Source: Verrucomicrobiota bacterium (GTDB taxonomy: Bacteria; Verrucomicrobiota; Verrucomicrobiia; Chthoniobacterales; UBA10450). Taken from it: a stretch of DNA of 64,000 nucleotides. The notes under the pieces are model-generated. The model did not search any database. It saw nothing but the letters and a program-made list of their open reading frames with translations, and was not told the DNA's origin. The position numbers and the translations under genes are program-made. The stretch spans positions 4,500 to 68,499 of the forward strand of contig QHOX01000162.1 of NCBI GenBank assembly GCA_003219465.1, given 5' to 3'. Positions 1 to 64,000 of this stretch are shown here, piece after piece (positions within the stretch are counted from its first letter, which is position 1; each line of letters begins with the position of its first letter).

Positions 1-1
1 G

Positions 2-487
2 CCGCTCAACATCCTGGATCTTGGCTGCGGCCCCGGTTACTTCCTCCACCTCTGCCGGATGTTCGGCCACGAAGGCCTGGGGCTCGATCCTGACGACGAA
101 CCTTTCTTCCGCGGCACGACCAATCTTTTTGGCGTTAGCCGCGTCGTCGCGCGAATCAATGCACAAACGCCTTTGCCGGATCTGGGCAAAAAATTCGACC
201 TGGTTACCGCTCATCGCGTTTGTTTCCATCGCGTCGCACGGGACAAAAACGGTGAATGGTTGGAATGGACAGAGGCTGATTGGAAATTTTTTATCAACGA
301 CGTCCGGACGAGATTTCTCAAACCTGACGGGCGGCTCCTCTTGGAATTCAATCGGCGAGCGGACGGCTCGTCATTTTTCACGTCAGGGCTGCGCGAATTT
401 TTTGAATCGCAAGGCGCGCGGATCGTTCGTTGGAAAGCGCTGCTTGCAGCGGGCCCAAATCAGCGTCCGAGCTTCAAACTAGGCTAA
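2..487 (+). CDS. class I SAM-dependent methyltransferase, 5' end outside the window
   Basis: Frame 2 is open from nt 2 and reads PLNILDLGCGPGYFLHLC (SAM-binding motif I, GxGxG). It then joins ORF 59..487. No upstream stop, so the CDS enters from the left edge. Confidence 0.7.
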   Translation, partial: PLNILDLGCGPGYFLHLCRMFGHEGLGLDPDDEPFFRGTTNLFGVSRVVARINAQTPLPDLGKKFDLVTAHRVCFHRVARDKNGEWLEWTEADWKFFINDVRTRFLKPDGRLLLEFNRRADGSSFFTSGLREFFESQGARIVRWKALLAAGPNQRPSFKLG

Positions 488-534
488 ATCGTAGCGACGC
501 TGCGGTGCAATGCCAGTCGGGCTCGGACCGGTGG

Positions 535-566
535 GACAGCGCAGCGCGCTGTCACTTTCCTTTTGG
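535..566 (+). terminator. hairpin GACAGCGC-agc-GCGCTGTC plus T-rich tail; candidate intrinsic terminator
   Basis: Perfect 8-bp inverted repeat 535..542 / 546..553, followed by ACTTTCCTTTTGG. It lies 48 nt after the stop of the methyltransferase. The same palindrome recurs at 10657..10677. Confidence 0.5.
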
Positions 567-698
567 CCCGGCTCTGGTGACTGTCTTTACCAACGGCATC
601 CCGAGCGCTGCGAAGTATCTGGGTCGTCGCGCATCGCCATGACCAGTAATTAAATTGGTCAAAGCATACGAGGTCGGTTCCTCTTAAGCTCGCGAACG

Positions 699-3404
699 CT
701 AACGCTTTTGGTGATGCAGCGACGGGTCGACGACCGCTGCCATCACGGTCTCGTTAGGCAGTTGTTCCGCGCCGAGAAACTGGACGAGGCGCGAGACAAT
801 TGACTGCGGATCCCGCACCAGCGCGGGATAATCGATTTCGATGAATTTCATGTGCCGTGCGGTCCTTAGCCACCGCAGCGTTTCCTCGCGGTGCGCTGTG
901 AGACCGCGCTGTAGTTGCTCGGGGTCGAGTTCGGCACCTTTCGTTCCTAGCCGGTTCACCATCTGGTGTTGTGAGGCAACAACCTCTTCGATTGGCCGGG
1001 TCATAAAAATGACCTTGTAATCATGTTGCAGAGGCATTCTCGGCAGCAGCATGGAGATGCATTTGATTGCGCGGCCTTTAACCGCTTCGTCATCGAGCAG
1101 CTCGGGTCTTTTCCCGATCTGCTTGATCGCTTCCCATTCATAATAGCCGCGCGGGTTATCTGCATCCGCGACGCGTTCTCCGTCGGTCATCAGCGGCATT
1201 CCACCAGCCTCGAGCAACTGCATCATGAGCGATGTGCCCGACCGCGGCAGGCCTGAGACAAGGACGAACGTCTTGCCGGACTTTGTTTCGTCCGCGGGCT
1301 TCGGATCGGGGCGTTCTTTAAGCAGAATCGCGAGTCGCTCGTCCCGTTTCGGAATCTCGGGAAGATCGAATAGTTTCTCGCGCTTCGAGTCCGCGCCCAC
1401 GGAACGCCGGCCACGGCTGCGGGTCAGTCGAAAGACTTCGCTCCGATGGAACTCTGCTTTCTCGCGGTTGCCTCCCTCGCTCTTGTGGATGGTCGCGAGA
1501 TATCGGTGGGCATTTATCATGTCCGGCTGGAAACGCAGCGCGGTTTCAAACGCCACGCTCGCGCGCGCGGTCTCACCGGAACGCGCCAGCGCGACACCGA
1601 GATTGAAATGCGCCAGCGGGAGGCGGTGCAGCAGACTCACTGCCCGTAACGCGCAATCCACCGTCTGCTGGTTGTCGCCGAGTCGGCGATAGACGGTTGA
1701 CAACCCTTGAAAGGCGAGCGCGTTGTCCTCGTCTAGGGCGATTGCTTTTTCGTAAGCAATTTTCGCGTTCTGCCACTGGAGCAAACGGGCATAAGTGTCC
1801 CCGATCTGGATGTAAATTCCTGGCAGTTGCGAATTCATCGCTTCGGCTCTGAGGAGGGCTTGCAAAGCACCACCGAGATCGCCACGCGCGAGTTTGATTC
1901 TTGCCCATAACAGCGTCATCCCAGCCGTGCCCGGCTCCGCACCATCGGCGATAGCGAATAGCACACGTTCCGCCTGCGCCAGATAACCGCCCTGGTAATA
2001 ACAAGCCGCCAGCTGTGTGAGAAACCGATCTTCCCAAGGTCGCCGCCTAACGATCTCTTGCAGTAGCGGCTGGGCCTGGTCGGGCCGATTTTTCCATAGA
2101 TAGGTGCGCGCGACATTGTATTTCGCTTCGATCTCGGCCGACTCCGCCATCTTCTCCTTGTCGGCGCTCGGATCTTCGATGTAACCGAGGGCGGCGAACT
2201 GCTGCATCAATTCGTTAGCTTGTTCACGATCTATCTGCTGGCCCGCTACGTGCATCCCGCATTCACCGGAAAATTTTTCCCAGCTCGGGATCGTCTTCAC
2301 GCTCGGCGGAACCTCGAACGCTTCAAGCAACGGCCGGCCGTCCATATCTTCGCCGATCGGAATGTCAAACAGGGTCAGGACGGTCGGCGCAATATCGATC
2401 AAGCTCGCGCCATAGATGCGTTCGTCCCGCTTGATGCCCGACCCCGCCATTACAAATATTCCATACTGCCGGTGCCAGACCGCCGGGCCGGCTGGCTCGC
2501 GGGGCACGCCGCGGGGACGTTGCGAGCCGGATTCGAAGCCGTGGTCGGAGCAAAGGATCACCGTCGCCTCCGGTCCGGCCAGCTCGAGCAAGCGTTCCAG
2601 CATCATGTCGTGAAAGCGGTACGCGCCCCTAACGACATCTTTGTAGAGCGCGAAATCCTCGTCTTTGATCCAGGGCAGCTTCGGCGGGTGATACGCCATG
2701 AAGGCGTGCGAGAAATGATCGATCCCATCGTAATAGACGGCGGTGAAATCCCACGGCTCGCCTTCCATCAGCGCGGTCGCTACCGCGTGGATGGATGCGT
2801 TATCGCTCAGGACTTTCGCAAATGAAATCAGCCGCTTGTCCTTTTGTTGATCGATCTTGGCCGCATCGGGAATGAAGGGCAGGATATGCGCCTCGGTCAG
2901 TTCGTTAGGGAAAACCTTGAACCGCGCAAGCTTCGGCCCGTTCTCGGGCGGATGGACTGTTCCTTTCGGAATGCTCCAGCCTTTCTCCGGATGGAACTTC
3001 ACTCCGCCAAACGCATTCGTCACGACCGTGCCCTTGATTGGCTCCGCGGGATGACTCGCCCACCAACCAACGATGTTACTCTGCAGACCGCGTTGGGTGA
3101 GAATATTCCAAAGCGCTTTGCATTTGCGCGAAGCGCTGCTGCAGGGGCGCGCGCCACCGTTGATCGGGTCCGGCTCGATGAAGCCGTGGATGCCGTGCTT
3201 ATCGGCAAATTTGCCGGTCGCGACAGAATTCCAGAGCATCGGCGAAAGAATTGGTTGGAGCGTCGCGAGATTGCCCATCACGCCGCGATTGATGAAGGTG
3301 TCGAGGGTCGGCATCAGACCTTCCTCGATCAGCGGAGTGATGTGCTCCCAATCGGCGGCGTCCCATCCGATCAAGAGAACTTTTCGCCGGTAAGCTTCAA
3401 CCAC
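699..3404 (-). CDS. three-domain protein: NPP/alkaline-phosphatase-like domain + TPR repeats + C-terminal sulfotransferase domain
   Basis: 901-aa ORF with a GTG start. N-terminal ~400 aa carry LLIGWDAADW, LSPMLWNSVATGKFADKHG and ILCSDHGF (AlkP-superfamily metal/nucleophile motifs). The middle ~230 aa are TPR-like helical repeats (e.g. AYEKAIALDEDNALAFQGL, ALRFQPDMINAHRYL). The C-terminal ~200 aa carry VLVSGLPRSGTSL (PAPS 5'-phosphosulfate loop) and FMTRPIEEVVAS (3'-phosphate motif). Confidence 0.8.
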   Translation of the reverse strand: MVEAYRRKVLLIGWDAADWEHITPLIEEGLMPTLDTFINRGVMGNLATLQPILSPMLWNSVATGKFADKHGIHGFIEPDPINGGARPCSSASRKCKALWNILTQRGLQSNIVGWWASHPAEPIKGTVVTNAFGGVKFHPEKGWSIPKGTVHPPENGPKLARFKVFPNELTEAHILPFIPDAAKIDQQKDKRLISFAKVLSDNASIHAVATALMEGEPWDFTAVYYDGIDHFSHAFMAYHPPKLPWIKDEDFALYKDVVRGAYRFHDMMLERLLELAGPEATVILCSDHGFESGSQRPRGVPREPAGPAVWHRQYGIFVMAGSGIKRDERIYGASLIDIAPTVLTLFDIPIGEDMDGRPLLEAFEVPPSVKTIPSWEKFSGECGMHVAGQQIDREQANELMQQFAALGYIEDPSADKEKMAESAEIEAKYNVARTYLWKNRPDQAQPLLQEIVRRRPWEDRFLTQLAACYYQGGYLAQAERVLFAIADGAEPGTAGMTLLWARIKLARGDLGGALQALLRAEAMNSQLPGIYIQIGDTYARLLQWQNAKIAYEKAIALDEDNALAFQGLSTVYRRLGDNQQTVDCALRAVSLLHRLPLAHFNLGVALARSGETARASVAFETALRFQPDMINAHRYLATIHKSEGGNREKAEFHRSEVFRLTRSRGRRSVGADSKREKLFDLPEIPKRDERLAILLKERPDPKPADETKSGKTFVLVSGLPRSGTSLMMQLLEAGGMPLMTDGERVADADNPRGYYEWEAIKQIGKRPELLDDEAVKGRAIKCISMLLPRMPLQHDYKVIFMTRPIEEVVASQHQMVNRLGTKGAELDPEQLQRGLTAHREETLRWLRTARHMKFIEIDYPALVRDPQSIVSRLVQFLGAEQLPNETVMAAVVDPSLHHQKR

Positions 3405-3536
3405 AGAGAGACAACGCGGTAGAAAATTTCAGCGCCACACTCAAGTGTGGGGTAGACGATGAGGCAGACTCTCTTCGGCCTGCCCCTGGGAACGATGCCG
3501 TCCTTCACACTAAAACAGGCAGCCGGAAGCCTAGGT

Positions 3537-4235
3537 CTAACTTGCGATTCGCGACCGGCTCTTCCGCCAGGCCAGGAGCCCCACGGCCCCAACCGCAAGC
3601 CAGCCGAGAGAACCCTCTTCGGGTCCCTGTTCATCACTCATATCTTGGCCGTCTTCGCCGGCTCTGGGAATGCCCTGGCCCGCTCTGATCCGTTCGCCGG
3701 GGTCGGCATAAGCGTAGTCGATCAGCTTGAAGGCATTGTTCCTGTCGCACCCAGCCATTCTGACCCGTGCCCACCCGTATTGAGTGCCCGCGCCGCTATT
3801 GAACCCAAAACCGATAAAGCCGATGCCGGGATCCGTCCACGCGCCAATGCAATCAAACGCCATAAAGGCGTAGTAAAAACTCCTCCCAAAGAAAACGGGC
3901 GATATCGTCTGGCCGCGATGCAATTTTGAAGCAAAAGTTTGCTCAACGTAGCGGAATATCCTGTCACCCGCCGAAGCAATTCCAACGATTCTGACCTCGG
4001 CAGCACCGTAGGAATTATGACTCAGCGTAAAGTAATCACCGGGCTGATCCAACTTGAACGTCTTGATCTTATGCACGTTCGGAGGGAATACCTCGTTCAC
4101 AAGGCCCGAATAGTGAATGGCAGCTTCCAACGAGTTACTGCCGGCTAGTGCCGTGGCGGCGCCTGCGGTCGCGTACGCGACCCAGCGGGAATGCGAAACT
4201 TTCGTGGTTTGGCGGCGGGATTGGCGTGTCTTCAT
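3537..4235 (-). CDS. secreted protein with PEP-CTERM-like sorting signal
   Basis: 232-aa ORF. N-terminal signal-like segment WVAYATAGAATALAGSNSLEAA. The C-terminus GPEEGSLGWLAVGAVGLLAWRKSRSR gives a PEP-like motif, a hydrophobic helix and a basic tail. Confidence 0.6.
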   Translation of the reverse strand: MKTRQSRRQTTKVSHSRWVAYATAGAATALAGSNSLEAAIHYSGLVNEVFPPNVHKIKTFKLDQPGDYFTLSHNSYGAAEVRIVGIASAGDRIFRYVEQTFASKLHRGQTISPVFFGRSFYYAFMAFDCIGAWTDPGIGFIGFGFNSGAGTQYGWARVRMAGCDRNNAFKLIDYAYADPGERIRAGQGIPRAGEDGQDMSDEQGPEEGSLGWLAVGAVGLLAWRKSRSRIAS

Positions 4236-4380
4236 ATTGATTACCTCAAGTTGTGCGAGCGAACCCTGAACGTTCGCGGTTTTCCCGTGCGGAAAGAGGG
4301 TCAGGTGGAGCTCCCGGCCTAGACGCCCAACGGACTTAGCGCAGGGACAGAATAGGCAAGCACGCCTGACTTTGCATAGT

Positions 4381-4510
4381 GATGCGTCGCCTAATTTTCG
4401 TGTAGGGCTTCGCCTTATATCGGTTAATCGTTTTGTTGCGCTTCACGACAGCATAAAGCCCCAGCCGAATTACGACCGGGCTTTCCTCACACCCGGGCTA
4501 TGGGCACCGG
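4381..4510 (-). repeat. conserved 3' cassette ('repeat B', copy 1) with hairpin, directly after the stop of the broken S74 gene
   Basis: About 80% identical by eye to 9117..9262. Shared core: TAGGGCT..CGG(T/G)TAATCGTTTTGTTGCGCTTCACG..ATAAAGCCCC.CCGAATTACGACCGGG. In gene sense it folds as AAAGCCC(GG)..(CT)GGGGCTTT followed by ATG/ATC, which is terminator-like. Confidence 0.6.
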
Positions 4511-5559
4511 TTAGCGATTAGTCAGGACCGTTTGCGGCGCTGCCTTGCTCAGTTCAAGGTGTGCGCTCACTTTCTGAAGACCTGTAGTAAGCGCTTCAAT
4601 TTGCTTCTGCTGGTGTGCCGCGATTGCTTGGAAGTCCATCTCCTGCTGTGCCACCGTAGATTTCAGTTCAGTGATCGTCGCCTGCTGTTCTTCCACCTTG
4701 CGGTGCTCTTTGAGAAATTCGTTGAGCAACATTGCGTTCACCGCTTCATAGCGCACGCTGTACGGTCTTCCTTGATCGTCACGGGCCACGAGATCAGGAT
4801 TTACCTTTTCTACTTCCTCTGCCACAAGACCGAATTGTGCAATGCCGGCAGGATCAAGCTCCTTCTTGTAGCGGAACGTGACCGGCTTAAGATCTTCTCC
4901 TTGTAACGATCGGAGGAAAGGACCGTGCCGAGGTGACCGTCGGAATCGATTATCACTCCTACGCCTTCCGCGACTATGGCCCCACTGATGCCGGCCATGT
5001 AGGTGGCGCTTTGCGTTGCAGGATCGCCGATCCGGATCGTGCCCGAGTCGTGATCCCTACCGTGGTTACCAATCATGATGTTGTTATTAGCACCGCCCTT
5101 ACATCTATAACCGGCTTGACGACCTAATGCGATGTTGTTGTTGCCAGTGTAGTTACCGCCGAGCGCACTATGTCCGACGGCGGTGTTGTCGGAGCCGGTC
5201 GCGTTGACGACGAGCGCATGAACACCGATGGCCGTGTTGTTATTGCCGTTGCTGTTGTAAAGGAGTGCTCCAAAACCGGTGGCCGTGTTGGAGCTGCCGT
5301 TGAAGTTGAACCCCCCGAGTGCACCAGCACCGGTGGCCGTGTTGAAGCTGCCGGTTGTGTTGTTGATGAGCGCATTGAAACCGACTGCCGTGTTCCATGC
5401 GCCGAGATTGTTCAAGAGCGCGTCTTCACCGAGGAACGTATTGCTGACGTCGCTGCCGCGGCCTTCTTGACAGACCGCTCGCGCTTGCGGCGAAAGCGCA
5501 AAGCAGGCGAGCGCGAACAGCGCGAACGCGGCATAACTAATATTCGTTGTTGTTTTCAT
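4511..5559 (-). pseudogene. frameshifted paralogue of the S74 fibre-like protein
   Basis: ORFs 4810..5559 and 4511..4825 are in different frames. Together they align with the adjacent 381-aa protein: signal peptide, NTAxG repeats, SSDRYKEK vs SSERFKDD, then an identical VAEEVEKVNPDLVARDDQGRPYSVRYEAVNAMLLNEFLKEH. The segment between the CTCGGCAC and CTTAAG anchors is 33 nt here versus 70 nt in the intact copy. That is net -37 nt, not a multiple of 3. Confidence 0.65.
4705..4891. repeat. 187-nt block nearly identical to 5717..5903 (1 mismatch)
   Basis: Direct comparison shows 4725..4891 = 5737..5903 exactly (167 nt). One mismatch at 4724/5736, then 19 more identical nt. Flanking coding sequence is strongly diverged. 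Confidence 0.9.
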
Positions 5560-5576
5560 CGGTTTATTTCTTTTGG

Positions 5577-6722
5577 TTACTGATTATTTGCAATGGTTTC
5601 CATTACAGGTTTGCTGGTTTCGAGCTGTGCGGTCACTTTCTGTAGTCCCTCGGTAAGCGCTGCAACTTGTTGCTTCAGTTCTTCAACGGTGCGGTGCTCC
5701 TCCAAAAACGCTTTATGCTCTTTGAGAAATTCGTTAAGCAACATTGCGTTCACCGCTTCATAGCGCACGCTGTACGGTCTTCCTTGATCGTCACGGGCCA
5801 CGAGATCAGGATTTACCTTTTCTACTTCCTCTGCCACAAGACCGAATTGTGCAATGCCGGCAGGATCAAGCTCCTTCTTGTAGCGGAACGTGACCGGCTT
5901 AAGCGCCAAAATCGCTTCGCTCGCTTTGTCCATCGGTCGCACATCATCTTTGAATCTCTCTGAGGAAACGATCGTGCCGAGATGGCCATTGCTATCGATG
6001 ATGACACCCACTCCGCCCGCAATGGTCGACCCACTGATTCCGGCAATAAAGGTGTGCTTCTGAGTTCCAACGGTACCGATGCGGATGTGGTTAGACTCGT
6101 CTCCCAACGCAGAGTTACCGATGTCGATATTGTTGTCGCCCTTAACAATCGATGAACCAGCTGAAGCCCCCAATGCGATATTGTTGTGACCCATGACGTT
6201 GCTAAAGAGTGCATTAACCCCTATCGCCGTGTTGTTGTTGCCACCTGTGTTGTAAGTAAGCGCAGTAGTACCGCACGCTGTATTGTTGCTGCCCGTTGTG
6301 TTGTAACCAAGCGCAGCAGCACCGCTCGCTGTATTGGAGCTGCCCGTTGTGTTCGCCTCAAGCGCATCGGTACCGGTGGCAGTGTTGTAAGCGCCGGTTG
6401 TGTTGTCGAGGAGGGCAGCAGCGCCGATTGCGGTATTTTGGTAGCCGGCGGTATTGCTTGAGAGTGCGCCGTCGCCGGTGCCCGTATTGAGGACACCGTT
6501 AAGGTTGTTAGAGAGCACATCCCTGCCGATGGCCGTATTGTTGGCGCCCGGGAACGTTGTAGCCAAAGCGTCTTCGCCTAGGAACGTGTTGCCGCTGCCT
6601 GGGTCGCCGCAACCGTTTTCGCAAACAGCGCAGACTTGCGGTGAAAGCGCAAACCAGGCGAGCGTCAGTGCGATGAGAACTGGCAGAATTGTTGTGTTTT
6701 TGGACTGAGTCAGCGGATTCAT
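5577..6722 (-). CDS. secreted fibre-like protein: YadA-head-like NTAxG repeats + peptidase S74 intramolecular-chaperone (self-cleaving) domain
   Basis: 381-aa ORF. Signal peptide TILPVLIALTLAWFALSPQVCA. Repeats include NNTAIG, NTATG, NTASG, NNTACG, NNTAIGVNAL and NNIALG. These are followed by GHLGTIVSSERFKDDV..LKPVTFRYKK..GLVAEEVEKVNPDLV and a coiled-coil tail, which is the S74 S-(D/E)-R-x-K autoprocessing context. Confidence 0.75.
   Translation of the reverse strand: MNPLTQSKNTTILPVLIALTLAWFALSPQVCAVCENGCGDPGSGNTFLGEDALATTFPGANNTAIGRDVLSNNLNGVLNTGTGDGALSSNTAGYQNTAIGAAALLDNTTGAYNTATGTDALEANTTGSSNTASGAAALGYNTTGSNNTACGTTALTYNTGGNNNTAIGVNALFSNVMGHNNIALGASAGSSIVKGDNNIDIGNSALGDESNHIRIGTVGTQKHTFIAGISGSTIAGGVGVIIDSNGHLGTIVSSERFKDDVRPMDKASEAILALKPVTFRYKKELDPAGIAQFGLVAEEVEKVNPDLVARDDQGRPYSVRYEAVNAMLLNEFLKEHKAFLEEHRTVEELKQQVAALTEGLQKVTAQLETSKPVMETIANNQ
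5717..5903. repeat. partner of the 187-nt near-identical block at 4705..4891
   Basis: See 4705..4891. Confidence 0.9.
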
Positions 6723-6900
6723 GGTTCTTCCTCTCTTCTTCCCCGCTGAGTTGATTTTCTGCGGTTGAGGGGTCCGAAAGAGGCGACGAATCTAGCGGGG
6801 GAAGTCCTCCGCCTGATTCAGATCCGTTTAGCGAGGCGGATTTTGAAAAAATCTCACCTACTCGTCAAGAAGAAATGTCAGGCGTCGCCCAATTTGCGTA
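6723..6900 (-). promoter_or_regulatory. conserved promoter + 5' leader cassette ('repeat A', copy 1) upstream of the S74 fibre gene
   Basis: In gene sense: TTGACG (6869..6864), 17 nt, CAAAAT (6846..6841). A ~115-nt leader follows that is shared with copies at 8968..9116 and 10463..10615, then GGAAGAAGAGAGGAAG and ATG. Confidence 0.6.
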
Positions 6901-6990
6901 AGCTATGCAAAATGTGCACGTGTTAGCGTTCAGTCTGGGCCGTTTGCACTGCGGCTTGTTCAGTTTACCGGGCCGTCACCGTCTGACGGG

Positions 6991-8448
6991 TCATGCCGCT
7001 GGCTTCTTCTTCGGGATCACGATGGCGTCCGGCTCTTGGTTTTTGGCTTCTCTCAGTTGCTCACGCTTCGCAAAAGCCGGCTCTATGATGTATTTTTTGA
7101 GGTTCTCACCGTCCAACAGGTCTTCCTTCGATTCATATTTGCGGGTAGGCAATACCCAGTGAAAAGAGTTCTGCGAATCAACAAGCATCGCAAAGGGACG
7201 CGGGTCTACACTGATATCAATGATGGGAATGTAGGGGATTTTGAACTGCTTGACCGTAGCCTCTAATTCTAAAGGGGTTGATTTTGGACTGGTCAAATCC
7301 GCAATGACAAACATGCTCATTCCCGCCAGTGTCTGTACCGTCTCGGTATAGTCCTTATCGGTGGGGCGATCAAAATCAAACACTATAGGCAACAGATCGA
7401 ACTGCCGCAGGCCCTCCCTTAACCCGTCGAGCACGGACCTGCGTTGAGGATCAGAGAACCTTCCAAGAATCAGTACGCCCTTCGATGTGATTGTGTTGAT
7501 CACATTCCGAATTTTGGTATTGTTCAATATCAGGTAAATGAACTGGCCGACTTCCAGGTCATCTACGGTGACGACAGGTTCACCCTCCTTTGTGATGACT
7601 AAGTTATGTTGGACAGTGCCCACCAAGGTCACGTTCCAGGCAGAAGCTCCGTAAGTACGACAGCCGGTAATCGTGGCACTGGTGAAGTCGGTTTCCACCA
7701 AACCGGTACGGCTCAAATCGGCGTCGGTTAGATCAGCACTGGTTAGGTTGGCACCCCGTAGGTCGACATCGGCTAGGATGGCGCCGCGCAGCTTAGCCTT
7801 GCTCAGGTTGGCACGGAGCAGGTTGGCATCGCTCAGGCTGGCATCGTTCAGATTGGCACCGCTCAGGTTGGCACCGCTCAGGTTGGCACCGCTCAGGTAG
7901 GCACCGCTCAGGTCGGCACCGATCAGCTTGGCATCGCTCAGGTTGGCACCGATCGGGTTGGCACGGCTCAGGTTGGCACCGCTCAGGTCGGCACCGCTCA
8001 GGTCGGCATCGCTGAGATTGGCATTGCTCAGGTTGGCATCGCCCAGGTTGGCACGGCGCAGGTTGGCACCGCTCAGGTTAACACGGCTCAGGTTGGCACC
8101 GCTCAGGTTGGCACGGCTCAGGTCGGCACGGCTGAGGTTAGCATCGCTCAGGCTGGTACCGTTCAGGTTGGCACGGCTCAGGTTGGCACTGCTCAGGTAG
8201 GCGCCGTTCAGGTTGGCACCGCTCAGGTTGGCATCGCTGAAGTTGGCATCGCTGAGGTTGGCACGGCTCAGGTTGGCATCGCTCAGGCTGGTACCGCTCA
8301 GGTCGGCACGGCTCAGGTTGGTACCGCTCAGGTTGGCATTAAACAGCTCGGCACCGCCCAAGTCCGGCCTAGTAGCATTCTCTAATCGCCACTTATTCCA
8401 CTGCTCTACACCCTGCTTGAGTATTTTGAGATGTTCTTCATTTGCCAT
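6991..8448 (-). CDS. pentapeptide-repeat protein with uncharacterised C-terminal alpha/beta (TIR/NDT-like?) domain
   Basis: 485-aa ORF with a strong SD (GAGAGGAG) 8 nt upstream of the ATG. About 45 A(D/N)LSx pentapeptides span aa ~30-255. There is no signal peptide. The C-terminal module (aa 323-485) reads VLILGRF.., LPIVFDFD, MFVIADLTSPKSTPLELE. Confidence 0.85.
   Translation of the reverse strand: MANEEHLKILKQGVEQWNKWRLENATRPDLGGAELFNANLSGTNLSRADLSGTSLSDANLSRANLSDANFSDANLSGANLNGAYLSSANLSRANLNGTSLSDANLSRADLSRANLSGANLSRVNLSGANLRRANLGDANLSNANLSDADLSGADLSGANLSRANPIGANLSDAKLIGADLSGAYLSGANLSGANLSGANLNDASLSDANLLRANLSKAKLRGAILADVDLRGANLTSADLTDADLSRTGLVETDFTSATITGCRTYGASAWNVTLVGTVQHNLVITKEGEPVVTVDDLEVGQFIYLILNNTKIRNVINTITSKGVLILGRFSDPQRRSVLDGLREGLRQFDLLPIVFDFDRPTDKDYTETVQTLAGMSMFVIADLTSPKSTPLELEATVKQFKIPYIPIIDISVDPRPFAMLVDSQNSFHWVLPTRKYESKEDLLDGENLKKYIIEPAFAKREQLREAKNQEPDAIVIPKKKPAA
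7683..8361. repeat. 15-nt periodic coding repeat (GCTCAGGTTGGCACC-type units) encoding the pentapeptide array
   Basis: Dozens of near-identical 15-mers visible on the plus strand: gctcaggttggcacc, gctcaggtcggcacc, gctcaggttggcatc. Confidence 0.9.
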
Positions 8449-8532
8449 GGCCTCAAGCTCCTCTCATTAAAATACGGCACACTGATACTTGTTTCAAAAT
8501 GGGCCAATCCTTTGACTTTCAAGATCGGGCGC

Positions 8533-8967
8533 TTACTGCGGGATTGATGGTTTATTAATCCACACGGTTTCCACAAAAACAGGATTCCCAGGTCGTGCAC
8601 AGCTAGTGTCACAGCACCCAAATGTCGAAGAATGCACAACGGTAGCGGCCCCGGTAGCCCGACGCGTCCATATCTGGTAGCCATAGGCAAAGCACCCTCC
8701 ATTATCATCGTCGGTGACGGTACAGGTAAGGTTGTTAGCACCCTGGACCAGCCTTGAGGTGAGATCAAAGGTTCCTGTCTCCCCAAAATTTAACGTCAGG
8801 ACTACCGTGCCATTCAACGTGCACGTCATATGGTCATCTACACCTGTGACGGTGATACCAACGTGACTCGCTCCAAGTTGAACGGTGGTTTCGGCGCGAA
8901 GATCGTGTGTGGTGATGGTGGACAGCAACGCACCTGTAGCGACTAACAGAATAAGCTTCGTATACAT
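8533..8967 (-). CDS. small secreted hypothetical protein (Cys-containing, beta-rich)
   Basis: 144-aa ORF. Signal peptide MYTKLILLVATGALLSTITTHDLRA. It sits directly behind leader cassette copy 2 and 84 nt upstream of the pentapeptide gene. No recognisable family. Confidence 0.55.
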   Translation of the reverse strand: MYTKLILLVATGALLSTITTHDLRAETTVQLGASHVGITVTGVDDHMTCTLNGTVVLTLNFGETGTFDLTSRLVQGANNLTCTVTDDDNGGCFAYGYQIWTRRATGAATVVHSSTFGCCDTSCARPGNPVFVETVWINKPSIPQ

Positions 8968-9116
8968 AATTCCTTTCTTTTTTCCGCTACGTTGATTCTG
9001 CGATTCGCGGGTCCGGAAGGGGCGAAGAACCTAGCGGGGGAAGTCCTCCGCCTGATTCAGATCCGTTTAGCGAGGCCGATTTTGAAAAAATCTCATCTGC
9101 TCGTCAAGAAGAAATG
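8968..9116 (-). promoter_or_regulatory. conserved promoter + 5' leader cassette ('repeat A', copy 2)
   Basis: TTGACG (9107..9102), 17 nt, CAAAAT (9084..9079), then the conserved leader, AAAGAAAGGAA and ATG at 8967. Confidence 0.6.
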
Positions 9117-9262
9117 TCAGGCATCGCTAAATTTGCATATAGGGCTCGTCTGACTCGGGTAATCGTTTTGTTGCGCTTCACGGCGAGCAGGATAAAGCCC
9201 CGCCCGAATTACGACCGGGGGCCTCCGTTGATAGCCCGAGACATGAGCATCAGTTAGCGATT
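9117..9262 (-). repeat. conserved 3' cassette ('repeat B', copy 2)
   Basis: Aligns with 4381..4510, including the GCCCCCGG..CGGGCGGGGCTTTATC hairpin and a TTAGCGATT stop-codon-like junction. No intact gene ends here. Confidence 0.55.
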
Positions 9263-9369
9263 TGAGCATGGCTCGCTTGGCAGCGTCAGAGGGAAACTGG
9301 AAGCTGCGTGATCCACGCATCGAGGTTTATGGTACAAATACTACGTTGCGAGTGTGATCCCCTCGTGGG

Positions 9370-10462
9370 CTACTTCTCCGTTGGCGTGCCTCGAAAGCAA
9401 CGCGGAATATATGGAAAACCTTCCGTGATGAAACAGCAGTAGATTATCTGGTTCAAATCAGGGGAGTAGCAGACCTTGCCGTTGCATTGGTCGAGGTGGT
9501 CGTCTCCCGTGCCTATCGTGTACTCGTAGTCGTTGACAAAAGTACCGAGAGGGAACTTCGTATCATCGGGCTCCCCCCACTCGCTGCGTAGCGAGCCTTC
9601 CTTAATTTCCACCCGGACTTCATGGTGATCAGCTCACCGCCTTGCTTGAGTTGACCGTACTTCCAATAGACAGGAAATCCGTCAAACGCCCAACCCACGA
9701 GAGTCATTCGTTTAGGAAGGCATGGCTCTTGGACTTGAGCGATCGCGGCGGCAGTCTGGGTCGTAAGCTTGTGATAGTGGTAGAGCCCGCCCTTCTGGGT
9801 GTGCGCGATGTGATTGTCCATGTCGAGCTGGGCCTCTTCGCAGCACATCCACCAAGGGCGGATGTTGCCCCCTGCGTTTAGTTGCCATCTCACTTTCTGG
9901 GGGGCAATCTGCTGCGGTTCCAACCGCGAAGTTGTCGATGCAATCGACGTTCTTTGCGCCGCCGCAGGCTTTCGATGCCGTTTGCGTCCAGATGGCGACA
10001 TCCTCGGGATCGAACGGTACGCCATTGAGGGCGACCCCGAAGCGCTGTGGTCGTGTCGAGAATGGCTCCGGACATACCGTGACGGGGGTCGTGGTAGCCG
10101 CCTCACTGGGGTTGAGAGGTATTCTGAAGTGGTACTCATGCGTGGCGATTGGGTCGTGATAGGACGTATCAACGCAATGATTGGGAATCCCATTGGAGTC
10201 GATATGACGGTAGGCGTTGTCCGTCCAAATACTGCGCACGGACTCCAGCGTATTGCCTTTCCCCTCCTTCAACCAGATCTCGCCCTCGGGGCACTTGATG
10301 CTGGGGCCGATATGCATGCCGAGACACGGGACTGGCTCGAGCTCTTGGGGGGCGGTCCTTGGGGGCCGCGAGAATGATCGTTGGCAAAAATCCAAAGCAA
10401 GCAAGCACAATAGTGACGAGAACTGTCAGGATTGTTTGTTTAAGATGAATCAACGAATTCAT
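9370..10462 (-). pseudogene. YHYH-domain secreted protein, broken by three frameshifts
   Basis: Four ORF pieces in frames 1/0/2/0 (10462.., 10410.., 10193.., 9612..) together give a full YHYH-type protein. The pieces read: signal peptide MNSLIHLKQTILTVLVTIVLACFGFL; then GIPNHCVDTSYHDPIATHEYHFRIP; then NHIAHTQKGGLYHYH..LVGWAFDGFPVY; then FVNDYEYTIGTGDDHLDQCNGK. The frame changes sit at G6 (10347..10352), G6 (9899..9904) and a G3 run near 9610. Confidence 0.7.
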
Positions 10463-10615
10463 TGGTTCTTCCTTTCTTTTCCCCCGCTACATTGATTCTG
10501 CGATTCGCGGGTCCGGAAGGGGCGAAGAACCTAGCGGGGAAATGTCCTCCGCCTGATTCAGATCCGTCTAGCGCCGTCGAGTTTGGAAAAAATTTTGCCG
10601 GTTTGTCAAGCGAGG
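10463..10615 (-). promoter_or_regulatory. conserved promoter + 5' leader cassette ('repeat A', copy 3, -10 degenerate)
   Basis: TTGACA (10609..10604), 17 nt, CCAAAC. The leader is about 90% identical to copy 2 over ~100 nt. Confidence 0.5.
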
Positions 10616-10633
10616 AAACTTATGGAGTGGTAG

Positions 10634-10677
10634 GGACGCCACACACTGCGGCGTCCGGACAGCGCAGCGCGCTGTCC
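10634..10677. repeat. twin palindromic hairpins (GGACGCC-9nt-GGCGTCC and GGACAGCGC-agc-GCGCTGTCC) 3' of the sulfotransferase gene
   Basis: Inverted repeats read directly. The second is the same palindrome as 535..553. Confidence 0.7.
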
Positions 10678-10683
10678 CCACCC

Positions 10684-11460
10684 TCACAATTTCCAATCTG
10701 AGCAATCCCAGCCCAGCATCTGTTCAACCTCCGCGATGTCTTCTGCGAACAGGTGGTAAAGGAAAACGCGTTCCTCCCAGTTCATCCCCCGTTCGTATGG
10801 CACGATGTTTCTGTCTTTGTTGCGCACCGACCGCAGAGGTTTGCAGCCAAGGAATGAGAGAATCGAGGTGAGGGTTTCGCGCCGCTTTGCTTTGAAGTTT
10901 TCGAACTTTACCGCCTTTACGTGCTCACGCGGAAAAAATTTGAAGAGGCGCTCGAGTTGGCGTCCGTAAAAACCACGATCGATGTAGGCAAAACGCCGGG
11001 CATCAACGGGAGGCGCACCGCTGATGCGCGTTTGCTCTTCGCGCACGGCGTCGAAAAAATCCAGCGGTTCCCGGCCTTTGAACCGTTGCATGTTCCAATG
11101 CGCAAACGCGCGCTCGATCGGGTTACGCAGAATGATCAATAATTTGATTTTCGGATTGTAATTCCAGATCCGTTCCGCCGCCGGCTCGTGATAAAGATAA
11201 CTGGGTGTGCAATCGCCAGCGATCATTGACTGAGTAAGGGGCCGATAGTGTTTGTGCAGTTGCTCGTAATCGGGCTCGGAAACGAACAGCGCATCGTTAT
11301 CGAAGAAATGGATTTCCTGCTTATCGCCCATGCAGATATCGGGATGTCTGCTCAGGAAGTAGTGCAGCGCTGTCGTGCCGGATTTTTGCGCGCCGGCCAG
11401 AATGAAGTCGAGCCGGTCAATTTTGCGGCGCTTGCTTCGAAACATTGGGGAAATGTACAT
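10684..11460 (-). CDS. sulfotransferase family protein
   Basis: LDFILAGAQKSGTTALHYFL (5'-PSB loop) and LIILRNPIERAFAHW (3'-PB motif). Start placed at the ATG at 11460 (MYISPMFRSKRRK). The longer ORF to 11553 overlaps the divergent S46 gene. Confidence 0.8.
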   Translation of the reverse strand: MYISPMFRSKRRKIDRLDFILAGAQKSGTTALHYFLSRHPDICMGDKQEIHFFDNDALFVSEPDYEQLHKHYRPLTQSMIAGDCTPSYLYHEPAAERIWNYNPKIKLLIILRNPIERAFAHWNMQRFKGREPLDFFDAVREEQTRISGAPPVDARRFAYIDRGFYGRQLERLFKFFPREHVKAVKFENFKAKRRETLTSILSFLGCKPLRSVRNKDRNIVPYERGMNWEERVFLYHLFAEDIAEVEQMLGWDCSDWKL

Positions 11461-11559
11461 CGCGAAGCCTGTAGGGGAAGCTGACAGCTTCTCCTGCAAA
11501 CTGGCCTCGAAACGAAGCACGTAGTTGTGGCCTTTGTGCGTGCCCTCTATCATTCGCGC

Positions 11560-13674
11560 ATGTACAAGTGGTTTTGCCTGCAGTTTCGCTGTTCAGTTTT
11601 TCTCTTTGTTGTCGGAATAACTACCTCGGCATTAGCCGATGAAGGCATGTGGCTCTTCAACGCGCCGCCGCTGAAACAGCTCAAGGAAAAATATCAGTTC
11701 GAACCGTCGCCGCAGTGGCTCGAGCATCTGCAAAAATCCAGTGTCCGATTCAATTCAGGCGGGAGCGGTTCATTCGTTTCGGCAAATGGGCTCGTGATCA
11801 CAAATCACCACGTCGGGGCGGACACATTGCAGAAGATGGGCGACGCCCAACACAATTATCTGCGGGACGGTTTCTACGCGAAAACGCAGGCCGATGAGAT
11901 CAAATCCACAGATCTGGAGCTGAATGTGCTGATGTCGATCGAAGATGTGACGGCGCGCGTCACGAGCGCGGTAAAACCAGGCATGACGAGCGATCAGGCT
12001 TCCAGCGCGCGCAACGCTGCCATCGCTGCGATTGAAAAGGAAAGCAAAGAGAAAACCGGGCTCCGATCGGACGTGGTCACGCTGTATCAAGGTGGCGCAT
12101 ACCATCTTTACCGATACAAACGCTACGATGATGTGCGCCTGGTCTTCGCGCCGGAGCAGCAAATGGCTTTTTTCGGCGGTGACCCCGACAATTTCGAGTA
12201 TCCCCGTTACGATCTCGATATCTGTCTTTTCCGCGTTTATGAAAATGGCCAGCCGGCAAAGATCGAGCACTTTCTCAAATTCAATTCCAACGGCCCAAAC
12301 GATGGTGAGCTGACTTTTGTCAGTGGGAGCCCGGGGAAAACAGATCGGCAACTCACCTTGGATGAGATGGCCGACACGCGCGATCGATATCTGCCGTACG
12401 TGCTGAATATGTTTTACCGGCGCGAAGTGCTGGAGTCCGCGTACAGCGCACGCTCATTCGAGAACGCACGGAAGGCGCGCGAAGATCTGTTCGGTGATCA
12501 AAACAATCGGAAACGTTATGACGGTTATCTGGCCGGACTGCTTGATCCGCAAATCTGGTCGGCGCTGCAAGCGCGGGAGAAAAAGCTGCGCGACGCAATT
12601 GCACGCGATTCGAAATTCAAATCCACACTTTCTGCTTACGACGGGATCAAACGCGCCCAGGCTGAGATCGCGAAGAATGCGCCCGTGTACAATTACCTCG
12701 AGCAAGAGAGGCCAGTTACGGTTGGTTACCGCGGACCGCGAGCGCTTTCCGGAAATCTTTTCAAATATGCGCGCCTGCTACTCCGGGCTGCGGACGAGCG
12801 CACAAAGCCGAACGGCGAAAGAATCCCTACTTTTCGCGACAGCGCGCGCGAGTCATTGGAACTGGATCTCTTTTCCACAGAACCGATTTACGACGACTAT
12901 GAAATTTTGCGACTCACTAACTCGCTCACGGATTTCGCCTCGCAATTCGGGGCAGAAAATCCGATGGTGCAGAAGGTGCTCGCCGGAAAATCACCGCACG
13001 CGCGCGCGGTGGAACTTGTGACCGGCACGAAACTCAAGGACGTGTCGGTGCGCAAAGATCTCTACATTAAAGACGTCGCTGCGTTGCAGGCCGCGCACGA
13101 TCCGATGATCGATCTCGCCCGCATGATCGATGGGCCGGCGAGACAAGCACGAAAAATTTACGACGCGCAGGATGAAATCAAAAAACAGGCCTATGCGGAA
13201 ATTGCAAAGGCGCGGTTTGCGATGGAGGGCGCGAGCACTTACCCGGATGCGACTTTCACGCTACGGCTCTCTTACGGAACAGTACGAGGATATGAGCAGG
13301 ATGGAAAACAGGTTCCCGCGTTCACCGATTTTGCCGGTTTGTATCAGCGCGCCTCCGAGCACGACAACCAGCCGCCATTCAATCTGCCACAGCGTTGGAT
13401 CGACAAGAAAGCGAATCTAAATCTCTCAACGAAATTCAATTTCGTCTCGGATGCCGATATTATTGGCGGCAACAGCGGCAGTCCGGTGGTGAACAAGGCG
13501 AACGAATTCGTCGGCATCATTTTCGACGGCAACATTCAATCGCTGGTGCTCGATTGCATTTACACAGACACGCAAGCCCGTGCCGTGTCTGTCGATTCTG
13601 CCGCAATCATCGAAGCACTGCGCAAAGTTTACGACGCAGGCGCGCTGGCAGATGAGTTGGAAGGTCGGAAATAA
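11560..13674 (+). CDS. S46 family dipeptidyl-peptidase (DPP7/DPP11-like)
   Basis: Signal peptide, then ADEGMWLF, GGSGSFVSANGLVITNHHVG and IIGGNSGSPVVN (catalytic Ser). About 700 aa. ATG at 11560 preferred over GTG at 11527. Confidence 0.9.
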   Translation: MYKWFCLQFRCSVFLFVVGITTSALADEGMWLFNAPPLKQLKEKYQFEPSPQWLEHLQKSSVRFNSGGSGSFVSANGLVITNHHVGADTLQKMGDAQHNYLRDGFYAKTQADEIKSTDLELNVLMSIEDVTARVTSAVKPGMTSDQASSARNAAIAAIEKESKEKTGLRSDVVTLYQGGAYHLYRYKRYDDVRLVFAPEQQMAFFGGDPDNFEYPRYDLDICLFRVYENGQPAKIEHFLKFNSNGPNDGELTFVSGSPGKTDRQLTLDEMADTRDRYLPYVLNMFYRREVLESAYSARSFENARKAREDLFGDQNNRKRYDGYLAGLLDPQIWSALQAREKKLRDAIARDSKFKSTLSAYDGIKRAQAEIAKNAPVYNYLEQERPVTVGYRGPRALSGNLFKYARLLLRAADERTKPNGERIPTFRDSARESLELDLFSTEPIYDDYEILRLTNSLTDFASQFGAENPMVQKVLAGKSPHARAVELVTGTKLKDVSVRKDLYIKDVAALQAAHDPMIDLARMIDGPARQARKIYDAQDEIKKQAYAEIAKARFAMEGASTYPDATFTLRLSYGTVRGYEQDGKQVPAFTDFAGLYQRASEHDNQPPFNLPQRWIDKKANLNLSTKFNFVSDADIIGGNSGSPVVNKANEFVGIIFDGNIQSLVLDCIYTDTQARAVSVDSAAIIEALRKVYDAGALADELEGRK

Positions 13675-13689
13675 CGCCGAGCGTGAACC

Positions 13690-14100
13690 ATGAGCACTGA
13701 AGAAAATAGAAAGCTATTACTCAGCGTCTTCGATGCGATCGAACAACGCGACGATCAGCGATTCTCGGAACTCTTACATTCGGATTTCGAAATTCACTGG
13801 CCCGAGTCACTTCCGTTCGGCAAAAGCAAAGCTAGAACTTGGAGCGACACGTGGAACCCACTTCAGGCAACCAAGAGAGAGAGGAGAATGGATGCGCGCG
13901 TTGTGGCTGCTAATGAGGACGAAGTAGTCGTTCTTTGGCGACAGCGCGGATCAAGCCCAGAAGGGCAACAGTTTGATGGAGAGGTTCTGGGTCTTTATCA
14001 AGTCCGCGATGGGAAGCTCGCACGCGCACAAATGTTTTATTTTGATACCGTCGCGGTAGCCAGTTTCTTGAACAAGGCGATGACGCAATCCGAAAAATGA
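13690..14100 (+). CDS. NTF2-like / SnoaL-type small protein
   Basis: 136 aa. The N-terminal NRKLLLSVFDAIEQRDDQRFSELLHSDFEIHWP pattern is typical of SnoaL-like folds. Motif-level evidence only. Confidence 0.5.
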   Translation: MSTEENRKLLLSVFDAIEQRDDQRFSELLHSDFEIHWPESLPFGKSKARTWSDTWNPLQATKRERRMDARVVAANEDEVVVLWRQRGSSPEGQQFDGEVLGLYQVRDGKLARAQMFYFDTVAVASFLNKAMTQSEK

Positions 14101-14154
14101 AGTCCAATCTGTGCTAAGACCGGGGCCAACGCAGTGCGCTCTCAGTTACTCAGT

Positions 14155-14943
14155 TCAGAGTTCTTTCAGCAGCTTCTTCCAGCGCGCCCAAGCTTCGTCG
14201 CGAGCTTTTCGGTCAGCTTCGCGAAAATTTGGGTTAGCCGGATCACCTGAGCGCATAAAGCCGTGACCAGCGCCTTTGTAGATCACCGGCTCATATTTTT
14301 TGCCAGCGGCTTTCATTAGCTCTTCCGCTTTTGGAATAGTTGCGTTCACGCGCTCATCGTTCTCGCCGTAAAAACCGTAAACAGGACACGCAATATTTTT
14401 CACCTTGTCAGCGGACTCTGGCGGAGCCCCGTAAAACGAATAGGCTGCGTTCAATTTTGGGTTTTCGTTCGCGTAGGTAAACGCCCACCCCCCGCCGCGG
14501 CAAAATCCACAAACAGCCAGAGTGCCGTTGCATGCCGGGATTTTCAGGGCGTAATCTGCCGTCGCGTCCAGAACCGATTTTACCTGCTCGTCGGTCACCG
14601 CAGAGATCGCTTTGCGCGCTCCGTCAGCATCTTCAAACTTTTCGCCATTGAGAAAATCGGGCGCAATGGCGATAACGCCATTCTCAGCCAACTGATCACA
14701 CATGCTGCGAAGCCAATCGGTCAGGCCAAAGATTTCCTGAACGACCAGAATAGCTGGCGCTTTGTCCTTGCGCTCCGGATAGACAACGAACGCCTTGATG
14801 GTGCGCTCGCCCGATTTGATATCGACCCATTCGCCATGACGCGGCGAGTTATTCAGGCGGTCCTTGCCGAAATCCTTGTATTCTTGGGCCGGCAGCGATT
14901 GTGCGAGGCAACCAACGGCAAGTACTAACAGAAAGCGCTTCAT
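14155..14943 (-). CDS. dienelactone hydrolase family protein (secreted)
   Basis: Signal peptide MKRFLLVLAVGCLAQSLPA, then VVQEIFGLTDW, VCGFCRGGGWAF (nucleophile elbow) and YKGAGHGF. Confidence 0.8.
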   Translation of the reverse strand: MKRFLLVLAVGCLAQSLPAQEYKDFGKDRLNNSPRHGEWVDIKSGERTIKAFVVYPERKDKAPAILVVQEIFGLTDWLRSMCDQLAENGVIAIAPDFLNGEKFEDADGARKAISAVTDEQVKSVLDATADYALKIPACNGTLAVCGFCRGGGWAFTYANENPKLNAAYSFYGAPPESADKVKNIACPVYGFYGENDERVNATIPKAEELMKAAGKKYEPVIYKGAGHGFMRSGDPANPNFREADRKARDEAWARWKKLLKEL

Positions 14944-14975
14944 TTGATGGAATGAGATTCGATGTTCGGTGTCGG

Positions 14976-15381
14976 CTAGGCCGTTGAAGGTGTTACCGCC
15001 GTCGATTTTCGGCAGAAAATTCCGTCAACACTCCAGCGGCCGGGGCCATAGAACACAACGAACAAGAAGAACCAGCAATAAAAAACGGCTAGTTCGCCCT
15101 TGTTGGCAATTGGGAAAAAGCTGCGCGGCGCGTGAACCATGAAATAGGCCACCGCCATCGTGCCGCTCGAGATGAATGCAGCGAGCCGCGTAGCCAAAGG
15201 CAATCAAAAATCCGCCGACGAGACAAATCCAACCGCAAAGCTGAAGCAGCGGTGCATTGGAGCCCGGCATCCCGCCAAACATGCCGAAGAGTAACTGGCC
15301 GCCGTGGCTGGCGAAATTCAAGCCAACGATCAGACGCATGATGCAATAAACCGGGTCAGTAAACCGATTGAGAGAGTTCAT
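14976..15381 (-). pseudogene. DoxX family membrane protein, single frameshift
   Basis: ORF 15025..15381 starts DoxX-like (MRLIVGLNFASHGGQLLFGMFGG..VGGFLIAFG) and then degenerates. ORF 14976..15203, in another frame, supplies LATRLAAFISSGTMAVAYFMVHAP..GPGRWSVDG. The junction lies at about 15185..15205. Confidence 0.65.
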
Positions 15382-15524
15382 GGCCGTTCAGGCTGAACGA
15401 TTTCGAGCCCGCATGTCAAGCTTGTAGCAGCATTAGCAGGTGGAACGCGTTGTCCTCAACGCGTTGGCAAGGAATGCGGCTTCGCCGACTCCTCTTGCCA
15501 TCGTCTTCGGAGAAGCCGATCCAC

Positions 15525-16367
15525 CTATGCTGCTTTTCTGCTGGAGTGTGTTTTTCTTCCGCGCGATTTGCCTTTCGCTTTTCGTTTTCCGCCGGTCTCC
15601 TCCAGGCTTTTCTGCAAAACGGAAACCAGATCGATTACCTTCGTCGGTTTCGGTGCTTTCCGAGGCTTCTCTTCAATTTCTTTTCCGCCGGCTTCCACTT
15701 TTTCTTCGATCACTTCCATCAGCGCTTCGCGGTAATCGTCCTTGTATTTTTCAGGCTGCCATTTCGACGTCATGCTGCCGATAAGTGATTTGGCCATGTT
15801 CATTTCCCGTTTGCCGGCTTCCATTCTCCTGGGGACATGAAGCTTCTCAGGGTCCGCGAGTTCATCGGCGAAGTGCATCAGCTCTAAGACAAGTGCCCCG
15901 TCCTCCGGCTTAACTTCCGCCAGATATTGGCGCGTTTTGATGACGACCTTGGCGATGCCGACCTTGTGAGTCTCCTTTAACGCATCCCGCAGAAGCGCGT
16001 ACGCTTTGTCTCCGCCTTTCTGCGGCTCCAGATAGTAGGGTTTATAGAAGTACATCGGATCAATCTCTTCCTGATCGACGAAGTCCTGGATGTCGACAGT
16101 CTGAGTGGCTTCGAGATCAACCCGCTGAAAATCTTCATCCCTGAGGACGACGTATTTGGCCTTCCCGTACTCGTAACCCTTGACGATCTGGTCCCACGGA
16201 ACTTCACTGCCGTCCTTCTCGGCAACGCGTTTGTAATTCACGGGACTGAGATCGCTCTTGCGCAGCAGACGAAACTTCAGCTCCTCCCGCCGCGTAGCGG
16301 GATAGAGAGCAATCGGGATATTAACAAGCCCGAAGCTGATGCTGCCCTTCCAGATTGCGCGTGCCAT
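15525..16367 (-). CDS. ku: non-homologous end-joining protein Ku
   Basis: MARAIWKGSISFGLVNIPIALYPATRREELKFRLL.. and a basic Lys-rich C-terminal tail. 280 aa. Confidence 0.9.
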   Translation of the reverse strand: MARAIWKGSISFGLVNIPIALYPATRREELKFRLLRKSDLSPVNYKRVAEKDGSEVPWDQIVKGYEYGKAKYVVLRDEDFQRVDLEATQTVDIQDFVDQEEIDPMYFYKPYYLEPQKGGDKAYALLRDALKETHKVGIAKVVIKTRQYLAEVKPEDGALVLELMHFADELADPEKLHVPRRMEAGKREMNMAKSLIGSMTSKWQPEKYKDDYREALMEVIEEKVEAGGKEIEEKPRKAPKPTKVIDLVSVLQKSLEETGGKRKAKGKSRGRKTHSSRKAA

Positions 16368-16415
16368 ACAAAACTAATTCGTGTCGCTAAAACGAAATGC
16401 GCGGGTAATAAAGCC

Positions 16416-16499
16416 GCTGTAGCGTCAGCTGTCCTCAGCGGATCTGGCACGCCCGAATGCGCGAACCTTCTCTGCGCTGAGGACAGCGCACGCTACAGC
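16416..16499. repeat. large inverted repeat (25-nt arms, 23/25 paired, 34-nt loop) between ispH stop and ku start
   Basis: GCTGTAGCGTcaGCTGTCCTCAGCG (16416..16440) pairs with CGCTGAGGACAGCgcACGCTACAGC (16475..16499). In minus sense it is followed by GGCTTTATTACC. Confidence 0.8.
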
Positions 16500-16511
16500 A
16501 ATGTGGTGCGG

Positions 16512-17750
16512 TCAGGCAGCCAGCTCGAGGTCGCGGCGCGAGATGCCGCGCAACTCAAAAAGCCGAATCAATGTTTCTTCGATCAAGTTGTTCGGACAAG
16601 ATGCGCCGGCGGTGATGCCAATTGCAGCGGGCCCGTTCGGCAACCAAAAGTGTGAGACTACTTCGCGTTTTTCGTGCAAGTTGTAATGCTTGATTTCCGT
16701 TGCGGAAACGAGCCGCGAAGCGTTCAGAACGAAATAAGTCGGAAGCTTTTCTTCGCCCATCTCCGCGAGATGCGATGTGTTCGAGCTGTTGTAGCCGCCA
16801 ACGACCAGCAGCAGGTGCATGGGAACGTTCAGTAATTCGCGCAACGCATCCTGCCGCTCCTGTGTTGCGCCGCAGATCGTATCGAAGAAACGGAAGTTTT
16901 GCTGCGCAAGCTCCTGTCCGTCGCGATCAATCACCGCCTGGCGAATTCGCCGTTGTACTTCCTCAGTCTCGCCGCGCAACATCGTCGTTTGATTCGCTAC
17001 GCCCACGGTTTGCAGGTGCACGTCGGGATCAAACCCAGGCGAATGTGCGCCCTTGAATTTCTCGAGGAACGCCTGCTTGTCGCCCCCGTGTCGGATGTAA
17101 TCGCAAACGTAATCGGTGTCTGCGAGAGTGAGGACGACGACGTAATGTCCGCTGCCGTCACCAAGCGCACGGGAGCTGGTGGCTTTGGTCTCTTCATGCT
17201 CAGCCTTGCCATGAATAATCGACGTCACCGATTCGCTCGCGTATTTCCGCACCCGTTTCCAAACGCTCATCACGTCGCCGCACGTGGTGTCGACAATCTG
17301 GCAGCCACGGTCCTTAATCTGTTGCTGGATCGACAGTTCAGTTCCGAAGGCTGGCACGATGACGACATCGTCCGGGCCGAGATCGGTAATGTCGGCCTCC
17401 TTGTTTTTGCCAGTGAGATTCTTGATGCCTAACGAGGCGATCTGATGATTAACCTCCGGGTTATGAATGATTTCTCCCACAATGAACAGCCGGCGATCTT
17501 TGAAAACCTTGCGAGCAGCATAGGCCAGATCGATCGCGCGCTCCACGCCGTAACAGAAGCCAAACTGCTTGGCCAGGCGCACAGTGGTGTCTCCAACCGA
17601 AATGATTCCGCCGGCGCGCCGGATTTTTTCGATGATGTCGCTGCGATAGTGCGACTCGACCTGTTGCTGCACCGCCGCCATTACGTCGGGAGTACGCAAG
17701 TTCACTTTCTGGCGCGCAGTCGTGCCGCTCGAAATCAGGTTCGTGCTCAT
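16512..17750 (-). CDS. ispH: 4-hydroxy-3-methylbut-2-enyl diphosphate reductase (long form)
   Basis: VRLAKQFGFCYGVERAI, GEIIHNPEV, DTTCGDV, ICGATQERQ and VVGGYNSSNTSHL. Start moved to the ATG at 17750 because the ORF extension 17751..17861 is occupied by an interspersed repeat. Confidence 0.9.
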   Translation of the reverse strand: MSTNLISSGTTARQKVNLRTPDVMAAVQQQVESHYRSDIIEKIRRAGGIISVGDTTVRLAKQFGFCYGVERAIDLAYAARKVFKDRRLFIVGEIIHNPEVNHQIASLGIKNLTGKNKEADITDLGPDDVVIVPAFGTELSIQQQIKDRGCQIVDTTCGDVMSVWKRVRKYASESVTSIIHGKAEHEETKATSSRALGDGSGHYVVVLTLADTDYVCDYIRHGGDKQAFLEKFKGAHSPGFDPDVHLQTVGVANQTTMLRGETEEVQRRIRQAVIDRDGQELAQQNFRFFDTICGATQERQDALRELLNVPMHLLLVVGGYNSSNTSHLAEMGEEKLPTYFVLNASRLVSATEIKHYNLHEKREVVSHFWLPNGPAAIGITAGASCPNNLIEETLIRLFELRGISRRDLELAA

Positions 17751-17759
17751 GTTTGGATT

Positions 17760-17840
17760 GTCATTCTGATCGCAGCGAAGAATCTCGGATCTTTCGCTGG
17801 ACACCATCGACTCAGAGATGTTTCGCGTCGCCAACATGCC
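17760..17840. repeat. short interspersed palindromic element ('VILSEAKNL/ILRCAQNDN'-type)
   Basis: Left arm GTCATTCTGATCGCAGCGAAGAATCTC (17760..17786). Imperfect complementary right arm GAGATGTTTCGCGTCGCCAACATGCC (17815..17840). Related half-sites at 20337, 31876 and 54638. Confidence 0.65.
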
Positions 17841-17875
17841 ACAGTCGAGCGGTGGCGGCAACGCGCCGCGGCCCG

Positions 17876-18535
17876 CTATTGCAGCAGCGGCCCGCTCGGC
17901 TTTTCGAACGCCGCTTCCGTAACCATAATATGTGGGTCCGGATCAGGCGTGCGCGAGTCATCCACGCGCTGCACCTTCGGGCCAATCGTGGCATCTTCCG
18001 GTTGCGTTGTAGCGATGTTTACCGGAGTGCCGATCCGGACCAGCGCGAAAAATTTCGGCGCAGCTTCGCCGTGCAAACGGATACACCCATGAGTGCGCGG
18101 ATAGGGATGAACAAAGCCCTGATGAAAACCGTACGCTGGAGCAAACTCGCACCAGTACCCCATCGGGTAGCCGACGTAACGACCAGGTCCGCCGCCGGTG
18201 GAAGGAACGATGCGATCGCCTTGCACGCTGAACCCGTACGACCCCGAACGCTTATGCTCCTGTTTGGAATAAATTGTGAAATTGCCTTTCGGTGTCGGCT
18301 TGGCCGCGGTGCCAACCGAAATCGCGGCCGCCATCAAACAGCGGTCGCCTTCCATCACATAGACGTTCTGTTTGGACAGCGAAACGCGCACGCGCACAGC
18401 CGAAGGATCATTCGGCTTATACGCAGTCACGTGATAGGGGCCACCGCCAGCGACTTTTCCTGTCGCACAACCGCCAAGCAACAAGGCGAGACTTGCGCCG
18501 ACCGCTACTAAAATGAATCGAAAACTTTGTCGCAT
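17876..18535 (-). CDS. L,D-transpeptidase (YkuD) family lipoprotein
   Basis: Lipobox LLLGGCATG. Catalytic region YGFHQGFVHPYPRTHGCIRLH. Confidence 0.8.
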   Translation of the reverse strand: MRQSFRFILVAVGASLALLLGGCATGKVAGGGPYHVTAYKPNDPSAVRVRVSLSKQNVYVMEGDRCLMAAAISVGTAAKPTPKGNFTIYSKQEHKRSGSYGFSVQGDRIVPSTGGGPGRYVGYPMGYWCEFAPAYGFHQGFVHPYPRTHGCIRLHGEAAPKFFALVRIGTPVNIATTQPEDATIGPKVQRVDDSRTPDPDPHIMVTEAAFEKPSGPLLQ

Positions 18536-18635
18536 ACGCGGATACTGGATAAGATTGGGCGGCGTTTTGTCAACCTTCCGGCTGCTGACCTAGGTCAAAA
18601 GCTTTTTCTGGAAAAACACCGCAAACACGTGCAGA

Positions 18636-19607
18636 TCACACAATGAAGATCGCCAGGAACGCCACTTCGATTGCCAGGCTTTCGTGTACATTTCGACCGA
18701 GATGATCGCGCAATTCTTCGAGTAAACGGATCCGCCTCAAGATTTCGGCCGTGCTGAACCGGCTTGCGAGCGCGGCCGTTTCCTGTTTTGCGGCTGGCAA
18801 GTCCCTTTGTGCAACACCGTTGTTCGCGCGGAGAACGTCGGTCCACCAGGCAAACAACCTTTCGACCAGTGCGGCGCGGCGTTGCAGGTAAAGGCTTTCC
18901 GTCAGCGCCTTGTAGTATTCCTCTCGTTCTTCAAGCCAGGCACCGTCGGTTGCATCCTTGTAACGCGTTTGTTCCCGTTTTAACGCATCATCAGTTTCGC
19001 GCTTCACTTCCTCACGTACCATTCGGAGCAGTTGTTGAAATTCCTGAGCAAGTCGATAGGCGAACTGAATGGTCCAGGCCGTGTGGCGCGATGCTTGTTG
19101 CAGCAATTTCACAAGCTTCTCTTCCTCCTTCCTGCTCCGAACCTCGCCGTCTGACGCAAGTGGAATGGCGATGCACCGCGAGAGAATTGTTTCCGGCAGG
19201 GCCTCGGGCAGTGTGCTGAGGAGAAGCAACAGCGAATCCCTTGGCGGTTCCTCCAATGTTTTGAGAAATGCGTTTGCCGCCTCGCTTTGAAGCCGGTCGG
19301 CATCGGGAATGATCGCTACTTTGCGCCGGCCATTTGCAGATTGCATTTGCAATGCGTGCTCCAGTGCCCGGATTTGCGCAGTGACGATGCGCCGCGACTT
19401 CGATTCAGGCCGGGCAACGAAAATCTCACGCGCTTTGGATGAGAAAACATCTTTGGGCAGTGTGCCGTTAACTAAACTAGCCAGCTCCGCCGCGAGCGCT
19501 TCCTTGCCGCTGCCCGGAGGTCCCGTAAACAAATAAGCATGCGCAAGCCGGTTCTGTTCGTAGGCGCGTCGCAAAAACTCAAGTGCAGTCGTACGCGAGA
19601 GGGCCAT
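18636..19607 (-). CDS. holB: DNA polymerase III subunit delta'
   Basis: LAHAYLFTGPPGSGKEALA, VAIIPDADRLQSEAANAFLKTLEEPP and ILSRC. Immediately downstream of tmk. Confidence 0.85.
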   Translation of the reverse strand: MALSRTTALEFLRRAYEQNRLAHAYLFTGPPGSGKEALAAELASLVNGTLPKDVFSSKAREIFVARPESKSRRIVTAQIRALEHALQMQSANGRRKVAIIPDADRLQSEAANAFLKTLEEPPRDSLLLLLSTLPEALPETILSRCIAIPLASDGEVRSRKEEEKLVKLLQQASRHTAWTIQFAYRLAQEFQQLLRMVREEVKRETDDALKREQTRYKDATDGAWLEEREEYYKALTESLYLQRRAALVERLFAWWTDVLRANNGVAQRDLPAAKQETAALASRFSTAEILRRIRLLEELRDHLGRNVHESLAIEVAFLAIFIV

Positions 19608-19608
19608 T

Positions 19609-20262
19609 TCAATTGTTCGATGTCTTTGCCAGGACAGAGAAACGAGAGCAAAGCGTTTTCCAAATCTCCGTTTCGATCTCGTCTGGATCGCGCGAACCGT
19701 TGATTAAGACGATGCGCTTTGGCTCGTGGGCTGCAAGCTCGCGATAACCTTCGCGAACGCGCTCATAAAATTCGGTGGGCTGTTGTTCCATTCGATCAGC
19801 TTTGCGTGCCTCATGCTGCATTCGTGTCTCCGCCGTCGCACCATCGACGTCGAGCACAAAAGTAATGTCCGGGACACAATCGCCGACAGCAAACTCATTG
19901 AAGCGGTCGATCATCTCTCGATCCAGTCTGCGTGCCGCTCCTTGATAAACAGTGGTGGAATCAAAGAACCGGTCGGCGATCACGCACATGCCGCGTCCGA
20001 GCGCCGGCTTGATTATCTCGCGCACGAGCTGGCTGCGACTAGCCTCAAAAAGGAGCAGCTCGGTCTCGGGCGTCATCGTGGCGTTGTGCGGGGCAAACTG
20101 CAAAAGCTCGCGGATCGTCTCGCCGATCGGAGTGCCGCCCGGTTCGCGAGTCAGGATGTACGAAACACCGCACAGCTGAAGGCGCGCAGCGAGCCTTTCA
20201 GCCTGCGTGGATTTTCCGCTTCCTTCCGATCCTTCGAACGTGATGAACGGCAGCCGCGACAT
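19609..20262 (-). CDS. tmk: dTMP kinase
   Basis: FITFEGSEGSGKSTQAERLA, LTREPGGTPIGE and DRFFDSTTVYQG. Confidence 0.9.
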   Translation of the reverse strand: MSRLPFITFEGSEGSGKSTQAERLAARLQLCGVSYILTREPGGTPIGETIRELLQFAPHNATMTPETELLLFEASRSQLVREIIKPALGRGMCVIADRFFDSTTVYQGAARRLDREMIDRFNEFAVGDCVPDITFVLDVDGATAETRMQHEARKADRMEQQPTEFYERVREGYRELAAHEPKRIVLINGSRDPDEIETEIWKTLCSRFSVLAKTSNN

Positions 20263-20336
20263 GATGTCACTTGCGCGCAGTCGTTTCGTTTTTCAAGCTC
20301 CAAATCTGTTAGATTAAGTGAAGCGCTGCACGATCG

Positions 20337-20362
20337 TCATCCTGCGTGAAGTGCGGCGGGGC
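20337..20362. repeat. half-site of the interspersed repeat family (GTCATCCTGCGTGAAGTGCGG...GAAGGATCC)
   Basis: Sequence similarity to 17760, 31876 and 54638. Located in the tmk / EVE intergenic region. Confidence 0.5.
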
Positions 20363-20416
20363 CGAAGGATCCCGCGAAGAACTGAACGTAACGCTGGGGC
20401 TCCCCGATGTCGCTCG

Positions 20417-20448
20417 GAAGTGCGACGTATTGAGCGCAGTCGCACTTC
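20417..20448. repeat. perfect 10-bp inverted repeat GAAGTGCGAC-12nt-GTCGCACTTC
   Basis: Read directly. About 55 nt upstream of the EVE-domain gene start. Confidence 0.8.
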
Positions 20449-20501
20449 AATCTTGGCACTTGAGCTTTTTACGGATGTCGGGAGCTTGGGACTGGGAATT
20501 T

Positions 20502-20921
20502 ATGAAATCTTTCTGGCTGGTGAAACAGGAGCCGTCTTCCTATTCGTGGTCTGACTTTGTTGCCGAGGGCGAGACTAGCTGGACCGGCGTGCGCAATTTC
20601 GCTGCGCGAAATAACCTCCGCAAAATGCGACCGGGCGATGAAGTCCTCTTTTATCACAGCGGCGACGAAAAGGCTGTAGTCGGAATTGCTAAAGTGACGC
20701 GGACTGCCTATCCGGACCCAACGGCGAAAGAAGGCGATTGGTCCACCGTCCGCCTTGCAGCAGTTAAACCACTTGCGCGTCCGGTCACACTTCGGAAGAT
20801 CAAGGGCAACTTGCGGCTGAAAGGAATTCCGTTAGTTCGTCAATCGCGTTTATCGGTCATGCCTCTGGCCGAACCAGAGTTTCGGGAAATCGCAAATATG
20901 ACGGAGGGTAAAAATCATTGA
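20502..20921 (+). CDS. EVE domain-containing protein
   Basis: MKSFWLVKQEPSSYSWSDFVAEGETSWTGVRNFAARNNLRKMRPGDEVLFYHSG..VVGIAKV. Start at the ATG at 20502. Confidence 0.75.
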   Translation: MKSFWLVKQEPSSYSWSDFVAEGETSWTGVRNFAARNNLRKMRPGDEVLFYHSGDEKAVVGIAKVTRTAYPDPTAKEGDWSTVRLAAVKPLARPVTLRKIKGNLRLKGIPLVRQSRLSVMPLAEPEFREIANMTEGKNH

Positions 20922-21095
20922 ACACGGGGCGCGATGAGCATGGTGAAATATTCGGAACCCGAATAACATTGGGATACGATTAGTATCCGGCAACGCCTTG
21001 GATGGGGCCGGTCAGTGCATTGTTACGACGCTCGAGAATAGCGTCATTTGCCTTTTTGCCTTGTTCAAAGCTGCTCGAAGACAGAAAATTGCGAC

Positions 21096-21905
21096 ATGAG
21101 TACGATTGCGGCAACGGAGTTCCTTCCGCTAATTGCGACCGCCGGCGCCGCGGCGGATTCCGTAGTGGTCTCTCTCCACGACGTCGCTCCTTGCACTCAG
21201 CAAATCACACGCACGATCATTTCACAGTTGAGCGCGCATGGCGTGCGGGTTTGTTCACTTCTTGTAGTGCCGGATTATCACCACGAGGGGCTCTTCGGCA
21301 GACACCGGGAATTCGTCACATGGCTCCGAGCGTTGGAAGCAGACGGGCACGAAGTTGTGATTCACGGCTATTTTCACGAACGCGCGCCTCAGACAAAAGA
21401 AACTTTGCGCGACAAACTCATGACCAGATTTTATACCCAAAACGAAGGCGAGTTTTACGATTTAAGCTATGAGGAAGCTCTGCGGCGCATTACAACAGCA
21501 CGAGATGAGTTCCGTGCGCACGGACTTAAACCACGCGGTTTTATCGCGCCGGCATGGTTGCTGGGAAACGAAGCTGAGCGAGCCGTTCGCGATGCGGAAT
21601 TGGAATACACGACGCGCCTACGCACGGTATGCGATCTCCGCTCGGAATCCGTCTTTCCAGCGAGAACGCTCGTTTACAGTGTTCACAATAATTGGCGGCG
21701 CGCTCTCAGTCGCAGTTGGAACGCGGCATTGTTCCGTTTGTTGAAGACCAAGCCCCTGTTGCGGATAAGCATTCATCCGCCTGATTACTCGCAGGCGACA
21801 ATTTGGAAACAGATCCTCGGCTTCATTGCGGCAACAAAAAGTGCGCGGACCGCTACGACGTACAAGGATTGGATCGCTGAACAAAGGTTGAAGCGAGGCA
21901 TGTAA
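21096..21905 (+). CDS. DUF2334-type predicted polysaccharide deacetylase
   Basis: VVSLHDVAPCT.., LLVVPDYHHEG, VVIHGYFH and FIAPAWL. The pattern is recalled from DUF2334 proteins. ATG at 21096. Confidence 0.6.
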   Translation: MSTIAATEFLPLIATAGAAADSVVVSLHDVAPCTQQITRTIISQLSAHGVRVCSLLVVPDYHHEGLFGRHREFVTWLRALEADGHEVVIHGYFHERAPQTKETLRDKLMTRFYTQNEGEFYDLSYEEALRRITTARDEFRAHGLKPRGFIAPAWLLGNEAERAVRDAELEYTTRLRTVCDLRSESVFPARTLVYSVHNNWRRALSRSWNAALFRLLKTKPLLRISIHPPDYSQATIWKQILGFIAATKSARTATTYKDWIAEQRLKRGM

Positions 21906-21906
21906 G

Positions 21907-24309
21907 GTGAGCAGGTGCGATTTACATATCCACTCGCGCCATAGTGCGCGCTCGGAAGAATGGCTTTTCCGCCGATTCGATTTTCCCGACAGCTATTCCG
22001 ATCCAAAACAGTTGTATGAACAGCTGCGCAAACGCGGAATGGATTACGTTACCATTACCGATCACGACTCGATCGCTGGCTGCCTGGAAATTGCACACCT
22101 GCCTCGGACTTTTATCAGCGAGCAGGTCACCACTTATTTTCCGCACGACGGCTGCAAGCTGCACATTTTACTGTGGGGAATTTCAGAGCAGCAGCATCAT
22201 GAAATCGAAAGGGTTTGTGAGAACATTTTCGATTTGCAGCGCTACCTGCAAGATGCGGAAATCGCGCACGCCGTCGCGCATCCGCTATACAGCGTGAACG
22301 GTAAACTCGAGGCAACGCATCTCGAGCAGCTCATCCTTCTGTTCAAACATTTTGAGGGCATAAACGGTTTGCGCGACGCTCTTCTGAGCGATCTGGCCCA
22401 GACTCTTTTCCACCAATTGACGCCGGAGAAGATCGACGAGCTCACAAATCGTCACGGGCTTGAGCCGACCCACCCCGAGCCGTGGAAAAAAATCCTCATC
22501 GGCGGCTCAGATGACCACGGCGGGCAATTCGTCGCCTCAGCTTTCACAGAAACGCCTGCTGCTGCTTCCGTGGAAAAATTTCTCCAGTTGATTCGCAACG
22601 GCGCTTGCAACGCATGCGGCCACGGCGGGACGCCATTGATCCTGTCGCACGGATTTTACAATACCGTCGCCCGCTTCATTCAGGATCGCTTCCACGAAAA
22701 GCTCGGCCCCGGTGGCGCGCTGCTGGAGAAAATGTTCTCGCGTTTCATGGAGGGCCGTGACCCGACTGAATTCACACTGAAGGAGAAAACGGAATTCGTC
22801 GTGCAAGGTGTTTTATCGGGAAAAATTTTCGAATTCGTCAAGCCCGCAAACGTATCGCTGTGGAAAGAGCTTTCCGGTTATTTCGCGCGGCCGGACGTGA
22901 AAGCGAAATTGGCCGCGCAACTGGACAAGGTGAGCGAACCGGAGCGGCGCACATTTCTCATGGCGAACATGGTCGCCGAGCAACTCGCGTTTCGCTTCTT
23001 CAACAAATTTGTTCAGCAAATCAGCAGCGGCAATATGGTGGAGAGCATGCAGGCTCTCAGCGCAATCGCGCCGATCCTGGTTATCCTGACGCCATACATC
23101 TACGGCTTTCACAGCCAGGCGCCCTCGCGAAAATGGCTGCGGACTGTTTTTAAGGAGTTGACCGGCGAAATCCCGCTTGCGTTGCAAAATCGCAAACGCG
23201 CCTGGTTCACTGACACGCTCGATGACGTCAATGGCGTGGCGACAACAATTCGGAAGATGACTGCCGCCGGAGCCGCTGCAGGAAAGGAACTCGTGGTCGT
23301 AGCTTCGCGAAGCGATCTGCACCTTACCGGCATCCCAATCAAAAACTTCCCGCCGATCGGCGAATTCGAGTTGCCCGAATACGAACTGCAAAAACTGAGT
23401 TTCCCGCCAATCCTCCAGATGTTGGATTACGTTCAGCGGGAAGGGTTCACCGAGATCATCATCAGTACACCCGGTCCGGTTGGACTAACCGCACTGCTTG
23501 CGGCCAAGATGCTCAACCTGCAAACCAGCGGCATTTATCACACCGATTTCCCGCAATACATCCGGATCCTCACTGAGGACGGTTTCCTCGAAAGCGTGGC
23601 GTGGCGTTACATGCATTGGTTCTATGGGCAGCTCGATACCGTTTTCGTTAACTCCGAGGAGTACCGGCAAAGCTGGATCAAGCGCGGATTCGATCCGGCA
23701 AAACTGAAAATTTTGCCGCGTGGCCTCGACACTGAACTGTTTCATCCGGCTCGACACGATTCAGTGTTCTTCGAAAAATTCGGCGCGCGCAACGGCGAAG
23801 TTCGCTTGATCTATGTGGGCCGCATCTCACGGGAGAAAGACCTCGATGTTTTGGCTGCCGCCTATCGCCGTCTGCGTAAGGAAGGACTGCCGGTTCAACT
23901 CTTTGTCGTCGGTCACGGCCCGTACTCCGATGCGTTGGCGAAGTCTCTGCCGGAAGCATTTTTCACGGGCTATCTCAGGGGCACAGAACTGGCCACGGCT
24001 TATGCGTCTGCTCACATCTTTGTGTTTCCCAGCACGACCGACACGTTCGGCAACGTCATTCTCGAAGCACAAGCGTCCGGATTGCCAGTTGTCGTTTCCG
24101 ATTCTGGTGGCCCGAAGGAATTAGTGGAGCACAAGGCAAACGGCCTGATCACCAAGTCGCATGATATCGAAGACTTCGCCCGTGCGATTCGAGCGCTCGT
24201 GACCGATGTTGCACTGCGGGAACGCATGGCAAAATCCGCTCGGAACAGTGTCACTCACCGAAGCTGGCCTAATGCCTTCGCGAAATTCTGGGCCGTGACC
24301 GAAGTGTAG
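21907..24309 (+). CDS. PHP-domain / GT4 glycosyltransferase fusion protein
   Basis: N-terminus CDLHIHSRHSARS..YVTITDHDSIAG (PHP metal motifs). C-terminus YVGRISREKDLDVL, FVFPSTTDTFGNVILEAQASGLPVVVSDSGGPKELV (GT4 E-x7-E region). GTG start 1 nt after the DUF2334 stop. Confidence 0.8.
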   Translation: MSRCDLHIHSRHSARSEEWLFRRFDFPDSYSDPKQLYEQLRKRGMDYVTITDHDSIAGCLEIAHLPRTFISEQVTTYFPHDGCKLHILLWGISEQQHHEIERVCENIFDLQRYLQDAEIAHAVAHPLYSVNGKLEATHLEQLILLFKHFEGINGLRDALLSDLAQTLFHQLTPEKIDELTNRHGLEPTHPEPWKKILIGGSDDHGGQFVASAFTETPAAASVEKFLQLIRNGACNACGHGGTPLILSHGFYNTVARFIQDRFHEKLGPGGALLEKMFSRFMEGRDPTEFTLKEKTEFVVQGVLSGKIFEFVKPANVSLWKELSGYFARPDVKAKLAAQLDKVSEPERRTFLMANMVAEQLAFRFFNKFVQQISSGNMVESMQALSAIAPILVILTPYIYGFHSQAPSRKWLRTVFKELTGEIPLALQNRKRAWFTDTLDDVNGVATTIRKMTAAGAAAGKELVVVASRSDLHLTGIPIKNFPPIGEFELPEYELQKLSFPPILQMLDYVQREGFTEIIISTPGPVGLTALLAAKMLNLQTSGIYHTDFPQYIRILTEDGFLESVAWRYMHWFYGQLDTVFVNSEEYRQSWIKRGFDPAKLKILPRGLDTELFHPARHDSVFFEKFGARNGEVRLIYVGRISREKDLDVLAAAYRRLRKEGLPVQLFVVGHGPYSDALAKSLPEAFFTGYLRGTELATAYASAHIFVFPSTTDTFGNVILEAQASGLPVVVSDSGGPKELVEHKANGLITKSHDIEDFARAIRALVTDVALRERMAKSARNSVTHRSWPNAFAKFWAVTEV

Positions 24310-24358
24310 CCTCCTGCCTTAACGCTTCAACCCATCACCAGTTCAACGCGATGCTGTT

Positions 24359-24934
24359 TTAGCGACCGTGGCCGCCACCATGGCCCATTGAGCCCATGCC
24401 ACGAGATTCACTCATGTGTCCCATTGAACGCGTGCCGTGAGATCCGCTGAATCCGGATCTAAAGCTCGAGCCATGACCGACGCCTCGTGTAGCACTCGTC
24501 CTGGTGCTATGGCTCCTGCCAATATTCGTAGCGCGTTTGCCACGGACTGCCGTAGCACTCTTGCCCCGAACAGTTGTGGCGCTCTTGCCGTGAACCGCCT
24601 GAGTGTTCTGCGCATGCATCGTTGCCTGGCTCGACCGGTGAGCGTCGCTCACGAGCCTGCCTAGGTTTAGCCCGTTATCGTGCGCAATTTTTCCCCAGCC
24701 TTGCCCGGCTTGATGCAGCGCGACGATGTTGTAGAAACTGTGGCCAGTGGCGTTCGCCACCAAATGCGCCTTCTCCAAGCTGCCCCAGCCAAGTCCAGTT
24801 GATGCTCTCTCAGCTTGCAACGTGGCGATGGGAACTCCGGTTGCAGCCGACATTCTGTCCAGGTTCTGCGCACGAGAGGTCCCTGCGCCGAACAAAAGAA
24901 GGAATGCCGCTACGATTACACTTAACCCTTTCAT
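24359..24934 (-). CDS. secreted hypothetical protein with His/Gly/Ser/Arg-rich tail
   Basis: Signal peptide MKGLSVIVAAFLLLFGAGTSRA. Tail with HGKSATTVRGKSATAVRGKRAT repeats and ...GMGSMGHGGGHGR. Confidence 0.5.
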   Translation of the reverse strand: MKGLSVIVAAFLLLFGAGTSRAQNLDRMSAATGVPIATLQAERASTGLGWGSLEKAHLVANATGHSFYNIVALHQAGQGWGKIAHDNGLNLGRLVSDAHRSSQATMHAQNTQAVHGKSATTVRGKSATAVRGKRATNIGRSHSTRTSATRGVGHGSSFRSGFSGSHGTRSMGHMSESRGMGSMGHGGGHGR

Positions 24935-25046
24935 ACCTGATTAGACTCCTTACGAGTACAAATTTCGGTTCTGATGCGACCGATGGTTCCCTGACGGCGG
25001 ATATTTTGGATTTGTTCCGGCATCCTTGATGCCGGCCCCGCCGGGA

Positions 25047-26021
25047 TCACCGATCCCGGCTACAGTTCCACGGCAACGCGTCCAAATCGATATTGCCGCC
25101 GGTGAGAATGATGCCGACGCGTTTTCCCGAGACGGCAATTTTGTTTTGCATGATCGAGGCATAAGGCACCGCCGCTGATGGTTCGATTACGATCTTCATC
25201 GTCTCCCAAATCGTGCGCATCGCCGAAGCGATTGCTTCCTCACTTACAGTCACGATGTCGTCCACACATTGCTGAATGATCGCAAAGTTTGGTTCGCCGA
25301 TATTTGTGCGCAGGCCATCTGCGATGGTGAACTTCTTTTCAGTCACCAGCCGTCGCCCTGCACGAAATGATTGCGCTGCATCATCGGCATTCTCAGGTTC
25401 GACCGCGATCACTTTGATCTGCGGCCGCATCGATTTTGCGGCGATCGCTGTGCCCGACAACAGACCGCCACCGCCGACCGGGCACATGATCACATCAAGG
25501 TCAGGAAGATCTTCGAGAAGTTCCATTGCTGCTGTCCCCTGCCCTGCTACCACGTGCTCATTTTCAAATGAGTGAATCAACGCCGCGCCGGTTTGGTTGA
25601 TCACCTCTGCGCATTTGATCTCACGCGACTCCTCTGTCGGTTCACAAAAGACAACCTGTGCACCGTAGCTCTCCACTGCGCGAATCTTCACTTTCGCCGA
25701 GTTTGAGGGCATCACGATGTGGGCCGGGATTGCGCGCAATTTCGCCGCTCTTGCCACCGCGGCACCATGATTACCGGAAGAATGCGTTGCCACGCCGCAT
25801 CGCGCAGTTTCGTCATCAAGGGCAAAAACGGCATTAGTTGCACCCCGTGCCTTGAAAGCACCGACCTTCTGAAAATTCTCGCACTTAAAAAATAGGGACG
25901 CCCTGCACGCGTCATTCAGCCACGAATTCGTCAGCACCGGCGTGCGATGAACGTGTGGACGAATCCGTTCGTGCGCTGCGCGGATCGTATCCAGGTTGAG
26001 TGATCCAACTAGTTCGACCAT
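25047..26021 (-). CDS. PLP-dependent serine/threonine dehydratase family protein
   Basis: FKCENFQKVGAFKARGATNAV (PLP Lys), HSSGNHGAAVA and CPVGGGGLLSG. Confidence 0.85.
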   Translation of the reverse strand: MVELVGSLNLDTIRAAHERIRPHVHRTPVLTNSWLNDACRASLFFKCENFQKVGAFKARGATNAVFALDDETARCGVATHSSGNHGAAVARAAKLRAIPAHIVMPSNSAKVKIRAVESYGAQVVFCEPTEESREIKCAEVINQTGAALIHSFENEHVVAGQGTAAMELLEDLPDLDVIMCPVGGGGLLSGTAIAAKSMRPQIKVIAVEPENADDAAQSFRAGRRLVTEKKFTIADGLRTNIGEPNFAIIQQCVDDIVTVSEEAIASAMRTIWETMKIVIEPSAAVPYASIMQNKIAVSGKRVGIILTGGNIDLDALPWNCSRDR

Positions 26022-26719
26022 CCGAAAAAAGCGTCGATAACCCCGAATGTGTCAATGAATCCGTGAGCGAAAATGCTGGCCCACAGGTTGCGACCGGCGA
26101 GCATGTAAGCGGTTCCCAAGATCAGTCCTGCAACGCCGGAATCAACCACACCAGATGCGCCTTTGTAATAATGCCCGTACCCAAACAAGATCGAAACGAG
26201 CACAATCCCGATCCAGTAAGCCGCTGCTGATCGCCTTCCAATATCAGCTGCACGCGTCAGGAGATATCCGCGGTACGCGATCTCTTCGCCAAAAGCGGCA
26301 AACGTCCACACCAGCAACAAAGCAACCAATGCGATCTTCACGTTGCCGCTGATCTCGTTCGCCAGTGCCGGCGCGGTCGGCTTAGGCCAGAAAAAGCCGA
26401 TCACAGGTTCGATCAAGAATTGTCCCACGAGGATGCGCAATGCGGCAGCTGCCATTGCAATTAGAAGGAGCCGCCGCCAGGACCCTGGTCTTTTGAATCC
26501 CATCCCAGACCATCGGCCATCGCGAAGCCGGATCGAGATCAATCCCAACACGGAAAGGATGATCACTTCGTTTGGCACGATGTGAAAAACGTTATGGCCG
26601 ATCACAATGAAAGCGCCGAAAAGGAATTCCAACGCGCTTAGCACCCGTGAAGCTAACGGATTATCCGAAGGAAACGGAATGGTCGGCGAGAGCAGAATCG
26701 AAGACGATTTACTTTTCAT
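26009..26719 (-). CDS. CPBP family intramembrane glutamic endopeptidase
   Basis: Multi-TM protein with FGEEIAYRGYL, FGYGHYY and IFAHGFID motifs. Confidence 0.8.
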   Translation of the reverse strand: MKSKSSSILLSPTIPFPSDNPLASRVLSALEFLFGAFIVIGHNVFHIVPNEVIILSVLGLISIRLRDGRWSGMGFKRPGSWRRLLLIAMAAAALRILVGQFLIEPVIGFFWPKPTAPALANEISGNVKIALVALLLVWTFAAFGEEIAYRGYLLTRAADIGRRSAAAYWIGIVLVSILFGYGHYYKGASGVVDSGVAGLILGTAYMLAGRNLWASIFAHGFIDTFGVIDAFFGWSN

Positions 26720-26771
26720 CTTCGTTTGTGATGCGGCCTACGCTCGATCAGATTCAGCGACAGCAAACTCT

Positions 26772-27989
26772 TTATCCCGCGGTGGGGCTATGAAAATGCT
26801 CCGGGCGCGGGCCGATGCCGATAAAGCCGGCGGGAATCTGTCGCAAAACCGGGAACCATTTCAGCAGGCGAACCACGAAGGGCAATGACTCTTTGCAATC
26901 TGACGATCGGCCAGTGACGACGTGGCGATGAATGAAAACCTGCATTCCTTGGATGAGCCGCGTCGGCCACTCACGGCGCGCCTGCACTTTGCGCAAATCG
27001 CCAACCGAAACTGCACCACTCCGCAGTTTCTCCGCGAGTAGATTGGCGGTCGCGACGGCATCCTGAATGGCAAGATTAATGCCAACGCCGCCAGCCGGTG
27101 ACATGGCGTGCGCGGAATCCCCAATGCAGACCAAGCCCTCGCGGCACCAATCGCGCAGACGATTGATTTGAACTGTAAGTAATTTAATTTTTGACCAATC
27201 ATCCAATTCGGTCACTCGATCGCGCAGAAATCCGGCGAAGCTGACGATGTCATTTTGAAGCTGAGGCAGACCACGCGCTTTGATCTCGTCGAAGCCGCCT
27301 TTTGGAATAACGAAGCCACACTGCCAGTAATCGCCGCGATCAAGCAGCACCAGCAGCTTGCCGTGTTGGAAAAAGCCGAGTGTTTGTCCTGGATCGTTGG
27401 GCTTTTTGGAGATGCGCATCCAGAGCGCATCGATTGGCACGCCGAACTCGCGCCGCTGAAAACCGGCGCGTGATTGAATTATCGAGTTGCGACCGTCGGC
27501 GCCAATAACGAGATCCGCCCGCACATCCAAATCGCCGCGAGGCGTTCTGGCACGCACACCTGTCACTCGGCGGTTGTCGATGAGCAGATCCACGACCTCG
27601 GTTTCCATGTGCAAATGGAAGGTCGCAAAACTCGTGGCTTCACGGGAAAGGAAATTCAGAAAATCCCACTGCGGCATGAAAGCGATGAATTTGCAGCGCG
27701 TGGGGAGCTTCGTGAAATCGGCGATTGGCACAGTCTGGCCGTTGATGACCGCGCGTAGTTCTCGTACTTCCTGATGCGGCTGCTTTAGGAACTCATCGAG
27801 CAATCCGAGCTCGTACATCAATTCTAGTGTGGACGGATGAATAGTGTCGCCGCGGAAATCGCGAAAGAAATCGGCGTGTTTTTCCAGAACGATGACGGGC
27901 ACGCCCGCTCGCGCGAGCAAGTAGCCAGCCATGATGCCCGCTGGTCCACCGCCTGCGATCACACAGCGTGTTTGCAGTTTTTCAGCCAT
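26772..27989 (-). CDS. FAD-dependent monooxygenase
   Basis: CVIAGGGPAGIMAGYLLARAGVPVIVLEKH (dinucleotide fold), ADGRNS and GDSAHAMSPAGGVGINLAIQDA. Confidence 0.8.
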   Translation of the reverse strand: MAEKLQTRCVIAGGGPAGIMAGYLLARAGVPVIVLEKHADFFRDFRGDTIHPSTLELMYELGLLDEFLKQPHQEVRELRAVINGQTVPIADFTKLPTRCKFIAFMPQWDFLNFLSREATSFATFHLHMETEVVDLLIDNRRVTGVRARTPRGDLDVRADLVIGADGRNSIIQSRAGFQRREFGVPIDALWMRISKKPNDPGQTLGFFQHGKLLVLLDRGDYWQCGFVIPKGGFDEIKARGLPQLQNDIVSFAGFLRDRVTELDDWSKIKLLTVQINRLRDWCREGLVCIGDSAHAMSPAGGVGINLAIQDAVATANLLAEKLRSGAVSVGDLRKVQARREWPTRLIQGMQVFIHRHVVTGRSSDCKESLPFVVRLLKWFPVLRQIPAGFIGIGPRPEHFHSPTAG

Positions 27990-28020
27990 GCTATTTCAAT
28001 CCAATACGACTCAAATAAGA

Positions 28021-28863
28021 ATGAAAGCAAACATACTGGAGAATGTGCAAGCTCGCGCTGTGTTTACCTATAACGCGGCGGCGGATTTCTACGACACATC
28101 GCCACTCAGTTTCTGGGATTATTTCGGACGTCGAACGATCGAACTGGCTTCGCTTAGGATTGGTTCGCGAGTGCTCGATGTTTGTTGCGGGACTGGAGCT
28201 TCTGCTCTGCCAGCTGCGGAGGCAGTCGGACCGATGGGAAACGTCATTGGAGTTGACCTCGCCAAAGAGCTTTTGGAGTTAGCGCGGACGAAAGCAACTC
28301 AACGAAATCTTGCCAACATCGAGTTCAAAGTCGGCGATATGCTCTCGATGAGGTTTCCAGTCGCGAGTTTTGATGCCGTGTTGTGCGTGTTCGGAATTTT
28401 CTTTGTGCCTGATATGGCAACGGCTGTGAGCGAACTCTGGAGTCGCATTCGACCGGGCGGCAAACTGGCAGTGACCACCTGGGGACCCAATCTGTTCGAG
28501 CCGGCGAATGACGCATTCTGGTGCTCGATCAAGGATGTACGGCCTGATTTGTACAAAGGCTTCAATCCATGGGACCGAATCGACGATCAAGCAAGCCTGA
28601 GAAAGATTTTCAACGAAGCTGGCGTCGCATCACCAAAAATCGCTGCTGAAAATCGCCTTCATCCCATTAAGTCGGCTGAGGATTGGTGGACAATTGTTTT
28701 AGGCTCCGGCTTTCGCGGAACAATCGAACAGTTAAACCTGGCAGACCAACAAAAGGTCAAAGAAGCTAACCTGGCTTTTATTCGCGATGAAAAGATTTCA
28801 GCCGTTGAGACAAATGTCTTCTACGCACTCGCGACGAAACCTCAAACTGCGAACTTCAAATGA
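28021..28863 (+). CDS. class I SAM-dependent methyltransferase
   Basis: VLDVCCGTGASALPAAE (motif I), GVDLAKELL and FDAVLCVFGIFF. ATG at 28021. Confidence 0.8.
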   Translation: MKANILENVQARAVFTYNAAADFYDTSPLSFWDYFGRRTIELASLRIGSRVLDVCCGTGASALPAAEAVGPMGNVIGVDLAKELLELARTKATQRNLANIEFKVGDMLSMRFPVASFDAVLCVFGIFFVPDMATAVSELWSRIRPGGKLAVTTWGPNLFEPANDAFWCSIKDVRPDLYKGFNPWDRIDDQASLRKIFNEAGVASPKIAAENRLHPIKSAEDWWTIVLGSGFRGTIEQLNLADQQKVKEANLAFIRDEKISAVETNVFYALATKPQTANFK

Positions 28864-29786
28864 AAACTGATCAGCCGTTTTTCCTCAACGAAGAACAAGT
28901 TCGAGAGTATCTCCGGATGACTGAGTTGATTCCGGCGATGGAGAAAGCGCTGGTCGATTTCTCTGCCGGCAAGGTGACTCAACCGGTGCGCTCGATCATA
29001 TCTGTCGATGTCGCCGCGGCGACCGGATTTCTGGGCTTGATGCCGGCGCTCACGCCGGATGGACTCGGATTGAAAGCAGTAACGTTCTACCCATCAAACG
29101 CGGAGCGCGGAATCCCGACACACATGGCCACGATTTTTCTTGTCGATCCACAAACTGGAACGCCACTCGCGATAATAGACGGGCGGTTAATTACCGAAAT
29201 GAGAACCGCCGCTGTATCTGCCGCGGCGACGAAACTGCTCGCATCGCCTGATGCTAAAGTCCTCGCCATTCTCGGCAGCGGGGTGCAAGCGCGCAGCCAT
29301 GTCGAAGCTCTGCGGCTCGTTAGGCAATTTGAGGAGATTCGCGTCTGGAGTCCGACGTTTGAACACGCAAAGCGGTTCGCAAACGAAATTGGCGCGACAG
29401 CAATGTCCGCCGAAGAAGCGGTACGCGGCGCAGATGTAATCGTAACTGTGACTAGTTCGAAAACGCCGATCCTGAACGGAGACTGGTTGAAAGGCGGCTC
29501 GCATGTAAATGCAATCGGAGCCTGCCGGCCGGACTGGCGTGAGCTCGATGATGGAGCGATGCAAAAGGCTGTCGTATTCGTCGATTCGCGTGAAGGCGCG
29601 CTAAGGGAATCTGGTGACGTAATGCTTTCTGGAGCGAAAATCTATGCCGAATTGGGCGAGGTGCTGGCCGGCAAAGTTCCAGCGCGGGCACACGAAGCGA
29701 CGATCTTCAAATCGTTAGGTATGGCGGTGGAAGATATTGCTGCGGCGATGCTCGTTTATCGATCAGCGACCTCAGCGTCACTGTAG
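28860..29786 (+). CDS. ornithine cyclodeaminase / mu-crystallin family protein
   Basis: VLAILGSGVQARSHVEAL (NAD fold), VTVTSS and HVNAIGA. ATGA overlap with the methyltransferase. Confidence 0.8.
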   Translation: MKTDQPFFLNEEQVREYLRMTELIPAMEKALVDFSAGKVTQPVRSIISVDVAAATGFLGLMPALTPDGLGLKAVTFYPSNAERGIPTHMATIFLVDPQTGTPLAIIDGRLITEMRTAAVSAAATKLLASPDAKVLAILGSGVQARSHVEALRLVRQFEEIRVWSPTFEHAKRFANEIGATAMSAEEAVRGADVIVTVTSSKTPILNGDWLKGGSHVNAIGACRPDWRELDDGAMQKAVVFVDSREGALRESGDVMLSGAKIYAELGEVLAGKVPARAHEATIFKSLGMAVEDIAAAMLVYRSATSASL

Positions 29787-29846
29787 CGCGACCGCTTCGG
29801 TTGCCTGCTTGCCCCGGAAAGCGGAGCTCTTGCCCTCCAACCGCAG

Positions 29847-31838
29847 ATGACGGAACAGTTGGCAGCAATGCCAGCTGACGTTAAAAAGCCAAATCCGAAA
29901 ATCGAGCGTGCGGTTGCTCAGGGGCAACTGATCGCATCATCGGCAAAGAACATTCGCACACTGCTCGAAGGCGCAGGGTCAGATATCTATTTTCGATCGG
30001 TCAACGAACTCGTCGATGCCGCTGAGTGGCAGGAACTAAACGACCGGTTTTACCAGACACTTGCATTTGGCACGGGTGGGCTGCGCGGGCGCACTATCGG
30101 GAAGATCGTCACGACTGCGGAACGCGGCAATGCGCGCGAAGGCGAGCGACCTCAATTCCCGTGCGTCGGCACGAATGCGATGAACTTTTTTAACATCAAC
30201 CGGGCGACGCGCGGATTTGTCGCTTACCTGCAGGAGTGGAACCGGCGCGAGCGAACTTCGACGAAGTCAAAAATCGTGATCGCGCATGATCCGCGATTTT
30301 TCTCGAAAGAATTCGCCGAGTTGGCGGCGAAAGTCGCAGCCGAAAACGGTTGCGACGCGTATGTGTTCGATGATCCGCGTTCTGTCCCGGAGCTTTCGTT
30401 TGCCGTTCGCCATCTGCACGCAAATGCCGGGATCGTAATCACCGCGAGCCATAACCCGCCTCACGACAACGGCTACAAAGTTTATTTCGACGACGGCGGG
30501 CAGGTGATCGACCCACACGCCAGCGGGATCATTGCCAAAGTGAACGCGATCACGACCGAGTCATTAACGCCGCTTCCTAAAGAGCAACAAGGAAAAGTGA
30601 CGGTTATCGGAAAAGACATCGACCAGGCTTACATGCGCCGGCTCGAAACGTTGATCCTCGATCCGCGAGTAATTCGCGAGGCGAAATCGCTGCGGACTGT
30701 TTACACGCCATTGCACGGAACCGGCAGCGTAATCATCAAACCAATGCTGACCCGACTCGGCTTCAATTTCCAAGTCGTGCCGGAGCAGGATTGTTTTGAT
30801 GGTCGGTTTCCAACGGTGAAGTCGCCCAACCCGGAATACGGCGAAGCGCTAACTATGGCGATCAACCTTGCCGAAAGAGAGAACGCGGACCTGGTCGCCG
30901 CGTCTGATCCGGACTGCGATCGCATGGGTGTGGCCATTCGAAACAAGGACGGCAAGATGAAATTGCTGAGTGGAAACCAAATCGGCTCGCTGCTGACATG
31001 GTATAGAATCAAGACGTTGTTCGACAAAGGCGTGCTGAACAAGCAAAACGCAGCGCGCGCCGTCATAATCAAAACTTTCGTCACTACCGATCTGCAAAAT
31101 GCGATCGCCAATCATTACGGCGTGCGCTGTGTGGAGACGTTAACTGGTTTTAAGTACATCGGCGCGAAGCTGGCAAATTACGAGCGCGCGATCCCCGAAC
31201 AACTGCGACAGAGTTATGCCGATCTCGCGGAAAACGAAACGCGGCGGCTTCGGCTCGCATACTCTTCATTTTACGTTTTCGGTGGCGAAGAAAGCTACGG
31301 TTACAGCGGCGCTGATTTTGTTCGCGACAAGGACGGCAACGGCGCAGTAATCATGTTTTGTGAAGTGGCCGCGTACGCGAAGTCGCATGGACAATCTGTC
31401 GATCAGTTGCTCGACGAAATCTATTCGCAGTTCGGTTATTTTGCGGAGAAAACCAGTTCGCTCGTTTTCGAAGGCGCGGAGGGAGCAAACAAGATCGCCA
31501 GTCTGATGAAATCATACGCGGCTGATCCGGTCCGTGAAATACTCGGCTTAAGAGTGGCGAACATTAGAAATTTTGAGACGGATGCGATCAGGGACGTCGA
31601 AGGCGATCTGATTCCAAACACGAAAATGTTGATGTTTGACTTGGAAGACGGCACGCGCATCGCGGTGCGTCCGTCGGGCACAGAGCCGAAAATAAAGTAT
31701 TACCTTTTTGCGCGCCGGCAGCCAGAAAGCGAACGATTCACCAGCGCCGACCTCGACCGAATCAAACCGGCAGTTGAAAAACAACTGGAGGATCTCTGGA
31801 GTTGGCTGCGAAAGGATGCCGAGTCGCGGCTGCGATAG
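29847..31838 (+). CDS. phospho-sugar mutase (phosphoglucomutase/phosphomannomutase family)
   Basis: GIVITASHNPPHDNGYKVY (phosphoserine loop), ASDPDCDRMG, GGEESYGY and RPSGTEPKIK. Confidence 0.9.
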   Translation: MTEQLAAMPADVKKPNPKIERAVAQGQLIASSAKNIRTLLEGAGSDIYFRSVNELVDAAEWQELNDRFYQTLAFGTGGLRGRTIGKIVTTAERGNAREGERPQFPCVGTNAMNFFNINRATRGFVAYLQEWNRRERTSTKSKIVIAHDPRFFSKEFAELAAKVAAENGCDAYVFDDPRSVPELSFAVRHLHANAGIVITASHNPPHDNGYKVYFDDGGQVIDPHASGIIAKVNAITTESLTPLPKEQQGKVTVIGKDIDQAYMRRLETLILDPRVIREAKSLRTVYTPLHGTGSVIIKPMLTRLGFNFQVVPEQDCFDGRFPTVKSPNPEYGEALTMAINLAERENADLVAASDPDCDRMGVAIRNKDGKMKLLSGNQIGSLLTWYRIKTLFDKGVLNKQNAARAVIIKTFVTTDLQNAIANHYGVRCVETLTGFKYIGAKLANYERAIPEQLRQSYADLAENETRRLRLAYSSFYVFGGEESYGYSGADFVRDKDGNGAVIMFCEVAAYAKSHGQSVDQLLDEIYSQFGYFAEKTSSLVFEGAEGANKIASLMKSYAADPVREILGLRVANIRNFETDAIRDVEGDLIPNTKMLMFDLEDGTRIAVRPSGTEPKIKYYLFARRQPESERFTSADLDRIKPAVEKQLEDLWSWLRKDAESRLR

Positions 31839-31875
31839 TCTGAGCTGAAAACTCCAAGCTCCAGACATGCAATTT

Positions 31876-31895
31876 TCATCCTGAGCGAAGTGAAG
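31876..31895. repeat. half-site of the interspersed repeat family (TCATCCTGAGCGAAGTGAAG)
   Basis: Similarity to 17760, 20337 and 54638. Lies just upstream of lnt. Confidence 0.5.
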
Positions 31896-31937
31896 TTGGG
31901 GTTTGGAGCTTGCGACCTTAGGCTTCGAGCGCATCCC

Positions 31938-33605
31938 ATGAAAAGAACCGCAAAGCTTTGGCCGTGGCTGGCTACGATCTGTAGCGGGCTTCTTTACGCG
32001 GCTTGCTTTGCGCCGTTCAACCTGACGTGGTTCTGCTGGATCGCGCTGACCCCGCTCATGGCAGCAATTTGGTTTTCCGGCACGGAGTCACGTCATCGAT
32101 GGCTTCGAAACCTGCTTCTCGGTTACGTCGCCGGCCTGACCTTCTTTTGGATCGTATTCTCCTGGCTCACGACGGTCACTGTTCTTGGTTGGTTTGTCCT
32201 TGAGTTTTACATGGCAATTTATTTCGCGATCTGGGCGTGGTTTTGCGGTCTGCTGGGGCCACGAGCGGGCAAGCGGCAATCACCTCTTGCGAGCAAATGG
32301 GACCAGATGCTCGCCCAAGCCCGAAGCACCGCGGCCCCCGCGCAATCGCCGTGGACAAAATCGACAAACAACCTGCGACTCGCTTTTATCCTCGCGGCGG
32401 CGTGGACCACGCTTGAATGGTTGCGCGGCTGGGTTTTCTCCGGCTTTGGCTGGAATGGCCTCGGTGTCGCGCTGCACGATAACTGGCCGTTGATTCAAAT
32501 TACAGAGCTCACCGGTGTCGCCGGGTTGTCGTTCATGATTGCGTTTGCCAACGTAATCGTTCTCACGACCGCATATCGCCTGATTGTAGAGGCGCGCACA
32601 CGCGTGATGCGACCGCATTTTGATTTCACCGTTACAATGGCGGCCATTGTGGGCGTTTTGGTTTTCGGACTCCGCGCGCCCCAGATCTCGCCGACCACAA
32701 AACCGCTCCGCGTTACCGCGGTGCAATCGAACGTTCCGCAAAATCAAAAGTTCGATCCGCAGTTCACCAGAAAAATTTTCGATCAATTCCGACGGTTGAG
32801 CGAATTCGCGCTGCGCTCAAATCCCCCACCCGATTTGTTGGTTTGGCCGGAAAGCTCGATGCCGGGGCCGGTTCTCGCAGACGAGGACAGCTACAAATTC
32901 GTGATGGATCTGGCCGCGTCGGCGGAGACGGACCTCCTGTTGGGAACTATCGACCAAGAAAACGGCGACGTTTACAACGCGGCGCTGCTTGTTTCGGATG
33001 GCGGCGAACGCGTCCAGATCTATCGAAAGGTCCACCTGGTGCCTTTTGGCGAATTTGTTCCCGTTCGGCATACAGTGCCGCTGCTTGCGCAGATTGTAGG
33101 CGATCAGGTACCTGGCGATTTTAAGGAAGGAAGAGAACACACCGTATTCACTCTGACGAACAGCGATGTCCATGTGGCGCCGTTGATTTGTTTCGAAGAC
33201 ACGATTGGTGAGCTCACCAGACAATTTGTCCTTCCAAACGAGACAACTCCCGGCGCAAACCTACTCGTCGATGTGACGAACGACGGGTGGTTTCAGCGGT
33301 CCGCGGGGTCCCATCAGCACCTGGCGAATGCAATCTTTCGCTGTGTAGAAACGCGTCGACCAATGATCCGAGCGGCGAATACCGGCGTGACCTGCTTCAT
33401 TAACCAATTTGGCCGCGTCACTCAGATGCTCCGGGATGAAACGGGCAGCACGTTTACCGAGGGCGTGCTTGCCGGCGAAATCAAAGTGCCCACCGAGCAA
33501 GAGCTGACGTTCTATGTCCGGCATGGCGAGCTATTCGCGAAGATGTGCTCGGCTGTAACTGCGATAGCGATGCTGGCAATCTTCGTCTTGCGCAGAAAGT
33601 TGTAG
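31938..33605 (+). CDS. lnt: apolipoprotein N-acyltransferase
   Basis: Multi-TM N-terminal half. C-N hydrolase half with LLVWPESS, YRKVHLVPFGEFVP, ICFEDT and VTNDGWF. ATG at 31938. Confidence 0.9.
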   Translation: MKRTAKLWPWLATICSGLLYAACFAPFNLTWFCWIALTPLMAAIWFSGTESRHRWLRNLLLGYVAGLTFFWIVFSWLTTVTVLGWFVLEFYMAIYFAIWAWFCGLLGPRAGKRQSPLASKWDQMLAQARSTAAPAQSPWTKSTNNLRLAFILAAAWTTLEWLRGWVFSGFGWNGLGVALHDNWPLIQITELTGVAGLSFMIAFANVIVLTTAYRLIVEARTRVMRPHFDFTVTMAAIVGVLVFGLRAPQISPTTKPLRVTAVQSNVPQNQKFDPQFTRKIFDQFRRLSEFALRSNPPPDLLVWPESSMPGPVLADEDSYKFVMDLAASAETDLLLGTIDQENGDVYNAALLVSDGGERVQIYRKVHLVPFGEFVPVRHTVPLLAQIVGDQVPGDFKEGREHTVFTLTNSDVHVAPLICFEDTIGELTRQFVLPNETTPGANLLVDVTNDGWFQRSAGSHQHLANAIFRCVETRRPMIRAANTGVTCFINQFGRVTQMLRDETGSTFTEGVLAGEIKVPTEQELTFYVRHGELFAKMCSAVTAIAMLAIFVLRRKL

Positions 33606-33606
33606 A

Positions 33607-33630
33607 GGCGCTTGTGCCAAGCGCTATTTT
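33607..33630 (+). terminator. intrinsic terminator after lnt
   Basis: GCGCTTG-tgc-CAAGCGC (33608..33624) followed by TATTTT. Starts 2 nt after the lnt stop. Confidence 0.55.
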
Positions 33631-33684
33631 CACGTTCGGCGTTTGACACAAACGTCGCTACAAGACTTCGCACGAAACATACGC

Positions 33685-34770
33685 ATGCCTGTGCTACTCC
33701 CACTCGATCACCTGAGCGAACTTTGGCCTAACAAGTTTCGCGGCGCGCGGATCGGTGCGCTGCTTCATCCGGCTTCGGTCTCCTCAAAACTTGAACACGC
33801 GTCACGAATCCTGGCGCGATACAGTGGCGATTTGTTTCGTCTCGCGGCCTTTTTTGGCCCGCAACACGGATTTCTTGGCCAGACGCAGGACAACATGGTG
33901 GAATGGAAAGGTTACGATCATCCGCGTTTGCACATCCCGGTTTACAGCCTTTACGGCGACCATCGCGAACCCACGGCGGAAATGCTGGAAGGCCTGGATG
34001 TTTTGCTGGTCGATCTTCAAGACATCGGATCGCGTTACTACACTTTTATTTGGACGCTCTACCTCTGCATGCGCGCGTGCGAGAGGTGCGACGTTTCAAT
34101 GCTTGTGCTCGATCGGCCAAATCCGATCAATGGCGTAACGACTGAAGGGCCGGTACTTGATCACAGCTACGAATCCTTTGTCGGCATGCATCCCATTCCA
34201 GTTCGGCATGGCCGCACAATTGGCGAACTGGCACAGCAATTCCGCGACGAAGCATTTCCCAAGTGTGAACTATCCGTCCTGCCGATGAAAAACTGGCAGC
34301 GCGCGATGTGGTTTGACCAAACCGGTCTGCCGTGGGTAATCCCATCACCCAATATGCCGACGCTCGGGACCGCCGCGGTTTACCCTGGAATGTGTCTGTG
34401 CGAAGGCACGAATATTTCCGAGGGACGCGGCACGACGCGACCATTCGAAATTTTTGGTGCACCATTTATCGATGCGGAGAAACTTTGCACCGACCTGAAC
34501 GGTCTAAAGCTGCCCGGCGTTTTCTTTCGCGAAAGCTATTTTCAGCCAACCTTCCAAAAATTTGCCGGTCAACCTTGCGCCGGCGCGCAAATTCATGTGA
34601 TCGATCGCGAACGTTTCCAGCCGTTTCGGGTCGGTGTAGAAATTATCAAACAAATCCGCAACACTTGCCCTGAGTTTAAATGGAAACAACCACCTTACGA
34701 ATACGAATGGAAGCGACTTCCTGTCGAAATTCTAATCGGTGGTCCTATCGAATCGGTTTTTGGCGACTGA
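33685..34770 (+). CDS. DUF1343 (NamZ-like exo-N-acetylmuramidase) family protein
   Basis: RIGALLHPASV, FGPQHGF, VLLVDLQDIGSRYYTFIWTL and LDRPNPING, as recalled for DUF1343. ATG at 33685 preferred over TTG at 33643. Confidence 0.8.
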   Translation: MPVLLPLDHLSELWPNKFRGARIGALLHPASVSSKLEHASRILARYSGDLFRLAAFFGPQHGFLGQTQDNMVEWKGYDHPRLHIPVYSLYGDHREPTAEMLEGLDVLLVDLQDIGSRYYTFIWTLYLCMRACERCDVSMLVLDRPNPINGVTTEGPVLDHSYESFVGMHPIPVRHGRTIGELAQQFRDEAFPKCELSVLPMKNWQRAMWFDQTGLPWVIPSPNMPTLGTAAVYPGMCLCEGTNISEGRGTTRPFEIFGAPFIDAEKLCTDLNGLKLPGVFFRESYFQPTFQKFAGQPCAGAQIHVIDRERFQPFRVGVEIIKQIRNTCPEFKWKQPPYEYEWKRLPVEILIGGPIESVFGD

Positions 34771-35423
34771 TCCTCACGTTCACGGGTTTTATTCTCATCC
34801 CGGAGACCAGTTCGCAGCTCTATGGGGATATCCCATGGGCGGAAGTGGTGCAGCGGCTTGCATATGAGAACGACAAACTGGCTCGGCGTCCGCAGGGACA
34901 TAACGGCGAATACTTTGTCGTGTGCACGCTCTATTACACACCAAAGGAATCGGGTTTTACTTTCGAGCGGGGCTTTGACGCGACGCTGGTTACAAAACCC
35001 GGCTTGCACGGCCGAAAATATCCGCGCGATTTTTTGCGCTCTGTAAAAAAGGAAGGCTTCGGCCGAATTACGACGCCTGTTAACGGACGATACTACATCC
35101 GCTACAACGGCAGCGATTCCTACGCGTTTACTTCAAATGCCACAGGTGGAGGCGGTGTTTTGGTGCCGCGCTATTCAGCGGCGATGAAGGGAGGGCACGG
35201 TGGCTTGCGCCGCGGAGCGGTTATAGAGACAACTTCCCCGGAGCTTCAGAAAATCTTCGGCAGCAACCGCTGGAAGATCATGGATACCGGCGGCGGCCTT
35301 CGGCGGTGGCAAATCGATTGTTATTTCGGCGAAGATGAACCGCTCGGGCCCGGCAAGCTCCAAGGTCGTCCGCGTGCGACGACTTTTGAGTATGCTTACG
35401 CCAACGTGCGAATCTTAAATTGA
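34680..35423 (+). CDS. 3D (MltA-like Asp-Asp-Asp) domain protein, membrane-anchored or secreted
   Basis: C-terminal IMDTGGGLRRWQIDCYFGEDE (3D signature). Hydrophobic WRLILTFTGFILI near the N-terminus. Start uncertain (ATG at 34680 or 34707). Either start overlaps the upstream gene by 64-91 nt. Confidence 0.6.
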   Translation: METTTLRIRMEATSCRNSNRWSYRIGFWRLILTFTGFILIPETSSQLYGDIPWAEVVQRLAYENDKLARRPQGHNGEYFVVCTLYYTPKESGFTFERGFDATLVTKPGLHGRKYPRDFLRSVKKEGFGRITTPVNGRYYIRYNGSDSYAFTSNATGGGGVLVPRYSAAMKGGHGGLRRGAVIETTSPELQKIFGSNRWKIMDTGGGLRRWQIDCYFGEDEPLGPGKLQGRPRATTFEYAYANVRILN

Positions 35424-35424
35424 C

Positions 35425-36171
35425 GTGAAGCCGTTCACCGTTCGGCTGAATTTTCAGGGCGATCTTGATTTTTTTCTCGGCTCAAAAGCGGCCGGCGGAA
35501 TTGTCGAGCGACGGCTCATCGAAAAAACGTCGATTAAAGACATCATCGAATCGTGCGGCGTCCCGCATCCGGAGGTCGATATGATCCGGGCGGATGGGCG
35601 GATCGTAGGTTTTGATCACACACTTTCGCAGGACGCAGATATAGAGGTTTTTCCGGTCGGAAATGGTGGCACCATTCCAACGGAAAAACATTTACAAGCC
35701 TCTCAAATAAGCGCGTTTGTTGTCGACGGACACTTGGGCAAGCTCGCTCGTAATCTCCGCCTGCTTGGCTTTGATGTTGCGTATGAACAAAAGGCGAGTG
35801 ACAGGCAGTTGCTCGACCTGATGATTCGCGAAACCCGGGCGCTCTTAACACGTGACCGGCGGCTGCTCATGCACGCCATCGTTCAACACGGATATTGCCC
35901 GCGCTCGCAAAACGCCGAAGAACAGACAATCGAGGTTATCCGCCATTTTAGACTTTTTGAATTGATCGCTCCGTTTACGCGCTGCCTTCGTTGCAACGTG
36001 CGATTGGAAGACGCAGCCAAGGCCGAGATAATCGAAAAACTCGAGCCGCTTACGAAAATCTATTACAACCAGTTCCGCCGCTGTCCTGGCTGCAAACAGA
36101 TCTACTGGGCCGGTTCGCATTTCGAAAAACTTCAGAAACGACTCGAAATGATTCGGGAACAATGTTTGTAG
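35425..36171 (+). CDS. Mut7-C RNase (PIN-like) protein with N-terminal beta-grasp/ubiquitin-like domain and C-terminal zinc ribbon
   Basis: N-terminus FTVRLNFQGDLDFFL..SIKDIIESCGVPHPEVD (Mut7-C ubiquitin-like). FVVDGHLGKLARNLRLLGFD and LLTRDRRLL (PIN-like). CLRCNVRL...CPGCKQIYWAGSH (Zn ribbon). Confidence 0.75.
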   Translation: MKPFTVRLNFQGDLDFFLGSKAAGGIVERRLIEKTSIKDIIESCGVPHPEVDMIRADGRIVGFDHTLSQDADIEVFPVGNGGTIPTEKHLQASQISAFVVDGHLGKLARNLRLLGFDVAYEQKASDRQLLDLMIRETRALLTRDRRLLMHAIVQHGYCPRSQNAEEQTIEVIRHFRLFELIAPFTRCLRCNVRLEDAAKAEIIEKLEPLTKIYYNQFRRCPGCKQIYWAGSHFEKLQKRLEMIREQCL

Positions 36172-36177
36172 TGAGTT

Positions 36178-37317
36178 GTGTCGCGAATCCTGAGAATCAA
36201 GTTTCCGCGTGGCCCAAGTTTGTTGCTGGGATTTTTATTTACCGTTCAGGTTGCGGCTACGGCACAAGCTTACGGCCCTTTGGGACACGAAATTGTCGGT
36301 GCTATTGCCGATGAACGACAGGCCGGGACACCGACGGCGGCAAAGATTGCATTGCTACTCGACGGCATCAGTCTGGAGAAAGCATCTCTCATGGCGGATG
36401 AGATTAAAGGCTGGGACCAAAATGGCGTGGACGATCCGAGATCCTTCCATTACTCCGCTCGCCGCAATATTGACAAACAGTTGCGTGATTTCTGGCGCGC
36501 GAACCAGCCAACGCACGATGCCAATTCGCCCGCGCCTTCGCACCACTGGTTTCACTACACTGATGTCCCAGTGATGCCGGCGCAACGATATCGTGACGGA
36601 TACGCCGGTCGTAGCAAATGGGACATCGTGCACATGATTCCGTTCTGCATCGATGTCTTGCAAGGGCGAGTCGCTGAACAGAACGAGCGGAAGATCACGA
36701 AGCCTGTTGCGCTCATTCTCCTCGCCCATTATGTCGCTGATATTCATCAGCCGTTGCACGTTGGTGCGGCCTACTTCGATGCAGAAGGCCGCGCCACCGA
36801 TCCCGACAAGGACAAATCAGCCTTGGCGGATGAAGGCGGAAACACCTTTACGCTGGAATTACGCGACGAACCGCCTCGCCGCCGAGGTATTCGCAAGAAG
36901 AAGTTCCACGGGTTTTGGGATTACGATGCAGTAAACGCGCTCTTCCCTCAGGTACTCGGGACTTTGCCGAAAAAGGAACTCGAAGTGCAAATCGACCCGC
37001 ACAAACAGCAACTGGTCCATGACATGGCGACGCATGAACCCCGCAATTGGAAAATGCCCCCGAATATCTCGATCAACGGTTGCGCCGAAATTTGGGCGGA
37101 CGAAATCCTGCCTATCGCGCGAGAGGCGCATGCACGTCTCGAATTTCGGAATGTAAAAGCGTTGCTGGACGGCGACCGAGTTGTTGCGACGGGCGAGGCA
37201 ATCGAAAAACCACCGCCAGATCAAACGCTGTATCGCACGTGGGCAACCGGCGTCGTGCGCGACGAGCTTCACAAAGCTGGATGGCGTCTTGCTGACTTGT
37301 TGGAGAAAATCCTTTAG
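36178..37317 (+). CDS. S1/P1 nuclease family protein (secreted)
   Basis: Signal peptide, then AYGPLGHEIVGAIA, WFHYTDVP, LAHYVADIHQPLHVGAAY, EGGNTF and FHGFWD (zinc ligand motifs). Confidence 0.8.
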   Translation: MSRILRIKFPRGPSLLLGFLFTVQVAATAQAYGPLGHEIVGAIADERQAGTPTAAKIALLLDGISLEKASLMADEIKGWDQNGVDDPRSFHYSARRNIDKQLRDFWRANQPTHDANSPAPSHHWFHYTDVPVMPAQRYRDGYAGRSKWDIVHMIPFCIDVLQGRVAEQNERKITKPVALILLAHYVADIHQPLHVGAAYFDAEGRATDPDKDKSALADEGGNTFTLELRDEPPRRRGIRKKKFHGFWDYDAVNALFPQVLGTLPKKELEVQIDPHKQQLVHDMATHEPRNWKMPPNISINGCAEIWADEILPIAREAHARLEFRNVKALLDGDRVVATGEAIEKPPPDQTLYRTWATGVVRDELHKAGWRLADLLEKIL

Positions 37318-37324
37318 CTAAGAA

Positions 37325-37774
37325 ATGCGAGCCGTAGTCCAACGTGTAAGCCACGCGCGTGTAACCGCGGATGGCAGCGTCACCGGAGAAATCATGACAG
37401 GCCTTTTGATCTTGCTCGGCGTGGGGCGCGACGACACGTCTGCCGTCGCCGCGGGCTTAGCCGAGAGAATTGCAAACCTCAGGATCTTTGAGGACGACCA
37501 GAGAAAAATGAACCGCTCGCTGCAGGACGTAAAAGGCAGCGCGCTGGTAGTCTCCCAGTTTACACTTTACGGTGACGCGCGGGGTCAACGCAGACCCAGC
37601 TTTGTTGCTGCTGCGCCGCCGGAACAGGCAAAGAAGCTCTACGAAGAGTTTGGTGAAGCGCTGCGCAGGTTGGAAATCACCGTGGCGACAGGAATGTTCG
37701 GCGCAATGATGTCGGTGGAATTGGTGAACGAAGGCCCGGTCACAATCCTCCTCGATTCTGACAAAGCATTCTAG
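37325..37774 (+). CDS. dtd: D-aminoacyl-tRNA deacylase
   Basis: [37 protein letters not shown] and [18 protein letters not shown]. Confidence 0.9.
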
Positions 37775-37946
37775 ACACCTCATCGCAACAAGTGGATCAA
37801 AAACAGCAGCTACGCGGTCGATTCCTGCCGACACTCTAACAGCCGCGACGGCGCGCAGTCTCACAGCGGCATTGCGCAAGGTAACAAGACTGTTACTACA
37901 TTGTGCTTGCGAAGAGGTCATTGGGGTCAAAACCTTCTACCACCAC

Positions 37947-37974
37947 CTCAAGCTACGATTCTCAAGCTACGATT
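37947..37974 (+). repeat. 14-nt perfect tandem duplication (CTCAAGCTACGATT x2)
   Basis: Read directly. About 60 nt upstream of the propeller-gene start. Confidence 0.85.
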
Positions 37975-38035
37975 CATTTGTCCTCATATGCCTACCGCGA
38001 TGGCATTGATGTTTGGCGAGATATTCAGAAAAGAT

Positions 38036-39674
38036 ATGGCGGCAGCGAACCGGATTAGAAGGGCACTTGCGCTGAGCCTTGGCGTCGCGAGTTTGTTCGT
38101 CTCAGCTGTCTCCACGACGGGTGCACCGCCCTCATGTCGACCGGCCTGGAGCGAATTGCCCACGCCTCCAGGATCAAATTCTTCCTACGGCACCGCTGCG
38201 ATTACTTCGACCGATGTCTGGGCAGTCGGGTCACATTACGACGGCATAACATTACGACGGTGGTCAGTGGGTCATTGTGCCTGTCCCGGCTCCCAGAACC
38301 GGCGCCGCCTATCTGCGCGGTGTCGCGGGATCGTCTGGAACTGACGTCTGGGCGGTCGGCTACCAAATCACTCGCTCGGGCGCGAACAAAACGGTGATCG
38401 AGCATTACGACGGCACCGCGTGGAAAATCGTACCGAGTCCGAACCCTGCGTCCTTGGCCGGCTATCTCTCAGCCGTCGCCGCCATCGCGATGACCGATGC
38501 CTGGACTGTTGGTCACTATCTCGACAACAGTGGTGTTTATCGGACGCTGGTGGAACACTGGGATGGGACGTCGTGGATGATTGTGTCGTCTCCCAACGCG
38601 GGTAATGGCGACAATGCCCTGAATGGGATCGCTGCTGCAAGCTCAAACGACATCTGGGCAGTCGGCTACCAATCGAGCGCCCCGGGAGCTGCAAGTTCGA
38701 CTCTGGTTCTACATTTCCACGGAACAAGTTGGACCATCGTTCCGAGCCCGAACCCCGGCGGCCTAACGAGTTCTCTGGCTGGAGTTGTCGCGATGGCGGA
38801 CGGACGGATCTGGGCTGCGGGCTTTTATTACGATGGAACGCAGGGACGTACCCTCCTGCTCCATGGTGACACCTCGGGCTTCGAGACAGTGCCCGGCGAA
38901 GACTTTCCCGGCGAGGGCAATTTACTGAACGGGATCGCTGCTTCTGGATCGGGTGACATTTTCGCTGCGGGCTATCACTATCCGAACGGCACCACCGACT
39001 ATCAGGGTCTGATCGAACACTACGATGGCACACAGTGGAGGCGCGTTTCGAGCGCGCAGGGGACTTCCTACACTTATCTTTCCGGAATTACAGCGCAGCC
39101 AGGCGGAGCGGCCTGGGCGGTTGGCAACACCCTGGCCGCAACGATCGCTGAATCGGTCTGCGAGATCCAAGTCACTGAAGCCGGCTTCATTCCAGAGGCG
39201 GCTTCCGGGGGTTTAGGCGAGACAGCTGGCTGGACCATCATCGGTAGCAGCTCGCACCGTCTGGTTGATGCTTCTGGAATGCAGTTATTCGATTCTGGAT
39301 CGCGGGCTTCCGGTTCGTCGTTTCAGTTCACATTCGATTCGGCTGGCACTTATCCAGTCATCGATCGCACGGCGCATGCGACCTCAACCGTTGCGGTTCC
39401 AGTCGACCTACCCGAAACGGGAACGACTGGCGTGCCGCTAACGGTCACCTGGAGCGCGGCATCACCATCCGAGGGGTTTCTATTTGACGTCCAGATCCAA
39501 ACGCCATCCAATCCAAGCTTTCGCAACTGGCGAGTCGGGCAAACCGATGTTTCCGCGACCTTCGTCCCGCCAGCAGAAGGCGCGTACGCGTTCAGGGCTC
39601 GTTTACGAGACTCAGCAACTGGGAAGTTCTCAAAATGGTCGCCGTCGGCTGTTGTGACCGTCGAGAACCCCTAG
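38036..39674 (+). pseudogene. secreted beta-propeller-like repeat protein with Ig/cupredoxin-like C-terminus, frameshifted by a 16-nt duplication
   Basis: ORF 37901..38344 supplies the signal peptide (MAAANRIRRALALSLGVASLFVSAV) and first blade (TDVWAVGSHYDG). ORF 38277..39674, in frame +1, continues with WVIVPVPAP..TDVWAVGY..EHYDGTAWKIVPSPNP repeats. Removing 16 nt restores ..AVGSHYDGGQWVIVPVPAP... Confidence 0.7.
38233..38260 (+). repeat. 16-nt-period tandem duplication ACATTACGACGG-cata-ACATTACGACGG that breaks the reading frame
   Basis: 12-nt direct repeat at 38233..38244 and 38249..38260, read directly. Confidence 0.85.
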
Positions 39675-39932
39675 GTGTCCCGCTAGACCATGGGATTGTT
39701 CTGATTAGAAACGACATATCGCGCGCCTTGTAGCGGCTCATCAGGCCGTCTAAATCAGCGTAATGATTTTATCGCGTGCCGCACCCACGGTTTACTGGCT
39801 ACTCCAAAGTCAGAGTTGGTAATGAAATTCCTCATATCGGTGCTGGAGGATTCGCCAAAATAAGAATCGCGCCGGGCGGTTCCAGCGGCGCGCTCATTGT
39901 CGAGATTTGTCAGATCAAGATCTACAGTGGGA

Positions 39933-40256
39933 TCAAGTCTCTGTTTTCTTGGCGTTCGCAGACCTCTTGCACTGTGCTTTGAGCTCGGCCAACTGCTCGT
40001 CGGAAAGAATTCCTTTTGCGTGGGTCAGGAATGTTTGACGGCTTTCCTTTGTGCAGCCTGCCTTCATGCATTCGGCCTGCCACGCTTCGATTTTGGTTTT
40101 CTGATCCGGCGTTAGATTCAGCGAGACTAAATTAACACAGGGCATAGAATGCGCATTCGCCGCGCCTGTGGCGCAGCATGCCTTGTCACCTGCAAGCGCG
40201 CTGGACGCAGTAAGCAGCGCAGCTGCAACTAAAACTGTAGTGATAATTTTATTCAT
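39933..40256 (-). CDS. small periplasmic protein, Spy/CpxP-like (LTxxQ motifs), Cys-rich
   Basis: Signal peptide MNKIITTVLVAAALLTASSALA. LNLTPDQKTKIE and ILSDEQLAELK resemble LTxxQ motifs. Six Cys residues. Weak assignment. Confidence 0.45.
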   Translation of the reverse strand: MNKIITTVLVAAALLTASSALAGDKACCATGAANAHSMPCVNLVSLNLTPDQKTKIEAWQAECMKAGCTKESRQTFLTHAKGILSDEQLAELKAQCKRSANAKKTET

Positions 40257-40339
40257 CGTGAATGCTGAGAAAGCCGCGATGCACGAACCGTTCAATTTGT
40301 TTTCGTCGATGGGCCCGCCTCAATACAAATCTGTCCAAC

Positions 40340-42238
40340 CTATTTTTGGGATCCTAGCTGCGCCTGCGCGCGGCGGAGATTGTCGGCTGCGCCTGTTAAC
40401 TCCGGCTTGAGACGCAGCGCCATTTCAAATTCGGGAATGCTTTCCTGCGGTTTCCCGGAAGCGAGCAAGGCCAGGCCAAGATTGGCGTGAGCCTCGGCGT
40501 TGTTGGGATTCCGCCGGAGCGCTTCGTGGAATTGCTCGATAGCCTCTGATATTCTGCCCACCAGCTCCAGCGCGAGTGCGAAGTCAGCCTGAATGTCTGC
40601 GTCTTTGGGCGCAAGCTGTGAGGCGCGGCGGATCTCCTCGAGCGCGGCTTGATCGCGGTTCTGCTTCCAGAGTGCGCGGCCCAATTGCACGTGCGCCGTC
40701 GGCGCGTCGGGGTGTGAACGAATTGCGGCTTGGAAATAGTCGATGGCTTCCGGCAACCGGCCTTGGAACTCACGAGTAACGCCCATGCCCACCAAGCCGT
40801 CGTAGAAATTGGGATCGATTTGCAATGTCTTCCCAAAATGCGCCGCTGCCTGATCGTATCTACCGCTACCGCCCAAGGCCAAGCCGAGATTGCGTTCTAT
40901 CTGAATATTGGGTGGAGTGACTGCGAGCGTGTGCTCAAACAAAGTGAAGCTATCACGCCAGCGCTGAACCTGCGCGTTCGTGAGAGTGGCAAGGATCAGT
41001 AGAACCCCACCAGCTATTCCTGCGCTGAGCGATGGCGCAACACGCCAGCGCTTGGCGATGTCCGCTAACCCGAACACCAACGCAATGAACAAACCGATCG
41101 ACGGAATATAGAAGTAACGATCCGCCATGGTTTGCCCGCCCACCTGAACGAGTCCTATAACGGGAACCAGTGTTCCGAGAAACCAAAGCCAGCCCACGAT
41201 GAGGTACGGCCGGATTCTTCGCTGGAAAAAACAAAGCGCCGTAATTGCAATCAGCAGAAACGCTGCGCCGATTGTCTGCCAGGCGGGTATGCCCGTCGGA
41301 GCAAGCGGATAATAGACCGCCAGATTATGCGGCCAGACCGTGAGCAGTAAGTATTTCGCATACGACACAAGCGCGTTTGAAAAGCGAAACGCAATAGGGG
41401 CAGCGGCAAATGTGCGCACAGCGCCCCCATGAGATTGTGCGATGAATGTGATAATCACGGACGCCGCTACGAGCGCAAACAGAGGTAATTTCTCGAGCAC
41501 AAGATTACGGAGTACTGCCAATTGATCTCTCGTGTTTAATCCCTGCAGTCTGCGCAACGGCCAATAGTCGAGTAGCAACATTACCAAAGGCCATGTCACC
41601 AGCATCGGCTTGGCGAGTAGTCCCAGTCCGAGCGTAATGGCGACCCATGCGTACCGACCAATCGAAGGCGCTTCCGTGTAACGCACGTAAGCGATCAGGG
41701 ACAGCAATCCCAAAAATGTGGAGAGGGTATCTTTGCGTTCAGACGCCCATGCTACCGATTCCACGTGGAGCGGATGCAGCGCAAAAAGCGCGGCGACCAG
41801 TGCACTCAACCACCGAGCGTGCGTTGTTCGCAACAGAAACCAGAAGACAAGTAACGTGTTTGCCAAATGAATCAGCGCATTGACGAGCAAATGGCGCCCT
41901 GCGTTCGTGCCAAAGAGCTGGCAATCGATCATGTGTGAAATCCAAGTGAGCGGATGCCAGTTTGTGGCGTGAAACGTGCTAAACGCCCAGGCGAGTCCTG
42001 CTAGCGTCACACCGCGATTCACCAATGGATTTTCCTGGATATATGTGGGGTCATCGAGAGTGATGAACTGATGTCCGATTACTTGCGCGTAAATCCCAAA
42101 CGTCATTACCGCGAGACCGAGCAGGATGACGAGATCGGGGCGCTTCAACCCTGTAGTTTGGCTAGGAGGGATGACACTTCGTCTGTTTGCCCCAGCAACC
42201 AGAGCAGTTTTTCTTTTTCGCGCTGTTCGTTTGGCCAT
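40340..42238 (-). CDS. TMTC-like multi-pass membrane protein with C-terminal TPR repeats (putative protein O-mannosyltransferase-like)
   Basis: NWHPLTWISHMIDCQLFG..GRHLLVNALIHLANTLLVFWFL (DUF1736-like), about 10 TM helices, then about 6 TPR repeats. Confidence 0.7.
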   Translation of the reverse strand: MAKRTARKRKTALVAGANRRSVIPPSQTTGLKRPDLVILLGLAVMTFGIYAQVIGHQFITLDDPTYIQENPLVNRGVTLAGLAWAFSTFHATNWHPLTWISHMIDCQLFGTNAGRHLLVNALIHLANTLLVFWFLLRTTHARWLSALVAALFALHPLHVESVAWASERKDTLSTFLGLLSLIAYVRYTEAPSIGRYAWVAITLGLGLLAKPMLVTWPLVMLLLDYWPLRRLQGLNTRDQLAVLRNLVLEKLPLFALVAASVIITFIAQSHGGAVRTFAAAPIAFRFSNALVSYAKYLLLTVWPHNLAVYYPLAPTGIPAWQTIGAAFLLIAITALCFFQRRIRPYLIVGWLWFLGTLVPVIGLVQVGGQTMADRYFYIPSIGLFIALVFGLADIAKRWRVAPSLSAGIAGGVLLILATLTNAQVQRWRDSFTLFEHTLAVTPPNIQIERNLGLALGGSGRYDQAAAHFGKTLQIDPNFYDGLVGMGVTREFQGRLPEAIDYFQAAIRSHPDAPTAHVQLGRALWKQNRDQAALEEIRRASQLAPKDADIQADFALALELVGRISEAIEQFHEALRRNPNNAEAHANLGLALLASGKPQESIPEFEMALRLKPELTGAADNLRRAQAQLGSQK

Positions 42239-42350
42239 CTGTTCCCGAGACTACGGAGGACGGACAACCGAAATATCTACGGCGTCGAAAGCATTCAAAC
42301 TGGGGGTCGCATAAGATTGCAGCCGGCATCGTAGCCTCTAGAGTGAGCCA

Positions 42351-43313
42351 ATGATCCTCGAGCCGGTTCACTCAATCGAATTGTCAGAAATACGCGCCGC
42401 GCGTGAACGAATCGCAAAAACGATTGTACGCACGCCACTAATCCGTCTCGAACTCGGACCGGAATTTCCGGAGATCCGCCTCAAGCTGGAGAACCTTCAA
42501 CCGATCAACGCCTACAAGTTGCGCGGCGCAGCCAATGCCGTGGCGATGTTACCTGAAGCTGATCGCAAACGCGGCGTCTGGACAATAAGCGCTGGGAATG
42601 CCGGCCAGGGCGTTGCGTATGCCGCGAGGGCGGCAGGCGTGTCGTGTACGGTCGTTGTTGTTGAAACGGCGCCGAAATCAAAGTTGGGGCGAATGAAAGC
42701 GCTTGGGGCGACACTCATTCCAGTCCCCTACGAGGTTGCTTGGAAAGCACTCGATGAAAGATCATTTCCGGGAGTTGGCGGAACATTCATTCATCCGTTC
42801 GATGATGACGATTTCATTGCCGGTCATGGCACGATGGGATTGGAAATTCTCGAAGACGCGCCAGAGGTGGCCGCTGTCATCGCCAGCATTGGCGGCGGCG
42901 GGTTAATCACGGCCGTGGCCAGCGCAATCAAGCCGTTGAGACCGGAAGTAAAAATCTTCGGCGCTGAACCGGAGACCGCAGCGCCGGCAGCGCTTTCGTT
43001 CGAAAAAGGTTCGCCGCAGGTTTTTCCAAACTGGAAATCGTCATTCGTGGATGGCGCCGGAGGTCAAAGCGTGTTCCCTCGCATGTGGGAACGCATGAAA
43101 CCGATTGTAGATGGCTCTCTGGTTGTCACTCTCGAAGAAACCAAAAATGCGATGCGACTATTGGCCGAAAAAGCGCGGATCATTTCCGAGGGTGCAGGCG
43201 CATTGCCGTTAGCTGCCGCTTTGACTGGGAAAGCTGGCAAAGGTCCAATCGTCGCAGTTGTTTCCGGGGGGAACATCGACCTTCAAAAATTCTCTGAATT
43301 GATAGCGTCGTAA
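42351..43313 (+). CDS. PLP-dependent serine/threonine dehydratase family protein (second paralogue)
   Basis: LKLENLQPINAYKLRGAANAV, SAGNAGQGVAYAA and ASIGGGGLITA. Confidence 0.85.
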   Translation: MILEPVHSIELSEIRAARERIAKTIVRTPLIRLELGPEFPEIRLKLENLQPINAYKLRGAANAVAMLPEADRKRGVWTISAGNAGQGVAYAARAAGVSCTVVVVETAPKSKLGRMKALGATLIPVPYEVAWKALDERSFPGVGGTFIHPFDDDDFIAGHGTMGLEILEDAPEVAAVIASIGGGGLITAVASAIKPLRPEVKIFGAEPETAAPAALSFEKGSPQVFPNWKSSFVDGAGGQSVFPRMWERMKPIVDGSLVVTLEETKNAMRLLAEKARIISEGAGALPLAAALTGKAGKGPIVAVVSGGNIDLQKFSELIAS

Positions 43314-43410
43314 GGGCGCTGGCTGAATTCGCCCAAACGATGTTGACTTTTGCTCCGCGATTTGAAACAAACTTAAGTCAACAACTCAAAGTACAGAGGA
43401 GGAAAAGCAA

Positions 43411-44064
43411 ATGAAGATTGGAGATACAGCACCTGATTTCGAAGCACAAACCAGTGAAGGACAGATCCGGTTCCATGATTGGATCGGCGATTCATGGGCC
43501 GTTTTGTTTTCGCACCCGAAGGACTTTACGCCCGTCTGCACGACCGAGCTTGGTTACATGGCCAAGATCAAACCGCAGTTTGACCGCAGAAATGTGAAGA
43601 TTATGGGATTGTCAGTCGATTCGACTGGCGATCATCAAGGATGGGCAAAGGACATCGAAGAGACTCAAGGTCATGCACCGAACTATCCAATCGTCGGCGA
43701 TGCGGACTTCAAGGTCTCGAAACTCTACGGGATGCTCCCTGCCGAAACAGCAGGCGATGCCAAAGCGCGCAAGCCAGCCGATAACGCGACAGTGCGAAAT
43801 GTTTTCGTCATCGGGCCGGACAAGAAGATCAAGCTTATCCTTGTCTACCCGATGACGACCGGGCGCAACTTCGACGAAGTGCTGCGGGTGATCGACTCGC
43901 TGCAGTTGACGGCCAAGCATCAGGTAGCAACGCCCGTCAATTGGAAGCAAGGGGAAGATGTGATCATTGCGGGCTCCGTATCGGATGAAGAGGCGAAGAA
44001 GCGTTATCCGCAAGGCTGGAAAGCACTGAAGCCATATCTTCGAATCGTTCCGCAGCCGCAATAA
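43411..44064 (+). CDS. 1-Cys peroxiredoxin (Prx6-type)
   Basis: IGDTAPDFEAQTSEGQIRFHDWIGDSWAVLFSHPKDFTPVCTTELG. GGAGGA SD upstream. Confidence 0.9.
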   Translation: MKIGDTAPDFEAQTSEGQIRFHDWIGDSWAVLFSHPKDFTPVCTTELGYMAKIKPQFDRRNVKIMGLSVDSTGDHQGWAKDIEETQGHAPNYPIVGDADFKVSKLYGMLPAETAGDAKARKPADNATVRNVFVIGPDKKIKLILVYPMTTGRNFDEVLRVIDSLQLTAKHQVATPVNWKQGEDVIIAGSVSDEEAKKRYPQGWKALKPYLRIVPQPQ

Positions 44065-44193
44065 ATTAGCGACGAGGGCGGACCGAATCGCGCCGTGCCG
44101 TAATTCAGGCATCTTGCCTGCTCGCAAGCTTCTCAGCGTGCGCTCAAGATGCGTGCTCGATGGGACAGCCATGATCACAATGTCACGGCCTTG

Positions 44194-44973
44194 TTATTCC
44201 TCCGCAGAAAATTCCACCGGATCCTGCTGAAAATACGTGCGTAACTCCGCATAAAGTTTCGGATGGCGAGCGCGCAGCGCACGCGGTCGCTCGAAGAATG
44301 CCTCGATTGATACGGCGAAAAACTCAGCGGGATCAGTCGCTCCGTAAGTATCGAGCAAGGTCAGAATTCCGGTCTTATCTGCGGCGCGCAGCGAGGCAAA
44401 CTCAGTTCTCATAACTTCACTCCAAGCCAATTGCTGCTCCCGCGTCGCCAATGCGGGTACTCCGTCTGCTGCCTGATTTTCAAAATCGAGCTGGTGAGCA
44501 AATTCGTGAAGAACAACGTTCTTACCATCGGAGGGATCAGCTGCGCCATGTTTGACGGCACCCCAGGACAGCACCAGGGAGCCCATTCTACGCCCGGTCT
44601 CGCCAAGGCGACTCACAGTCCCCTCTTGCCAAAGATGCTCTCCAACCTGTCGTTTTTCTTCCGCCATGTACGTCAATGGATAAACGAGAATCGTGAGCAG
44701 CCCGGGGAAATAATCGGTTCTGCGGTGCAACAATAGAAGACAGGCTTGGGCGGCTATGGTCACGCGGACCTCGTCGGTGATCTCGAAACCACCACATCCC
44801 TCGAAACGTTTTTCAGCGAGAAACACTTGAATGTGACCAAGTAGTTCGAAGCGGTCGCTCCCGGACAGTCTGGGAAAAAATACAACATGACGTTGAATCA
44901 ACGTCAGCCATTTTTTCGGAAACGGTCGCGTTTGTAAGCGCCGTCGCCGGCGCTGCTTCAACAACGAAAACAT
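44194..44973 (-). CDS. mtfA: M90 family zinc peptidase (MtfA-like)
   Basis: LLKQRRRRRLQTRPFP..W, then HEFAHQLD (HExxH) and DPAEFFAV. ATG at 44973. Confidence 0.75.
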   Translation of the reverse strand: MFSLLKQRRRRRLQTRPFPKKWLTLIQRHVVFFPRLSGSDRFELLGHIQVFLAEKRFEGCGGFEITDEVRVTIAAQACLLLLHRRTDYFPGLLTILVYPLTYMAEEKRQVGEHLWQEGTVSRLGETGRRMGSLVLSWGAVKHGAADPSDGKNVVLHEFAHQLDFENQAADGVPALATREQQLAWSEVMRTEFASLRAADKTGILTLLDTYGATDPAEFFAVSIEAFFERPRALRARHPKLYAELRTYFQQDPVEFSAEE

Positions 44974-45211
44974 CACAGCGCATTGTAAACGCAACTTTGC
45001 GGTCTGGGTAGCGCACGCGTCTCGCGTTTGGGTTTAGGCGTCGCACCGAAACAGTTTTTGGCTTTGATTTCGCTATCCGCAAAGGGATGAACTGAAAGAA
45101 AAGTTTGTGATTGCGAGGACGCGCTCGCCAGCACGCGGGACACGTACGCTACCCAAGGCCGCCACAATTCCGTCTGGCATTCGACAGCAGACAGTTCTAT
45201 CAGTGGCAGAT

Positions 45212-46327
45212 ATGAAGGCGATCCCTCTTTCCCGCCGAAAATTTGCGCAACTCCTCGGCGCTGGTGCGGCAGCGGCTCTTGTTAGGCCGGCAGTTTCATT
45301 CGCAAAACAATCGGAGCACCTCCCCGCGACCAGCCAGGTTGTGCGCTTGAGCGCGAATGAGAATCCTTACGGACCGTCAACAAAAGCACTGAAGGCGATG
45401 ACTGATTCGTTCACCCTGGCGTGCCGTTATCCGGACGAACATAACAATGTGCTGATCGACAAACTCGCGAAGCTGAACGGCGTCAACCGCGACGAAATCC
45501 TACTGGGCGACGGTTCCAGCGAGATTTTGAAGCTCTGCGCCGAAACATTCACCGGCAAAGAGCGAGGGACACTTGTCGCAGCCGATCCAACTTTCGAGGC
45601 AATTCTGAGCCAGGCAGCTGTGAATGGGGCTGAAACCGTAAAGGTGCCGCTCACGTCAAGTTTTGCACACGACCTTCGAAAAATGCTGGTGGCTGCGAGG
45701 GGCGGTCTCATTTACATCTGCAATCCGAATAATCCCACGGCGAGCATTACACCCAAGGATGAGCTGCGCGAGTTCATCGCAAAAACGCCGCGCGACACAA
45801 TGGTTCTCGTGGACGAAGCATATTTTCACTTCGCCGACAGTCCCGACTACGAGAGTGTGATCCCGCTGGTGAACGATCATCCGAATCTCCTCGTCGCGCG
45901 CACGTTCTCGAAAATTTACGGAATGGCAGGATTACGGTGCGGCTATTGCGTAGCGCAAAAACCATCGATTGATCGCATGCATGCGCGTCAGATGTGGGAC
46001 AGCGTCAACATCATGGCCCTCGCCGCGGCGAGTGCGAGTCTGGAGGATCCCGATCAGGTTCCAAACGGTCAACGGTTAAACAAGGAAGCGAAAAGCTTCA
46101 CGGTCCACGAGCTCGAGAAGGTGGGCTACAAAACCATCCCGTCACAGGCCAACTTCATCATGTTCGACTGCAAGCGTCCTGTCGTGCCGTTAATTCAAGC
46201 AATGAAAGAGCGCAACGTTCACGTCGGCCGCTTGTTCCCATCTCTTCCAAACCACATGCGCGTGACGATCGGAAAGAGTTCGGAGATGGAAAGTTTTGTC
46301 AGTGTGTTCAAGCAAGTCGCCGCGTAA
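45212..46327 (+). CDS. HisC-like class I/II PLP aminotransferase with twin-arginine signal peptide
   Basis: MKAIPLSRRKFAQLLGAGAAAALVRPAVSFA (S-R-R-x-F Tat motif), then LSANENPYGPS, YICNPNNPT and ARTFSKIYGMAGLRCGY (PLP Lys). Confidence 0.8.
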   Translation: MKAIPLSRRKFAQLLGAGAAAALVRPAVSFAKQSEHLPATSQVVRLSANENPYGPSTKALKAMTDSFTLACRYPDEHNNVLIDKLAKLNGVNRDEILLGDGSSEILKLCAETFTGKERGTLVAADPTFEAILSQAAVNGAETVKVPLTSSFAHDLRKMLVAARGGLIYICNPNNPTASITPKDELREFIAKTPRDTMVLVDEAYFHFADSPDYESVIPLVNDHPNLLVARTFSKIYGMAGLRCGYCVAQKPSIDRMHARQMWDSVNIMALAAASASLEDPDQVPNGQRLNKEAKSFTVHELEKVGYKTIPSQANFIMFDCKRPVVPLIQAMKERNVHVGRLFPSLPNHMRVTIGKSSEMESFVSVFKQVAA

Positions 46328-46435
46328 CACCAAAATTTGTAGCTGCGGTTGTGCTCGCCACTCCGAAGCCCTAGCGGAGGCGGGTCAACCAAGAGCCGAA
46401 GCACGTGGGATTGTTGCCTCCGGAGCGTTACAAGG

Positions 46436-46810
46436 TCAGCGTCTCAGCCGAAGAACTCTTGCAGCTTGCGATAAGCGTTTCTTCACCGCGCCAATGATCG
46501 GCGAACGTTTCTCGCCGGTGGTTTCGCCCGTGTCAGCGGCGGATACCGCAATGTCCGGTGGGAACAGCGCCTCAAGCGCTTCGTGATACAAATGTCGATC
46601 GTCCACTGACATTTCGCCGGCGTTGTTAAATTCATTGCCATTGACGATGATCTTTGCGTTCAGTTTCGCCGCGAGTCGCGCCCCGGAATGAAGCTCGGCC
46701 GTCTCGTCCACAGCACGATCATATGCTGCTCTGACATCCGACGGCATCTCATCCGCGTTCGCATACTCCCGGCCGTTGAACCGGATATTGGTTTTGGGCC
46801 TCGCACTCAC
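46436..46810 (-). CDS. hypothetical small protein with an internal duplicated motif, 21 nt downstream of clpB
   Basis: 124-aa ORF with a GTG start. IRFNGREYANADEMPSDVRAAYDRAV and IIVNGNEFNNAGEMSVDDRHLYHEAL are two copies of an NGxE(F/Y)xNxxEM..D.R..Y motif. Confidence 0.45.
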   Translation of the reverse strand: MSARPKTNIRFNGREYANADEMPSDVRAAYDRAVDETAELHSGARLAAKLNAKIIVNGNEFNNAGEMSVDDRHLYHEALEALFPPDIAVSAADTGETTGEKRSPIIGAVKKRLSQAARVLRLRR

Positions 46811-46831
46811 TACAAAGACCAGTAGTGAGAA

Positions 46832-49402
46832 CTATTTCTCGCGAAATTCAAGTGCGCCGTCTTTTGCGTCCACCTGAACGGTCTGACCTTCGCGGACTTT
46901 GCCTTCGAGAATATCGATGCTGAGCGGATCGAGAATTTCTCTTTGAATGGCGCGACGCAAGGGTCGCGCGCCGTAAACGGGATCGTAGCCTTCACGCGCG
47001 AGCAGCGCCTTGGCGGAATCGGACAGCTTGAGCGTGATCTTTTGTTGCTCGAGACGTTTCGACAATCGGCCAAGCTGAATTTCGACAATCTTCTTTAGCT
47101 CCTCTTCACTGAGCCGGTCGAAAATGATGATCTCGTCGACACGATTCAAAAACTCAGGTCGAAAATGCGCGCGCAACGCATCCATCACTAGTCGCCGGCG
47201 CGCTTCGGGAGATTCTTCCTCCGTAATGTATTGCGAGCCGATGTTGGAAGTCATGATGACGACCGTGTTCTTGAAATCGACCGTTCTCCCCTGCCCGTCC
47301 GTGATGCGACCGTCGTCGAGCACTTGCAGCAGCACGTTGAACACGTCCGGATGCGCTTTTTCGATTTCATCGAAGAGCACAACCGAGTAAGGCCTGCGCC
47401 GCACGGCTTTGGAAAGTTGGCCGCCTTCCTCGTAGCCGACATAGCCCGGCGGCGCACCGATCAAGCGCGCCACCGTGTGTTTCTCCATGTATTCGCTCAT
47501 GTCGATTCGGATCATGGCGTTCTCGTCATCGAACAAAAATTCCGCGAGTGCACGGGCCAATTCCGTTTTTCCAACGCCAGTGGGTCCGAGAAAAATGAAA
47601 GAACCCAGCGGCCGATTCGGGTCCTGTAAACCGGCGCGCGCCCGTCGCACGGCATTGGCTACGGCCTTGATAGCTTCATCCTGACCGACCACGCGCAGAT
47701 GCAAATGCTCTTCAAGCTTTACCAGCTTCTCGCGTTCGCCCTCCTGCAATCGCGAAACCGGAATGCCCGTCCAGCTCGACACGACCTCGGCAATATCTTC
47801 CTCGGTCACTTCTTCGCGGAGCAGGCGTTTTTTGGTCTTGGCCGATTTCGCAGTAAGATCGGCCAACTTCTTTTCCAATTCCGGTATGCGTCCATATTGA
47901 ATCTCGCTTGCCTTGGTCAATTCACCGCGCCGCTGCGCACGTTCTAATTCAGTCCGCAGTCGATCGATCTCTTCCTTCACTTTCCGTTGTTCGTCGATGA
48001 CCGCTTTCTCTTTTTGCCACTCGGCTTTCAGCGCGTTCGATTTTTCCTTTAGCTCAGCCAGCTCTTTCTCGAGCTTCTTCAAACGCTCCTTGCTCGCCGG
48101 ATCTTTTTCTTTCTTGAGCGCCTGGCGCTCCATTTCGTGCTGCATGACCTGGCGCTCGATCACATCAATTTCGGTGGGCATAGAATCGAGCTCGATCTTT
48201 AAACGCGACGCCGCTTCATCGACCAAGTCGATTGCCTTATCTGGGAGAAAGCGATCGGTGATGTAGCGATGCGACAGCACCGCTGCCGCGACCAATGCTC
48301 CATCAGTGATACGCACGCCGTGGTGGACTTCGTATCGCTCCTTTAACCCGCGCAGGATCGCGATTGTGTCTTCAACGCTCGGTTCGTTCACTAGCACGGG
48401 CTGGAAACGTCGCTCCAGCGCTGCGTCTTTCTCGATGTACTTGCGGTATTCATCGAGTGTGGTCGCCCCAATGGTGCGAAGCTCGCCGCGCGCCAGCATC
48501 GGCTTAAGCATATTCGACGCGTCCACCGAGCCTTCTGCTGCACCGGCTCCCACAATGGTGTGCAATTCGTCAATGAAGAGAACGATTTGGCCCTGTGCGT
48601 CGGTCACTTCTTTCAGGAACGCTTTGAGCCGGTCCTCGAATTCGCCGCGGTACTTCGCGCCCGCGACCATTGCGCCGATGTCCATCGCAATGATGCGTTT
48701 GTTTTTCAACGAATCCGGGACATCGCCACTGATGATACGCCGCGCCAGGCCTTCGACGATGGCCGTTTTGCCAACGCCCGGATCGCCGATGAGAACCGGA
48801 TTATTTTTCGTCCGGCGCGATAGCACCTGCATAACGCGGCGAATCTCGTTGTCGCGTCCGATCACAGGATCGATCTTCCCCCGCCGCGCCAACTCCGTGA
48901 GGTCGCGCCCGTATTTTTCCAGCGCCTGAAATTTGCCCTCAGGATTTTGATCTGTCACTCGCTGCGAACCCCGCACCTGCTGAAGCCCCTGCATGAGCTT
49001 GTCCCGCGTAACGCTGAAATCCTTGAGTAATTTTGCCGCAGGAACGTTCGCACCGGCGAGGGCGAGCAAATAATGCTCGGCACTCGTAAACTCATCTTTG
49101 AGCTTGGACATCTCCCTTTCGGCATTGTCCAACACGGTCCGGAGTTCGTTAGAGATGCGAAGGTCGGCCGCGGCGCCGTGAATTTTCGGCTGATGCTCCA
49201 ACTCCGAACGCAGCCGTTCCCGCAACTGATCTACGTTTGCACCAATCTTCTCGAGCAGCGGGCGCGCAATCCCATCGCTCTGATCCAGAAGCACGGAAAG
49301 AAAATGCTCGTTTGTGATTTCCGGATGATTATTCTGCGAGGCGAGGTCTTGCGCTGCTTGCAACGCCTCCTGCATCCTCTGCGTGTACCTGTCGATGCGC
49401 AT
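46832..49402 (-). CDS. clpB: ATP-dependent chaperone ClpB
   Basis: 856 aa. Two AAA+ modules ([15 protein letters not shown]; [17 protein letters not shown]) with a long coiled-coil middle domain. Confidence 0.95.
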
Positions 49403-49486
49403 CCTTTAACATAGTAAATGCAACTCGTGCGGCAATTCGGCCGCAGGCGTTTGACACAGACGCCTCCACACGGATGAGTGTTTGGC

Positions 49487-50779
49487 ATGAGCGCAGAAGT
49501 GAAATTGAGCACTCGTCACGCGTTGCGCGTGCTGCGGCCCGGAGCGTTTCGCCGATACATCATTGGCAGCGTGGTCTCCGATACCGGCACATGGATGCAG
49601 GTGATGGCGCAGGGTTACCTGATGAGCACGCTCACGAGCAAAGCCCTCTTGCTTGGAATGGCTAATCTTGCCGCTGGTCTTCCCATGCTCCTTTTAACCA
49701 TGGCCGGCGGTTCGGCGGCCGATCGTTTCGATAAACGCAAAATTCTGCTGACCACGCAATACGTCCAGATTGCGCTCGCGATTTCGATCGGGCTTCTGAT
49801 CATGAGCGGCAAAATCCAGATCTGGCACATTCTGGCCTTCGCAGTCCTGCTCGGCATTTCGAACTCATTTGAAATGCCGACGCTAAATGCGTTCGTGCCG
49901 GAGCTCGTCACGCGCGATGAAATTCAGAGCGCGATTGCTGTCGATCGCGCGGTCTTTCACGGTTCGCGCGTCGTCGGTCCGGCGCTGGCAGGGATTTTCA
50001 TCAGCGCGTGGGGCGCGGCTTCGGCTTTTTTTTGCAACGCAATTTCGTTCGTGGCAATGATCGTTGCGCTGTTCACGATTCCGCCGCGTTCCCGGGGCAC
50101 GGCCGAGGAGGAAAGCAGACGCGCCAGTGGAATCAAGGATGGCTTCCGTTACGTCGCTAAAGACAGGCCGAGCCTCGCGATGATCGGCCTGATCGCAGCG
50201 ACGACAGTTTTTATTTTCCCGATCATCACGGTGATGATGCCGCTGTATGTGCGATTGGTGCTGGGACTCGGCGCGGATCGACTTGGCTGTTTAATGGGCG
50301 CTTCGGCAGTCGGCTCGGTAATCGGTGCGATTTTCCTGATTACTCTTTCGCGCGACAAACGTGTGCCGATCATGATGGTGAACGTCATTGTCGTGATGTG
50401 CGCGATTTTGATTTTGTCGCGCGGGCCGAGTTTTTATGTGGCAATGGCTGCGCTCATTTTTAATTCGCTCGGCTTGGCAATGAACTTCGGCCTGGCAAAC
50501 ACGATCGTGCAGGAACGCGCTCCCGATTATCTGCGCGGGCGCGTCTCGGCTGTATTCATGTTGAGCTTCGTTGGGCTAATGCCGGTCGCGGGTTTAGGCA
50601 TCACCGGGTTGTCCGATCTGATTGGGATGCGCACAGCGCTGGCTATTGCGGCTGTTTGTTATGGCATAATCGCGCTCACGGTGCTTGCTCGCGTGCGGCG
50701 ACAATGCTTACAACCGGCAGTCTGCGAAACGTCTGCCGCTGAGACGCCTGCACCGCCTCCGGTCGCCGCCGCTGTTTAG
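49487..50779 (+). CDS. MFS transporter
   Basis: 12 predicted TM segments with GGSAADRFDKRKIL between TM2 and TM3. ATG at 49487. Confidence 0.8.
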   Translation: MSAEVKLSTRHALRVLRPGAFRRYIIGSVVSDTGTWMQVMAQGYLMSTLTSKALLLGMANLAAGLPMLLLTMAGGSAADRFDKRKILLTTQYVQIALAISIGLLIMSGKIQIWHILAFAVLLGISNSFEMPTLNAFVPELVTRDEIQSAIAVDRAVFHGSRVVGPALAGIFISAWGAASAFFCNAISFVAMIVALFTIPPRSRGTAEEESRRASGIKDGFRYVAKDRPSLAMIGLIAATTVFIFPIITVMMPLYVRLVLGLGADRLGCLMGASAVGSVIGAIFLITLSRDKRVPIMMVNVIVVMCAILILSRGPSFYVAMAALIFNSLGLAMNFGLANTIVQERAPDYLRGRVSAVFMLSFVGLMPVAGLGITGLSDLIGMRTALAIAAVCYGIIALTVLARVRRQCLQPAVCETSAAETPAPPPVAAAV

Positions 50780-50780
50780 C

Positions 50781-51695
50781 GTGATCGCGTTTTCCACCTG
50801 CTGGAACTCCGGACGACACACCGACGGAGAAGCAATGCTGAGGGAAATTAAAACCGAGTTCGGTTTTGATTTCATCGAACTCGGTCACGGCATTCGCCTG
50901 TCACTCGTGCCAGGCATCCAAAAAATGTTCGATGCCGGAGAAGTTCGCTTCAGCAGTTTGCATAATTTTTGTCCCCTACCCGTCGAAGTAATGGTGGCTT
51001 CGCCGAACTGCTACCAGTTTTCCGCTCCCTCCACCGATGAATGTGAGCGCGCCGTAAAGCAGACATTTCAAACGATCGATTTCGCCGCGCGGTTAAATGC
51101 GCCGGTCGTTGTTCTGCACCTCGGCGAAGTAAATATGCGGCCCATCACTGACCGGCTCATCGAGCTGGCGAAAACCGGCAGATATTTTTCTCGTAAATAC
51201 GTCAAGCTGAAGATCGGCGCCGTGAAAAAGCGCGAAGAACTCGCGCGTGTTTATTTGCAGCGGGTGAAAGATTGCCTGTTCCGAATCATTGATTACGCCG
51301 AATCCAAAGATGTGAAGATTGGCTTGGAAAGCCGGCGTGGTTATGAGGAAATTCCAAGCGAACGCGAGTTGCCGAGCTTGCTGGACGAGCTGAATTTGGA
51401 ACAGGTCGGCTACTGGCACGATTTCGGCCACTCACAAATTAAGGAAAATTTGGGGTTCATTGATCACGCCGAGTGGTTAGGCGCGGTCGGCTCCAGGGCG
51501 TTTGGCTGCCATGTGCAGGACTGCGTGTGGCCGGCCAGGGACCATGAAGTGCCTTTTACGGGCGGGATAGATTTCGATAAACTTGTTCCGTTTCTTCCCA
51601 CAAACTGCTTATTTGTCTGGGAGATGAGCCCGAACAAGACGGCGGATGCAATTCGCCAATCAGCTCAAACTTGGAACGAACGTTTTGGCGAATGA
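50781..51695 (+). CDS. sugar phosphate isomerase/epimerase (xylose-isomerase-like TIM barrel)
   Basis: AFSTCWNSGRH..GFDFIELGHG, VVVLHLG, IGLESR and YWHDFGH. GTG at 50781, directly after the MFS stop. Confidence 0.7.
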   Translation: MIAFSTCWNSGRHTDGEAMLREIKTEFGFDFIELGHGIRLSLVPGIQKMFDAGEVRFSSLHNFCPLPVEVMVASPNCYQFSAPSTDECERAVKQTFQTIDFAARLNAPVVVLHLGEVNMRPITDRLIELAKTGRYFSRKYVKLKIGAVKKREELARVYLQRVKDCLFRIIDYAESKDVKIGLESRRGYEEIPSERELPSLLDELNLEQVGYWHDFGHSQIKENLGFIDHAEWLGAVGSRAFGCHVQDCVWPARDHEVPFTGGIDFDKLVPFLPTNCLFVWEMSPNKTADAIRQSAQTWNERFGE

Positions 51696-52720
51696 AGAAG
51701 GCTCTGGTCACAATCTTCCAGCTTGGAGTCACCGTCGGGGTACTATATTGGGTCTATCACGATCCAAACAGACGCGCCCAGATGGTGGAGGCGCTTCGGA
51801 ACGCGGAGTATCGCTGGGTTCTGATGGGTGTGTTGGCTTATGCGGTCGTGGAACTGGCTGCTGCGTTTCGCTGGCACGTTTTGCTGAAGGTGCAAAAGAT
51901 TCGCCTCAGTGTCCCGCGTCTTACCGGACTATTTTTCATCGGGTTGTTTTACAACCAATTTCTCCCTGGAGGCACCGGTGGCGACATCATCAAAAGTTAT
52001 TACCTGCTGAAGGAAACGCCTGACAAGAAAGCAGGTGCACTGCTGGCGGTAGTGTTCGATCGATTCATCGGACTCGTTGCCCTCGTGGCGATCACGGCCA
52101 CCCTGATCACGTTGCGATATGATTTTCTTGCCCAGAAACCGGAGACCCGAAATTTACTCTGGCTGTTGCTCATTCTTCTGAGCGCGTCGATTGCTTTCTT
52201 GGTTGCGACGTTCGTCATCAGTGGATTCAAACTGTTCCATTTTTTCCCGGCACACTTTCCGGGTCGTGACAAACTGATTGAGATCTTCGCGGCTTATCAC
52301 CTCTACGCGCATCATTGGAGGGCAACCCTCGTCGCGTTTGGGGCGTCGGTCGTGGCGCATCTTGCAACCTTCACCACTTTCCTCTTTGCCGCTTATGCTC
52401 TGGGCGTGCGGGTGCCGTTGGTTGATTTTTTTGCCATCATGCCGGTGGAACGAACGATCTCCGCTTTGCCGATCAGTTTCGCCGGAATTGGTCTGCGCGA
52501 AAAAATTTTGCAGATCATGCTCAACGGGCTCTGTGGCGTTCCGGAAGCAAAAGCTATTCTCATCGGGTCGCTGAGTTTCGTGATCATTCTCGTTTGCTGT
52601 CTTCCCGGCGCTTTTGTTTACTTGCTTTACAAGCCGAGTGGCGCAGCAGAACGCGTGAAACTTCGCGAAATGGAAGAGGAAGTTGTCACCCTCGAACATG
52701 AATTCGGCGAACCGGAGTGA
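51692..52720 (+). CDS. flippase-like membrane protein (UPF0104 / LPG-synthase TM domain family)
   Basis: Multi-TM protein with ..FRWHVLL..FFIGLFYNQFLPGGTGGDIIK.. ATGA overlap with the upstream gene. Confidence 0.65.
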   Translation: MKKALVTIFQLGVTVGVLYWVYHDPNRRAQMVEALRNAEYRWVLMGVLAYAVVELAAAFRWHVLLKVQKIRLSVPRLTGLFFIGLFYNQFLPGGTGGDIIKSYYLLKETPDKKAGALLAVVFDRFIGLVALVAITATLITLRYDFLAQKPETRNLLWLLLILLSASIAFLVATFVISGFKLFHFFPAHFPGRDKLIEIFAAYHLYAHHWRATLVAFGASVVAHLATFTTFLFAAYALGVRVPLVDFFAIMPVERTISALPISFAGIGLREKILQIMLNGLCGVPEAKAILIGSLSFVIILVCCLPGAFVYLLYKPSGAAERVKLREMEEEVVTLEHEFGEPE

Positions 52721-53490
52721 GATGCGCGAGGGATCTGCGTAGCGCAATTGATGTGACAAAGAAAAGATCGCGGCGCCAAGGCCGCTCCCAGATTCGTAAG
52801 CGCCCATTCGTGATCGCCACCTTCGCGATGACTACCGATGGCAAGGTCACAACGAAAAACTTCGGGCCGGTTGATTTCACTTCCCGTGAAGACAAGCTGC
52901 ATTTGTTTCGACAACGCGCCTTGGCGGATGCGGTCTTGTTAGGACATACAAGTCTGGAACGCGACAACGTCCGGCTCGGCTTGCCAGCGGAACTGCAGGA
53001 AATGAGGATCAAGAGCGGTCAAACTCGCTCACCGCTGCGAGTGATCGTCTCGAACAAAGGCAAGATTGATAATCGGCTGAAGATCTTTCAATCTGACCTT
53101 TCGCCAATCATTATCTTTTCCACCAAACGAATGCCGCGGAAAAACCAGAAAGCGTTACAAAGAAAAGCTACGTTGCACTTAACCGACGCCCGGCACGTCG
53201 ATCTTGCTGTGATGCTGGAAACATTGCGTAATCAATACAAAGTGCGCACGCTCGCGTGCGAAGGCGGGCCTACGCTTTTTCGAGCTTTATTGGAAGAGAA
53301 CTTGATCGATCAACTCAATCTGACAATTGCGCCGTTCATGTTCGGCGGAGCCACTGCGCCTACGCTCACAGGCCTAGGCAACAAATTCCTGCCCGCCAGC
53401 GTGCACTGCTCCTTGATCAAAATGCGCACGATCGAGAACGAATGCTTTCTGACTTATCGAATCAAGCACCAGCGGGGTCGTCGAAACTAG
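52717..53490 (+). CDS. RibD C-terminal domain / dihydrofolate-reductase-like reductase
   Basis: RPFVIATFAMTTDGKV and LACEGGPTLFRALLEENLIDQLNLTIAPFMFGG. GTGA overlap with the upstream gene. Start uncertain. Confidence 0.7.
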   Translation: MRCARDLRSAIDVTKKRSRRQGRSQIRKRPFVIATFAMTTDGKVTTKNFGPVDFTSREDKLHLFRQRALADAVLLGHTSLERDNVRLGLPAELQEMRIKSGQTRSPLRVIVSNKGKIDNRLKIFQSDLSPIIIFSTKRMPRKNQKALQRKATLHLTDARHVDLAVMLETLRNQYKVRTLACEGGPTLFRALLEENLIDQLNLTIAPFMFGGATAPTLTGLGNKFLPASVHCSLIKMRTIENECFLTYRIKHQRGRRN

Positions 53491-53495
53491 ACAAC

Positions 53496-53713
53496 TTTTT
53501 TTGCGTCGCGGCCGACGCACAAGTTCACCGCCACAATTTGGGCAAACGAAGTTTAATTGTTCGGAACACGTCGCGCAAAAATGTGCATTCGAAGCTGCAA
53601 ATCAATGCTATCCCGCCTGGTGTGAGAGCGGCTCCGCACTTTTCACATCCACTTTTCAGTTCCAGCGCCATTTTGTTTTTCGTTAACGGTGGCAGCGCTT
53701 GAGCTTCAGACAT
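53496..53713 (-). pseudogene. DUF1272 zinc-ribbon protein, frameshifted
   Basis: ORF 53525..53713 reads ..MALELKSGCEKCGAALTPGGIALICSFECTF and then loses the motif. Shifting -1 at the T5 run (plus-strand A5, 53577..53581) gives CATCSEQLNFVCPNCGGELVRRPRRKK, the expected DUF1272 C-terminus as I recall the family. The 3' end is uncertain. Confidence 0.6.
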
Positions 53714-53857
53714 GCCGCGGTGTTGAACAAGCGAAACCGGTTACGCAACGAAGTTATTGTCTCGCAACCGTTACCATCCACAAATTTCTGCGCAATCTGT
53801 GGATCGTTTTGATAACAGGGATGACTTCGCTGAGACGTCTCGTATTGAAGGGATTTG

Positions 53858-54604
53858 TCAGCCTAGCCTCCGCGATTCCCGGCGAATTCGCGCGGCCTCG
53901 CGCATGAAGTTTGGATTTCGAATGATCGTCGTAGCATTTTCCTCCGCTGAATCGCTTCGAACGAACAGCGACAAGCAATCTATCAAGCGTCTGCCGCGCC
54001 AGTTCACCAGCTCCTGAGTGATGCAATGCAGTCCGTTCTGCTCGCACAAACCGCGAAATAAATCAGCGGTCATGTCTGGGTTTCGATGATGCGCCCAATC
54101 GAGAATCTGCAGTTTGATCAACGGTTTCGCCAGCGCATCGGGGAGCCGTTCACGCAGCGAATTAACGTATTCGCCAAAATTGGAATGATGAATGAAACCT
54201 TTGCCGCCGATTTTCAATTTGGGTCCGAGTTCGCGGAGGTACGCCCCCACGACGTCGCGCTTCGTATGTACGAAGGAATCAAAACTGAAAACAAAATCGA
54301 CTGACGCATCGGGGATCATCGATAACGAGCGGCCATCGTTGAGACAACAGCGCACGTGCGGAGTGGACGCAAAACGCCGGCGACACGCCTCGATGCATTC
54401 GCTCGACTTATCAACGGCCCACAGCTTATCGCAGTAATCCTTCAGAAAATGCGTCCATCGTCCAAAGCCAGGCGCAATTTCCAAAATCGTGCCGGCTGGC
54501 AGGCAATCGCGAACACGCGGAAAAATTGTGCGGTCCCATTGCGCATGCGAGGTGCCCCACGGCGCCGACCATTCCTCGCCCGCCTCTTTCCAATCGTATT
54601 TCAT
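53858..54604 (-). CDS. class I SAM-dependent methyltransferase
   Basis: ILEIAPGFGRWTHFL (motif I), WAVDKS and FVFSFDSFVH. Confidence 0.75.
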   Translation of the reverse strand: MKYDWKEAGEEWSAPWGTSHAQWDRTIFPRVRDCLPAGTILEIAPGFGRWTHFLKDYCDKLWAVDKSSECIEACRRRFASTPHVRCCLNDGRSLSMIPDASVDFVFSFDSFVHTKRDVVGAYLRELGPKLKIGGKGFIHHSNFGEYVNSLRERLPDALAKPLIKLQILDWAHHRNPDMTADLFRGLCEQNGLHCITQELVNWRGRRLIDCLSLFVRSDSAEENATTIIRNPNFMREAARIRRESRRLG

Positions 54605-54637
54605 CTGGTGGCGACGGATTCAAACGATCTCATAAAT

Positions 54638-54664
54638 GTCATTCTGAGTGAAGCGATGAATCTC
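54638..54664. repeat. half-site of the interspersed repeat family (GTCATTCTGAGTGAAGCGATGAATCTC)
   Basis: Similarity to 17760..17786 and to 20337 and 31876. A rearranged, degenerate relative may lie at 56886..56913. Confidence 0.55.
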
Positions 54665-55131
54665 TGAATGAACCTCCGTCTGTCGCCACGAATTTTCTTC
54701 ACCGGCATCGGTCAATTCAGTCGTCCGATATCAGACATCTGAGCTCTGCTCTCTTAACAATTGCTGGGAGCGGAATCCGACCGTCGACACGCGGATTTTC
54801 AGTCCATTCTTCCCACGAGGGAAACGCCGTAAAATCGTGGCCGCTACTCGTGCGGTAAATTCATTTGCATATCACAGTTTCAATGGAACATGTGTGCTCG
54901 TTTAACTTCGGCCTCAACCCGCAATGCACACGCGATTCTTGTTCCGTGATATGACACTGGATCAGTTGGCGCTGTTCATCGCTCGACAGCGCAGGCAGGA
55001 AGTTTTGCTGCGAAGAGTTCTGACGGAATTCGAATTGCTCCATTTGGCATAGCAATCGTTATCTTCTGCCACTCTTTATCAAGCAGATGACATGGAAGAT
55101 ATTAACCTGAAAATCTAGGACATTTACAAAT

Positions 55132-56883
55132 TTGGACGCTTCAATAACTCACAGTCACCTCATCCCTCCACATGGTGGCGAACTTATTAATCTCACTCTA
55201 GACGACGAAAGAGCGGCGGAACTAAAAGCCCAGTCGAGGGACTTTCCTTCGTGGGATTTAACGGCCCGCCACATCCGCGATCTTGAACTACTGCTGAACG
55301 GGGGTTTCTCTCCCTTACGCGCCTTCATGAACAAGGCAGATTACGAAGGGGTCTGCCACAATATGAAGCTGACGAGCGGCCTTGTCTGGCCGATACCGAT
55401 CACGCTCGATGTCACCGAATCTTTCGCTAAAACCCTGAAACCAGGCAGCAGCAAGATCGCGCTGCGGGATGCAGAAGGAGTAATGCTCGCGGCGCTTCAC
55501 GTGGAAGACGTGTGGCAACCGGATCGTAAAGCGGAAGCGAAAGCAGTTTTTAATACCACTAGCCCGCTTCACCCCGGAGCGAACTATCTGCTCAACAAAG
55601 AGAACCCATGGTATGTGGGCGGCCGTATCGAAGGTCTCCAACCGCCGTCGCATTACGATTTTAAGTATCTCCGTTTAACCCCAGCTGAATTGCGAGTCGA
55701 ATTCGCCCGGCTGGGTTGGCGCCGTGTGGTGGCATTTCAGACGCGTAATCCAATGCATCGCGCGCACGTAGAATTGACTCTTCGCGCAGCGAAACAGGTT
55801 GAAGCTAACCTGCTGATCCATCCCGTAGTTGGGATTACCAAGCTTGGCGACGTAGATTACTTCACGCGCGTGCGGTGCTATCAACGACTGCTCGCGAAAT
55901 ACCCGCATGGGACGGCAAAACTTTCCCTGTTGCCGCTGGCCATGCGCTTGGGCGGGCCACGGGAAGCGATTTGGCACGGCTTGATCCGAAAGAATCACGG
56001 CTGCACCCACCTAATCGTGGGACGCGATCACGCCGGCCCAGGCAAGGACGCGGACGGAAAGTCATTTTATGGACACTATGAAGCTCAAGAACTATTCAGG
56101 AAACACGAAGCTGCTATCGGCGTAAGCATGGTTCCGTTTAATATGATGGTCTATGTGGAAGATGAAGATAAGTATTTTCCGGAGGACGAAGTTCCCAAAG
56201 ATAAACACGTTTTGCACCTCTCTGGCACAGAATTGCGTCAGCGATTAAATGAAGGGCGCGACATTCCTGCATGGTTTACCTATCCCGAGGTCGTACAGGA
56301 ACTACGGCGCAGTTTTCCACCACGGCATAAACAAGGCCTGACAATCTTTTTCACTGGCCTCTCCGGCGCAGGCAAATCGACCATTGCCAGCGTTTTGGTC
56401 ACTAAATTTCTCGAAGTCGGTGGCAGACCAGTAACTCTTTTGGACGGCGATCTGGTTCGCAAGCATCTTTCATCAGAACTTGGCTTTTCCAAGGAACATA
56501 GAGATCTCAACATTCACCGCATCGGATACGTCGCTTCCGAGATCACCAAAAATGGCGGCATTGCAATTTGTGCTCCGATCGCGCCGTATGACTCCACTCG
56601 CAAACATGTGCGCGCCATGATCGAGCCAGTTGGCGGATTTATTATGGTGCATCTCTCCACGCCGGTTGACGTATGCGAACAGCGCGATCGCAAAGGTCTC
56701 TACGCGAAGGCGCGGGCTGGAATTATCAAGGAATTCACCGGCATTTCTGATCCCTACGAGGAGCCTACCGATGCAGAAGTGGTGATCAATACCGCCGAGC
56801 TCACACCCGAAGAGGCTGCGCAGGAAATCATCCTGCATTTAGAGCGTGAAGGCTTCATCGGACTTAATGAAGAACCGGCCTGA
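55132..56883 (+). CDS. sat-cysC: bifunctional sulfate adenylyltransferase / adenylylsulfate kinase (PAPS synthesis)
   Basis: LIPPHGGELINL, VAFQTRNPMHRAHVEL and VGRDHAGPG (ATP sulfurylase). C-terminal FFTGLSGAGKSTIASVL..LDGDLVR (APS kinase). TTG start, with no in-frame ATG nearby. Confidence 0.9.
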   Translation: MDASITHSHLIPPHGGELINLTLDDERAAELKAQSRDFPSWDLTARHIRDLELLLNGGFSPLRAFMNKADYEGVCHNMKLTSGLVWPIPITLDVTESFAKTLKPGSSKIALRDAEGVMLAALHVEDVWQPDRKAEAKAVFNTTSPLHPGANYLLNKENPWYVGGRIEGLQPPSHYDFKYLRLTPAELRVEFARLGWRRVVAFQTRNPMHRAHVELTLRAAKQVEANLLIHPVVGITKLGDVDYFTRVRCYQRLLAKYPHGTAKLSLLPLAMRLGGPREAIWHGLIRKNHGCTHLIVGRDHAGPGKDADGKSFYGHYEAQELFRKHEAAIGVSMVPFNMMVYVEDEDKYFPEDEVPKDKHVLHLSGTELRQRLNEGRDIPAWFTYPEVVQELRRSFPPRHKQGLTIFFTGLSGAGKSTIASVLVTKFLEVGGRPVTLLDGDLVRKHLSSELGFSKEHRDLNIHRIGYVASEITKNGGIAICAPIAPYDSTRKHVRAMIEPVGGFIMVHLSTPVDVCEQRDRKGLYAKARAGIIKEFTGISDPYEEPTDAEVVINTAELTPEEAAQEIILHLEREGFIGLNEEPA

Positions 56884-57057
56884 ACGCGAAGCGAAACTCA
56901 TTTTGAGAATCTCGTGGCACGACGCACACAGCTATGCGTGGACGGCGGCGATGCACTCGAGAACACAACGTTGAAAACGGTATCTTCACGTCCGTTCGCA
57001 CGCGATACGCAGGACGAGGCCTTAGGGACTGATCCGGAAAAAACGCGGAGGCGAGTC

Positions 57058-58443
57058 ATGGTCATTGGACTGGACTGCGCAGCGCCCGAATTGGTCTTCG
57101 ATCGCTGGCTTGATGAGCTACCAAACTTGAAGTCGATCTGCCGAAGCGGTCTGTACGGACAGCTTCGCTCGTGCGATCCGCCTATCACAGTGCCGGCGTG
57201 GTCGGTGATGATGTCCTCCAAGAGTCCTGGCCGGCTTGGAGTTTACGGGTTCCGAAACCGTGCGGATTACTCCTACGACCGCTATTCCATCGCCAACTCG
57301 CTTGCGATTAAAGAGGACCGGCTCTGGGACATCCTATCGCGCAGTGGAAAACGCTCCATTGTAATAGGCGTTCCGGGAACCTACCCACCACGCCCTCTGA
57401 ATGGCTTAATGGTAACAGACTTCCTCACTCCAGACACGACCTGCCAGTACACGCATCCGTCTGAACTCAAACAGGAGATCGAGCAGGTGGTTGGCGAATA
57501 TATTTTAGATGTGCGTGATTTTCGGTCCGGCAACAAGGAGAAGATTTTGGGCGATATCTATGAGATGACCCGGAAGCGCTTCCAGCTCGCACGGCATTTA
57601 CTGGCGAAGGAAGATTGGGATTATTTCATGATAGTTGAGATGGGCATGGACCGTATCCACCATGCGTTTTGGGACAATATGGACCCGGCTCATCGCTTGT
57701 ACGAGCCCGGCAACAAATTTGAGAATGCGATTCATGACTACTACAGAGAGGTGGACCGTGAAATCGGCGCGTTGCTCGCGTTTGCCGATGACGCGACGGC
57801 GGTGCTTGTGGTCTCTGATCACGGTGCCAAACGTATGGATGGCGGCATCTGCGTTAACGAATGGCTGATTGCAAATGGCTATCTCGCCCTCGCCGAAAAG
57901 CCTGCCCGCGCAACGCCGTTCTCTAAAGTCAAAATTGATTGGTCCCGGACGAAGGCATGGGGCGACGGCGGATATTACGCACGTATCTTTCTCAACGTCG
58001 CGGGCCGCGAGCCAAACGGAACCATAGCACCAGGAGATTATGAGAAAGTGCGTGACGACTTGACTGCTGGACTCAAAGCAATTCCGGATGAAAACGGACA
58101 CGAAATCGGCACGCAAGTTTTCCGGCCGGAGGAACTCTATAAAGAGGTGCGCGGCGTGGCGCCGGATCTAATCGTTTATTTTGGCGCTCTTTTCTGGCGC
58201 TCGGTTGGCAGCGTCGGCGACGGAAAAATACACACCTTCGAAAACGACACTGGGCCGGACGGAGCCAACCACGCCGAGAATGGCGTTTTCCTTTTCCGCC
58301 CGACTAACGGCGGCATTTCAGGGGGACGGCAAGTGGACGGGCTGCGGATAATTGATGTTGCGCCCACGATTTTGCGTTTATTTAGGCTGCCGATTCCGTT
58401 AGATATGGAAGGTAAGGCACTCGCCTTCGTCAACTGTGATTAA
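57058..58443 (+). CDS. NPP/alkaline-phosphatase family protein (paralogue 2)
   Basis: MVIGLDCAAPE, PPITVPAWSVMMSSKSPGRLG, VVSDHGA and GANHAENG. GGAGG 6 nt upstream of the ATG at 57058. Confidence 0.8.
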   Translation: MVIGLDCAAPELVFDRWLDELPNLKSICRSGLYGQLRSCDPPITVPAWSVMMSSKSPGRLGVYGFRNRADYSYDRYSIANSLAIKEDRLWDILSRSGKRSIVIGVPGTYPPRPLNGLMVTDFLTPDTTCQYTHPSELKQEIEQVVGEYILDVRDFRSGNKEKILGDIYEMTRKRFQLARHLLAKEDWDYFMIVEMGMDRIHHAFWDNMDPAHRLYEPGNKFENAIHDYYREVDREIGALLAFADDATAVLVVSDHGAKRMDGGICVNEWLIANGYLALAEKPARATPFSKVKIDWSRTKAWGDGGYYARIFLNVAGREPNGTIAPGDYEKVRDDLTAGLKAIPDENGHEIGTQVFRPEELYKEVRGVAPDLIVYFGALFWRSVGSVGDGKIHTFENDTGPDGANHAENGVFLFRPTNGGISGGRQVDGLRIIDVAPTILRLFRLPIPLDMEGKALAFVNCD

Positions 58444-58477
58444 AGCCCAGCCAAGTAATTTTCTCAGTCAAATAAGA

Positions 58478-59494
58478 ATGGTGCGCGCCAGGGCACCTCT
58501 GCGGTTGAGCTTCGGTGGCGGCGGCACCGATATCTCGCCCTATGCAGACACGCGCGGCGGCTGTGTGCTCAACGCCACGATTTCGCGCTACGTCTATGCG
58601 ACATTAGTCCCCAAGTCGGAACGTTCGATCGGCTTCCGCTCGTTCGATTACGGGACGGTGGTTTACTTCACCGAGGAGGAACACTTCGTCTTCAATGGTC
58701 AAATGGATTTGGTCAAGGGGGTGCTGAAGCGCTTCGAACTGGACAAGCTCCGCTCGGACGGCTTCGATCTTTTCGTCCATACCGATGCTCCGCCGGGCTC
58801 GGGCCTTGGCAGTTCCTCCACGTTCACCGTGGCGCTTATCGGCCTGTTTCGCGAGCTGCTTGGACTGCCGATTACACCCGGTGGCATAGCCGGCCTGGCT
58901 TACGACATTGAACGCAACGACGTAGGAATCAAAGGCGGCCGACAGGACCAGTATGCCGCTGCTTGTGGCGGTTTCAATTTCATGGAGTTCCATGGTGAAC
59001 AGGTGATCGTTACCCCGCTGCGACTCAGCGATTTTGTCATCAATGAACTTGAATACAACCTGCTCCTTTGTTCCATGGGAAGCCGCGAATCCCAGCCAAT
59101 CATCGGCAGCCAGATGGAAAGTATGAAAAATAAGGATGCTGAGCCTCTTGCGGCGATGGACAAGGTGAAAGAAATCGCGATCGAGATGAAAAAGGCGCTA
59201 CTACTGGGAGACCTCGATCGTTTTGGAGACATGCTTCATGAGGGTTGGTTGCAGAAGCAAAAAATGGCGCCGGGCATTACAACGCCGCATATCGACGAGC
59301 TTTACTCGGAAGCACGCAAGGCTGGCGCCGTCGGCGGCAAGATCACCGGGGCAGGCGGAGGCGGCCACATGATGCTCTACTGCCCGTTTAACAAACGCCA
59401 CATAGTCAGAGAGCGTCTCACTGCGATGGACGCGCGGGTTATTGATTTTCGATTTGACGCGAGTGGGATGCAGACGTGGCGCGTATATAAATGA
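58478..59494 (+). CDS. GHMP family sugar kinase (HddA/GalK-like)
   Basis: RAPLRLSFGGGGTDISPY, TDAPPGSGLGSSSTFTVA (motif II) and KITGAGGGGHMM (motif III). Confidence 0.8.
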   Translation: MVRARAPLRLSFGGGGTDISPYADTRGGCVLNATISRYVYATLVPKSERSIGFRSFDYGTVVYFTEEEHFVFNGQMDLVKGVLKRFELDKLRSDGFDLFVHTDAPPGSGLGSSSTFTVALIGLFRELLGLPITPGGIAGLAYDIERNDVGIKGGRQDQYAAACGGFNFMEFHGEQVIVTPLRLSDFVINELEYNLLLCSMGSRESQPIIGSQMESMKNKDAEPLAAMDKVKEIAIEMKKALLLGDLDRFGDMLHEGWLQKQKMAPGITTPHIDELYSEARKAGAVGGKITGAGGGGHMMLYCPFNKRHIVRERLTAMDARVIDFRFDASGMQTWRVYK

Positions 59495-59571
59495 TTTGAT
59501 CCCAACACCTCGGTTAATCGAATTTTGAGCGGACTTACGTACGGCATTATATATATCAATCTGCTTCCGAC

Positions 59572-61305
59572 ATGAAAAAAGATCCAAAGGTGGCAATCAT
59601 AGGATTGGATGCGGCGACCTGGACACTTATTCGTCCGTGGATGGCCGAAGGCAGCATGCCGAATCTGGCAAAGTTGATGAAGGAGGGCGTGTCGGGAACA
59701 CTCCGATCGATTCTTCCACCAATTACGCCGCCGGCATGGACTTCGTTCATGACCGGCAAGAATCCTGGCAAACACGGCGTCTTTCATTTTATCGAGACCG
59801 CAGCCGACAGCTATGCGATGAATTATGCCAACGGTGGTTCACGCCGGTCGCCCACAGTCTGGAAGATACTCAATGACGCGGGATTCAGTGTGGGGACGAT
59901 GAATATTCCGTTTACCTATCCGCCTGAGGCGCTGGATGGTTTTCAGATTTCGGGCTTGGATACGCCATCGCCCAATAGCGAATTCGTCTATCCAGCGTCC
60001 CTGAAACGCGAGCTGGTCGATCATTTGGGCAAGATTAATCATGATCTTCGCTTCCTCGGGAACATGTCTACGGACCACCGGCGGGCTCAAGTGGTGGCCG
60101 AGATGGAAAAGATCGACCAGCAGTGGGCCGCAGTCGCTCTTTACCTTCTGGAACGCCATCCGCAAGACGTGATGATGTTCGTCTTCATGTCGATAGATAC
60201 AGTCCAGCACTACTTTTGGCAGTACATGGACAGCAGTCATTTTCTTCACGACCCGAAGGCAGGGGCTCGTTTTGGAAATGCAGTGCGTCAGGTGTACGAA
60301 CGACTCGACGCGGTGACCGGCCGGATAATCGAGAAGCTTCCCAAAGAGACGACGGTCTTCGTTGTCTCCGACCACGGCGGTGGCCCGGTGGTCGATCGCA
60401 CCGTGTTTTTAAACCGATACCTGCATCACCTCGGGCTTCTACACTACCGGAAGGACGAAAGCGGCGGCGGAAAGCGACGCGGTGCGCTACGCAAGATTAA
60501 ATTAAAAATCCTGCAAGGCGCATATTCGTTTCTGCGTAGCGTGCTCTCGTCACGCCAGAAGAGCCTTCTTGCCGAAATGTTTCCCAGACTTAGGAAGAGA
60601 GCGGAACTCGCCTACACATCATTTGTAGATATCGATTGGACTCGTACCAAAGCGTTTTGCAGCGAAGTGCTCGCCTCGCCGCCGAACATCTGGATTAACC
60701 TGAAAGGGATAAAACCCCGTGGCATCGTGGAACCTACCGAGTACAGCGCGCTGACTGACTTTATCATTGAGAAATTGCGGGAGCTCAAAGATCCGCGAAC
60801 CGGCAAGCCGATAATCGCCCGCGTTTATCGACGCGACGAGCTCTTCCACGGTCCGTTTTCCAACGAGGCCGCCGACCTCATTGTCGATTGGTGGAGCGAA
60901 GACAGTCTTTTCTCGACGGCGCCAAGTTTGGCCAAGGACCGCGACAAGCCGGCGGTCATTATTAGCGAGCATCGCCCATCTGAAGATTCCGTCTGGGGCG
61001 GCACGCATCGTCGCGACGGGATTCTCGTTGCCACGGGACCGGGCTTAAAGAGAGGAGCGGAGATCGAAAACGCACAACTCATCGATTTCGCTCCGACGGT
61101 TCTCCATCATCTTGGCTTGGCTGTCCCAGAGGACATGGATGGCCGCGTCCTGGCGGACGCATTTCGGCCGGAATTTTTAGCCGCGCATCCTGTCAAAGCG
61201 GGCGCTGCCTCCGGTATTTCCGAGAGCGATCGCTCGAGCGGTTACACCGACGAGGAGTCTGCCAAAGTCGAGGAACGCCTCCAAGCGCTTGGCTATTTGG
61301 AATAG
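59572..61305 (+). CDS. NPP/alkaline-phosphatase family protein (paralogue 3)
   Basis: VAIIGLDAATW, PPITPPAWTSFMTGKNPGKHG, FVVSDHGG and WGGTHRRDG. Confidence 0.8.
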   Translation: MKKDPKVAIIGLDAATWTLIRPWMAEGSMPNLAKLMKEGVSGTLRSILPPITPPAWTSFMTGKNPGKHGVFHFIETAADSYAMNYANGGSRRSPTVWKILNDAGFSVGTMNIPFTYPPEALDGFQISGLDTPSPNSEFVYPASLKRELVDHLGKINHDLRFLGNMSTDHRRAQVVAEMEKIDQQWAAVALYLLERHPQDVMMFVFMSIDTVQHYFWQYMDSSHFLHDPKAGARFGNAVRQVYERLDAVTGRIIEKLPKETTVFVVSDHGGGPVVDRTVFLNRYLHHLGLLHYRKDESGGGKRRGALRKIKLKILQGAYSFLRSVLSSRQKSLLAEMFPRLRKRAELAYTSFVDIDWTRTKAFCSEVLASPPNIWINLKGIKPRGIVEPTEYSALTDFIIEKLRELKDPRTGKPIIARVYRRDELFHGPFSNEAADLIVDWWSEDSLFSTAPSLAKDRDKPAVIISEHRPSEDSVWGGTHRRDGILVATGPGLKRGAEIENAQLIDFAPTVLHHLGLAVPEDMDGRVLADAFRPEFLAAHPVKAGAASGISESDRSSGYTDEESAKVEERLQALGYLE

Positions 61306-61320
61306 TTACGAAGAAAAGCT

Positions 61321-61968
61321 ATGTTTGAAAACATTCGCGCCGATCTTCGTCGCAAAACCACCGCCTTCGGTGTGCGCCCGGAAGATCAGACCTTTTTTCG
61401 TAAACGAATCACACCTTTTCTCGAGTTCGGCACCTTTGCCGTCATCGTCTATCGCTTCGGTTCCTGGGCCTACAAAGTCAAAGTCCCCATCATTCGCCAG
61501 ATTCTCATCGCGCTTTATCTCTTCATCAATGTCGCGTGCATGATCATAACGGGGATTCACATCTCGCGCGAAAACGACATCGGGCCGGGTCTGGTTGTCC
61601 ATAACTTTTGTGGCATTCTCGTCCTGGCGAAAAAGATCGGCCATAGCTGCACTCTCAATCAGGGGGCCAGCATCATGAACGTGCGCGGCGTCGGCCGTGC
61701 GACGATTGGCAACAACTGCTATTTTGGCGCCGGTTGTAAGGTTGTCGGAGCGATCACAATCGGCGACAACGTCGTGGTAAGCCCAAACTCTCTTGTGATC
61801 ACCGACGTGCCAAGCGGCGCGACGGTCCTCGGAGTGCCTGCGCGAGTTATTTCGCGGGAGGCGACCAGCCCCTATCTCAAGAACCCCATCATCCCAGTTA
61901 GCCCTGAGGCAACAAATGATTCCAAACCGGCCACCCGCGTGCCGGCTTCGACTTCGGGTGTCTCGTGA
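61321..61968 (+). CDS. hexapeptide-repeat O-acetyltransferase (serine acetyltransferase-like)
   Basis: IGPGLVVHNF.GILV..IGHSCTLNQGASI..IGNNCYFGAGCKVVGAITIGDNVVVSPNSLV..VPSGATVLGVPAR (LbH repeats). Confidence 0.8.
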   Translation: MFENIRADLRRKTTAFGVRPEDQTFFRKRITPFLEFGTFAVIVYRFGSWAYKVKVPIIRQILIALYLFINVACMIITGIHISRENDIGPGLVVHNFCGILVLAKKIGHSCTLNQGASIMNVRGVGRATIGNNCYFGAGCKVVGAITIGDNVVVSPNSLVITDVPSGATVLGVPARVISREATSPYLKNPIIPVSPEATNDSKPATRVPASTSGVS

Positions 61969-63248
61969 CAAATCCGACTTCCACGCAGCGCAGCCGGAAA
62001 GGCGGTTATTCGCTCGCGATGGTTGCGGCCTGTCCTTTCCCAGCCAATCACGGCTCGGCCGCGAGTATCCGGGAAATGTCCGACACGCTCACGGATATGG
62101 GTCACGACGTTCATATCGTGACTTATCCCTTCGGCCAGGAGGATATCCACGTGCGCCGGGCAAAAGTGCATCGCACGGGACCTTTTCGCCCCGAGACAAA
62201 CGCCAAGGTTGGCCCATCGTCTGAGAAATTTTCTCTCGATTTTCAACTCCTGCGATTGCTCTGCCGGGTCATTCGAAGAGAGAACATCGAGATCATTCAC
62301 GCCCATAACTACGAAGGCGCCCTGATCGGCATCCTGGCCAAGTGGCTTACGCGCCGCCCCCTGCTCTATAACGCGGTCAATTTGATGAGTGACGAGCTCG
62401 CCGGGTATAACTTCATTCGCCCGGCATGGCTGGCCCACGGCATCGCTCGTGGCTTGGACTGGTTTACGCCGATTTTCCCGGACCACATCACGGCCGTATC
62501 ACCGGAGCTGCGCGAGTGGTTTCTGGAAAACGGCGTCCGGGCGGCCAAGGTCGATATGGTGCCGGCGGGGATCGAGCCGGATTTGTTTGACCACCCGGAG
62601 CCCGAGAAGTTTCGACAACAGTATCAACTCGATGGCCGGCCGGTGGTCATGTACACAGGCGTTTTGAACGCGTTTCAGCGGATCGATTACCTGTTGGCCG
62701 CGTTTGCGGTCGCTTTGCGCGAACGGCCAGACGCGCTCCTCCTCGTCGTTAGTCCGCTGGTCTCTGAAACGCACGAGCGCGCACATCGACGGTTCGCGCA
62801 AGAGCTGGGAATCGCCGATTCGGTGATCTGGATTTCTCCACATTCCTTGAGAGATTTACCGAGTTATCTCGCCCTAGCCGATGTCGCGGTCGTTCCGCGA
62901 CCCGAATGCCCGGGTCATCCCGTCAAGCTCCTCAACTACATGCTGGCAGGCCGGCCGATTGTTTCCTTCGCCGGCGGCGCCAAGGGGGTGCGCCATTTGT
63001 ACGACGCCTACATTGTGCCGAATCACGATTGCGAGGCACTCGGCCAGGGAATTCTCGCCCTCCTTAAAGATCCTGCGCTGGCAGCGAAACTCGGAGCCAG
63101 CGCGCGCGCCACGGTCCTGGCCAACTTCGACTGGCGGCAGATTTGTGAGAAGATCGAGTGCATTTACGACAAACTTCTGGCTGTGCCGAGCAAGGCTGCC
63201 GCCCGTGCACAGAACCAATCTGCGCCCTTTGCTACGCGCGTGCGGTAA
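61965..63248 (+). CDS. GT4 family glycosyltransferase
   Basis: MVAACPFPANHGSAASIRE, YTGVLNAFQRIDYLL and VVPRPECPGHPVKLLNYMLAGRPIVSF. GTGA overlap with the acetyltransferase. Confidence 0.85.
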   Translation: MTNPTSTQRSRKGGYSLAMVAACPFPANHGSAASIREMSDTLTDMGHDVHIVTYPFGQEDIHVRRAKVHRTGPFRPETNAKVGPSSEKFSLDFQLLRLLCRVIRRENIEIIHAHNYEGALIGILAKWLTRRPLLYNAVNLMSDELAGYNFIRPAWLAHGIARGLDWFTPIFPDHITAVSPELREWFLENGVRAAKVDMVPAGIEPDLFDHPEPEKFRQQYQLDGRPVVMYTGVLNAFQRIDYLLAAFAVALRERPDALLLVVSPLVSETHERAHRRFAQELGIADSVIWISPHSLRDLPSYLALADVAVVPRPECPGHPVKLLNYMLAGRPIVSFAGGAKGVRHLYDAYIVPNHDCEALGQGILALLKDPALAAKLGASARATVLANFDWRQICEKIECIYDKLLAVPSKAAARAQNQSAPFATRVR

Positions 63249-63267
63249 CGCGTTAACACTTTTCCCA

Positions 63268-63891
63268 ATGGCGTCGCCAATTGCACACAGTTTCGCTGGG
63301 TTCTGGACTTTTCTTGCAGCGAGAGGGCGCTTCAAAACTCGATTGACTGCGCACTGGCGCCAATATCTCCCGCCTCTCGGAGTGCTGATACTGCTCGCTA
63401 ATGCGCCTGATCTAGACTTGTTCCTAGGGAACGCACTGCATCGCGGTTTCACGCACAGTCTGACGGTCGCTGTGGTGATATCAGTGGCTTTAAGCTGCAT
63501 ATGGCGGATCGCGCCAGGATTTTGGCGAAGTGCCATTCTTTACTTCACGGCGTACAGTTCACATCTCTTGATCGACTTTTTTACCGGAACCAAGATCGGG
63601 TGGACTAATACTGGATTTGGTATGCCGCTGTTCTGGCCTTGGCACAAGACTTTTAGCTCGCCGTTGATATTGATTTTTGGTATCCACCATAAAAATTTTG
63701 CGGCATTATTTAGTCTCGACAACGTTTGGGCGTGCACTTATGAAACACTGACTTTTGGTGCGATTACCGTAGTAGGGTTTGTTTTATGGAAACGAAAACT
63801 GAAATCGCGGATATTAGGGAAACCAAAACTGAAGTCGCGGACAAAGCGTCCGATATCCGAAGCCCCGACACATCTTCTTTCCAACCTGTAG
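63268..63891 (+). CDS. membrane-bound metal-dependent hydrolase (DUF457/YdjM-like)
   Basis: MASPIAHSFAG.., ANAPDLDLFLG..HRGFTHSL and SSHLLIDFFT. ATG at 63268. The ORF-track extension back to 62881 overlaps the GT4 gene. Confidence 0.7.
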   Translation: MASPIAHSFAGFWTFLAARGRFKTRLTAHWRQYLPPLGVLILLANAPDLDLFLGNALHRGFTHSLTVAVVISVALSCIWRIAPGFWRSAILYFTAYSSHLLIDFFTGTKIGWTNTGFGMPLFWPWHKTFSSPLILIFGIHHKNFAALFSLDNVWACTYETLTFGAITVVGFVLWKRKLKSRILGKPKLKSRTKRPISEAPTHLLSNL

Positions 63892-63941
63892 TATCAAAAA
63901 AGAAAAGCCTCGGGCCATCTTCCCAGACTGCAGGACCAAAA

Positions 63942-64000
63942 ATGAGACGCTGGCACTGGGTAATCTTTGTCGTCATCTGTGTGCTTCTAGGACTTCTTGT
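63942..64000 (+). CDS. start of a membrane-anchored protein, 3' end outside the window
   Basis: ATG at 63942 reads MRRWHWVIFVVICVLLGLL and runs off the edge. Too short to classify. Confidence 0.3.
   Translation, partial: MRRWHWVIFVVICVLLGLL

Follow-up and report, generated by a model that had tools for sequence, protein, structure and literature searches.

A conserved leader with a predicted pseudoknot recurs before unrelated secreted-protein genes in Ca. Udaeobacter and related Verrucomicrobiota

The present study analyzes a repeated non-coding element in a 64-kb stretch of DNA, here called the window, which carries three minus-strand copies (~6723-6900, ~8968-9139 and ~10463-10615) of a sigma-70-like promoter followed by a leader of ~105 nt, with a SD and an ATG at its end, as the initial annotation had described. 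The genes behind them encode a Peptidase_S74 fibre (copy 1), a 144-aa protein with a pentapeptide-repeat gene behind it (copy 2) and a YHYH protein (copy 3) (Table 1). Across 144 nt, copy 1 matches copy 2 at 90% identity, and copy 3 shows 84-97% identity across 55-59 nt. The invariant 24-mer ACGGATCTGAATCAGGCGGAGGAC and the 31-nt pattern CCCCGCTAGNTTCNTCGCCNCTTNCGGACCC occur exactly three times each in the window versus 0 in 100 dinucleotide shuffles, and a profile search of the 64-kb window returned only these copies (E 1e-31 to 1e-36), with a runner-up at E = 0.04. A consensus scan recovered the annotated TTGACG-17-CAAAAT promoters of copies 1 and 2, and the earlier reading of copy 3, TTGACA-17-CCAAAC, is equivalent to TTGACA-18-CAAACT, the form of the family consensus. 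The products encoded downstream are indeed unrelated, but the claim that their coding sequences share no similarity does not extend to copies 1 and 3, whose genes have a signal-peptide start in common (MNPLTQSK / MNSLIHLK).

Table 1. Promoter-leader copies in the window and the genes behind them; leader 5′ ends of copies 1-3 are predicted, that of copy 1 at ~7 nt past the -10.
Feature	Coordinates	Strand	Details
Copy 1 promoter	6840..6868	-	-35 TTGACG 6863-6868, 17-nt spacer, -10 CAAAAT 6840-6845; consensus scan
Copy 1 leader RNA	6723..6833	-	alignment; profile E 6.6e-31; covariance model 118 bits
Copy 1 P1-P2 hairpin domain	6770..6826	-	two P2 mismatches
Copy 1 P1	6817-6826 / 6770-6779	-	CGGATCTGAA with TTTCGGACCC
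Copy 1 P2	6804-6813 / 6782-6791	-	GGCGGAGGAC with ATTCGTCGCC
Copy 1 pseudoknot 5′ strand	6793..6800	-	CCCCGCTA; inside P2 apical loop
Copy 1 pseudoknot 3′ strand	6741..6748	-	CAGCGGGG; directly 5′ of SD; duplex -15.6 kcal/mol
Copy 1 SD and ATG	6720..6736	-	SD AGAGAGGAA 6728-6736, ATG 6720-6722; start of S74 fibre gene
Copy 2 promoter	9079..9107	-	TTGACG 9102-9107, 17 nt, CAAAAT 9079-9084
Copy 2 leader RNA	8968..9072	-	profile E 6.7e-32; covariance model 111.5 bits
Copy 2 P1-P2 hairpin	9009..9065	-	P1 9056-9065/9009-9018; P2 9043-9052/9021-9030
Copy 2 pseudoknot 5′ strand	9032..9039	-	CCCCGCTA
Copy 2 pseudoknot 3′ strand	8982..8989	-	TAGCGGAA; GG to AA, pairing weakened to -10.2 kcal/mol
Copy 2 SD and ATG	8965..8980	-	SD AAAGAAAGGAA 8970-8980, ATG 8965-8967; start of 144-aa gene
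Copy 3 promoter	10580..10609	-	TTGACA 10604-10609, 18 nt, CAAACT 10580-10585; fits class-A consensus
Copy 3 leader RNA	10463..10573	-	profile E 9.8e-36; covariance model 134 bits
Copy 3 P1-P2 hairpin	10509..10566	-	P1 10557-10566/10509-10518; P2 10544-10553/10521-10530
Copy 3 pseudoknot 5′ strand	10532..10539	-	CCCCGCTA
Copy 3 pseudoknot 3′ strand	10482..10489	-	TAGCGGGG; duplex -18.8 kcal/mol
Copy 3 SD and ATG	10460..10479	-	SD AAAGAAAGGAA 10469-10479, ATG 10460-10462; start of frameshifted YHYH gene
Peptidase_S74 fibre gene	5577-6722	-	381 aa; behind copy 1
144-aa protein gene	8533-8967	-	behind copy 2; no family assigned
Pentapeptide-repeat gene	6991-8448		behind 144-aa gene of copy 2
YHYH gene	9370-10462	-	broken across three frames; behind copy 3

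The leader is a family and not a local duplication. Two collection scans, both anchored on exact words so that the sample is biased toward conserved copies, yielded 233 distinct copies; almost all come from soil MAGs of Ca. Udaeobacter/Verrucomicrobiota or from soil metagenomes. The tie to gene starts proposed from the window holds in this larger set, where ~90% of distinct copies are followed by a start codon at a set spacing (97-113 nt past the 19-mer in most copies). Copies often form same-strand arrays. Nucleotide similarity to the window across species is limited to the leader (84-88% over 160-320 nt), its 5′ domain is at least 80-90% conserved even in a set anchored only on the SD plus ATGAATCC, and a coding sequence is ruled out by indels whose lengths are not divisible by three. 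About half of the downstream genes are Peptidase_S74 fibres of one paralogous family with the signal peptide MNPLIQLK, the others being diverse (Kelch, lectin, protease, kinase, DUF6519 and others) with no metabolic theme. The same leader is fused to at least three promoter types, so it is the RNA that is the conserved unit; of the cassette of promoter and leader first proposed as conserved, the non-coding leader stands and the promoter drops out. The class A architecture, as in copy 1, occurs in 156 copies; there the conserved block starts ~17 nt past the -10, and its starting point is unchanged with two further types of promoter. In most class-A copies the -35 box contains the end of the gene for a 69-aa protein, itself very abundant and predicted to have a dsRBD-like fold. 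These patterns are consistent with a family of structured RNAs that act in cis, are present in many copies per genome and are specific to one lineage, Ca. Udaeobacter with its relatives among the Verrucomicrobiota.

Judged solely from promoter positions, the element would lie in the 5′ UTR. The leader is predicted to fold as a two-part hairpin, with P1 pairing GGaUCUG with CGGACC and P2 pairing GGCGGAGGAC with GUUCUUCGCC, while the P2 apical loop CCCCGCUA would pair with UAGCGGGG, which ends ~17-18 nt before the AUG. The resulting H-type pseudoknot would sequester the pyrimidine-rich strands and leave the A/G-rich RBS (AAAAGAAAGGAAGAACC-AUG) unpaired. An alternative local structure, hairpin A (GGCGGaGG with CCcCCGCU; in copy 1, CCCCGCTA has the GGCGG of P2 as its alternative partner) would disrupt both P2 and the pseudoknot and free GGUUCUUC, which could in turn occlude GAAGAACC around the SD and start. 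By rough energies the two folds are similar, with the SD 66% vs 36% unpaired.

Divergent copies keep four pairings (P1, P2, the pseudoknot and hairpin A) by concerted changes, as where CCCCGCUA/UAGCGGGG becomes CCUCGGUG/CACCGGGG or UCUCUCGG/CCGAGAGA. The long-range CCGCT(A)/(T)AGCGG pairing of the initial annotation proved to be the best-supported helix, namely the pseudoknot that joins the P2 apical loop to the stretch immediately upstream of the SD; the CCGCCT/AGGCGG pairing that the annotation gave for copy 1 is not conserved among the other copies. By column counts P2 was paired in 93.9% and the pseudoknot in 80.8%, with covariation of both above all 500 shuffles, and the pseudoknot again exceeded every shuffle on an alignment not fitted to it. 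An alignment-free test comparing pairing with a strand's own partner against partners from other copies (2000 permutations) gave z of -4.2 for P1, -4.2 for P2, -7.9 for the pseudoknot and -5.4 for hairpin A, all 0/2000 permutations, and no effect for five control strand pairs. With one sequence per lineage (n = 9), the values were p < 0.0001 for the pseudoknot, p = 0.017 for P1, p = 0.022 for hairpin A and p = 0.052 for P2. Typical copies barely vary, pairs flanking the pseudoknot core lack covariation among them, and column by column hairpin A and P1 do not rise above shuffles, so that the support for the stems comes from approximately nine divergent lineages and not from typical copies. MFE folds of the three window copies did not exceed shuffles in stability (z -1.08, +0.18, -0.15); in copy 2, where P2 has ten perfect pairs, the P1-P2 hairpin is the MFE fold. 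No terminator follows the leader. The anti-SD pairing showed no covariation (alignment-free z +0.5) and is weak in copy 2 and divergent copies. An RNA thermometer (ROSE, fourU and similar) was considered and rejected, as no Rfam thermometer matched and the Y:SD pairing lacked covariation, slid registers pairing equally well.

A covariance-model search of the whole window against Rfam 15 gave 0 matches that reached the gathering threshold, in agreement with the earlier view that this is not a known riboswitch or leader family. At E <= 10 the region 6600-10800 yielded three chance-level matches only (16 bits), none credible for the leader; one of them, isrO, lies on the opposite strand and overlaps copy 2 by chance. 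A literature search found no description of the leader, and this element of ~105 bases is undescribed. In the E. coli rpsO (S15) and alpha-operon (S4) operators, leader hairpins or a pseudoknot by the SD decide initiation through their fold. The predicted fold of the present leader likewise places a hairpin or pseudoknot next to the SD, but those operators are single-copy, are bound by the encoded protein and autoregulate one ribosomal-protein operon, whereas the Udaeobacter leader is multi-copy, precedes diverse secreted-protein genes and has no known binding protein. Compact pseudoknotted 5′-UTR elements beside the RBS are also found in preQ1-II, SAM-II/V and fluoride riboswitches, and riboswitches of the c-di-GMP classes are multi-copy within a genome, where they precede genes for adhesins, pili and proteases; in contrast to all of these, the leader has no Rfam sequence or structure match, no metabolic clue among its downstream genes and no known ligand. 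Stabilisers of the ompA type, structured 5′ UTRs of ~100-130 nt with a hairpin near the 5′ end before an abundant exported-protein gene, resemble it in length, in the 5′-proximal hairpin and in the exported product, but are not known to form dispersed families or to have a pseudoknot from loop to SD-proximal bases.

The best reading of these patterns is a cis-acting 5′-UTR module at the ribosome-binding site, acting either as a switch or as a static insulator or stabiliser. We are inclined, with some reserve, to think that each copy is a promoter plus a ~105-nt 5′ leader that sets translation initiation, most likely by shifting between the pseudoknot and hairpin A folds under a putative trans factor, and that it may thereby tune initiation, and possibly mRNA life-time, for many secreted and surface-protein genes. 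It would be a bolder and rather improbable step to regard the leader as the RNA component of a post-transcriptional system, specific to this lineage, that controls the Udaeobacter surface and secreted proteome, with a bistable switch and a dedicated trans factor. On that reading the factor could be a signalling molecule or the 69-aa protein; the P1-P2 helix, at roughly 17 bp, is of the right size for a dsRBD-like domain. An alternative explanation, possible but clearly less probable than switching, is that the P1-P2-pseudoknot fold, placed close to the 5′ end, never switches, blocks 5′-end-dependent decay and keeps the RBS open for any coding sequence, in parallel with the ompA 5′ UTR and synthetic RBS insulators. 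This would explain the portability of the leader, which precedes at least eight unrelated protein types, and is consistent with the predicted sequestration of all pyrimidine-rich strands away from the RBS and with the missing covariation of the anti-SD helix and, by column, of hairpin A. It fits less well with the observation that hairpin A complementarity is kept with different sequences, as in the divergent copy L006 (9 perfect pairs, -17.3 kcal/mol) and in the alignment-free and per-lineage values given above, and with stem sequences conserved far beyond the needs of pairing, which is expected if the strands have two partners or are read by a factor.

It is doubtful that the pseudoknotted domain is an aptamer in which a ligand, e.g. 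a second messenger, picks the pseudoknot or hairpin A. Such a riboswitch would fit the pseudoknotted architecture with two mutually exclusive pairings beside the SD, the nearly invariant unpaired AAUCA and linker AAUCAAC, and the abundance of copies within a genome ahead of genes for adhesin-like fibres, lectins and a protease, which is reminiscent of c-di-GMP riboswitch regulons. Against it, the associated genes show no coherent metabolic or transport theme, the multi-stem junction typical of aptamers is missing and no Rfam riboswitch matched. Very unlikely is a DNA-level element, i.e. an operator or promoter-proximal protein-binding site with incidental RNA pairings: the block is very highly conserved in sequence and TCAGGCG is present both in the leader and in the upstream palindrome TTAGGCGACGCCTGA, but concerted changes on two strands preserve pairing, the block keeps its distance to the SD and ATG and not to one promoter type, and two P2 pairs are G-U in 124-136 sequences, which would be C-A mismatches on the opposite strand, so that only the sense strand can fold. 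Least probable of all is that the element is selfish DNA or a mere duplicate lacking its own function, whether MITE-like or a promoter region copied recently, since the multiple copies, tandem arrays, many adjoining decayed ORFs and agreement with the operational definition of PMPs (PMC3575422) are countered by conservation across many species-level MAGs while flanks diverge, by the co-orientation of 46 of 47 neighbouring copies with their genes, by absence from the viral contigs searched and, for a MITE or IS-derived repeat, by the lack of terminal inverted repeats common to copies and the fixed distance to start codons.

PMPs are defined as upstream regions that share 80% identity or more across 50 nt or more although the genes behind them, in a single genome, are not paralogues (Matus-Garcia, Nijveen and van Passel 2012; commentary PMC3575422), some being really RNA motifs according to their authors and most having no Rfam match (PMC3575422). 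The window copies show such similarity upstream of non-paralogues; PMP is an operational label without mechanism, whereas here a transcribed leader is conserved, its pairing is kept by concerted changes and several promoters are joined to it. The leader could serve as a concrete, mechanism-bearing example of a 'mobile promoter' with a folded 5′ UTR as its portable unit. As one leader reused before many diverse genes for secreted and surface proteins, it defines a candidate regulon directly from sequence. For structural work and for studies of ligand or protein binding, it provides a new RNA family, compact and pseudoknotted. Ca. Udaeobacter ranks with the most abundant bacteria of soil and, to our knowledge, has never been grown in pure culture, its gene control being almost wholly undescribed. 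As a sequence tag, the leader could be used to pick out the proteins that Udaeobacter exports from soil metagenomic data and to follow their expression through metatranscriptomes. Kinase-linked copies retain only the P1-P2 half, suggesting that this hairpin may function alone.

The three minus-strand copies in the window belong to a new family of structured 5′ leaders that is restricted to one lineage, has a supported pseudoknot from a hairpin loop to bases next to the Shine-Dalgarno site (SD), and is reused before many unrelated exported-protein genes. The initial annotation of a conserved, structured leader in front of such genes was essentially right. Within 6400-11000 the same non-coding stretch was read three times on the minus strand, each time followed by a purine-rich SD and ATG. 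Two three-copy repeat families from the repeat finder cover the leader core, and the three-way alignment contains long invariant runs. Exactly three occurrences in the window, versus 0 in 100 shuffles, were counted both for the 24-mer ACGGATCTGAATCAGGCGGAGGAC and for a degenerate pattern of 31 nt, and a profile search found copies 1-3 alone (E 1e-31 to 1e-36; next match E = 0.04), with no further leader copies in the 64-kb window. The repetition before starts is real, and the genes behind the copies are those first named. Several neighbouring features were also recorded, and the stretches shared among fibre-type paralogues suggest recent gene conversion or duplication.

Leader copies and neighbouring features in the window
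Feature	Position	Strand	Details
Leader copy 1	6723-6900	minus	Promoter TTGACG-17-CAAAAT (scan); before a 381-aa protein with Peptidase_S74 domain (E 2e-12)
Leader copy 2	8968-9139	minus	Promoter TTGACG-17-CAAAAT (scan); before a 144-aa protein, then a pentapeptide-repeat protein (E 3e-78)
Leader copy 3	10463-10615	minus	Promoter TTGACA-18-CAAACT (read from sequence); before a YHYH gene broken across three frames
Repeat shared by copies 1 and 2	6757-6900; 8996-9139		90% identity (repeat finder)
Palindrome (T)TAGGCGACGCCTGA(C) directly upstream of -35	6878-6892; 9117-9131	minus	GGGCGACGCCTGAC in copy 1; TAGCGATGCCTGAC in copy 2
Possible start-codon hairpin	6720-6700		UGAAUC/GAUUCA in first codons AUGAAUCCAUUGAUUCAG
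Shared stretch, fibre-type neighbours	4704-4891; 5716-5903		188 nt, 99% identical
Internal repeats, fibre-type neighbours	5157-6539		51-nt period
Similar signal-peptide DNA, fibre-type neighbours	5455-5513; 6606-6664		
S74 gene	5577-6722		
Gene behind the S74 gene	4810-5559		17 nt behind it; no leader of its own
Pentapeptide-repeat gene	6991-8448		
Periodic DNA of the pentapeptide-repeat gene	7599-8333		Strong 15-nt periodicity, 36 overlapping copies

With each GTDB species represented by a single genome, a scan for the exact 19-mer GATCTGAATCAGGCGGAGG returned 108 stretches versus about 4 by chance (2 x 596e9 / 4^19), almost all in soil MAGs of Candidatus Udaeobacter or of unnamed Verrucomicrobiota; the loci collected (L-numbers hereafter) do not include the window's own genome. 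The rest of the leader was present at 108 of 116 exact matches, the window's three included, the other 8 being chance hits, and searching the retrieved loci with a profile added 22 copies without the exact 19-mer, clearly divergent ones among them. A metagenome scan that used as its anchor not the leader but the SD and first codons (GAAAGGAAGAACCATGAATCC; at least 120 loci) placed the leader upstream of the anchor at 103 of 124 sites among the matches listed, and in this independently anchored set the leader's 5′ half was still at least 80-90% conserved, so that its conservation is no artefact of the 19-mer anchor. Together the scans yielded 233 distinct copies, which makes the element multi-copy well beyond the window. 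The best outside nucleotide matches to the window were confined to leader, promoter and the opening ~80 nt of the coding sequence (84-88% over 160-320 nt), indicating that the non-coding element is better conserved than its flanks. A phage origin was rejected: the S74 domain is phage-like, yet viral contigs gave 0 matches to the leader. True leader copies also occurred on MAGs assigned outside Verrucomicrobia (L038, Bryobacteraceae; L074, Deltaproteobacteria; L033, L044, L045, L066, L075), some with fibre genes and a 69-aa ORF considered below; the likeliest cause is wrong binning of Udaeobacter contigs in soil assemblies, not horizontal spread.

Copies elsewhere are likewise tied to gene starts: an ORF lay at the expected place in 209 of 233, the rest being contig ends, pseudogenes and a few false hits, and in most copies the start codon fell 97-113 nt past the first base of the 19-mer. 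This strict linkage, and the finding of no terminal inverted repeats common to the copies, make dispersal as a MITE-like repeat unlikely. Two or three copies were present in 40 of 200 sources, and neighbouring copies were co-stranded in 46 of 47 cases with spacing mostly of 1.4-1.9 kb, consistent with one leader per gene, arranged in arrays. Of the proteins encoded downstream, 118 (about half) form a single family with the start MNPLIQLK...LACFALSPxAQAV-PPPDGGYPGxNTAEG and a Peptidase_S74 domain; 45 more join an MNPLI-type signal peptide to a different mature part, and 46 are unrelated (42 classed as other and 4 kinase-like), including Kelch-repeat proteins, a ricin-type lectin, an NHL/SGL protein, a reprolysin-like protease, DUF6519, Ser/Thr kinases with TPR repeats and an ECF-sigma-like protein. 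The downstream gene set gave no metabolic hint.

The suggestion that this is not a known riboswitch or leader family was borne out by Rfam, in which no family matched the leader even at E <= 10, and a known RNA family was rejected on that basis. Single-sequence folds of copies 1-3 were no more stable than shuffles, so thermodynamics alone lends no support to structure. Five pairings were proposed from inspection of alignments; for column counts, 148 diverse copies were aligned with MAFFT, and covariation was compared against 500 shuffles. Covariation of the pseudoknot (PK) again exceeded every shuffle on an alignment of 137 hits to a covariance model built from P1 and P2, an alignment unfitted to PK, and covariation of hairpin A there was not above shuffles. 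Because both MAFFT and the covariance model mis-place the most divergent copies, an alignment-free test was added, comparing the duplex energy of each strand with its own partner and with other copies' partners, in the 148 sequences (2000 permutations) and in one sequence per lineage, the independent lineages behind the covariation support being few (n=9). Five control strand pairs had no effect in the 148 sequences and were also null with one sequence per lineage.

Proposed leader pairings and their tests
Pairing	Strands	Description	Cells paired	Covariation vs 500 shuffles	Alignment-free, 148 sequences	Alignment-free, one per lineage
P1	GGaUCUG(AA) with (UU)cCGGACC	lower hairpin	90.6%	no excess	z -4.2, 0/2000	p 0.017
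P2	GGCGGAGGAC with GUUCUUCGCC	upper hairpin	93.9%	above all	z -4.2, 0/2000	p 0.052
PK	P2 loop CCCCGCUA with UAGCGGGG, immediately 5′ of SD	pseudoknot	80.8%	above all	z -7.9, 0/2000	p < 0.0001
A	GGCGGaGG with CCcCCGCU	competing hairpin, mutually exclusive with P2 and PK	91.9%	no excess	z -5.4, 0/2000	p 0.022
D	GGUUCUUC with GAAGAACC	anti-SD pairing	85.8%	no excess	z +0.5	p 0.12

PK, the best supported of these, is the long-range pairing first noticed in the window. Its strands change in concert, from CCCCGCUA/UAGCGGGG to CUCCCGA/UCGGGG, CCUCGGUG/CACCGGGG, UCUCUCGG/CCGAGAGA or CCCCCGUCA/UGACGGGGG, as do those of P1 (GGaUCUG/CGGACC to GGUCUGAA/UUCAGACC), and in L006 and L086 typical and divergent leaders share one locus, each with its own complementarity kept. 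G-U occurs at two P2 pairs in 124-136 sequences and U-G at one P1 pair in 74-80, so that the structure is possible solely on the strand in sense to the downstream gene; this asymmetry and the concerted changes render an operator acting at the DNA level unlikely. RNAalifold recovered P1 and P2 only in part and at a weak energy, owing to the gappy alignment. Typical copies are near-invariant, and overall the structure is supported, not proven. Several further pairings were dropped. CCGCCT/AGGCGG, also in the initial annotation, is present in copy 1 but has no counterpart in the other copies and is not a conserved pairing. In typical copies the pairs flanking the 7-bp PK core do not covary, and extension past the core was abandoned. 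The anti-SD helix GGUUCUUC/GAAGAACC lacks covariation and slid registers pair equally well; it is plausibly a consequence of hairpin A. Pairing of leader CUGAAUCA with UGAUUCAG of codons 4-6 (MNPLIQ) is strikingly complementary but gave no cis-over-trans signal (z ~0). Most MNPLIQ-type genes share with copy 1 the first codons AUGAAUCCAUUGAUUCAG that can form the start-codon hairpin; these are complementary to CUGAAUCA too, as a conserved pairing without cis-over-trans support.

The promoters upstream are of at least three types. Class A (156 copies, among them the window's three) has the consensus TTGACA-17/18-CAAACT, with 17 nt from the end of the -10 to TCTGAATC; class B (~20 copies) has another conserved upstream region, ...TTAGGCGACGCCTGAC-T(T/A)GACA-17-TAAAAA, and others (class C) have a third upstream type. 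An ECF-type promoter was rejected since its spacing is off and the sigma-70-like class-A consensus fits. Transcription is predicted to start 5-10 nt 5′ of CGGAUCUG, and whichever of the three classes a copy belongs to, its conserved leader starts about where transcription would begin, which argues that the leader RNA is the unit kept; we infer that it, and not the promoter, is the constant part. The short palindrome before the -35 in the window lies within a longer conserved block, CCCTACATAAAAATTAGGCGnCGCCTGAC, in class-B copies (L078, L035, L062 and others), and may be what is left of a terminator, or a site for protein binding.

We favour a cis-acting module at the ribosome-binding site. 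PK would join the P2 loop to bases ending ~17-18 nt before the AUG, and PK and P2 together could sequester every pyrimidine-rich stretch, leaving AAAAGAAAGGAAGAACC-AUG open; if hairpin A formed instead, P2 and PK would be lost and GGUUCUUC would be free for the SD/start region. By rough fold energies for 86 typical leaders, nested P1 and P2 come to -26.9 kcal/mol, to which the PK duplex adds -17.4 before loop penalty, and the hairpin-A state to -38.9 kcal/mol, near the unconstrained MFE; the two folds would thus be roughly close in energy, with the SD computed as unpaired at 66% in the P1-P2/PK state versus 36% in the hairpin-A state. A two-state switch is likelier than its main rival, a leader that acts as a static insulator or stabiliser. 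The very high conservation of the stems fits strands with two partners each, or reading by a factor. The leader's nearest mechanistic analogues are the translational operators of rpsO and the alpha operon, which can form either hairpins or a pseudoknot near the SD, riboswitches with an SD-proximal pseudoknot, and 5′-UTR stabilisers of the ompA type, but it belongs to none of these families. Searches of the literature turned up no such leader in Udaeobacter or Verrucomicrobia. Operationally the copies fall under the definition of putative mobile promoters, i.e. similar upstream regions before non-paralogous genes, and some of those, according to their authors, are really RNA motifs without an Rfam match (PMC3575422).

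Most class-A copies are preceded, up to the -35, by the 3′ end of a small ORF, ...WEIIADNLSKAGWSWGCVSAIDSNGRTIWIADAHRDDGKRFVVRADEKLTAFLELESAIRACGEL*, whose TGA stop falls within TTGACA. The ORF, of 69 aa (MKYWEIIADNLSKAGWSWGCVSAIDSNGRTIWIADAHRDDGKRFVVRADEKLTAFLELESAIRACGEL; L229:6001-6210, L089, L163, L211 and ~175 others), belongs to a real protein family whose members form at least 8000 clusters at 90% identity, every one called hypothetical; searches of Pfam, NCBIfam and PDB sequences gave nothing significant, and the window has no such ORF. The intact order in L229 is fibre-gene tail, 69-aa gene, promoter, leader and next fibre gene. Among the 179 hits in the loci, most of them decayed, a leader followed within 90 nt in 92. 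The AlphaFold model is confident and alpha-beta-beta-beta-alpha (pLDDT 92.5), and by fold it comes closest in the PDB to double-stranded-RNA-binding domains, with weak scores (E 0.016-0.1, TM 0.5-0.7). That the protein reads the P1-P2 helix would be speculation; in tandem arrays its gene could be just the final one of the unit before.

Two sets of loci depart from the usual arrangement. Copies before Ser/Thr kinase genes (L026, L031, L035, L100, L104) keep the P1-P2 half of the leader alone, with conserved ...AACTCGTGATCAGTGnAnTCAGGGTTTGCGGAAGGTGCGGAGC in place of the pseudoknot 3′ strand and SD, and the encoded kinases begin MISxxRVCGRCGAK...CPACLLE. Among the matches listed for anchor GAAAGGAAGAACCATGAATCC, 21 of 124 MNP-type gene starts are without the leader (including L113, L119, L125, L138, L160, L162, L165, L166, L191, L192, L195, L199, L212, L214 and L216) and instead have different conserved sequences in common upstream, such as ...GCCAACAACAATCCAGCCTCAACAAAGAAAGGAAG and ...TTTTCAAAAGATTnCCGnATTTTCCGnGTAACCTCAGGCCGAATTTCCGGCTGTACAT; genes of this kind may have a second leader family.

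Follow-up and report, generated by a model that had tools for sequence, protein, structure and literature searches.

Qnr, MfpA and AlbG are topoisomerase-directed DNA mimics that share a cytoplasmic right-handed quadrilateral pentapeptide beta-helix. They are of fixed length (about 180-220 aa), form dimers through a C-terminal helix and have no globular enzyme-like domain. To our knowledge, the biology of the pentapeptide superfamily is mostly unknown beyond Qnr and MfpA, and many cyanobacterial pentapeptide proteins lack a known function. In NLR-type proteins, the recognition elements are LRR, TPR and WD40 repeats. The active sites of TIR and NDT enzymes are completed across subunits. The Thoeris system consists of a TIR signal generator, ThsB, and ThsA, which carries a SLOG receptor domain; this SLOG domain and scaffolding TIR domains are precedents for receptor and scaffold functions. 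It has been reported that the positions after strand 1 and after strand 3 define the TIR-DrHyd-SLOG class (PMC9503650).

We analyzed a minus-strand gene in a 64-kb stretch of DNA (hereafter, the window) from a Verrucomicrobiota MAG. Its product is deposited as a 'hypothetical protein' (PYK24322.1) and consists, from the N to the C terminus, of a two-helix cap, 47 pentapeptide units, two linker helices and an alpha/beta domain of ~150 aa, here called the module (Table 1). Unlike Qnr and MfpA, the protein is 485 aa long, has this extra globular domain and belongs to a family with a highly variable helix length. We propose, with a probability of roughly 40%, that the members of this large, horizontally mobile family of cytoplasmic proteins each act as a single-chain conflict protein with a nucleotide-directed output domain.

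Table 1. Coordinates of the gene and its features in the window
Feature	Position (nt)	Strand	Basis
Whole gene, 485 codons plus stop, ATG start	6991..8448	-	ORF
Promoter-like site, TTGAAA-17 nt-TATTTT	8469..8497	-	Consensus match alone
Ribosome-binding site GAGAGGAG, 9 nt ahead of the ATG	8458..8465	-	Read from sequence
N-terminal cap, aa 1-28, begins MANEEHLKILKQGVEQWNKWR	8365..8448	-	Model and conservation
47 pentapeptide units, aa 29-263, predicted continuous right-handed beta-helix	7660..8364	-	Pfam, register count, model
Last irregular coils and two linker helices (298-309, 311-323), aa 264-323	7480..7659	-	Model
Alpha/beta core outside named families, aa 324-470	7039..7479	-	AlphaFold models, Foldseek
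Loop after strand 1, G329-R330-F331...R336	7441..7464	-	Conservation, 144 representatives
Loop that follows strand 3 with the first residues of the next helix, D384-x-T386-x-P388-x-S390-x-P392-x-E394	7267..7299	-	Conservation, model
C-terminal tail (basic, weakly conserved), aa 471-485, plus stop codon	6991..7038	-	Conservation, charge

The ORF product is a member of the pentapeptide repeat family (Pfam PF00805, E=2.8e-78). The original prediction, made by eye, had described ~45 uninterrupted units at aa ~30-255; the run is real, although it holds 47 units in perfect register and extends over aa 29-263. The unit consensus is (N/D)-L-S-(G/D/R)-A, from which a single unit, 'NPIGA', deviates. The underlying DNA has a 15-nt period (35.9 copies, 82% match). 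AlphaFold models were obtained for the full protein (pLDDT 91) and for the module alone (pLDDT 81). In the former, the repeat helix has one strand per unit at pLDDT 93-98, with a single dip to 68 at aa 201-210. The absence of a signal peptide also held on inspection: the N-terminus is hydrophilic and is modelled as two helices (residues 4-11 and 14-23), in which W17 and R21 are invariant.

The repeat domain is the variable part of the protein. Its length ranges from 44 to 464 aa across the family and differs by 30-150 aa even among proteins that are 95-100% identical. These near-identical proteins differ solely by indels of whole repeat units, as would be expected of a fast-changing recognition part, and such differences in repeat number would suggest a simple route to diversify recognition. 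This variability bears on the model put forward originally, in which a DNA-mimicking beta-helix would lure a DNA-binding protein of an invader, whereupon the module would cleave nucleotides. MfpA and Qnr, which act via DNA-like shape and charge, provide a precedent (PMC8145042), and the net charge of the repeat domain is indeed negative, both here (-6 over 236 aa) and in 84% of 180 family members. However, the charge is mild (family mean of about -0.03 per residue), and the very variable helix length argues against one fixed DNA-like geometry. In addition, the protein scored far under the NCBIfam equivalog cut-offs for Qnr (83 vs 240 bits) and MfpA (67 vs 360 bits). We therefore consider the bait model very unlikely.

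We then assessed conservation in 144 representatives drawn from clusters at 50% identity. A C-terminal module had been predicted at aa 323-485; it exists, but the conserved unit is larger and starts at about aa 265, given that the linker residues W271, D296, Q302 and F303 are invariant and conserved together with the module. Within the module, G329, F331, R336, D384 and E394 are 100% invariant, and R330 (99%), E369, S390 and P392 reach 97-99%; T386 and P388 are likewise conserved after strand 3. The wider tail region (aa 451-485) has a net charge of +4. The acidic motif noted by eye, S387-x-x-S390-x-P392-x-E394-L-E396, is present and its E394 is invariant, whereas E396 is replaced by Gln in 111 of the 144 sequences. 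On the basis of conservation and the model, the loop D384...E394 is a candidate active or ligand-binding site. The many invariant acidic residues (D358, D366, E369, D384 and E394) would be equally compatible with metal-dependent catalysis or with binding alone.

Assignment of the module to a named family by sequence failed with every resource used (Pfam, NCBIfam, PADLOC, PDB and hhalign), in agreement with the original prediction, in which it could not be assigned either. Pfam, NCBIfam and PADLOC searches with the protein and with the module returned no module match, and PADLOC-DB v2 at E≤1 gave no match to any system-protein model for either query. Pfam at E≤10 over 38 family members revealed nothing relevant, with no TIR, flavodoxin or receiver family. 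PDB sequence searches, with the single sequence and with a profile, gave chance-level matches alone. Neither the TIR profiles (PF13676 TIR_2, PF01582, PF08937) nor PF05014 (nucleoside 2-deoxyribosyltransferase/DNPH1) matched significantly. We also ran hhalign with two module profiles, one shallow and one built from 144 sequences; both stayed below 1%, at 0.4-0.8% probability against 13 TIR_2 domains (from neighbour genes and from two fusion proteins, P0206 and P0263) and 0.1-0.8% against 93 DNPH1 sequences. The module HMM repeatedly took the register viaDitnpk.ssplelqa against DNPH1 vvAEVTQPSlGVGYELG, at ~0 bits and within the shuffled range. In this ~0-bit register, E394 lies opposite the Glu of the DNPH1 GYELG motif, which we take to be the nucleophile E104. 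Because the by-eye alignment did not beat shuffled controls, we claim no homology to DNPH1.

The structural comparison was more informative as to fold. In both AlphaFold models the module has five strands alternating with helices, and it is predicted to be a three-layer alpha/beta domain with a Rossmann-like, flavodoxin-like fold. The modelled core runs b1 (324-329), a1 (334-349), b2 (353-358), a2 (368-377), b3 (380-384), a3 (391-398), b4 (406-411), a4 (420-428), b5 (436-438) and a5 (441-470). Two strands that had been named from the sequence, VLILGR and LPIVFD, are b1 and b2 of the model, and FVIAD is b3. Foldseek matched the module to flavodoxin-like folds alone, including plant and SARM1 TIR domains, DNPH1 and also receiver domains. 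DNPH1 superposed best (target-length-normalised TM 0.75-0.77, rmsd about 3 A), and deoxyribosyltransferases led the matches in a viral structure library. Given that the E-values, at about 1e-3, are weak and that flavodoxins, MdaB and PurE score much the same, the fold alone does not single out an N-glycosidase. Thus, the proposed resemblance to TIR and NDT domains finds structural matches in TIR and DNPH1, whereas sequence support is absent, with hhalign below 1% and scores like those of shuffled sequences.

The likeness to the DNPH1/NDT superfamily (PF05014, 'DrHyd') can be followed further in the models. The DNPH1 structure presumably has the same order and approximate lengths of the elements b1 to a5. 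A motif after strand 3, [DE]-x-T-x-P-x(0-1)-S-x(3-5)-E, is common to both, at a score no better than shuffled. The model places E394 within the opening turn of the helix that follows strand 3, which we take to be the location of the catalytic Glu in NDT and DNPH1. The module differs in its G-R-F after strand 1 and in several extra invariant acidic residues, and NDT enzymes are small and stand alone, whereas the module is fused to a beta-helix. TIR domains (TIR_2/ThsB; RPS4/RRS1/Roq1; SARM1) are among the top Foldseek matches of the module and have in common with it the fold class and an acidic residue in the helix after strand 3. Unlike them, the module has neither the (F/Y)-(I/L)-S-(Y/H) motif of strand 1 nor the S-x-W-V-x-x-E motif. 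By hand count from the L-T that ends strand 3, the Glu lies at +9 in the module and at +13 in the TIR neighbours, where it is presumably the catalytic Glu; the offset is about one helical turn. As judged from conservation and the model, the invariant residues of the module occupy the class-defining TIR/DrHyd/SLOG position after strand 1 and putatively also the one after strand 3. From their secondary-structure positions in the model, we infer that the conserved residues are grouped in one crevice.

The strongest indication of function came from a sister family in which the same scaffold carries a true TIR domain. This family of cap, repeats and TIR_2 comprises 712 clusters, and its cap consensus, MANEE(Q/H)L.ILKQGV..WN.WR, is the same as that of the module family. 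Its members (for example, L027:425-1936 and P0388-P0507) are annotated merely as 'TIR domain/pentapeptide repeat protein'. They resemble the module proteins in the cap, the variable beta-helix, the size range and the presence of one C-terminal globular alpha/beta domain, and differ in having a recognisable TIR_2/ThsB_TIR domain and a different linker. The slot of the module is therefore equivalent to that of the true TIR domain. The two gene types occur in tandem at two loci (L027 and L052); at the former, the TIR_2 gene lies directly upstream of two cap-repeats-module paralogues, and its product keeps a catalytic-type ...SDWVEHE... motif on inspection. Cap-repeats-TIR genes form arrays, with 4 to about 10 members each, next to genes for type I restriction-modification and NACHT proteins; a search for module genes hidden within three such arrays (L086-L088) found none. 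Fusions of TIR, repeats and module also exist (P0206 and P0263). The idea of a conflict system is thus strengthened by TIR_2 on the same scaffold, by these fusions and by an enrichment of TIR genes next to module genes. Because the module occupies the TIR slot of the sister family, the protein is a plausible candidate immune sensor-effector.

The enrichment was seen in a survey of 80 loci. TIR genes occurred at the adjacent position in 8/145 cases vs 10/775 elsewhere (Fisher p=0.003), a contrast whose background was confined to the 16-kb loci themselves, in TIR-rich phyla. TIR_2 was found in 9 of the 150 closest flanking ORFs, more often than any other Pfam family, and type I restriction subunits lay near module genes at 4-5 loci. 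Against the conflict reading, a TIR gene was absent within 8 kb at 85% of the loci surveyed. In 8/80 loci, the adjacent gene was a co-directional, ThsB-like TIR gene. This recalls Thoeris, and the module belongs by predicted structure to the broad class of SLOG. In an alternative reading, the module would be a non-catalytic receptor for a nucleotide or second messenger, or an oligomerization domain. The output would then come from the beta-helix, for example through binding and inhibition of an enzyme that acts on DNA, or from a partner TIR protein. The class includes inactive versions that serve as sensors (PMC9503650), and the absolute invariance of a few polar residues fits ligand binding equally well. 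The fusions, which hold a true TIR besides the module, make better sense when the two domains have separate roles. However, most loci, the window included, have neither a TIR partner nor any other evident signal generator or effector close by. The window protein also differs from ThsA in having no effector domain of that type (SIR2, macro or transmembrane), and PADLOC gave no ThsA match. A pentapeptide helix of such variable length is unlikely as a fixed effector, and the shared slot with a TIR_2 domain of intact catalytic-type motif argues for equivalent output roles. We thus regard the receptor explanation as unlikely.

The module family itself is large, with 4,279 clusters at 50% identity in many phyla. 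Its members are presently labelled 'pentapeptide repeat-containing' or 'hypothetical' alone. 'Stand-alone module' proteins of ~240 aa (P0001 and others) proved to be gene-call artefacts, with the cap and repeats just upstream in another frame. The identity of the module between phyla (75-83%) points to horizontal transfer. The gene is found on plasmids and its context is patchy and variable. No match was found in the phage genomes searched. Two plasmid contexts are conflict-rich; on a Vibrio ICE-like plasmid, a TIR gene and a macro-domain gene are followed ~0.8 kb further downstream by the module gene, and a single hypothetical gene intervenes. Most module genes are solitary. When about 1,000 flanking ORFs were compared all against all, no conserved operon partner emerged, the best family being a generic ABC ATPase (8/80 loci), and this absence fits a self-contained unit.

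The neighborhood survey that had been suggested thus showed TIR genes enriched beside homologues, whereas the window's own neighbours are ordinary metabolism and surface genes rather than defence genes; they encode an S74-chaperone adhesin-like protein, YHYH, a sulfotransferase, an S46 peptidase, DLH and Ku. No TIR gene was found within the 64 kb. This context, together with the empty PADLOC result, would suit a housekeeping or regulatory pentapeptide protein outside conflict, whose module is a flavodoxin- or CheY-like dimerization or cofactor-binding domain. The flavodoxins, MdaB and receiver domains among the Foldseek matches point the same way, and the segment made up of D384, which closes strand 3, and the subsequent ...P...E-L recalls by eye the phospho-acceptor region of receivers. 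However, the acidic pair after strand 1 that is typical of receiver domains is missing on inspection, and neither a flavodoxin nor a receiver family appeared in Pfam at E≤10. Moreover, the patchy context, the plasmids, the ICE-like element and the high cross-phylum identity are features of a mobile accessory gene, and the family shows both a TIR association and slot equivalence. A housekeeping role therefore seems quite unlikely.

Returning to the single-chain conflict protein that we favor, we infer its ligand, catalysis, trigger, oligomerization and immune phenotype as follows. The beta-helix, variable in length, would serve for recognition or as a scaffold, and the constant C-terminal domain would be the nucleotide-directed output, of the TIR/DrHyd(NDT)/SLOG structural class. 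A nucleotide, of NAD type or deoxynucleotide type, may bind in a crevice lined by G329-R330-F331/R336 and D384...S390...E394. The reaction would most likely be cleavage of an N-glycosidic bond with E394 as the key carboxylate, probably after target-induced self-association, by analogy with TIR and NDT enzymes. A bolder version is possible, although we find it rather doubtful: the cap-helix-module proteins and their TIR sisters may form a large unstudied class of single-chain immune receptors, in which the hypervariable helix recognizes and the module, as a fourth branch of TIR/DrHyd/SLOG, is the death or signalling effector. If so, the pentapeptide helix would play the part that LRR, TPR and WD40 repeats play in NLR-type proteins, and pentapeptide beta-helices would become, more generally, variable modules for recognition in bacterial immunity. 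A domain found in thousands of clusters across many phyla would likewise gain a nucleotide-directed effector function, related to TIR and NDT by fold and position. The paired families, with TIR or the module on one scaffold, would then be a natural experiment on effector exchange over a sensor scaffold. The module family is a candidate addition to defence-system catalogues and to Pfam.

Finally, we examined base composition and the immediate surroundings of the gene. The suspected A/T-richness of the C-terminal coding part holds modestly: the GC content of nt 6991-7656 is 48.9%, vs a window mean of 54.8% (sd 2.7%, 490-nt windows), and 0.8% of the 490-nt windows fall below 48.5%. However, GC3 is barely low (0.60 vs 0.62-0.69 in the large housekeeping ORFs compared), and the contrast of the module looks exaggerated because the repeat region has 62.8% GC. 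A foreign origin based on composition was rejected, since the drop in GC is modest and GC3 is near normal. No Rfam families were found within the window. Exactly 84 nt separate the gene from the secreted-protein ORF upstream (8533-8967), as originally noted. A functional link via co-transcription with this cassette-driven neighbour was also rejected, because the pentapeptide gene is preceded by a promoter-like site and a ribosome-binding site of its own and the neighbour is conserved at none of the related loci. The gene had been placed in an island of repeated promoter cassettes; the cassette (~110-144 nt) is present in three copies, at 6757-6900, 8996-9139 and 10484-10591, but these precede three other minus-strand genes and not the pentapeptide gene. 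Their 22-nt core is identical across all three copies, which is not expected by chance.

The whole 485-aa protein matched a single Pfam family, the pentapeptide repeats (E=2.8e-78), and its last 185-221 aa, scanned alone, had no match in Pfam, NCBIfam or PADLOC. The repeats form 47 consecutive five-residue units in register (aa 29-263; consensus (N/D)-L-S-(G/D/R)-A), and their DNA has a 15-nt period (35.9 copies, 82% match) that fits the five-residue unit. An identical protein, labelled 'hypothetical protein', comes from a soil Verrucomicrobiota MAG (GenBank PYK24322.1). AlphaFold modelling gave a mean pLDDT of 81 for aa 265-485 (38 homologues), and a pLDDT of 91.4 and a pTM of 0.78 for the full-length protein (45 homologues). 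The three strand segments picked out by eye in the original prediction coincide with strands 1, 2 and 3 of the model. The architecture of cap, repeats and C-terminal module is firmly established, as is, at the level of the predicted structure, the TIR/NDT-like three-layer alpha/beta fold class of the module.

Features of the gene, its protein and the repeated cassettes
Feature	Position	Strand	Remark
ORF	6991..8448	-	485 aa, ATG start
Ribosome-binding site GAGAGGAG	9 nt 5' of ORF 6991..8448	-	read from sequence
Promoter-like TTGAAA-17-TATTTT	within 84-nt gap to preceding ORF	-	consensus match
N-terminal capping helices	aa 4-11, 14-23		full-length AlphaFold model
Single unbroken beta-helix	about aa 29 to about 290		full-length AlphaFold model
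Two linker helices	aa 298-309, 311-323		full-length AlphaFold model
b-a-b-a-b-a-b-a-b-a domain, strands	aa 324-329, 353-358, 380-384, 406-411, 436-438		full-length AlphaFold model
Repeated cassette, about 110-144 nt	6757-6900, 8996-9139, 10484-10591	-	84-98% identical

Used alone as a query, the C-terminal part retrieved 1,831 clusters at 90% identity, and the module profile retrieved 4,279 clusters at 50% identity from 1.8 billion representatives (E<=1e-3), 2,044 of which reach E<=1e-30. Among the matches listed, the module nearly always lies at the C-terminus, behind pentapeptide repeats, and most module-family proteins begin with the cap MAN.EHL.ILKQGV..WN.WR. Proteins of about 240 aa that looked like modules on their own were artefacts caused by frameshifts in the repeat region. 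Across 144 diverse representatives, W271, L326, G329, F331, R336, L340, P354, L374, D384, E394 and Y438 are 100% invariant, and R330, F357, D358, F359, D366, E369, T370, T386, P388, S390 and P392 are 90-99% conserved. Of the acidic pair E394/E396 singled out in the original prediction, E396 is Gln in 111 of the 144. In GTDB species genomes we found the family at 80 loci, distributed over Chloroflexota (mostly Anaerolineales), Acidobacteriota, Bacteroidota, Gemmatimonadota, Desulfobacterota, Cyanobacteria, Firmicutes and Proteobacteria. Several different phyla contain modules that are 75-83% identical to that of the window protein, a pattern pointing to horizontal transfer. Four plasmids carry the gene, and the phage genomes searched contained none. 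It is firmly established that the module defines an unnamed domain family that is very large, mobile and under strong constraint.

Foldseek comparison of the module with the PDB gave weak matches only (one at E<=1e-3, the others at 1e-3 to 1e-2), all of them three-layer flavodoxin-like folds: a cyanobacterial flavodoxin domain, plant TIR domains (Roq1, RPS4, RRS1), SARM1, MdaB, PurE and human DNPH1. The best superposition was with DNPH1 (TM 0.75-0.77 normalized by target length, rmsd 3.0-3.8 A, about 133 columns), and deoxyribosyltransferases were the top named matches in the viral model library. The module HMM repeatedly placed D384/T386/P388/S390/E394 on E93/T95/P97/S98/E104 of DNPH1 sequences, at about 0 bits and within the shuffled range; E104 is, we assume, the DNPH1 nucleophile. 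By hhalign, the module gave a probability below 1% both with the DNPH1 alignment and with 13 TIR_2 domains, and TIR aligned weakly with DNPH1 near their Glu regions (E 0.004). The invariant residues of the module lie in G-R-F...R after strand 1 and in D-x-T-x-P-x-S-x-P-x-E after strand 3, and in the predicted structure fall at both class-defining sites of TIR-DrHyd-SLOG domains, which follow strands 1 and 3 (PMC9503650). By predicted fold and conserved-residue position, the module fits this class, while the hhalign and HMM comparisons demonstrate homology to no single member family.

Gene context and relatives were the most informative. At locus L027, one strand (1-4719) encodes a repeat-TIR protein cut by the contig end, a cap-repeat-TIR protein with a C-terminal TIR_2 domain (aa 364-484, E 7e-21) and two cap-repeat-module paralogues, the first only 6 nt from the cap-repeat-TIR gene. 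The same pairing occurs at L052. The cap-repeat-TIR proteins form a family of their own (712 clusters), with a cap consensus (MANEEQLaILKQGVeVWNkWReeNp) almost like that of the module family (MANEEHLKILKQGVEQWNKWRlENai). One scaffold thus carries, at one and the same position, a bona fide TIR domain in some proteins and the unnamed module in others, and the interchangeability of the two is firmly established. Two of 147 representatives carry an N-terminal TIR_2 domain before repeats and module. Cap-repeat-TIR_2 genes are also arrayed in tandem, four to about ten at a time (L086 6700-20100, L087 8001-12688, L088 1392-6079). The arrays directly adjoin operons for type I restriction-modification (HsdR/S/M), and about 2 kb past the array lies a gene for a NACHT NTPase; these arrays look like an unstudied multigene immune locus.

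Across the 80 loci, no neighbouring gene family is conserved. TIR_2 was the commonest Pfam family in the nearest flanking ORFs (9 of 150), in which PADLOC found ThsB-like, SAVED_TIR and bSEFIR matches. A clean TIR HMM detected TIR genes at 12 of the 80 loci, eight of them directly adjacent and co-directional (gaps of 6-424 nt), an enrichment over other positions in these loci (8/145 versus 10/775, Fisher p=0.003). On a Vibrio ICE-like plasmid, the module gene comes after genes for a TIR protein, a macro-domain protein and a hypothetical protein, and on a Chlorohelix plasmid the module gene lies amid FGE/SUMF1-domain giants (one with a TIR domain), AAA ATPases, DUF4231 and a PIN toxin. The leading rival reading, which we consider rather unlikely, is that the module has no catalytic activity and serves TIR partners as a nucleotide receptor or as an assembly domain. 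DUF4231, presumably a membrane domain with published ties to SLOG/TIR conflict systems, lies close to module genes on two unrelated replicons (L085 7268-7723, L082 17894-18627), and in the complete genome of L085 immediately upstream. On one strand of L045 (5547-14859) we observed a TIR protein, a second TIR-profile protein (CAP12-like by eye), a repeat-module gene and two TIR + FGE-sulfatase-domain proteins. A long-read metagenome contig (L084, 2497-3285 and 5872-6720) carries a tandem duplicate of a unit of about 3.4 kb that includes a frameshifted cap-repeat-module gene.

The repeat domain ranges from 44 to 464 aa across the family, with 69-139 aa in close relatives versus about 235 aa here. 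Within the window protein's 90%-identity cluster, five independent assemblies gave the 485-aa form, and forms of 335, 364, 370, 380, 385 and 415 aa came from different assemblies (P0536-P0550). Relative to the 485-aa form, these show clean in-frame gaps of 30-150 aa (6-30 units), always in multiples of five residues and all inside the repeats (window 7660-8364), the remainder of each protein being 95-100% identical. The differences reflect either real repeat-number polymorphism or assembly collapse, since a short-read collapse of 15-nt-periodic DNA would also stay in frame.

Most likely, with a probability of about 0.4, the protein is of the conflict type and works as a self-contained unit. 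Its variable beta-helix would be the recognition part. E394 would be central to the constant domain, which would bind, and probably cleave, a nucleotide, for instance NAD+ or a (deoxy)nucleotide. The original prediction cast the beta-helix as a DNA-mimic bait, but its charge is mild and its length varies extremely, and we consider that version the least likely of all. Passages in conflict-system surveys place pentapeptide repeats among superstructure-forming or sensor modules, beside TIR (PMC7159879, PMC8195603, PMC10853773). Keyword searching of a 2021 pentapeptide-protein review (PMC8145042) returned no TIR or Rossmann-type fusions; according to the review, the structure of SopA was the first to be solved for a pentapeptide protein with multiple domains. 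Our full-text literature search found no description of the module domain or of the paired module/TIR families. We regard the module as a domain family that is new, belongs to the TIR/NDT-like structural class and is borne by a pentapeptide scaffold, with a function that we infer.

In the window itself, the neighbours encode a small secreted protein, an S74-chaperone adhesin-like protein, a YHYH protein, a sulfotransferase, an S46 peptidase (which groups with Candidatus Udaeobacter sequences), a dienelactone hydrolase and Ku. There are no defence genes among them, and the 64-kb window holds no TIR gene or second module copy. That the protein has a housekeeping role, in which the module would act in dimerisation or cofactor binding, is unlikely in our judgement. 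The Ku-domain gene (15525-16367, minus strand; PF02735, E 1.7e-46) lies about 7 kb away; Ku is ordinary non-homologous end-joining equipment. The module coding DNA has 48.9% GC versus 54.8 +/- 2.7% for the window, but its GC3 is near normal, so that the low value is not good evidence for recent import. The repeated promoter cassettes predicted around the gene are real, with a 22-nt core exact in all three copies (GGATCTGAATCAGGCGGAGGAC) and a promoter-like TTGACG-17-CAAAAT inside each. They sit, however, shortly before three other genes, each for a different secreted protein (5577-6722, 8533-8967 and 10169-10462 / 9712-10410), and not before the gene studied. The cassette, which has no Rfam match, could be a common promoter and 5' leader of a co-regulated surface-protein set. 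Nearby there is a 188-nt direct repeat (4704-4891 and 5716-5903, 99% identity). Downstream of 4810-5559, a paralogue of the adhesin-like gene 5577-6722, lies a second copy of that gene's S74 chaperone-type C-terminal part, in a reading frame of its own (ORF 4511-4825). This arrangement suggests a frameshifted or recombining surface-protein gene pair.

Follow-up and report, generated by a model that had tools for sequence, protein, structure and literature searches.

Published comparable systems are archaeal clusters that combine ATP sulfurylase (Sat) and APS kinase (APSK) genes with an NPP-type gene. In T. onnurineus such a cluster comprises TON_1704 (APS kinase), TON_1705 (pyrophosphatase), TON_1706 (PAP phosphatase) and TON_1707 (ATP sulfurylase) (PMC4463584), and P. 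yayanosii has the same arrangement at PYCH_17530-17560, its NPP gene carrying the annotation 'type I phosphodiesterase/nucleotide pyrophosphatase' (PMC8268124). The NPP-type TON_1705 proved on characterisation to be an inorganic pyrophosphatase (PMC4463584, PMC8268124, PMC9653972), with a Km of 18.8 uM for PPi and a kcat of 2.1 per s (PMC9653972). PAP phosphatase genes are likewise known members of the archaeal Sat/APSK clusters (PMC8268124).

The window, by which we mean the whole 64,000-nucleotide stretch of DNA analysed here, is part of a MAG of a soil-dwelling member of the Verrucomicrobiota, in the Chthoniobacterales/'Udaeobacter' lineage. Positions 55132-64000 hold seven complete ORFs and a partial eighth, all on the plus strand and with operon-like spacing: the second and third genes (NPP_A and GHMP) share 8 nt, the GTGA at 61965-61968 is the overlap of the acetyltransferase stop with the GT4 start, and the remaining gaps are 15-77 nt. 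The initial annotation had described eight co-directional, closely spaced genes, all of which we find at or near the positions it gave, and Pfam, NF/TIGR models and PDB matches agree with its family assignments. The boundaries of the last two genes are corrected here, the YdjM gene starting at the ATG at 63268 rather than at 62881 and the partial ORF at 63942.

The first gene (55132..56883) encodes Sat-CysC, a bifunctional ATP sulfurylase/APS kinase (PAPS synthase) with PUA_2, ATP-sulfurylase and APS_kinase Pfam domains, a score of 911 bits against NF004040 (cutoff 669) and a GLSGAGKST P-loop in its translation. Beyond NPP-like paralogue A, the third gene (58436..59494) encodes a GHMP sugar kinase (GHMP_kinases_N and GHMP_kinases_C) of the HddA/WcbL type, that is, D-glycero-D-manno-heptose 7-phosphate 1-kinase-like; its PDB matches are WcbL (4usm/4usk), 3k85 and HddA (4n3o), at 233-273 bits, and its 285 bits against NF049969 lie below the cutoff of 600. 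GmhA-like and HddC-like genes were found in related loci, the former upstream in about 33 of them and also beside a Sat-NPP_A fusion (L067), and one locus (L145) has the order GT4 - HddA-like - HddC-like - NPP_B; we infer heptose as one sugar of the glycan. After paralogue B comes a left-handed beta-helix (LbH) O-acetyltransferase (61321..61968; Pfam Hexapep), SAT/EpsC/WcaB-like, with sub-cutoff scores against NF041874 EpsC (77 bits) and TIGR01172 CysE (66 bits) and matches to PDB serine acetyltransferases at ~42 bits. The GT4 glycosyltransferase (61965..63248; Glyco_transf_4 and Glycos_transf_1) has Tll1590 (6kih), MshA, BshA and PimB as its best PDB matches, at no more than 58 bits, and is followed by a YdjM/DUF457 inner-membrane metal-dependent hydrolase family protein (63268..63891; 57 bits against PF04307). 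The 5' end of the eighth gene (63942..64000) translates to MRRWHWVIFVVICVLLGLL, the TM helix with which the membrane-fusion (HlyD/RND-adaptor-like) protein (MFP) of relatives begins.

Neighbourhood comparison established that this is a real conserved cluster and not a chance juxtaposition, since gene order is kept at about 50 Chthoniobacterales loci: Sat-CysC or an ArnC-like GT2, then NPP_A - GHMP - NPP_B - LbH - GT4, then (YdjM) - MFP - OEP - Wzx - TM/TPR - PMT_2. YdjM follows GT4 in many relatives, and the genes that lie past the window edge in relatives encode the MFP, an OMF, a Wzx-type flippase, a TPR membrane protein and a GT-C (PMT_2) protein. Two gene pairs tend to come and go together, NPP_B and GT4 (both at 44 loci, neither at 6, none discordant) and GHMP and LbH (both at 35, neither at 11, 4 discordant). 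The region is most likely the 5' half of a ~20 kb envelope-glycan locus conserved in Chthoniobacterales ('Udaeobacter'-type soil Verrucomicrobiota), in which the HddA/WcbL-like heptose kinase with the hexapeptide O-acetyltransferase, paralogue B with GT4, and YdjM would be the glycan modules, and the products encoded beyond the window edge would carry out assembly and export. The gene at the head of the locus varies. The sequence upstream of NPP_A could be read in 52 close relatives, and only 8 of these have Sat-CysC there, co-directional and tightly spaced where it occurs; in 33 the place is taken by a GT2, either ArnC-like or larger. Most close relatives carry NPP_A within the glycan cluster with no Sat nearby.

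Paralogue A (56914..58443) has an ambiguous start, within 56914-57058 and probably within 56971-57058, with GGAGG upstream of the ATG at 57058. It scores 161 bits against PF01663 (Phosphodiest), and its AF2 model (pLDDT 94.8) has the NPP fold, the closest PDB folds being ENPP1 and Xac NPP (TMq 0.55-0.59); the sequence retains the Thr nucleophile along with the full set of six metal ligands. The protein falls in a large and highly conserved clade whose signature (R70 N71 R72 R160 R203 K262 R321 D405) it carries in common with every Sat-, APSK-, NTP_transferase- or pyruvate kinase-linked member, and which is absent from paralogues B and C.

The wider distribution of this clade makes the link to PAPS synthesis, already suspected in the initial annotation, much stronger than could be seen there. 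In a distant set of 25 loci (55-67% identity; Anaerolineae, Cytophagia, Terriglobia, Actinomycetes and others), Sat and/or APS kinase stands directly beside NPP_A in 14, and in 10 of those 14 Sat and NPP_A form a single ORF, a fusion also examined by a Pfam check. Other natural fusions across phyla are APS kinase-NPP, NTP_transferase-NPP, NPP-pyruvate kinase-Sat and NPP-pyruvate kinase; pyrophosphatase, pyruvate kinase and Sat are also the standard enzyme mix for PAPS synthesis in vitro. Anaerolineae and Cytophagia have stand-alone Sat-NPP-APSK modules with no acceptor-building genes nearby. The arrangement extends to an Asgard-archaeal locus (L172) with the order Sat - DHH - NPP - APS kinase, whose NPP is 52% identical to paralogue A, and to a further locus (L171; APSK - Sat - NPP, 51% identical); the 120 relatives listed for the archaeal query included neither Thermococcales nor any other complete archaeal genome.

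The fusion partners Sat and nucleotidyltransferases both yield PPi, which argues for PPi removal by paralogue A. We consider it probable, then, that the glycan locus is headed by a sulfate-activation module in which paralogue A is a PPi-removing accessory of PAPS synthesis. Sat-CysC would convert sulfate and 2 ATP to PAPS, and paralogue A, encoded directly downstream, is predicted to be a cytoplasmic two-metal NPP-fold hydrolase that would hydrolyse the PPi from ATP sulfurylase, and probably also that from a sugar-1-phosphate nucleotidyltransferase, pulling these unfavourable nucleotidyl transfers forward. We infer PPi as the substrate from context; specificity cannot be read from sequence. 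Several observations count against PPi removal: the GT2 to which one A-type NPP is fused (P0277) and the frequent ArnC-like GT2 neighbour release no PPi, NPP_A in most close relatives has no Sat nearby, 11 of the 25 distant loci have other neighbours (e.g. sulfatase, PHP, acyl-CoA dehydrogenase, glutamate dehydrogenase), and the cluster in the window lacks a nucleotidyltransferase gene.

The other two NPP-like proteins differ from paralogue A. Paralogue B (59572..61305; 154 bits against PF01663) has a helical insertion at about aa 297-350, which is the low-confidence part of its model (pLDDT 84), and a C-terminal LGYLE tail; its adjacency to GT4 persists down to 44% identity. Paralogue C lies outside the cluster on the minus strand (699..3404), in the fusion protein noted in the initial annotation. 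It joins an N-terminal NPP-like domain (PF01663; aa 9-294, without a cap domain) to TPRs and a C-terminal sulfotransferase domain (Sulfotransfer_1/_3 at aa 714-881; PSB loop LPRSGTS). The three are 28-34% identical (A and B 34%) and have all metal ligands in common (D, T/S nucleophile, D..H, DH, H), with the A-clade basic residues replaced in B and C. A motif proposed for all three, (T/S)-G ... HG, is found in B and C, but A reads S-S-K ... LG. They are functionally diverged rather than equivalent, and B tracks GT4, not the PAPS genes, so the description of one thrice-duplicated enzyme does not hold. Paralogue B is a diverged phosphohydrolase, probably membrane-peripheral, and our guess is that its target may be a phosphorylated compound that GT4 uses or makes.

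Pfam and neighbourhood comparison found no sulfotransferase in 55132-64000, as had been noted, nor in the downstream extension of relatives. A stand-alone sulfotransferase (Sulfotransfer_1, Sulfotransfer_3; PSB loop AQKSGTT) is encoded on the minus strand at 10684..11553, start possibly 11460, 44 kb from the cluster; with the domain in paralogue C this makes two sulfotransferase genes in the window, so the host has PAPS-dependent sulfation. Because the cluster and its extension are without a sulfotransferase and Sat-CysC stands at this position in a minority of relatives, a sulfated glycan is only a possible product of the cluster. These same facts, with the stand-alone Sat-NPP-APSK units elsewhere, would suit a general PAPS supply or assimilatory sulfate reduction, with Sat-CysC and paralogue A placed incidentally before the genes for an unsulfated glycan. 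We hold this to be rather unlikely, given the co-directional, tight placement of Sat-CysC where present, the two sulfotransferase genes, and the lack of any cysH-type motif or Pfam match in the scanned part of the window (motif scan only for the ORFs at 16.5-26 kb). Such a supply fits a PPi role for paralogue A, differing only on the fate of PAPS.

A missing sulfotransferase could also mean that one or more NPP-like paralogues replace it in a dedicated sulfated-glycoconjugate pathway, by ping-pong sulfuryl transfer from PAPS/APS via the Thr nucleophile. The alkaline-phosphatase superfamily includes sulfatases and shows promiscuous sulfuryl transfer, and other transferases in it move phospho-groups; moreover, NPP domains recur beside sulfation genes, in the fusion of paralogue C, in two loci ordered GT4 - NPP_B - sulfotransferase (L132 and L136) and where a sulfatase adjoins NPP_A (L072). 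We nevertheless find this quite improbable: the NTP_transferase, pyruvate kinase, Sat and APS kinase fusions fit PPi removal better, the stand-alone modules have no genes nearby for building an acceptor, conservation at 55-60% identity between phyla points to a small, universal substrate rather than to a variable glycan, the window encodes canonical sulfotransferases outside the cluster, most relatives have no Sat-CysC at the cluster position, and assays of the archaeal counterpart showed a pyrophosphatase (PMC4463584, PMC9653972). A PAP phosphatase, a CysQ analogue clearing the inhibitory by-product of sulfotransferases or PAPS reductase, would account for the A-clade members beside or fused with APS kinase and for the sulfotransferases joined to C or adjoining B-type genes, and has its precedent in the archaeal clusters. 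It is an improbable role, however, in that a separate DHH-type PAP phosphatase accompanies the archaeal NPP gene (L172; PMC4463584), which implies another role for the latter, and it leaves the NTP_transferase and direct Sat fusions unexplained; B and C may have this role. Least credible to us is that an NPP-like paralogue replaces GmhB, the D-glycero-D-manno-heptose 1,7-bisphosphate 7-phosphatase, in a GDP-heptose pathway (GmhA, HddA, GmhB, HddC) feeding the glycan. The heptose-type kinase, its 8-nt overlap with NPP_A, the GmhA-like genes, the L145 order and the absence of a HAD-type GmhB from these clusters all accord with it, but NPP_B occurs without the kinase at 14 loci and the kinase without NPP_B at 6, the archaeal Sat/APSK clusters have no heptose genes, and Sat-fused NPP_A occurs in genomes whose loci show none.

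PPi removal by paralogue A, the role we prefer, has a precedent. The gene order of the Asgard locus is that of the published Thermococcus/Pyrococcus cluster, Sat-DHH-NPP-APS kinase, and it is this order around a 52% identical homologue, with the characterisation of TON_1705 as a pyrophosphatase, that leads us to a PPi-removing accessory. Paralogue A is a putative ortholog of TON_1705/PYCH_17550, on shared Pfam family and identical synteny rather than direct alignment, and in bacteria it would correspond to this archaeal NPP-type pyrophosphatase. The tie between NPP-like proteins and PAPS synthesis, initially presented as a pathway that could not be named, thus has for paralogue A a known explanation in the TON_1705-type enzyme. 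A PPi-removing accessory is a known kind of enzyme, and ATP sulfurylase-pyrophosphatase fusions in eukaryotes follow the same logic (PMC2275785).

On the + strand, the window from position 55132 to its end encodes seven full ORFs plus the first part of an eighth, with families assigned from Pfam and NCBIfam. The initial annotation had described an eight-gene cluster here; its gene content and family assignments stand, apart from small changes to two start positions and to one motif of protein A. The leading gene (55132-56883) encodes SatCysC, a fused ATP sulfurylase/APS kinase that passes the curated bifunctional equivalog cutoff (NF004040, 911 bits, cutoff 669); both catalytic domains were found above cutoff (TIGR00339 and TIGR00455), and the kinase P-loop is present. 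SatCysC lies 31-175 nt 5' of A (56914-58443), the first of three NPP-like PF01663 paralogues. Next come a GHMP sugar kinase (58436-59494), the second paralogue, B (59572-61305), a hexapeptide acyltransferase, LbH (61321-61968), a GT4 glycosyltransferase with Pfam domains Glyco_transf_4 and Glycos_transf_1 (61965-63248), and a YdjM/DUF457 membrane hydrolase (63268-63891, corrected start). The final 59 bases of the window hold the start of the eighth ORF (MRRWHWVIFVVICVLLGLL, with a TM helix). The genes for A and the GHMP kinase overlap by 8 nt, those for LbH and GT4 overlap at GTGA, and the other gaps are 15-77 nt, which fits a single operon. Promoter and terminator scans gave chance-level results, and an Rfam search of 53400-64000 found no riboswitch and no other Rfam family. 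LbH falls below the serine O-acetyltransferase cutoffs (EpsC 77 vs 150 bits, CysE 66 vs 211 bits) and is a generic LbH O-acetyltransferase.

The third paralogue, C, is the N-terminus of a 901-aa protein encoded on the opposite strand (699-3404, -), in which a cap-less NPP domain is followed by ~8 TPR repeats and a C-terminal sulfotransferase. A second sulfotransferase was found by domain search at 10684-11553 (-). Elsewhere in the window, a Peptidase_S74 domain protein (5577-6722, -; an endosialidase chaperone, the intramolecular chaperone of tail-fibre-like proteins) adjoins a 485-aa pentapeptide-repeat protein (6991-8448, -). A co-directional run at 33643-37317 (+) encodes a NamZ-like exo-beta-N-acetylmuramidase, an unannotated 247-aa ORF, a Mut7-C RNase-domain protein with a ubiquitin-like N-terminus, and an S1/P1 nuclease.

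The cluster belongs to a conserved locus. A soil 'Verrucomicrobia bacterium' MAG encodes a protein 100% identical to B, and the closest genome loci are in Chthoniobacterales and 'Candidatus Udaeobacter' MAGs. Across three orthologue contexts, 80 genome loci and 80 metagenome loci, the shared order starts with either SatCysC or an ArnC-like GT2, followed by A, the GHMP kinase, B, LbH, GT4 and, in some, YdjM. It continues with a membrane-fusion protein (MFP), an outer-membrane factor (OEP), a Polysacc_synt flippase, a polytopic TM and TPR protein, sometimes a 448-aa protein, and a PMT_2 GT-C transferase. The initial annotation had proposed to check conservation of the neighbourhood; the gene order is kept in relatives, and the juxtaposition is not fortuitous. 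Because this order runs on past GT4 and YdjM, only the 5' half of the locus, which spans ~20 kb, falls inside the window.

Raw co-occurrence counts, ignoring kinship, were taken from 50 loci spanning A to MFP. B and GT4 are both present in 44 and both absent from 6, with no discordant locus, and their adjacency is kept down to 44% identity. The GHMP kinase and LbH are both present in 35 and both absent from 11, with four discordant, and the kinase and B vary independently (B only in 14 loci, the kinase only in 6). SatCysC heads the locus in the window and in about ten relatives; among 52 close relatives with readable upstream sequence, it takes the slot 5' of A in 8 and the GT2 in 33. This small GT2, usually found 5' of A, is nearest to ArnC and dolichyl-phosphate hexose transferases, under cutoff, and pairs naturally with the downstream PMT_2 GT-C.

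Some relatives depart from this layout. A soil metagenome contig (WNFU01000011.1, 5400-13700) has A, a small GT2, three tandem B-type paralogues with 39-48% identity to B, a local expansion of the B type, and then YdjM. In two Nitrospiria loci (10001-14025) the A-type NPP and small GT2 adjoin an 88-aa ORF and an AMP-binding enzyme, which is adenylate-forming and PPi-releasing, and in another locus (L005, 74-4612) a B, GT4 and YdjM unit precedes PP-binding and Condensation/thioesterase genes. These contexts hint at an acylated product in some lineages.

All three paralogues score well over the PF01663 cutoff of 23 bits (A 161, B 154, C domain 83), with pairwise identities of 28-34%. The family's two-metal site, with Asp, Asp-x3-His, Asp-His and His ligands and a Thr/Ser nucleophile, is found in A, B and C; all its ligands and the nucleophile are common to the three, and D10, T48, D202, H206, D258, H259 and H409 (A numbering) are invariant, with Ser as the nucleophile in C. 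The AlphaFold model of A (pLDDT 94.8, pTM 0.93) has ENPP1, Xanthomonas NPP and ENPP5/6 as nearest solved folds (TMq 0.55-0.59, 12-16% identity), and that of B (pLDDT 84.4) gave TMq 0.44-0.50 to NPP folds. The top PDB matches of both models (ENPP1, Xac NPP, ENPP5/6 and PhnA, probability 1.00) indicate an NPP-type fold. By phmmer, A had no match among PDB chains, and B had only marginal NPP and PhnA matches.

The residues around this common core divide the paralogues. In 48 A-clade sequences, conservation is at least 92% at R160, R203, K262 and R321, and D405 never varies; these come on top of the catalytic core. The window A and every member linked to Sat (ATP sulfurylase), APSK (APS kinase), NTP_transferase or pyruvate kinase have R160 (K in one), R203 and D405. 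At 321, all linked members have R or K except one with a gap; K, R or Q is the usual residue at 262; and R70, N71 and R72 are present in most linked members. The basic residues lie close in sequence to metal ligands (for example R203 beside D202, K262 near H259), and they may bind PPi. B has I-E-T at 70-72, T at 203 and G at 262, with S or M at 160 and I or V at 321, both alignment-dependent. C reads I-E-P at 70-72, has D at 160, H at 203 and E at 262, and has no cap domain at all. Since A has the clade residues and B and C do not, A truly belongs to the PAPS-linked clade, whereas the other two fall outside it. A single function common to all three paralogues was likewise rejected, because B and C lack the A-clade basic residues and C lacks the cap domain.

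Sulfate activation is the recurrent company of A. Its orthologues are unusually conserved, with 55-67% identity in Anaerolineae, Cytophagia, Nitrospiria, Terriglobia, Actinomycetes and Thermodesulfobacteriota. Sat and/or APSK directly adjoin A in 14 of 25 distant loci, and in 10 of those 14 one ORF joins Sat to A, with APSK next (Pfam confirmation in L070 and L067); no glycan genes were found around these fused loci. A full-library search found 3504 representative clusters at E ≤ 1e-30, whose long members include Sat-NPP, APS kinase-NPP, NTP_transferase-NPP, NPP-pyruvate kinase-Sat, NPP-pyruvate kinase and NPP-GT2 fusions. PPi is a product of both ATP sulfurylase and nucleotidyltransferases. 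A is placed in the sulfate-activation machinery as a candidate PPi hydrolase, with indirect support from its PPi-releasing fusion partners and its conserved basic residues.

The classical in vitro PAPS mix contains pyrophosphatase, pyruvate kinase and ATP sulfurylase/APS kinase. One family member (P0361, 1151 aa) is a natural triple fusion of NPP, a pyruvate kinase barrel and ATP sulfurylase, and another (P0382, 786 aa) is a natural double fusion of NPP and pyruvate kinase; taken as a pair, they look like a self-contained module that generates PAPS and regenerates ATP. In one Terriglobia locus (L085, 9893-12345) a PHP-domain protein of 292 aa comes after the A-type NPP. The PHP family includes a characterised 3',5'-bisphosphate nucleotidase, which would make this a possible further pair of pyrophosphatase and PAP phosphatase. 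Another Terriglobia locus (L072, 8784-12891) has the order Wzy_C, GT2, A and a sulfatase. A literature search on COG3379 found nothing relevant.

For B, the constant partner is GT4, whose nearest PDB matches are Tll1590 (6kih), MshA, BshA and PimB, all at no more than 58 bits. Tll1590 is a sucrose-phosphate synthase, and MshA uses a phosphorylated acceptor. This likeness leads to the attractive but weak analogy that GT4 might act on a phospho-acceptor from which B would remove the phosphate. A basic helical insertion in B (residues 297-350), of low confidence in the model, could be a membrane or partner contact. At the C-terminus of B (window 61200-61305), an acidic tail, Y-x2-EE-x3-VEERL-x2-LGY-x-E, is invariant across B-type proteins of 54-100% identity.

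The sugar that the cluster activates is plausibly of the GDP-heptose type, as judged by homology. Against the heptose kinases WcbL (4usm, 4usk), 3k85 and HddA (4n3o), the kinase scores 233-273 bits; its top model is HddA, whose equivalog cutoff it fails (NF049969, 285 vs 600 bits), although the family-level likeness is strong all the same. Related loci contribute to this reading, with a GmhA-like isomerase 5' in ~33 of them and adjoining the Sat-A fusion of L067, and an HddC-like guanylyltransferase between the kinase and B in L145. Neither gmhB nor hddC is in the window cluster. B as a replacement for GmhB was considered and rejected, because in the 50 loci B tracks GT4 and not the kinase.

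Whether the glycan is sulfated has evidence on both sides. SatCysC heads the operon, NPP-type domains recur beside sulfotransferases, and two sulfotransferase genes are in the window; in two related loci (L132 and L136) B is followed by a sulfotransferase of canonical type (PSB loop GAPKCGTTW). Against sulfation, neither the cluster nor its extension has a sulfotransferase, and SatCysC occupies the 5' slot in only 8/52 close relatives. The initial annotation's statement that the cluster contains no sulfotransferase holds: Pfam and NCBIfam found no such domain in the seven ORFs, none was found among the relatives' downstream genes, and the window's own sulfotransferases are 44-54 kb away. Two downstream proteins of the relatives were considered for this role; the 293-aa one is a polytopic membrane and TPR protein and was rejected, and the 448-aa one has only a faint glycosidase-like match. 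No APS/PAPS reductase or sulfite reductase was found among the profile-scanned window ORFs (those at 16.5-26 kb were covered by motif scan only), and the window has no ECGLH or PP-loop motif except a chance ECGMH inside the C fusion.

B and C lack the pyrophosphatase-clade signature, and there is room to read them as NPP-fold enzymes of a new, sulfation-linked class. They would then either remove PAP for partner sulfotransferases and glycosyltransferases or be true AlkP-fold sulfuryl transferases that use PAPS. We consider this improbable. If it were true, an envelope glycan with heptose and sulfate would be the product of the cluster, in a lineage that ranks among the most abundant uncultured bacteria of soil.

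The reading of A as a predicted pyrophosphatase dedicated to sulfate and nucleotide activation would give a testable function to thousands of proteins now labelled 'alkaline phosphatase family protein' or 'AlkP superfamily phosphohydrolase/phosphomutase'. In the Sat-NPP, APSK-NPP and NPP-pyruvate kinase-Sat fusions, nature seems to offer finished modules for generating PAPS, which could serve enzymatic sulfation chemistry. The comparison also defines a conserved envelope-glycan locus of 'Udaeobacter'-type Verrucomicrobia and singles out B and GT4 as its obligatory pair.

Several known systems resemble parts of this locus. With Wzx-dependent envelope polysaccharide loci that have an ArnC/ArnT-like pair (a polyprenyl-phosphate sugar synthase and a GT-C) it shares the Polysacc_synt flippase, GT4, O-acetyltransferase and PMT_2 GT-C and, in most relatives, an ArnC-like GT2. 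It differs from them by its MFP and outer-membrane factor pair, YdjM and the obligatory B-GT4 pair; in the extended-locus sequence examined, neither Wzy nor Wzz nor an initiating phosphoglycosyl transferase could be recognised. The kinase near WcbL/HddA, with the GmhA-like and HddC-like genes of related loci, recalls the GDP-D-glycero-alpha-D-manno-heptose pathway of capsule and S-layer glycan clusters (GmhA, HddA/WcbL, GmhB/WcbN, HddC/WcbM); the differences are the kinase's score below the equivalog cutoff and the absence of GmhB and HddC from the window cluster. Unlike PAPS-dependent sulfated-glycan loci (NodPQ-NodH-type, sulfated EPS), the window cluster lacks a sulfotransferase. A and B share the two-metal site and Thr nucleophile of Xanthomonas NPP and ENPP1/3/5/6, but they are cytoplasmic, without a signal peptide, have an extra cap domain of ~140 aa between the SDHG motif and the last His, and read T-x-P-A-W where NPPs have T-F-P-N-H.

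The closest counterparts of A are archaeal. In Thermococcus onnurineus, according to PMC4463584, which cites Lee et al. 2009, TON_1704 is an APS kinase, TON_1705 a pyrophosphatase, TON_1706 a PAP phosphatase and TON_1707 an ATP sulfurylase; a table in PMC9653972 gives TON_1705 a pH optimum of 9.5, a Km of 18.8 uM and a kcat of 2.1 per s on PPi. The corresponding gene of P. yayanosii, PYCH_17550, has a DHH PAP phosphatase on one side and an APS kinase on the other, and its annotation reads 'type I phosphodiesterase/nucleotide pyrophosphatase' (PMC8268124). As these sources describe them, both proteins share with A the family PF01663 and the genomic partners ATP sulfurylase and APS kinase. The little-cited primary study of TON_1705 (Lee et al. 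2009 J Bacteriol 191:3415), as represented in the three papers that cite it (PMC4463584, PMC8268124, PMC9653972), is so far the sole experimental anchor for A-family function.

A homology search with a Thermoproteales member returned archaeal relatives and their contexts, with no Thermococcales entry among the matches listed. A Jordarchaeaceae MAG (L172; GCA_038871775.1, Asgard) has Sat, DHH, NPP and APS kinase in the order of the TON_1705-type cluster as its source describes it, a likeness by family and gene order; this NPP is 52% identical to A. The full locus (1-8400) reads GT2, Phosphodiest, Sat, DHH, Phosphodiest, APS kinase and NTP_transferase, and its first Phosphodiest (526 aa) is 28% identical to B; two diverged NPP paralogues around PAPS genes thus occur in archaea too. 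A Theionarchaea locus (L171) has APS kinase, Sat and an NPP 51% identical to A, and two Thermoproteota-type MAGs have NPP and Sat. The window differs from the TON_1705 cluster in its bacterial host, the fusion of Sat and CysC, the lack of an adjoining DHH PAP phosphatase, and the position of A inside a glycan cluster.

In eukaryotes, stramenopile and haptophyte ATP sulfurylases are fused to a partner described only as an inorganic pyrophosphatase, and not called NPP-type (PMC2275785). There, physical coupling of PPi hydrolysis to ATP sulfurylase pulls an unfavourable reaction, and bacterial relatives of A show the same coupling, likewise by fusion (PMC2275785 for the eukaryotic case). Unlike these fusions, A in the window is a separate gene. 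The eukaryotic partner is presumably a conventional soluble pyrophosphatase. The tie between an NPP-like enzyme and PAPS synthesis finds most of its explanation in an enzyme type that is known, if obscure. What is new is detail (the bacterial fusions, the family's breadth and the pairing of B with GT4), not a new kind of system.
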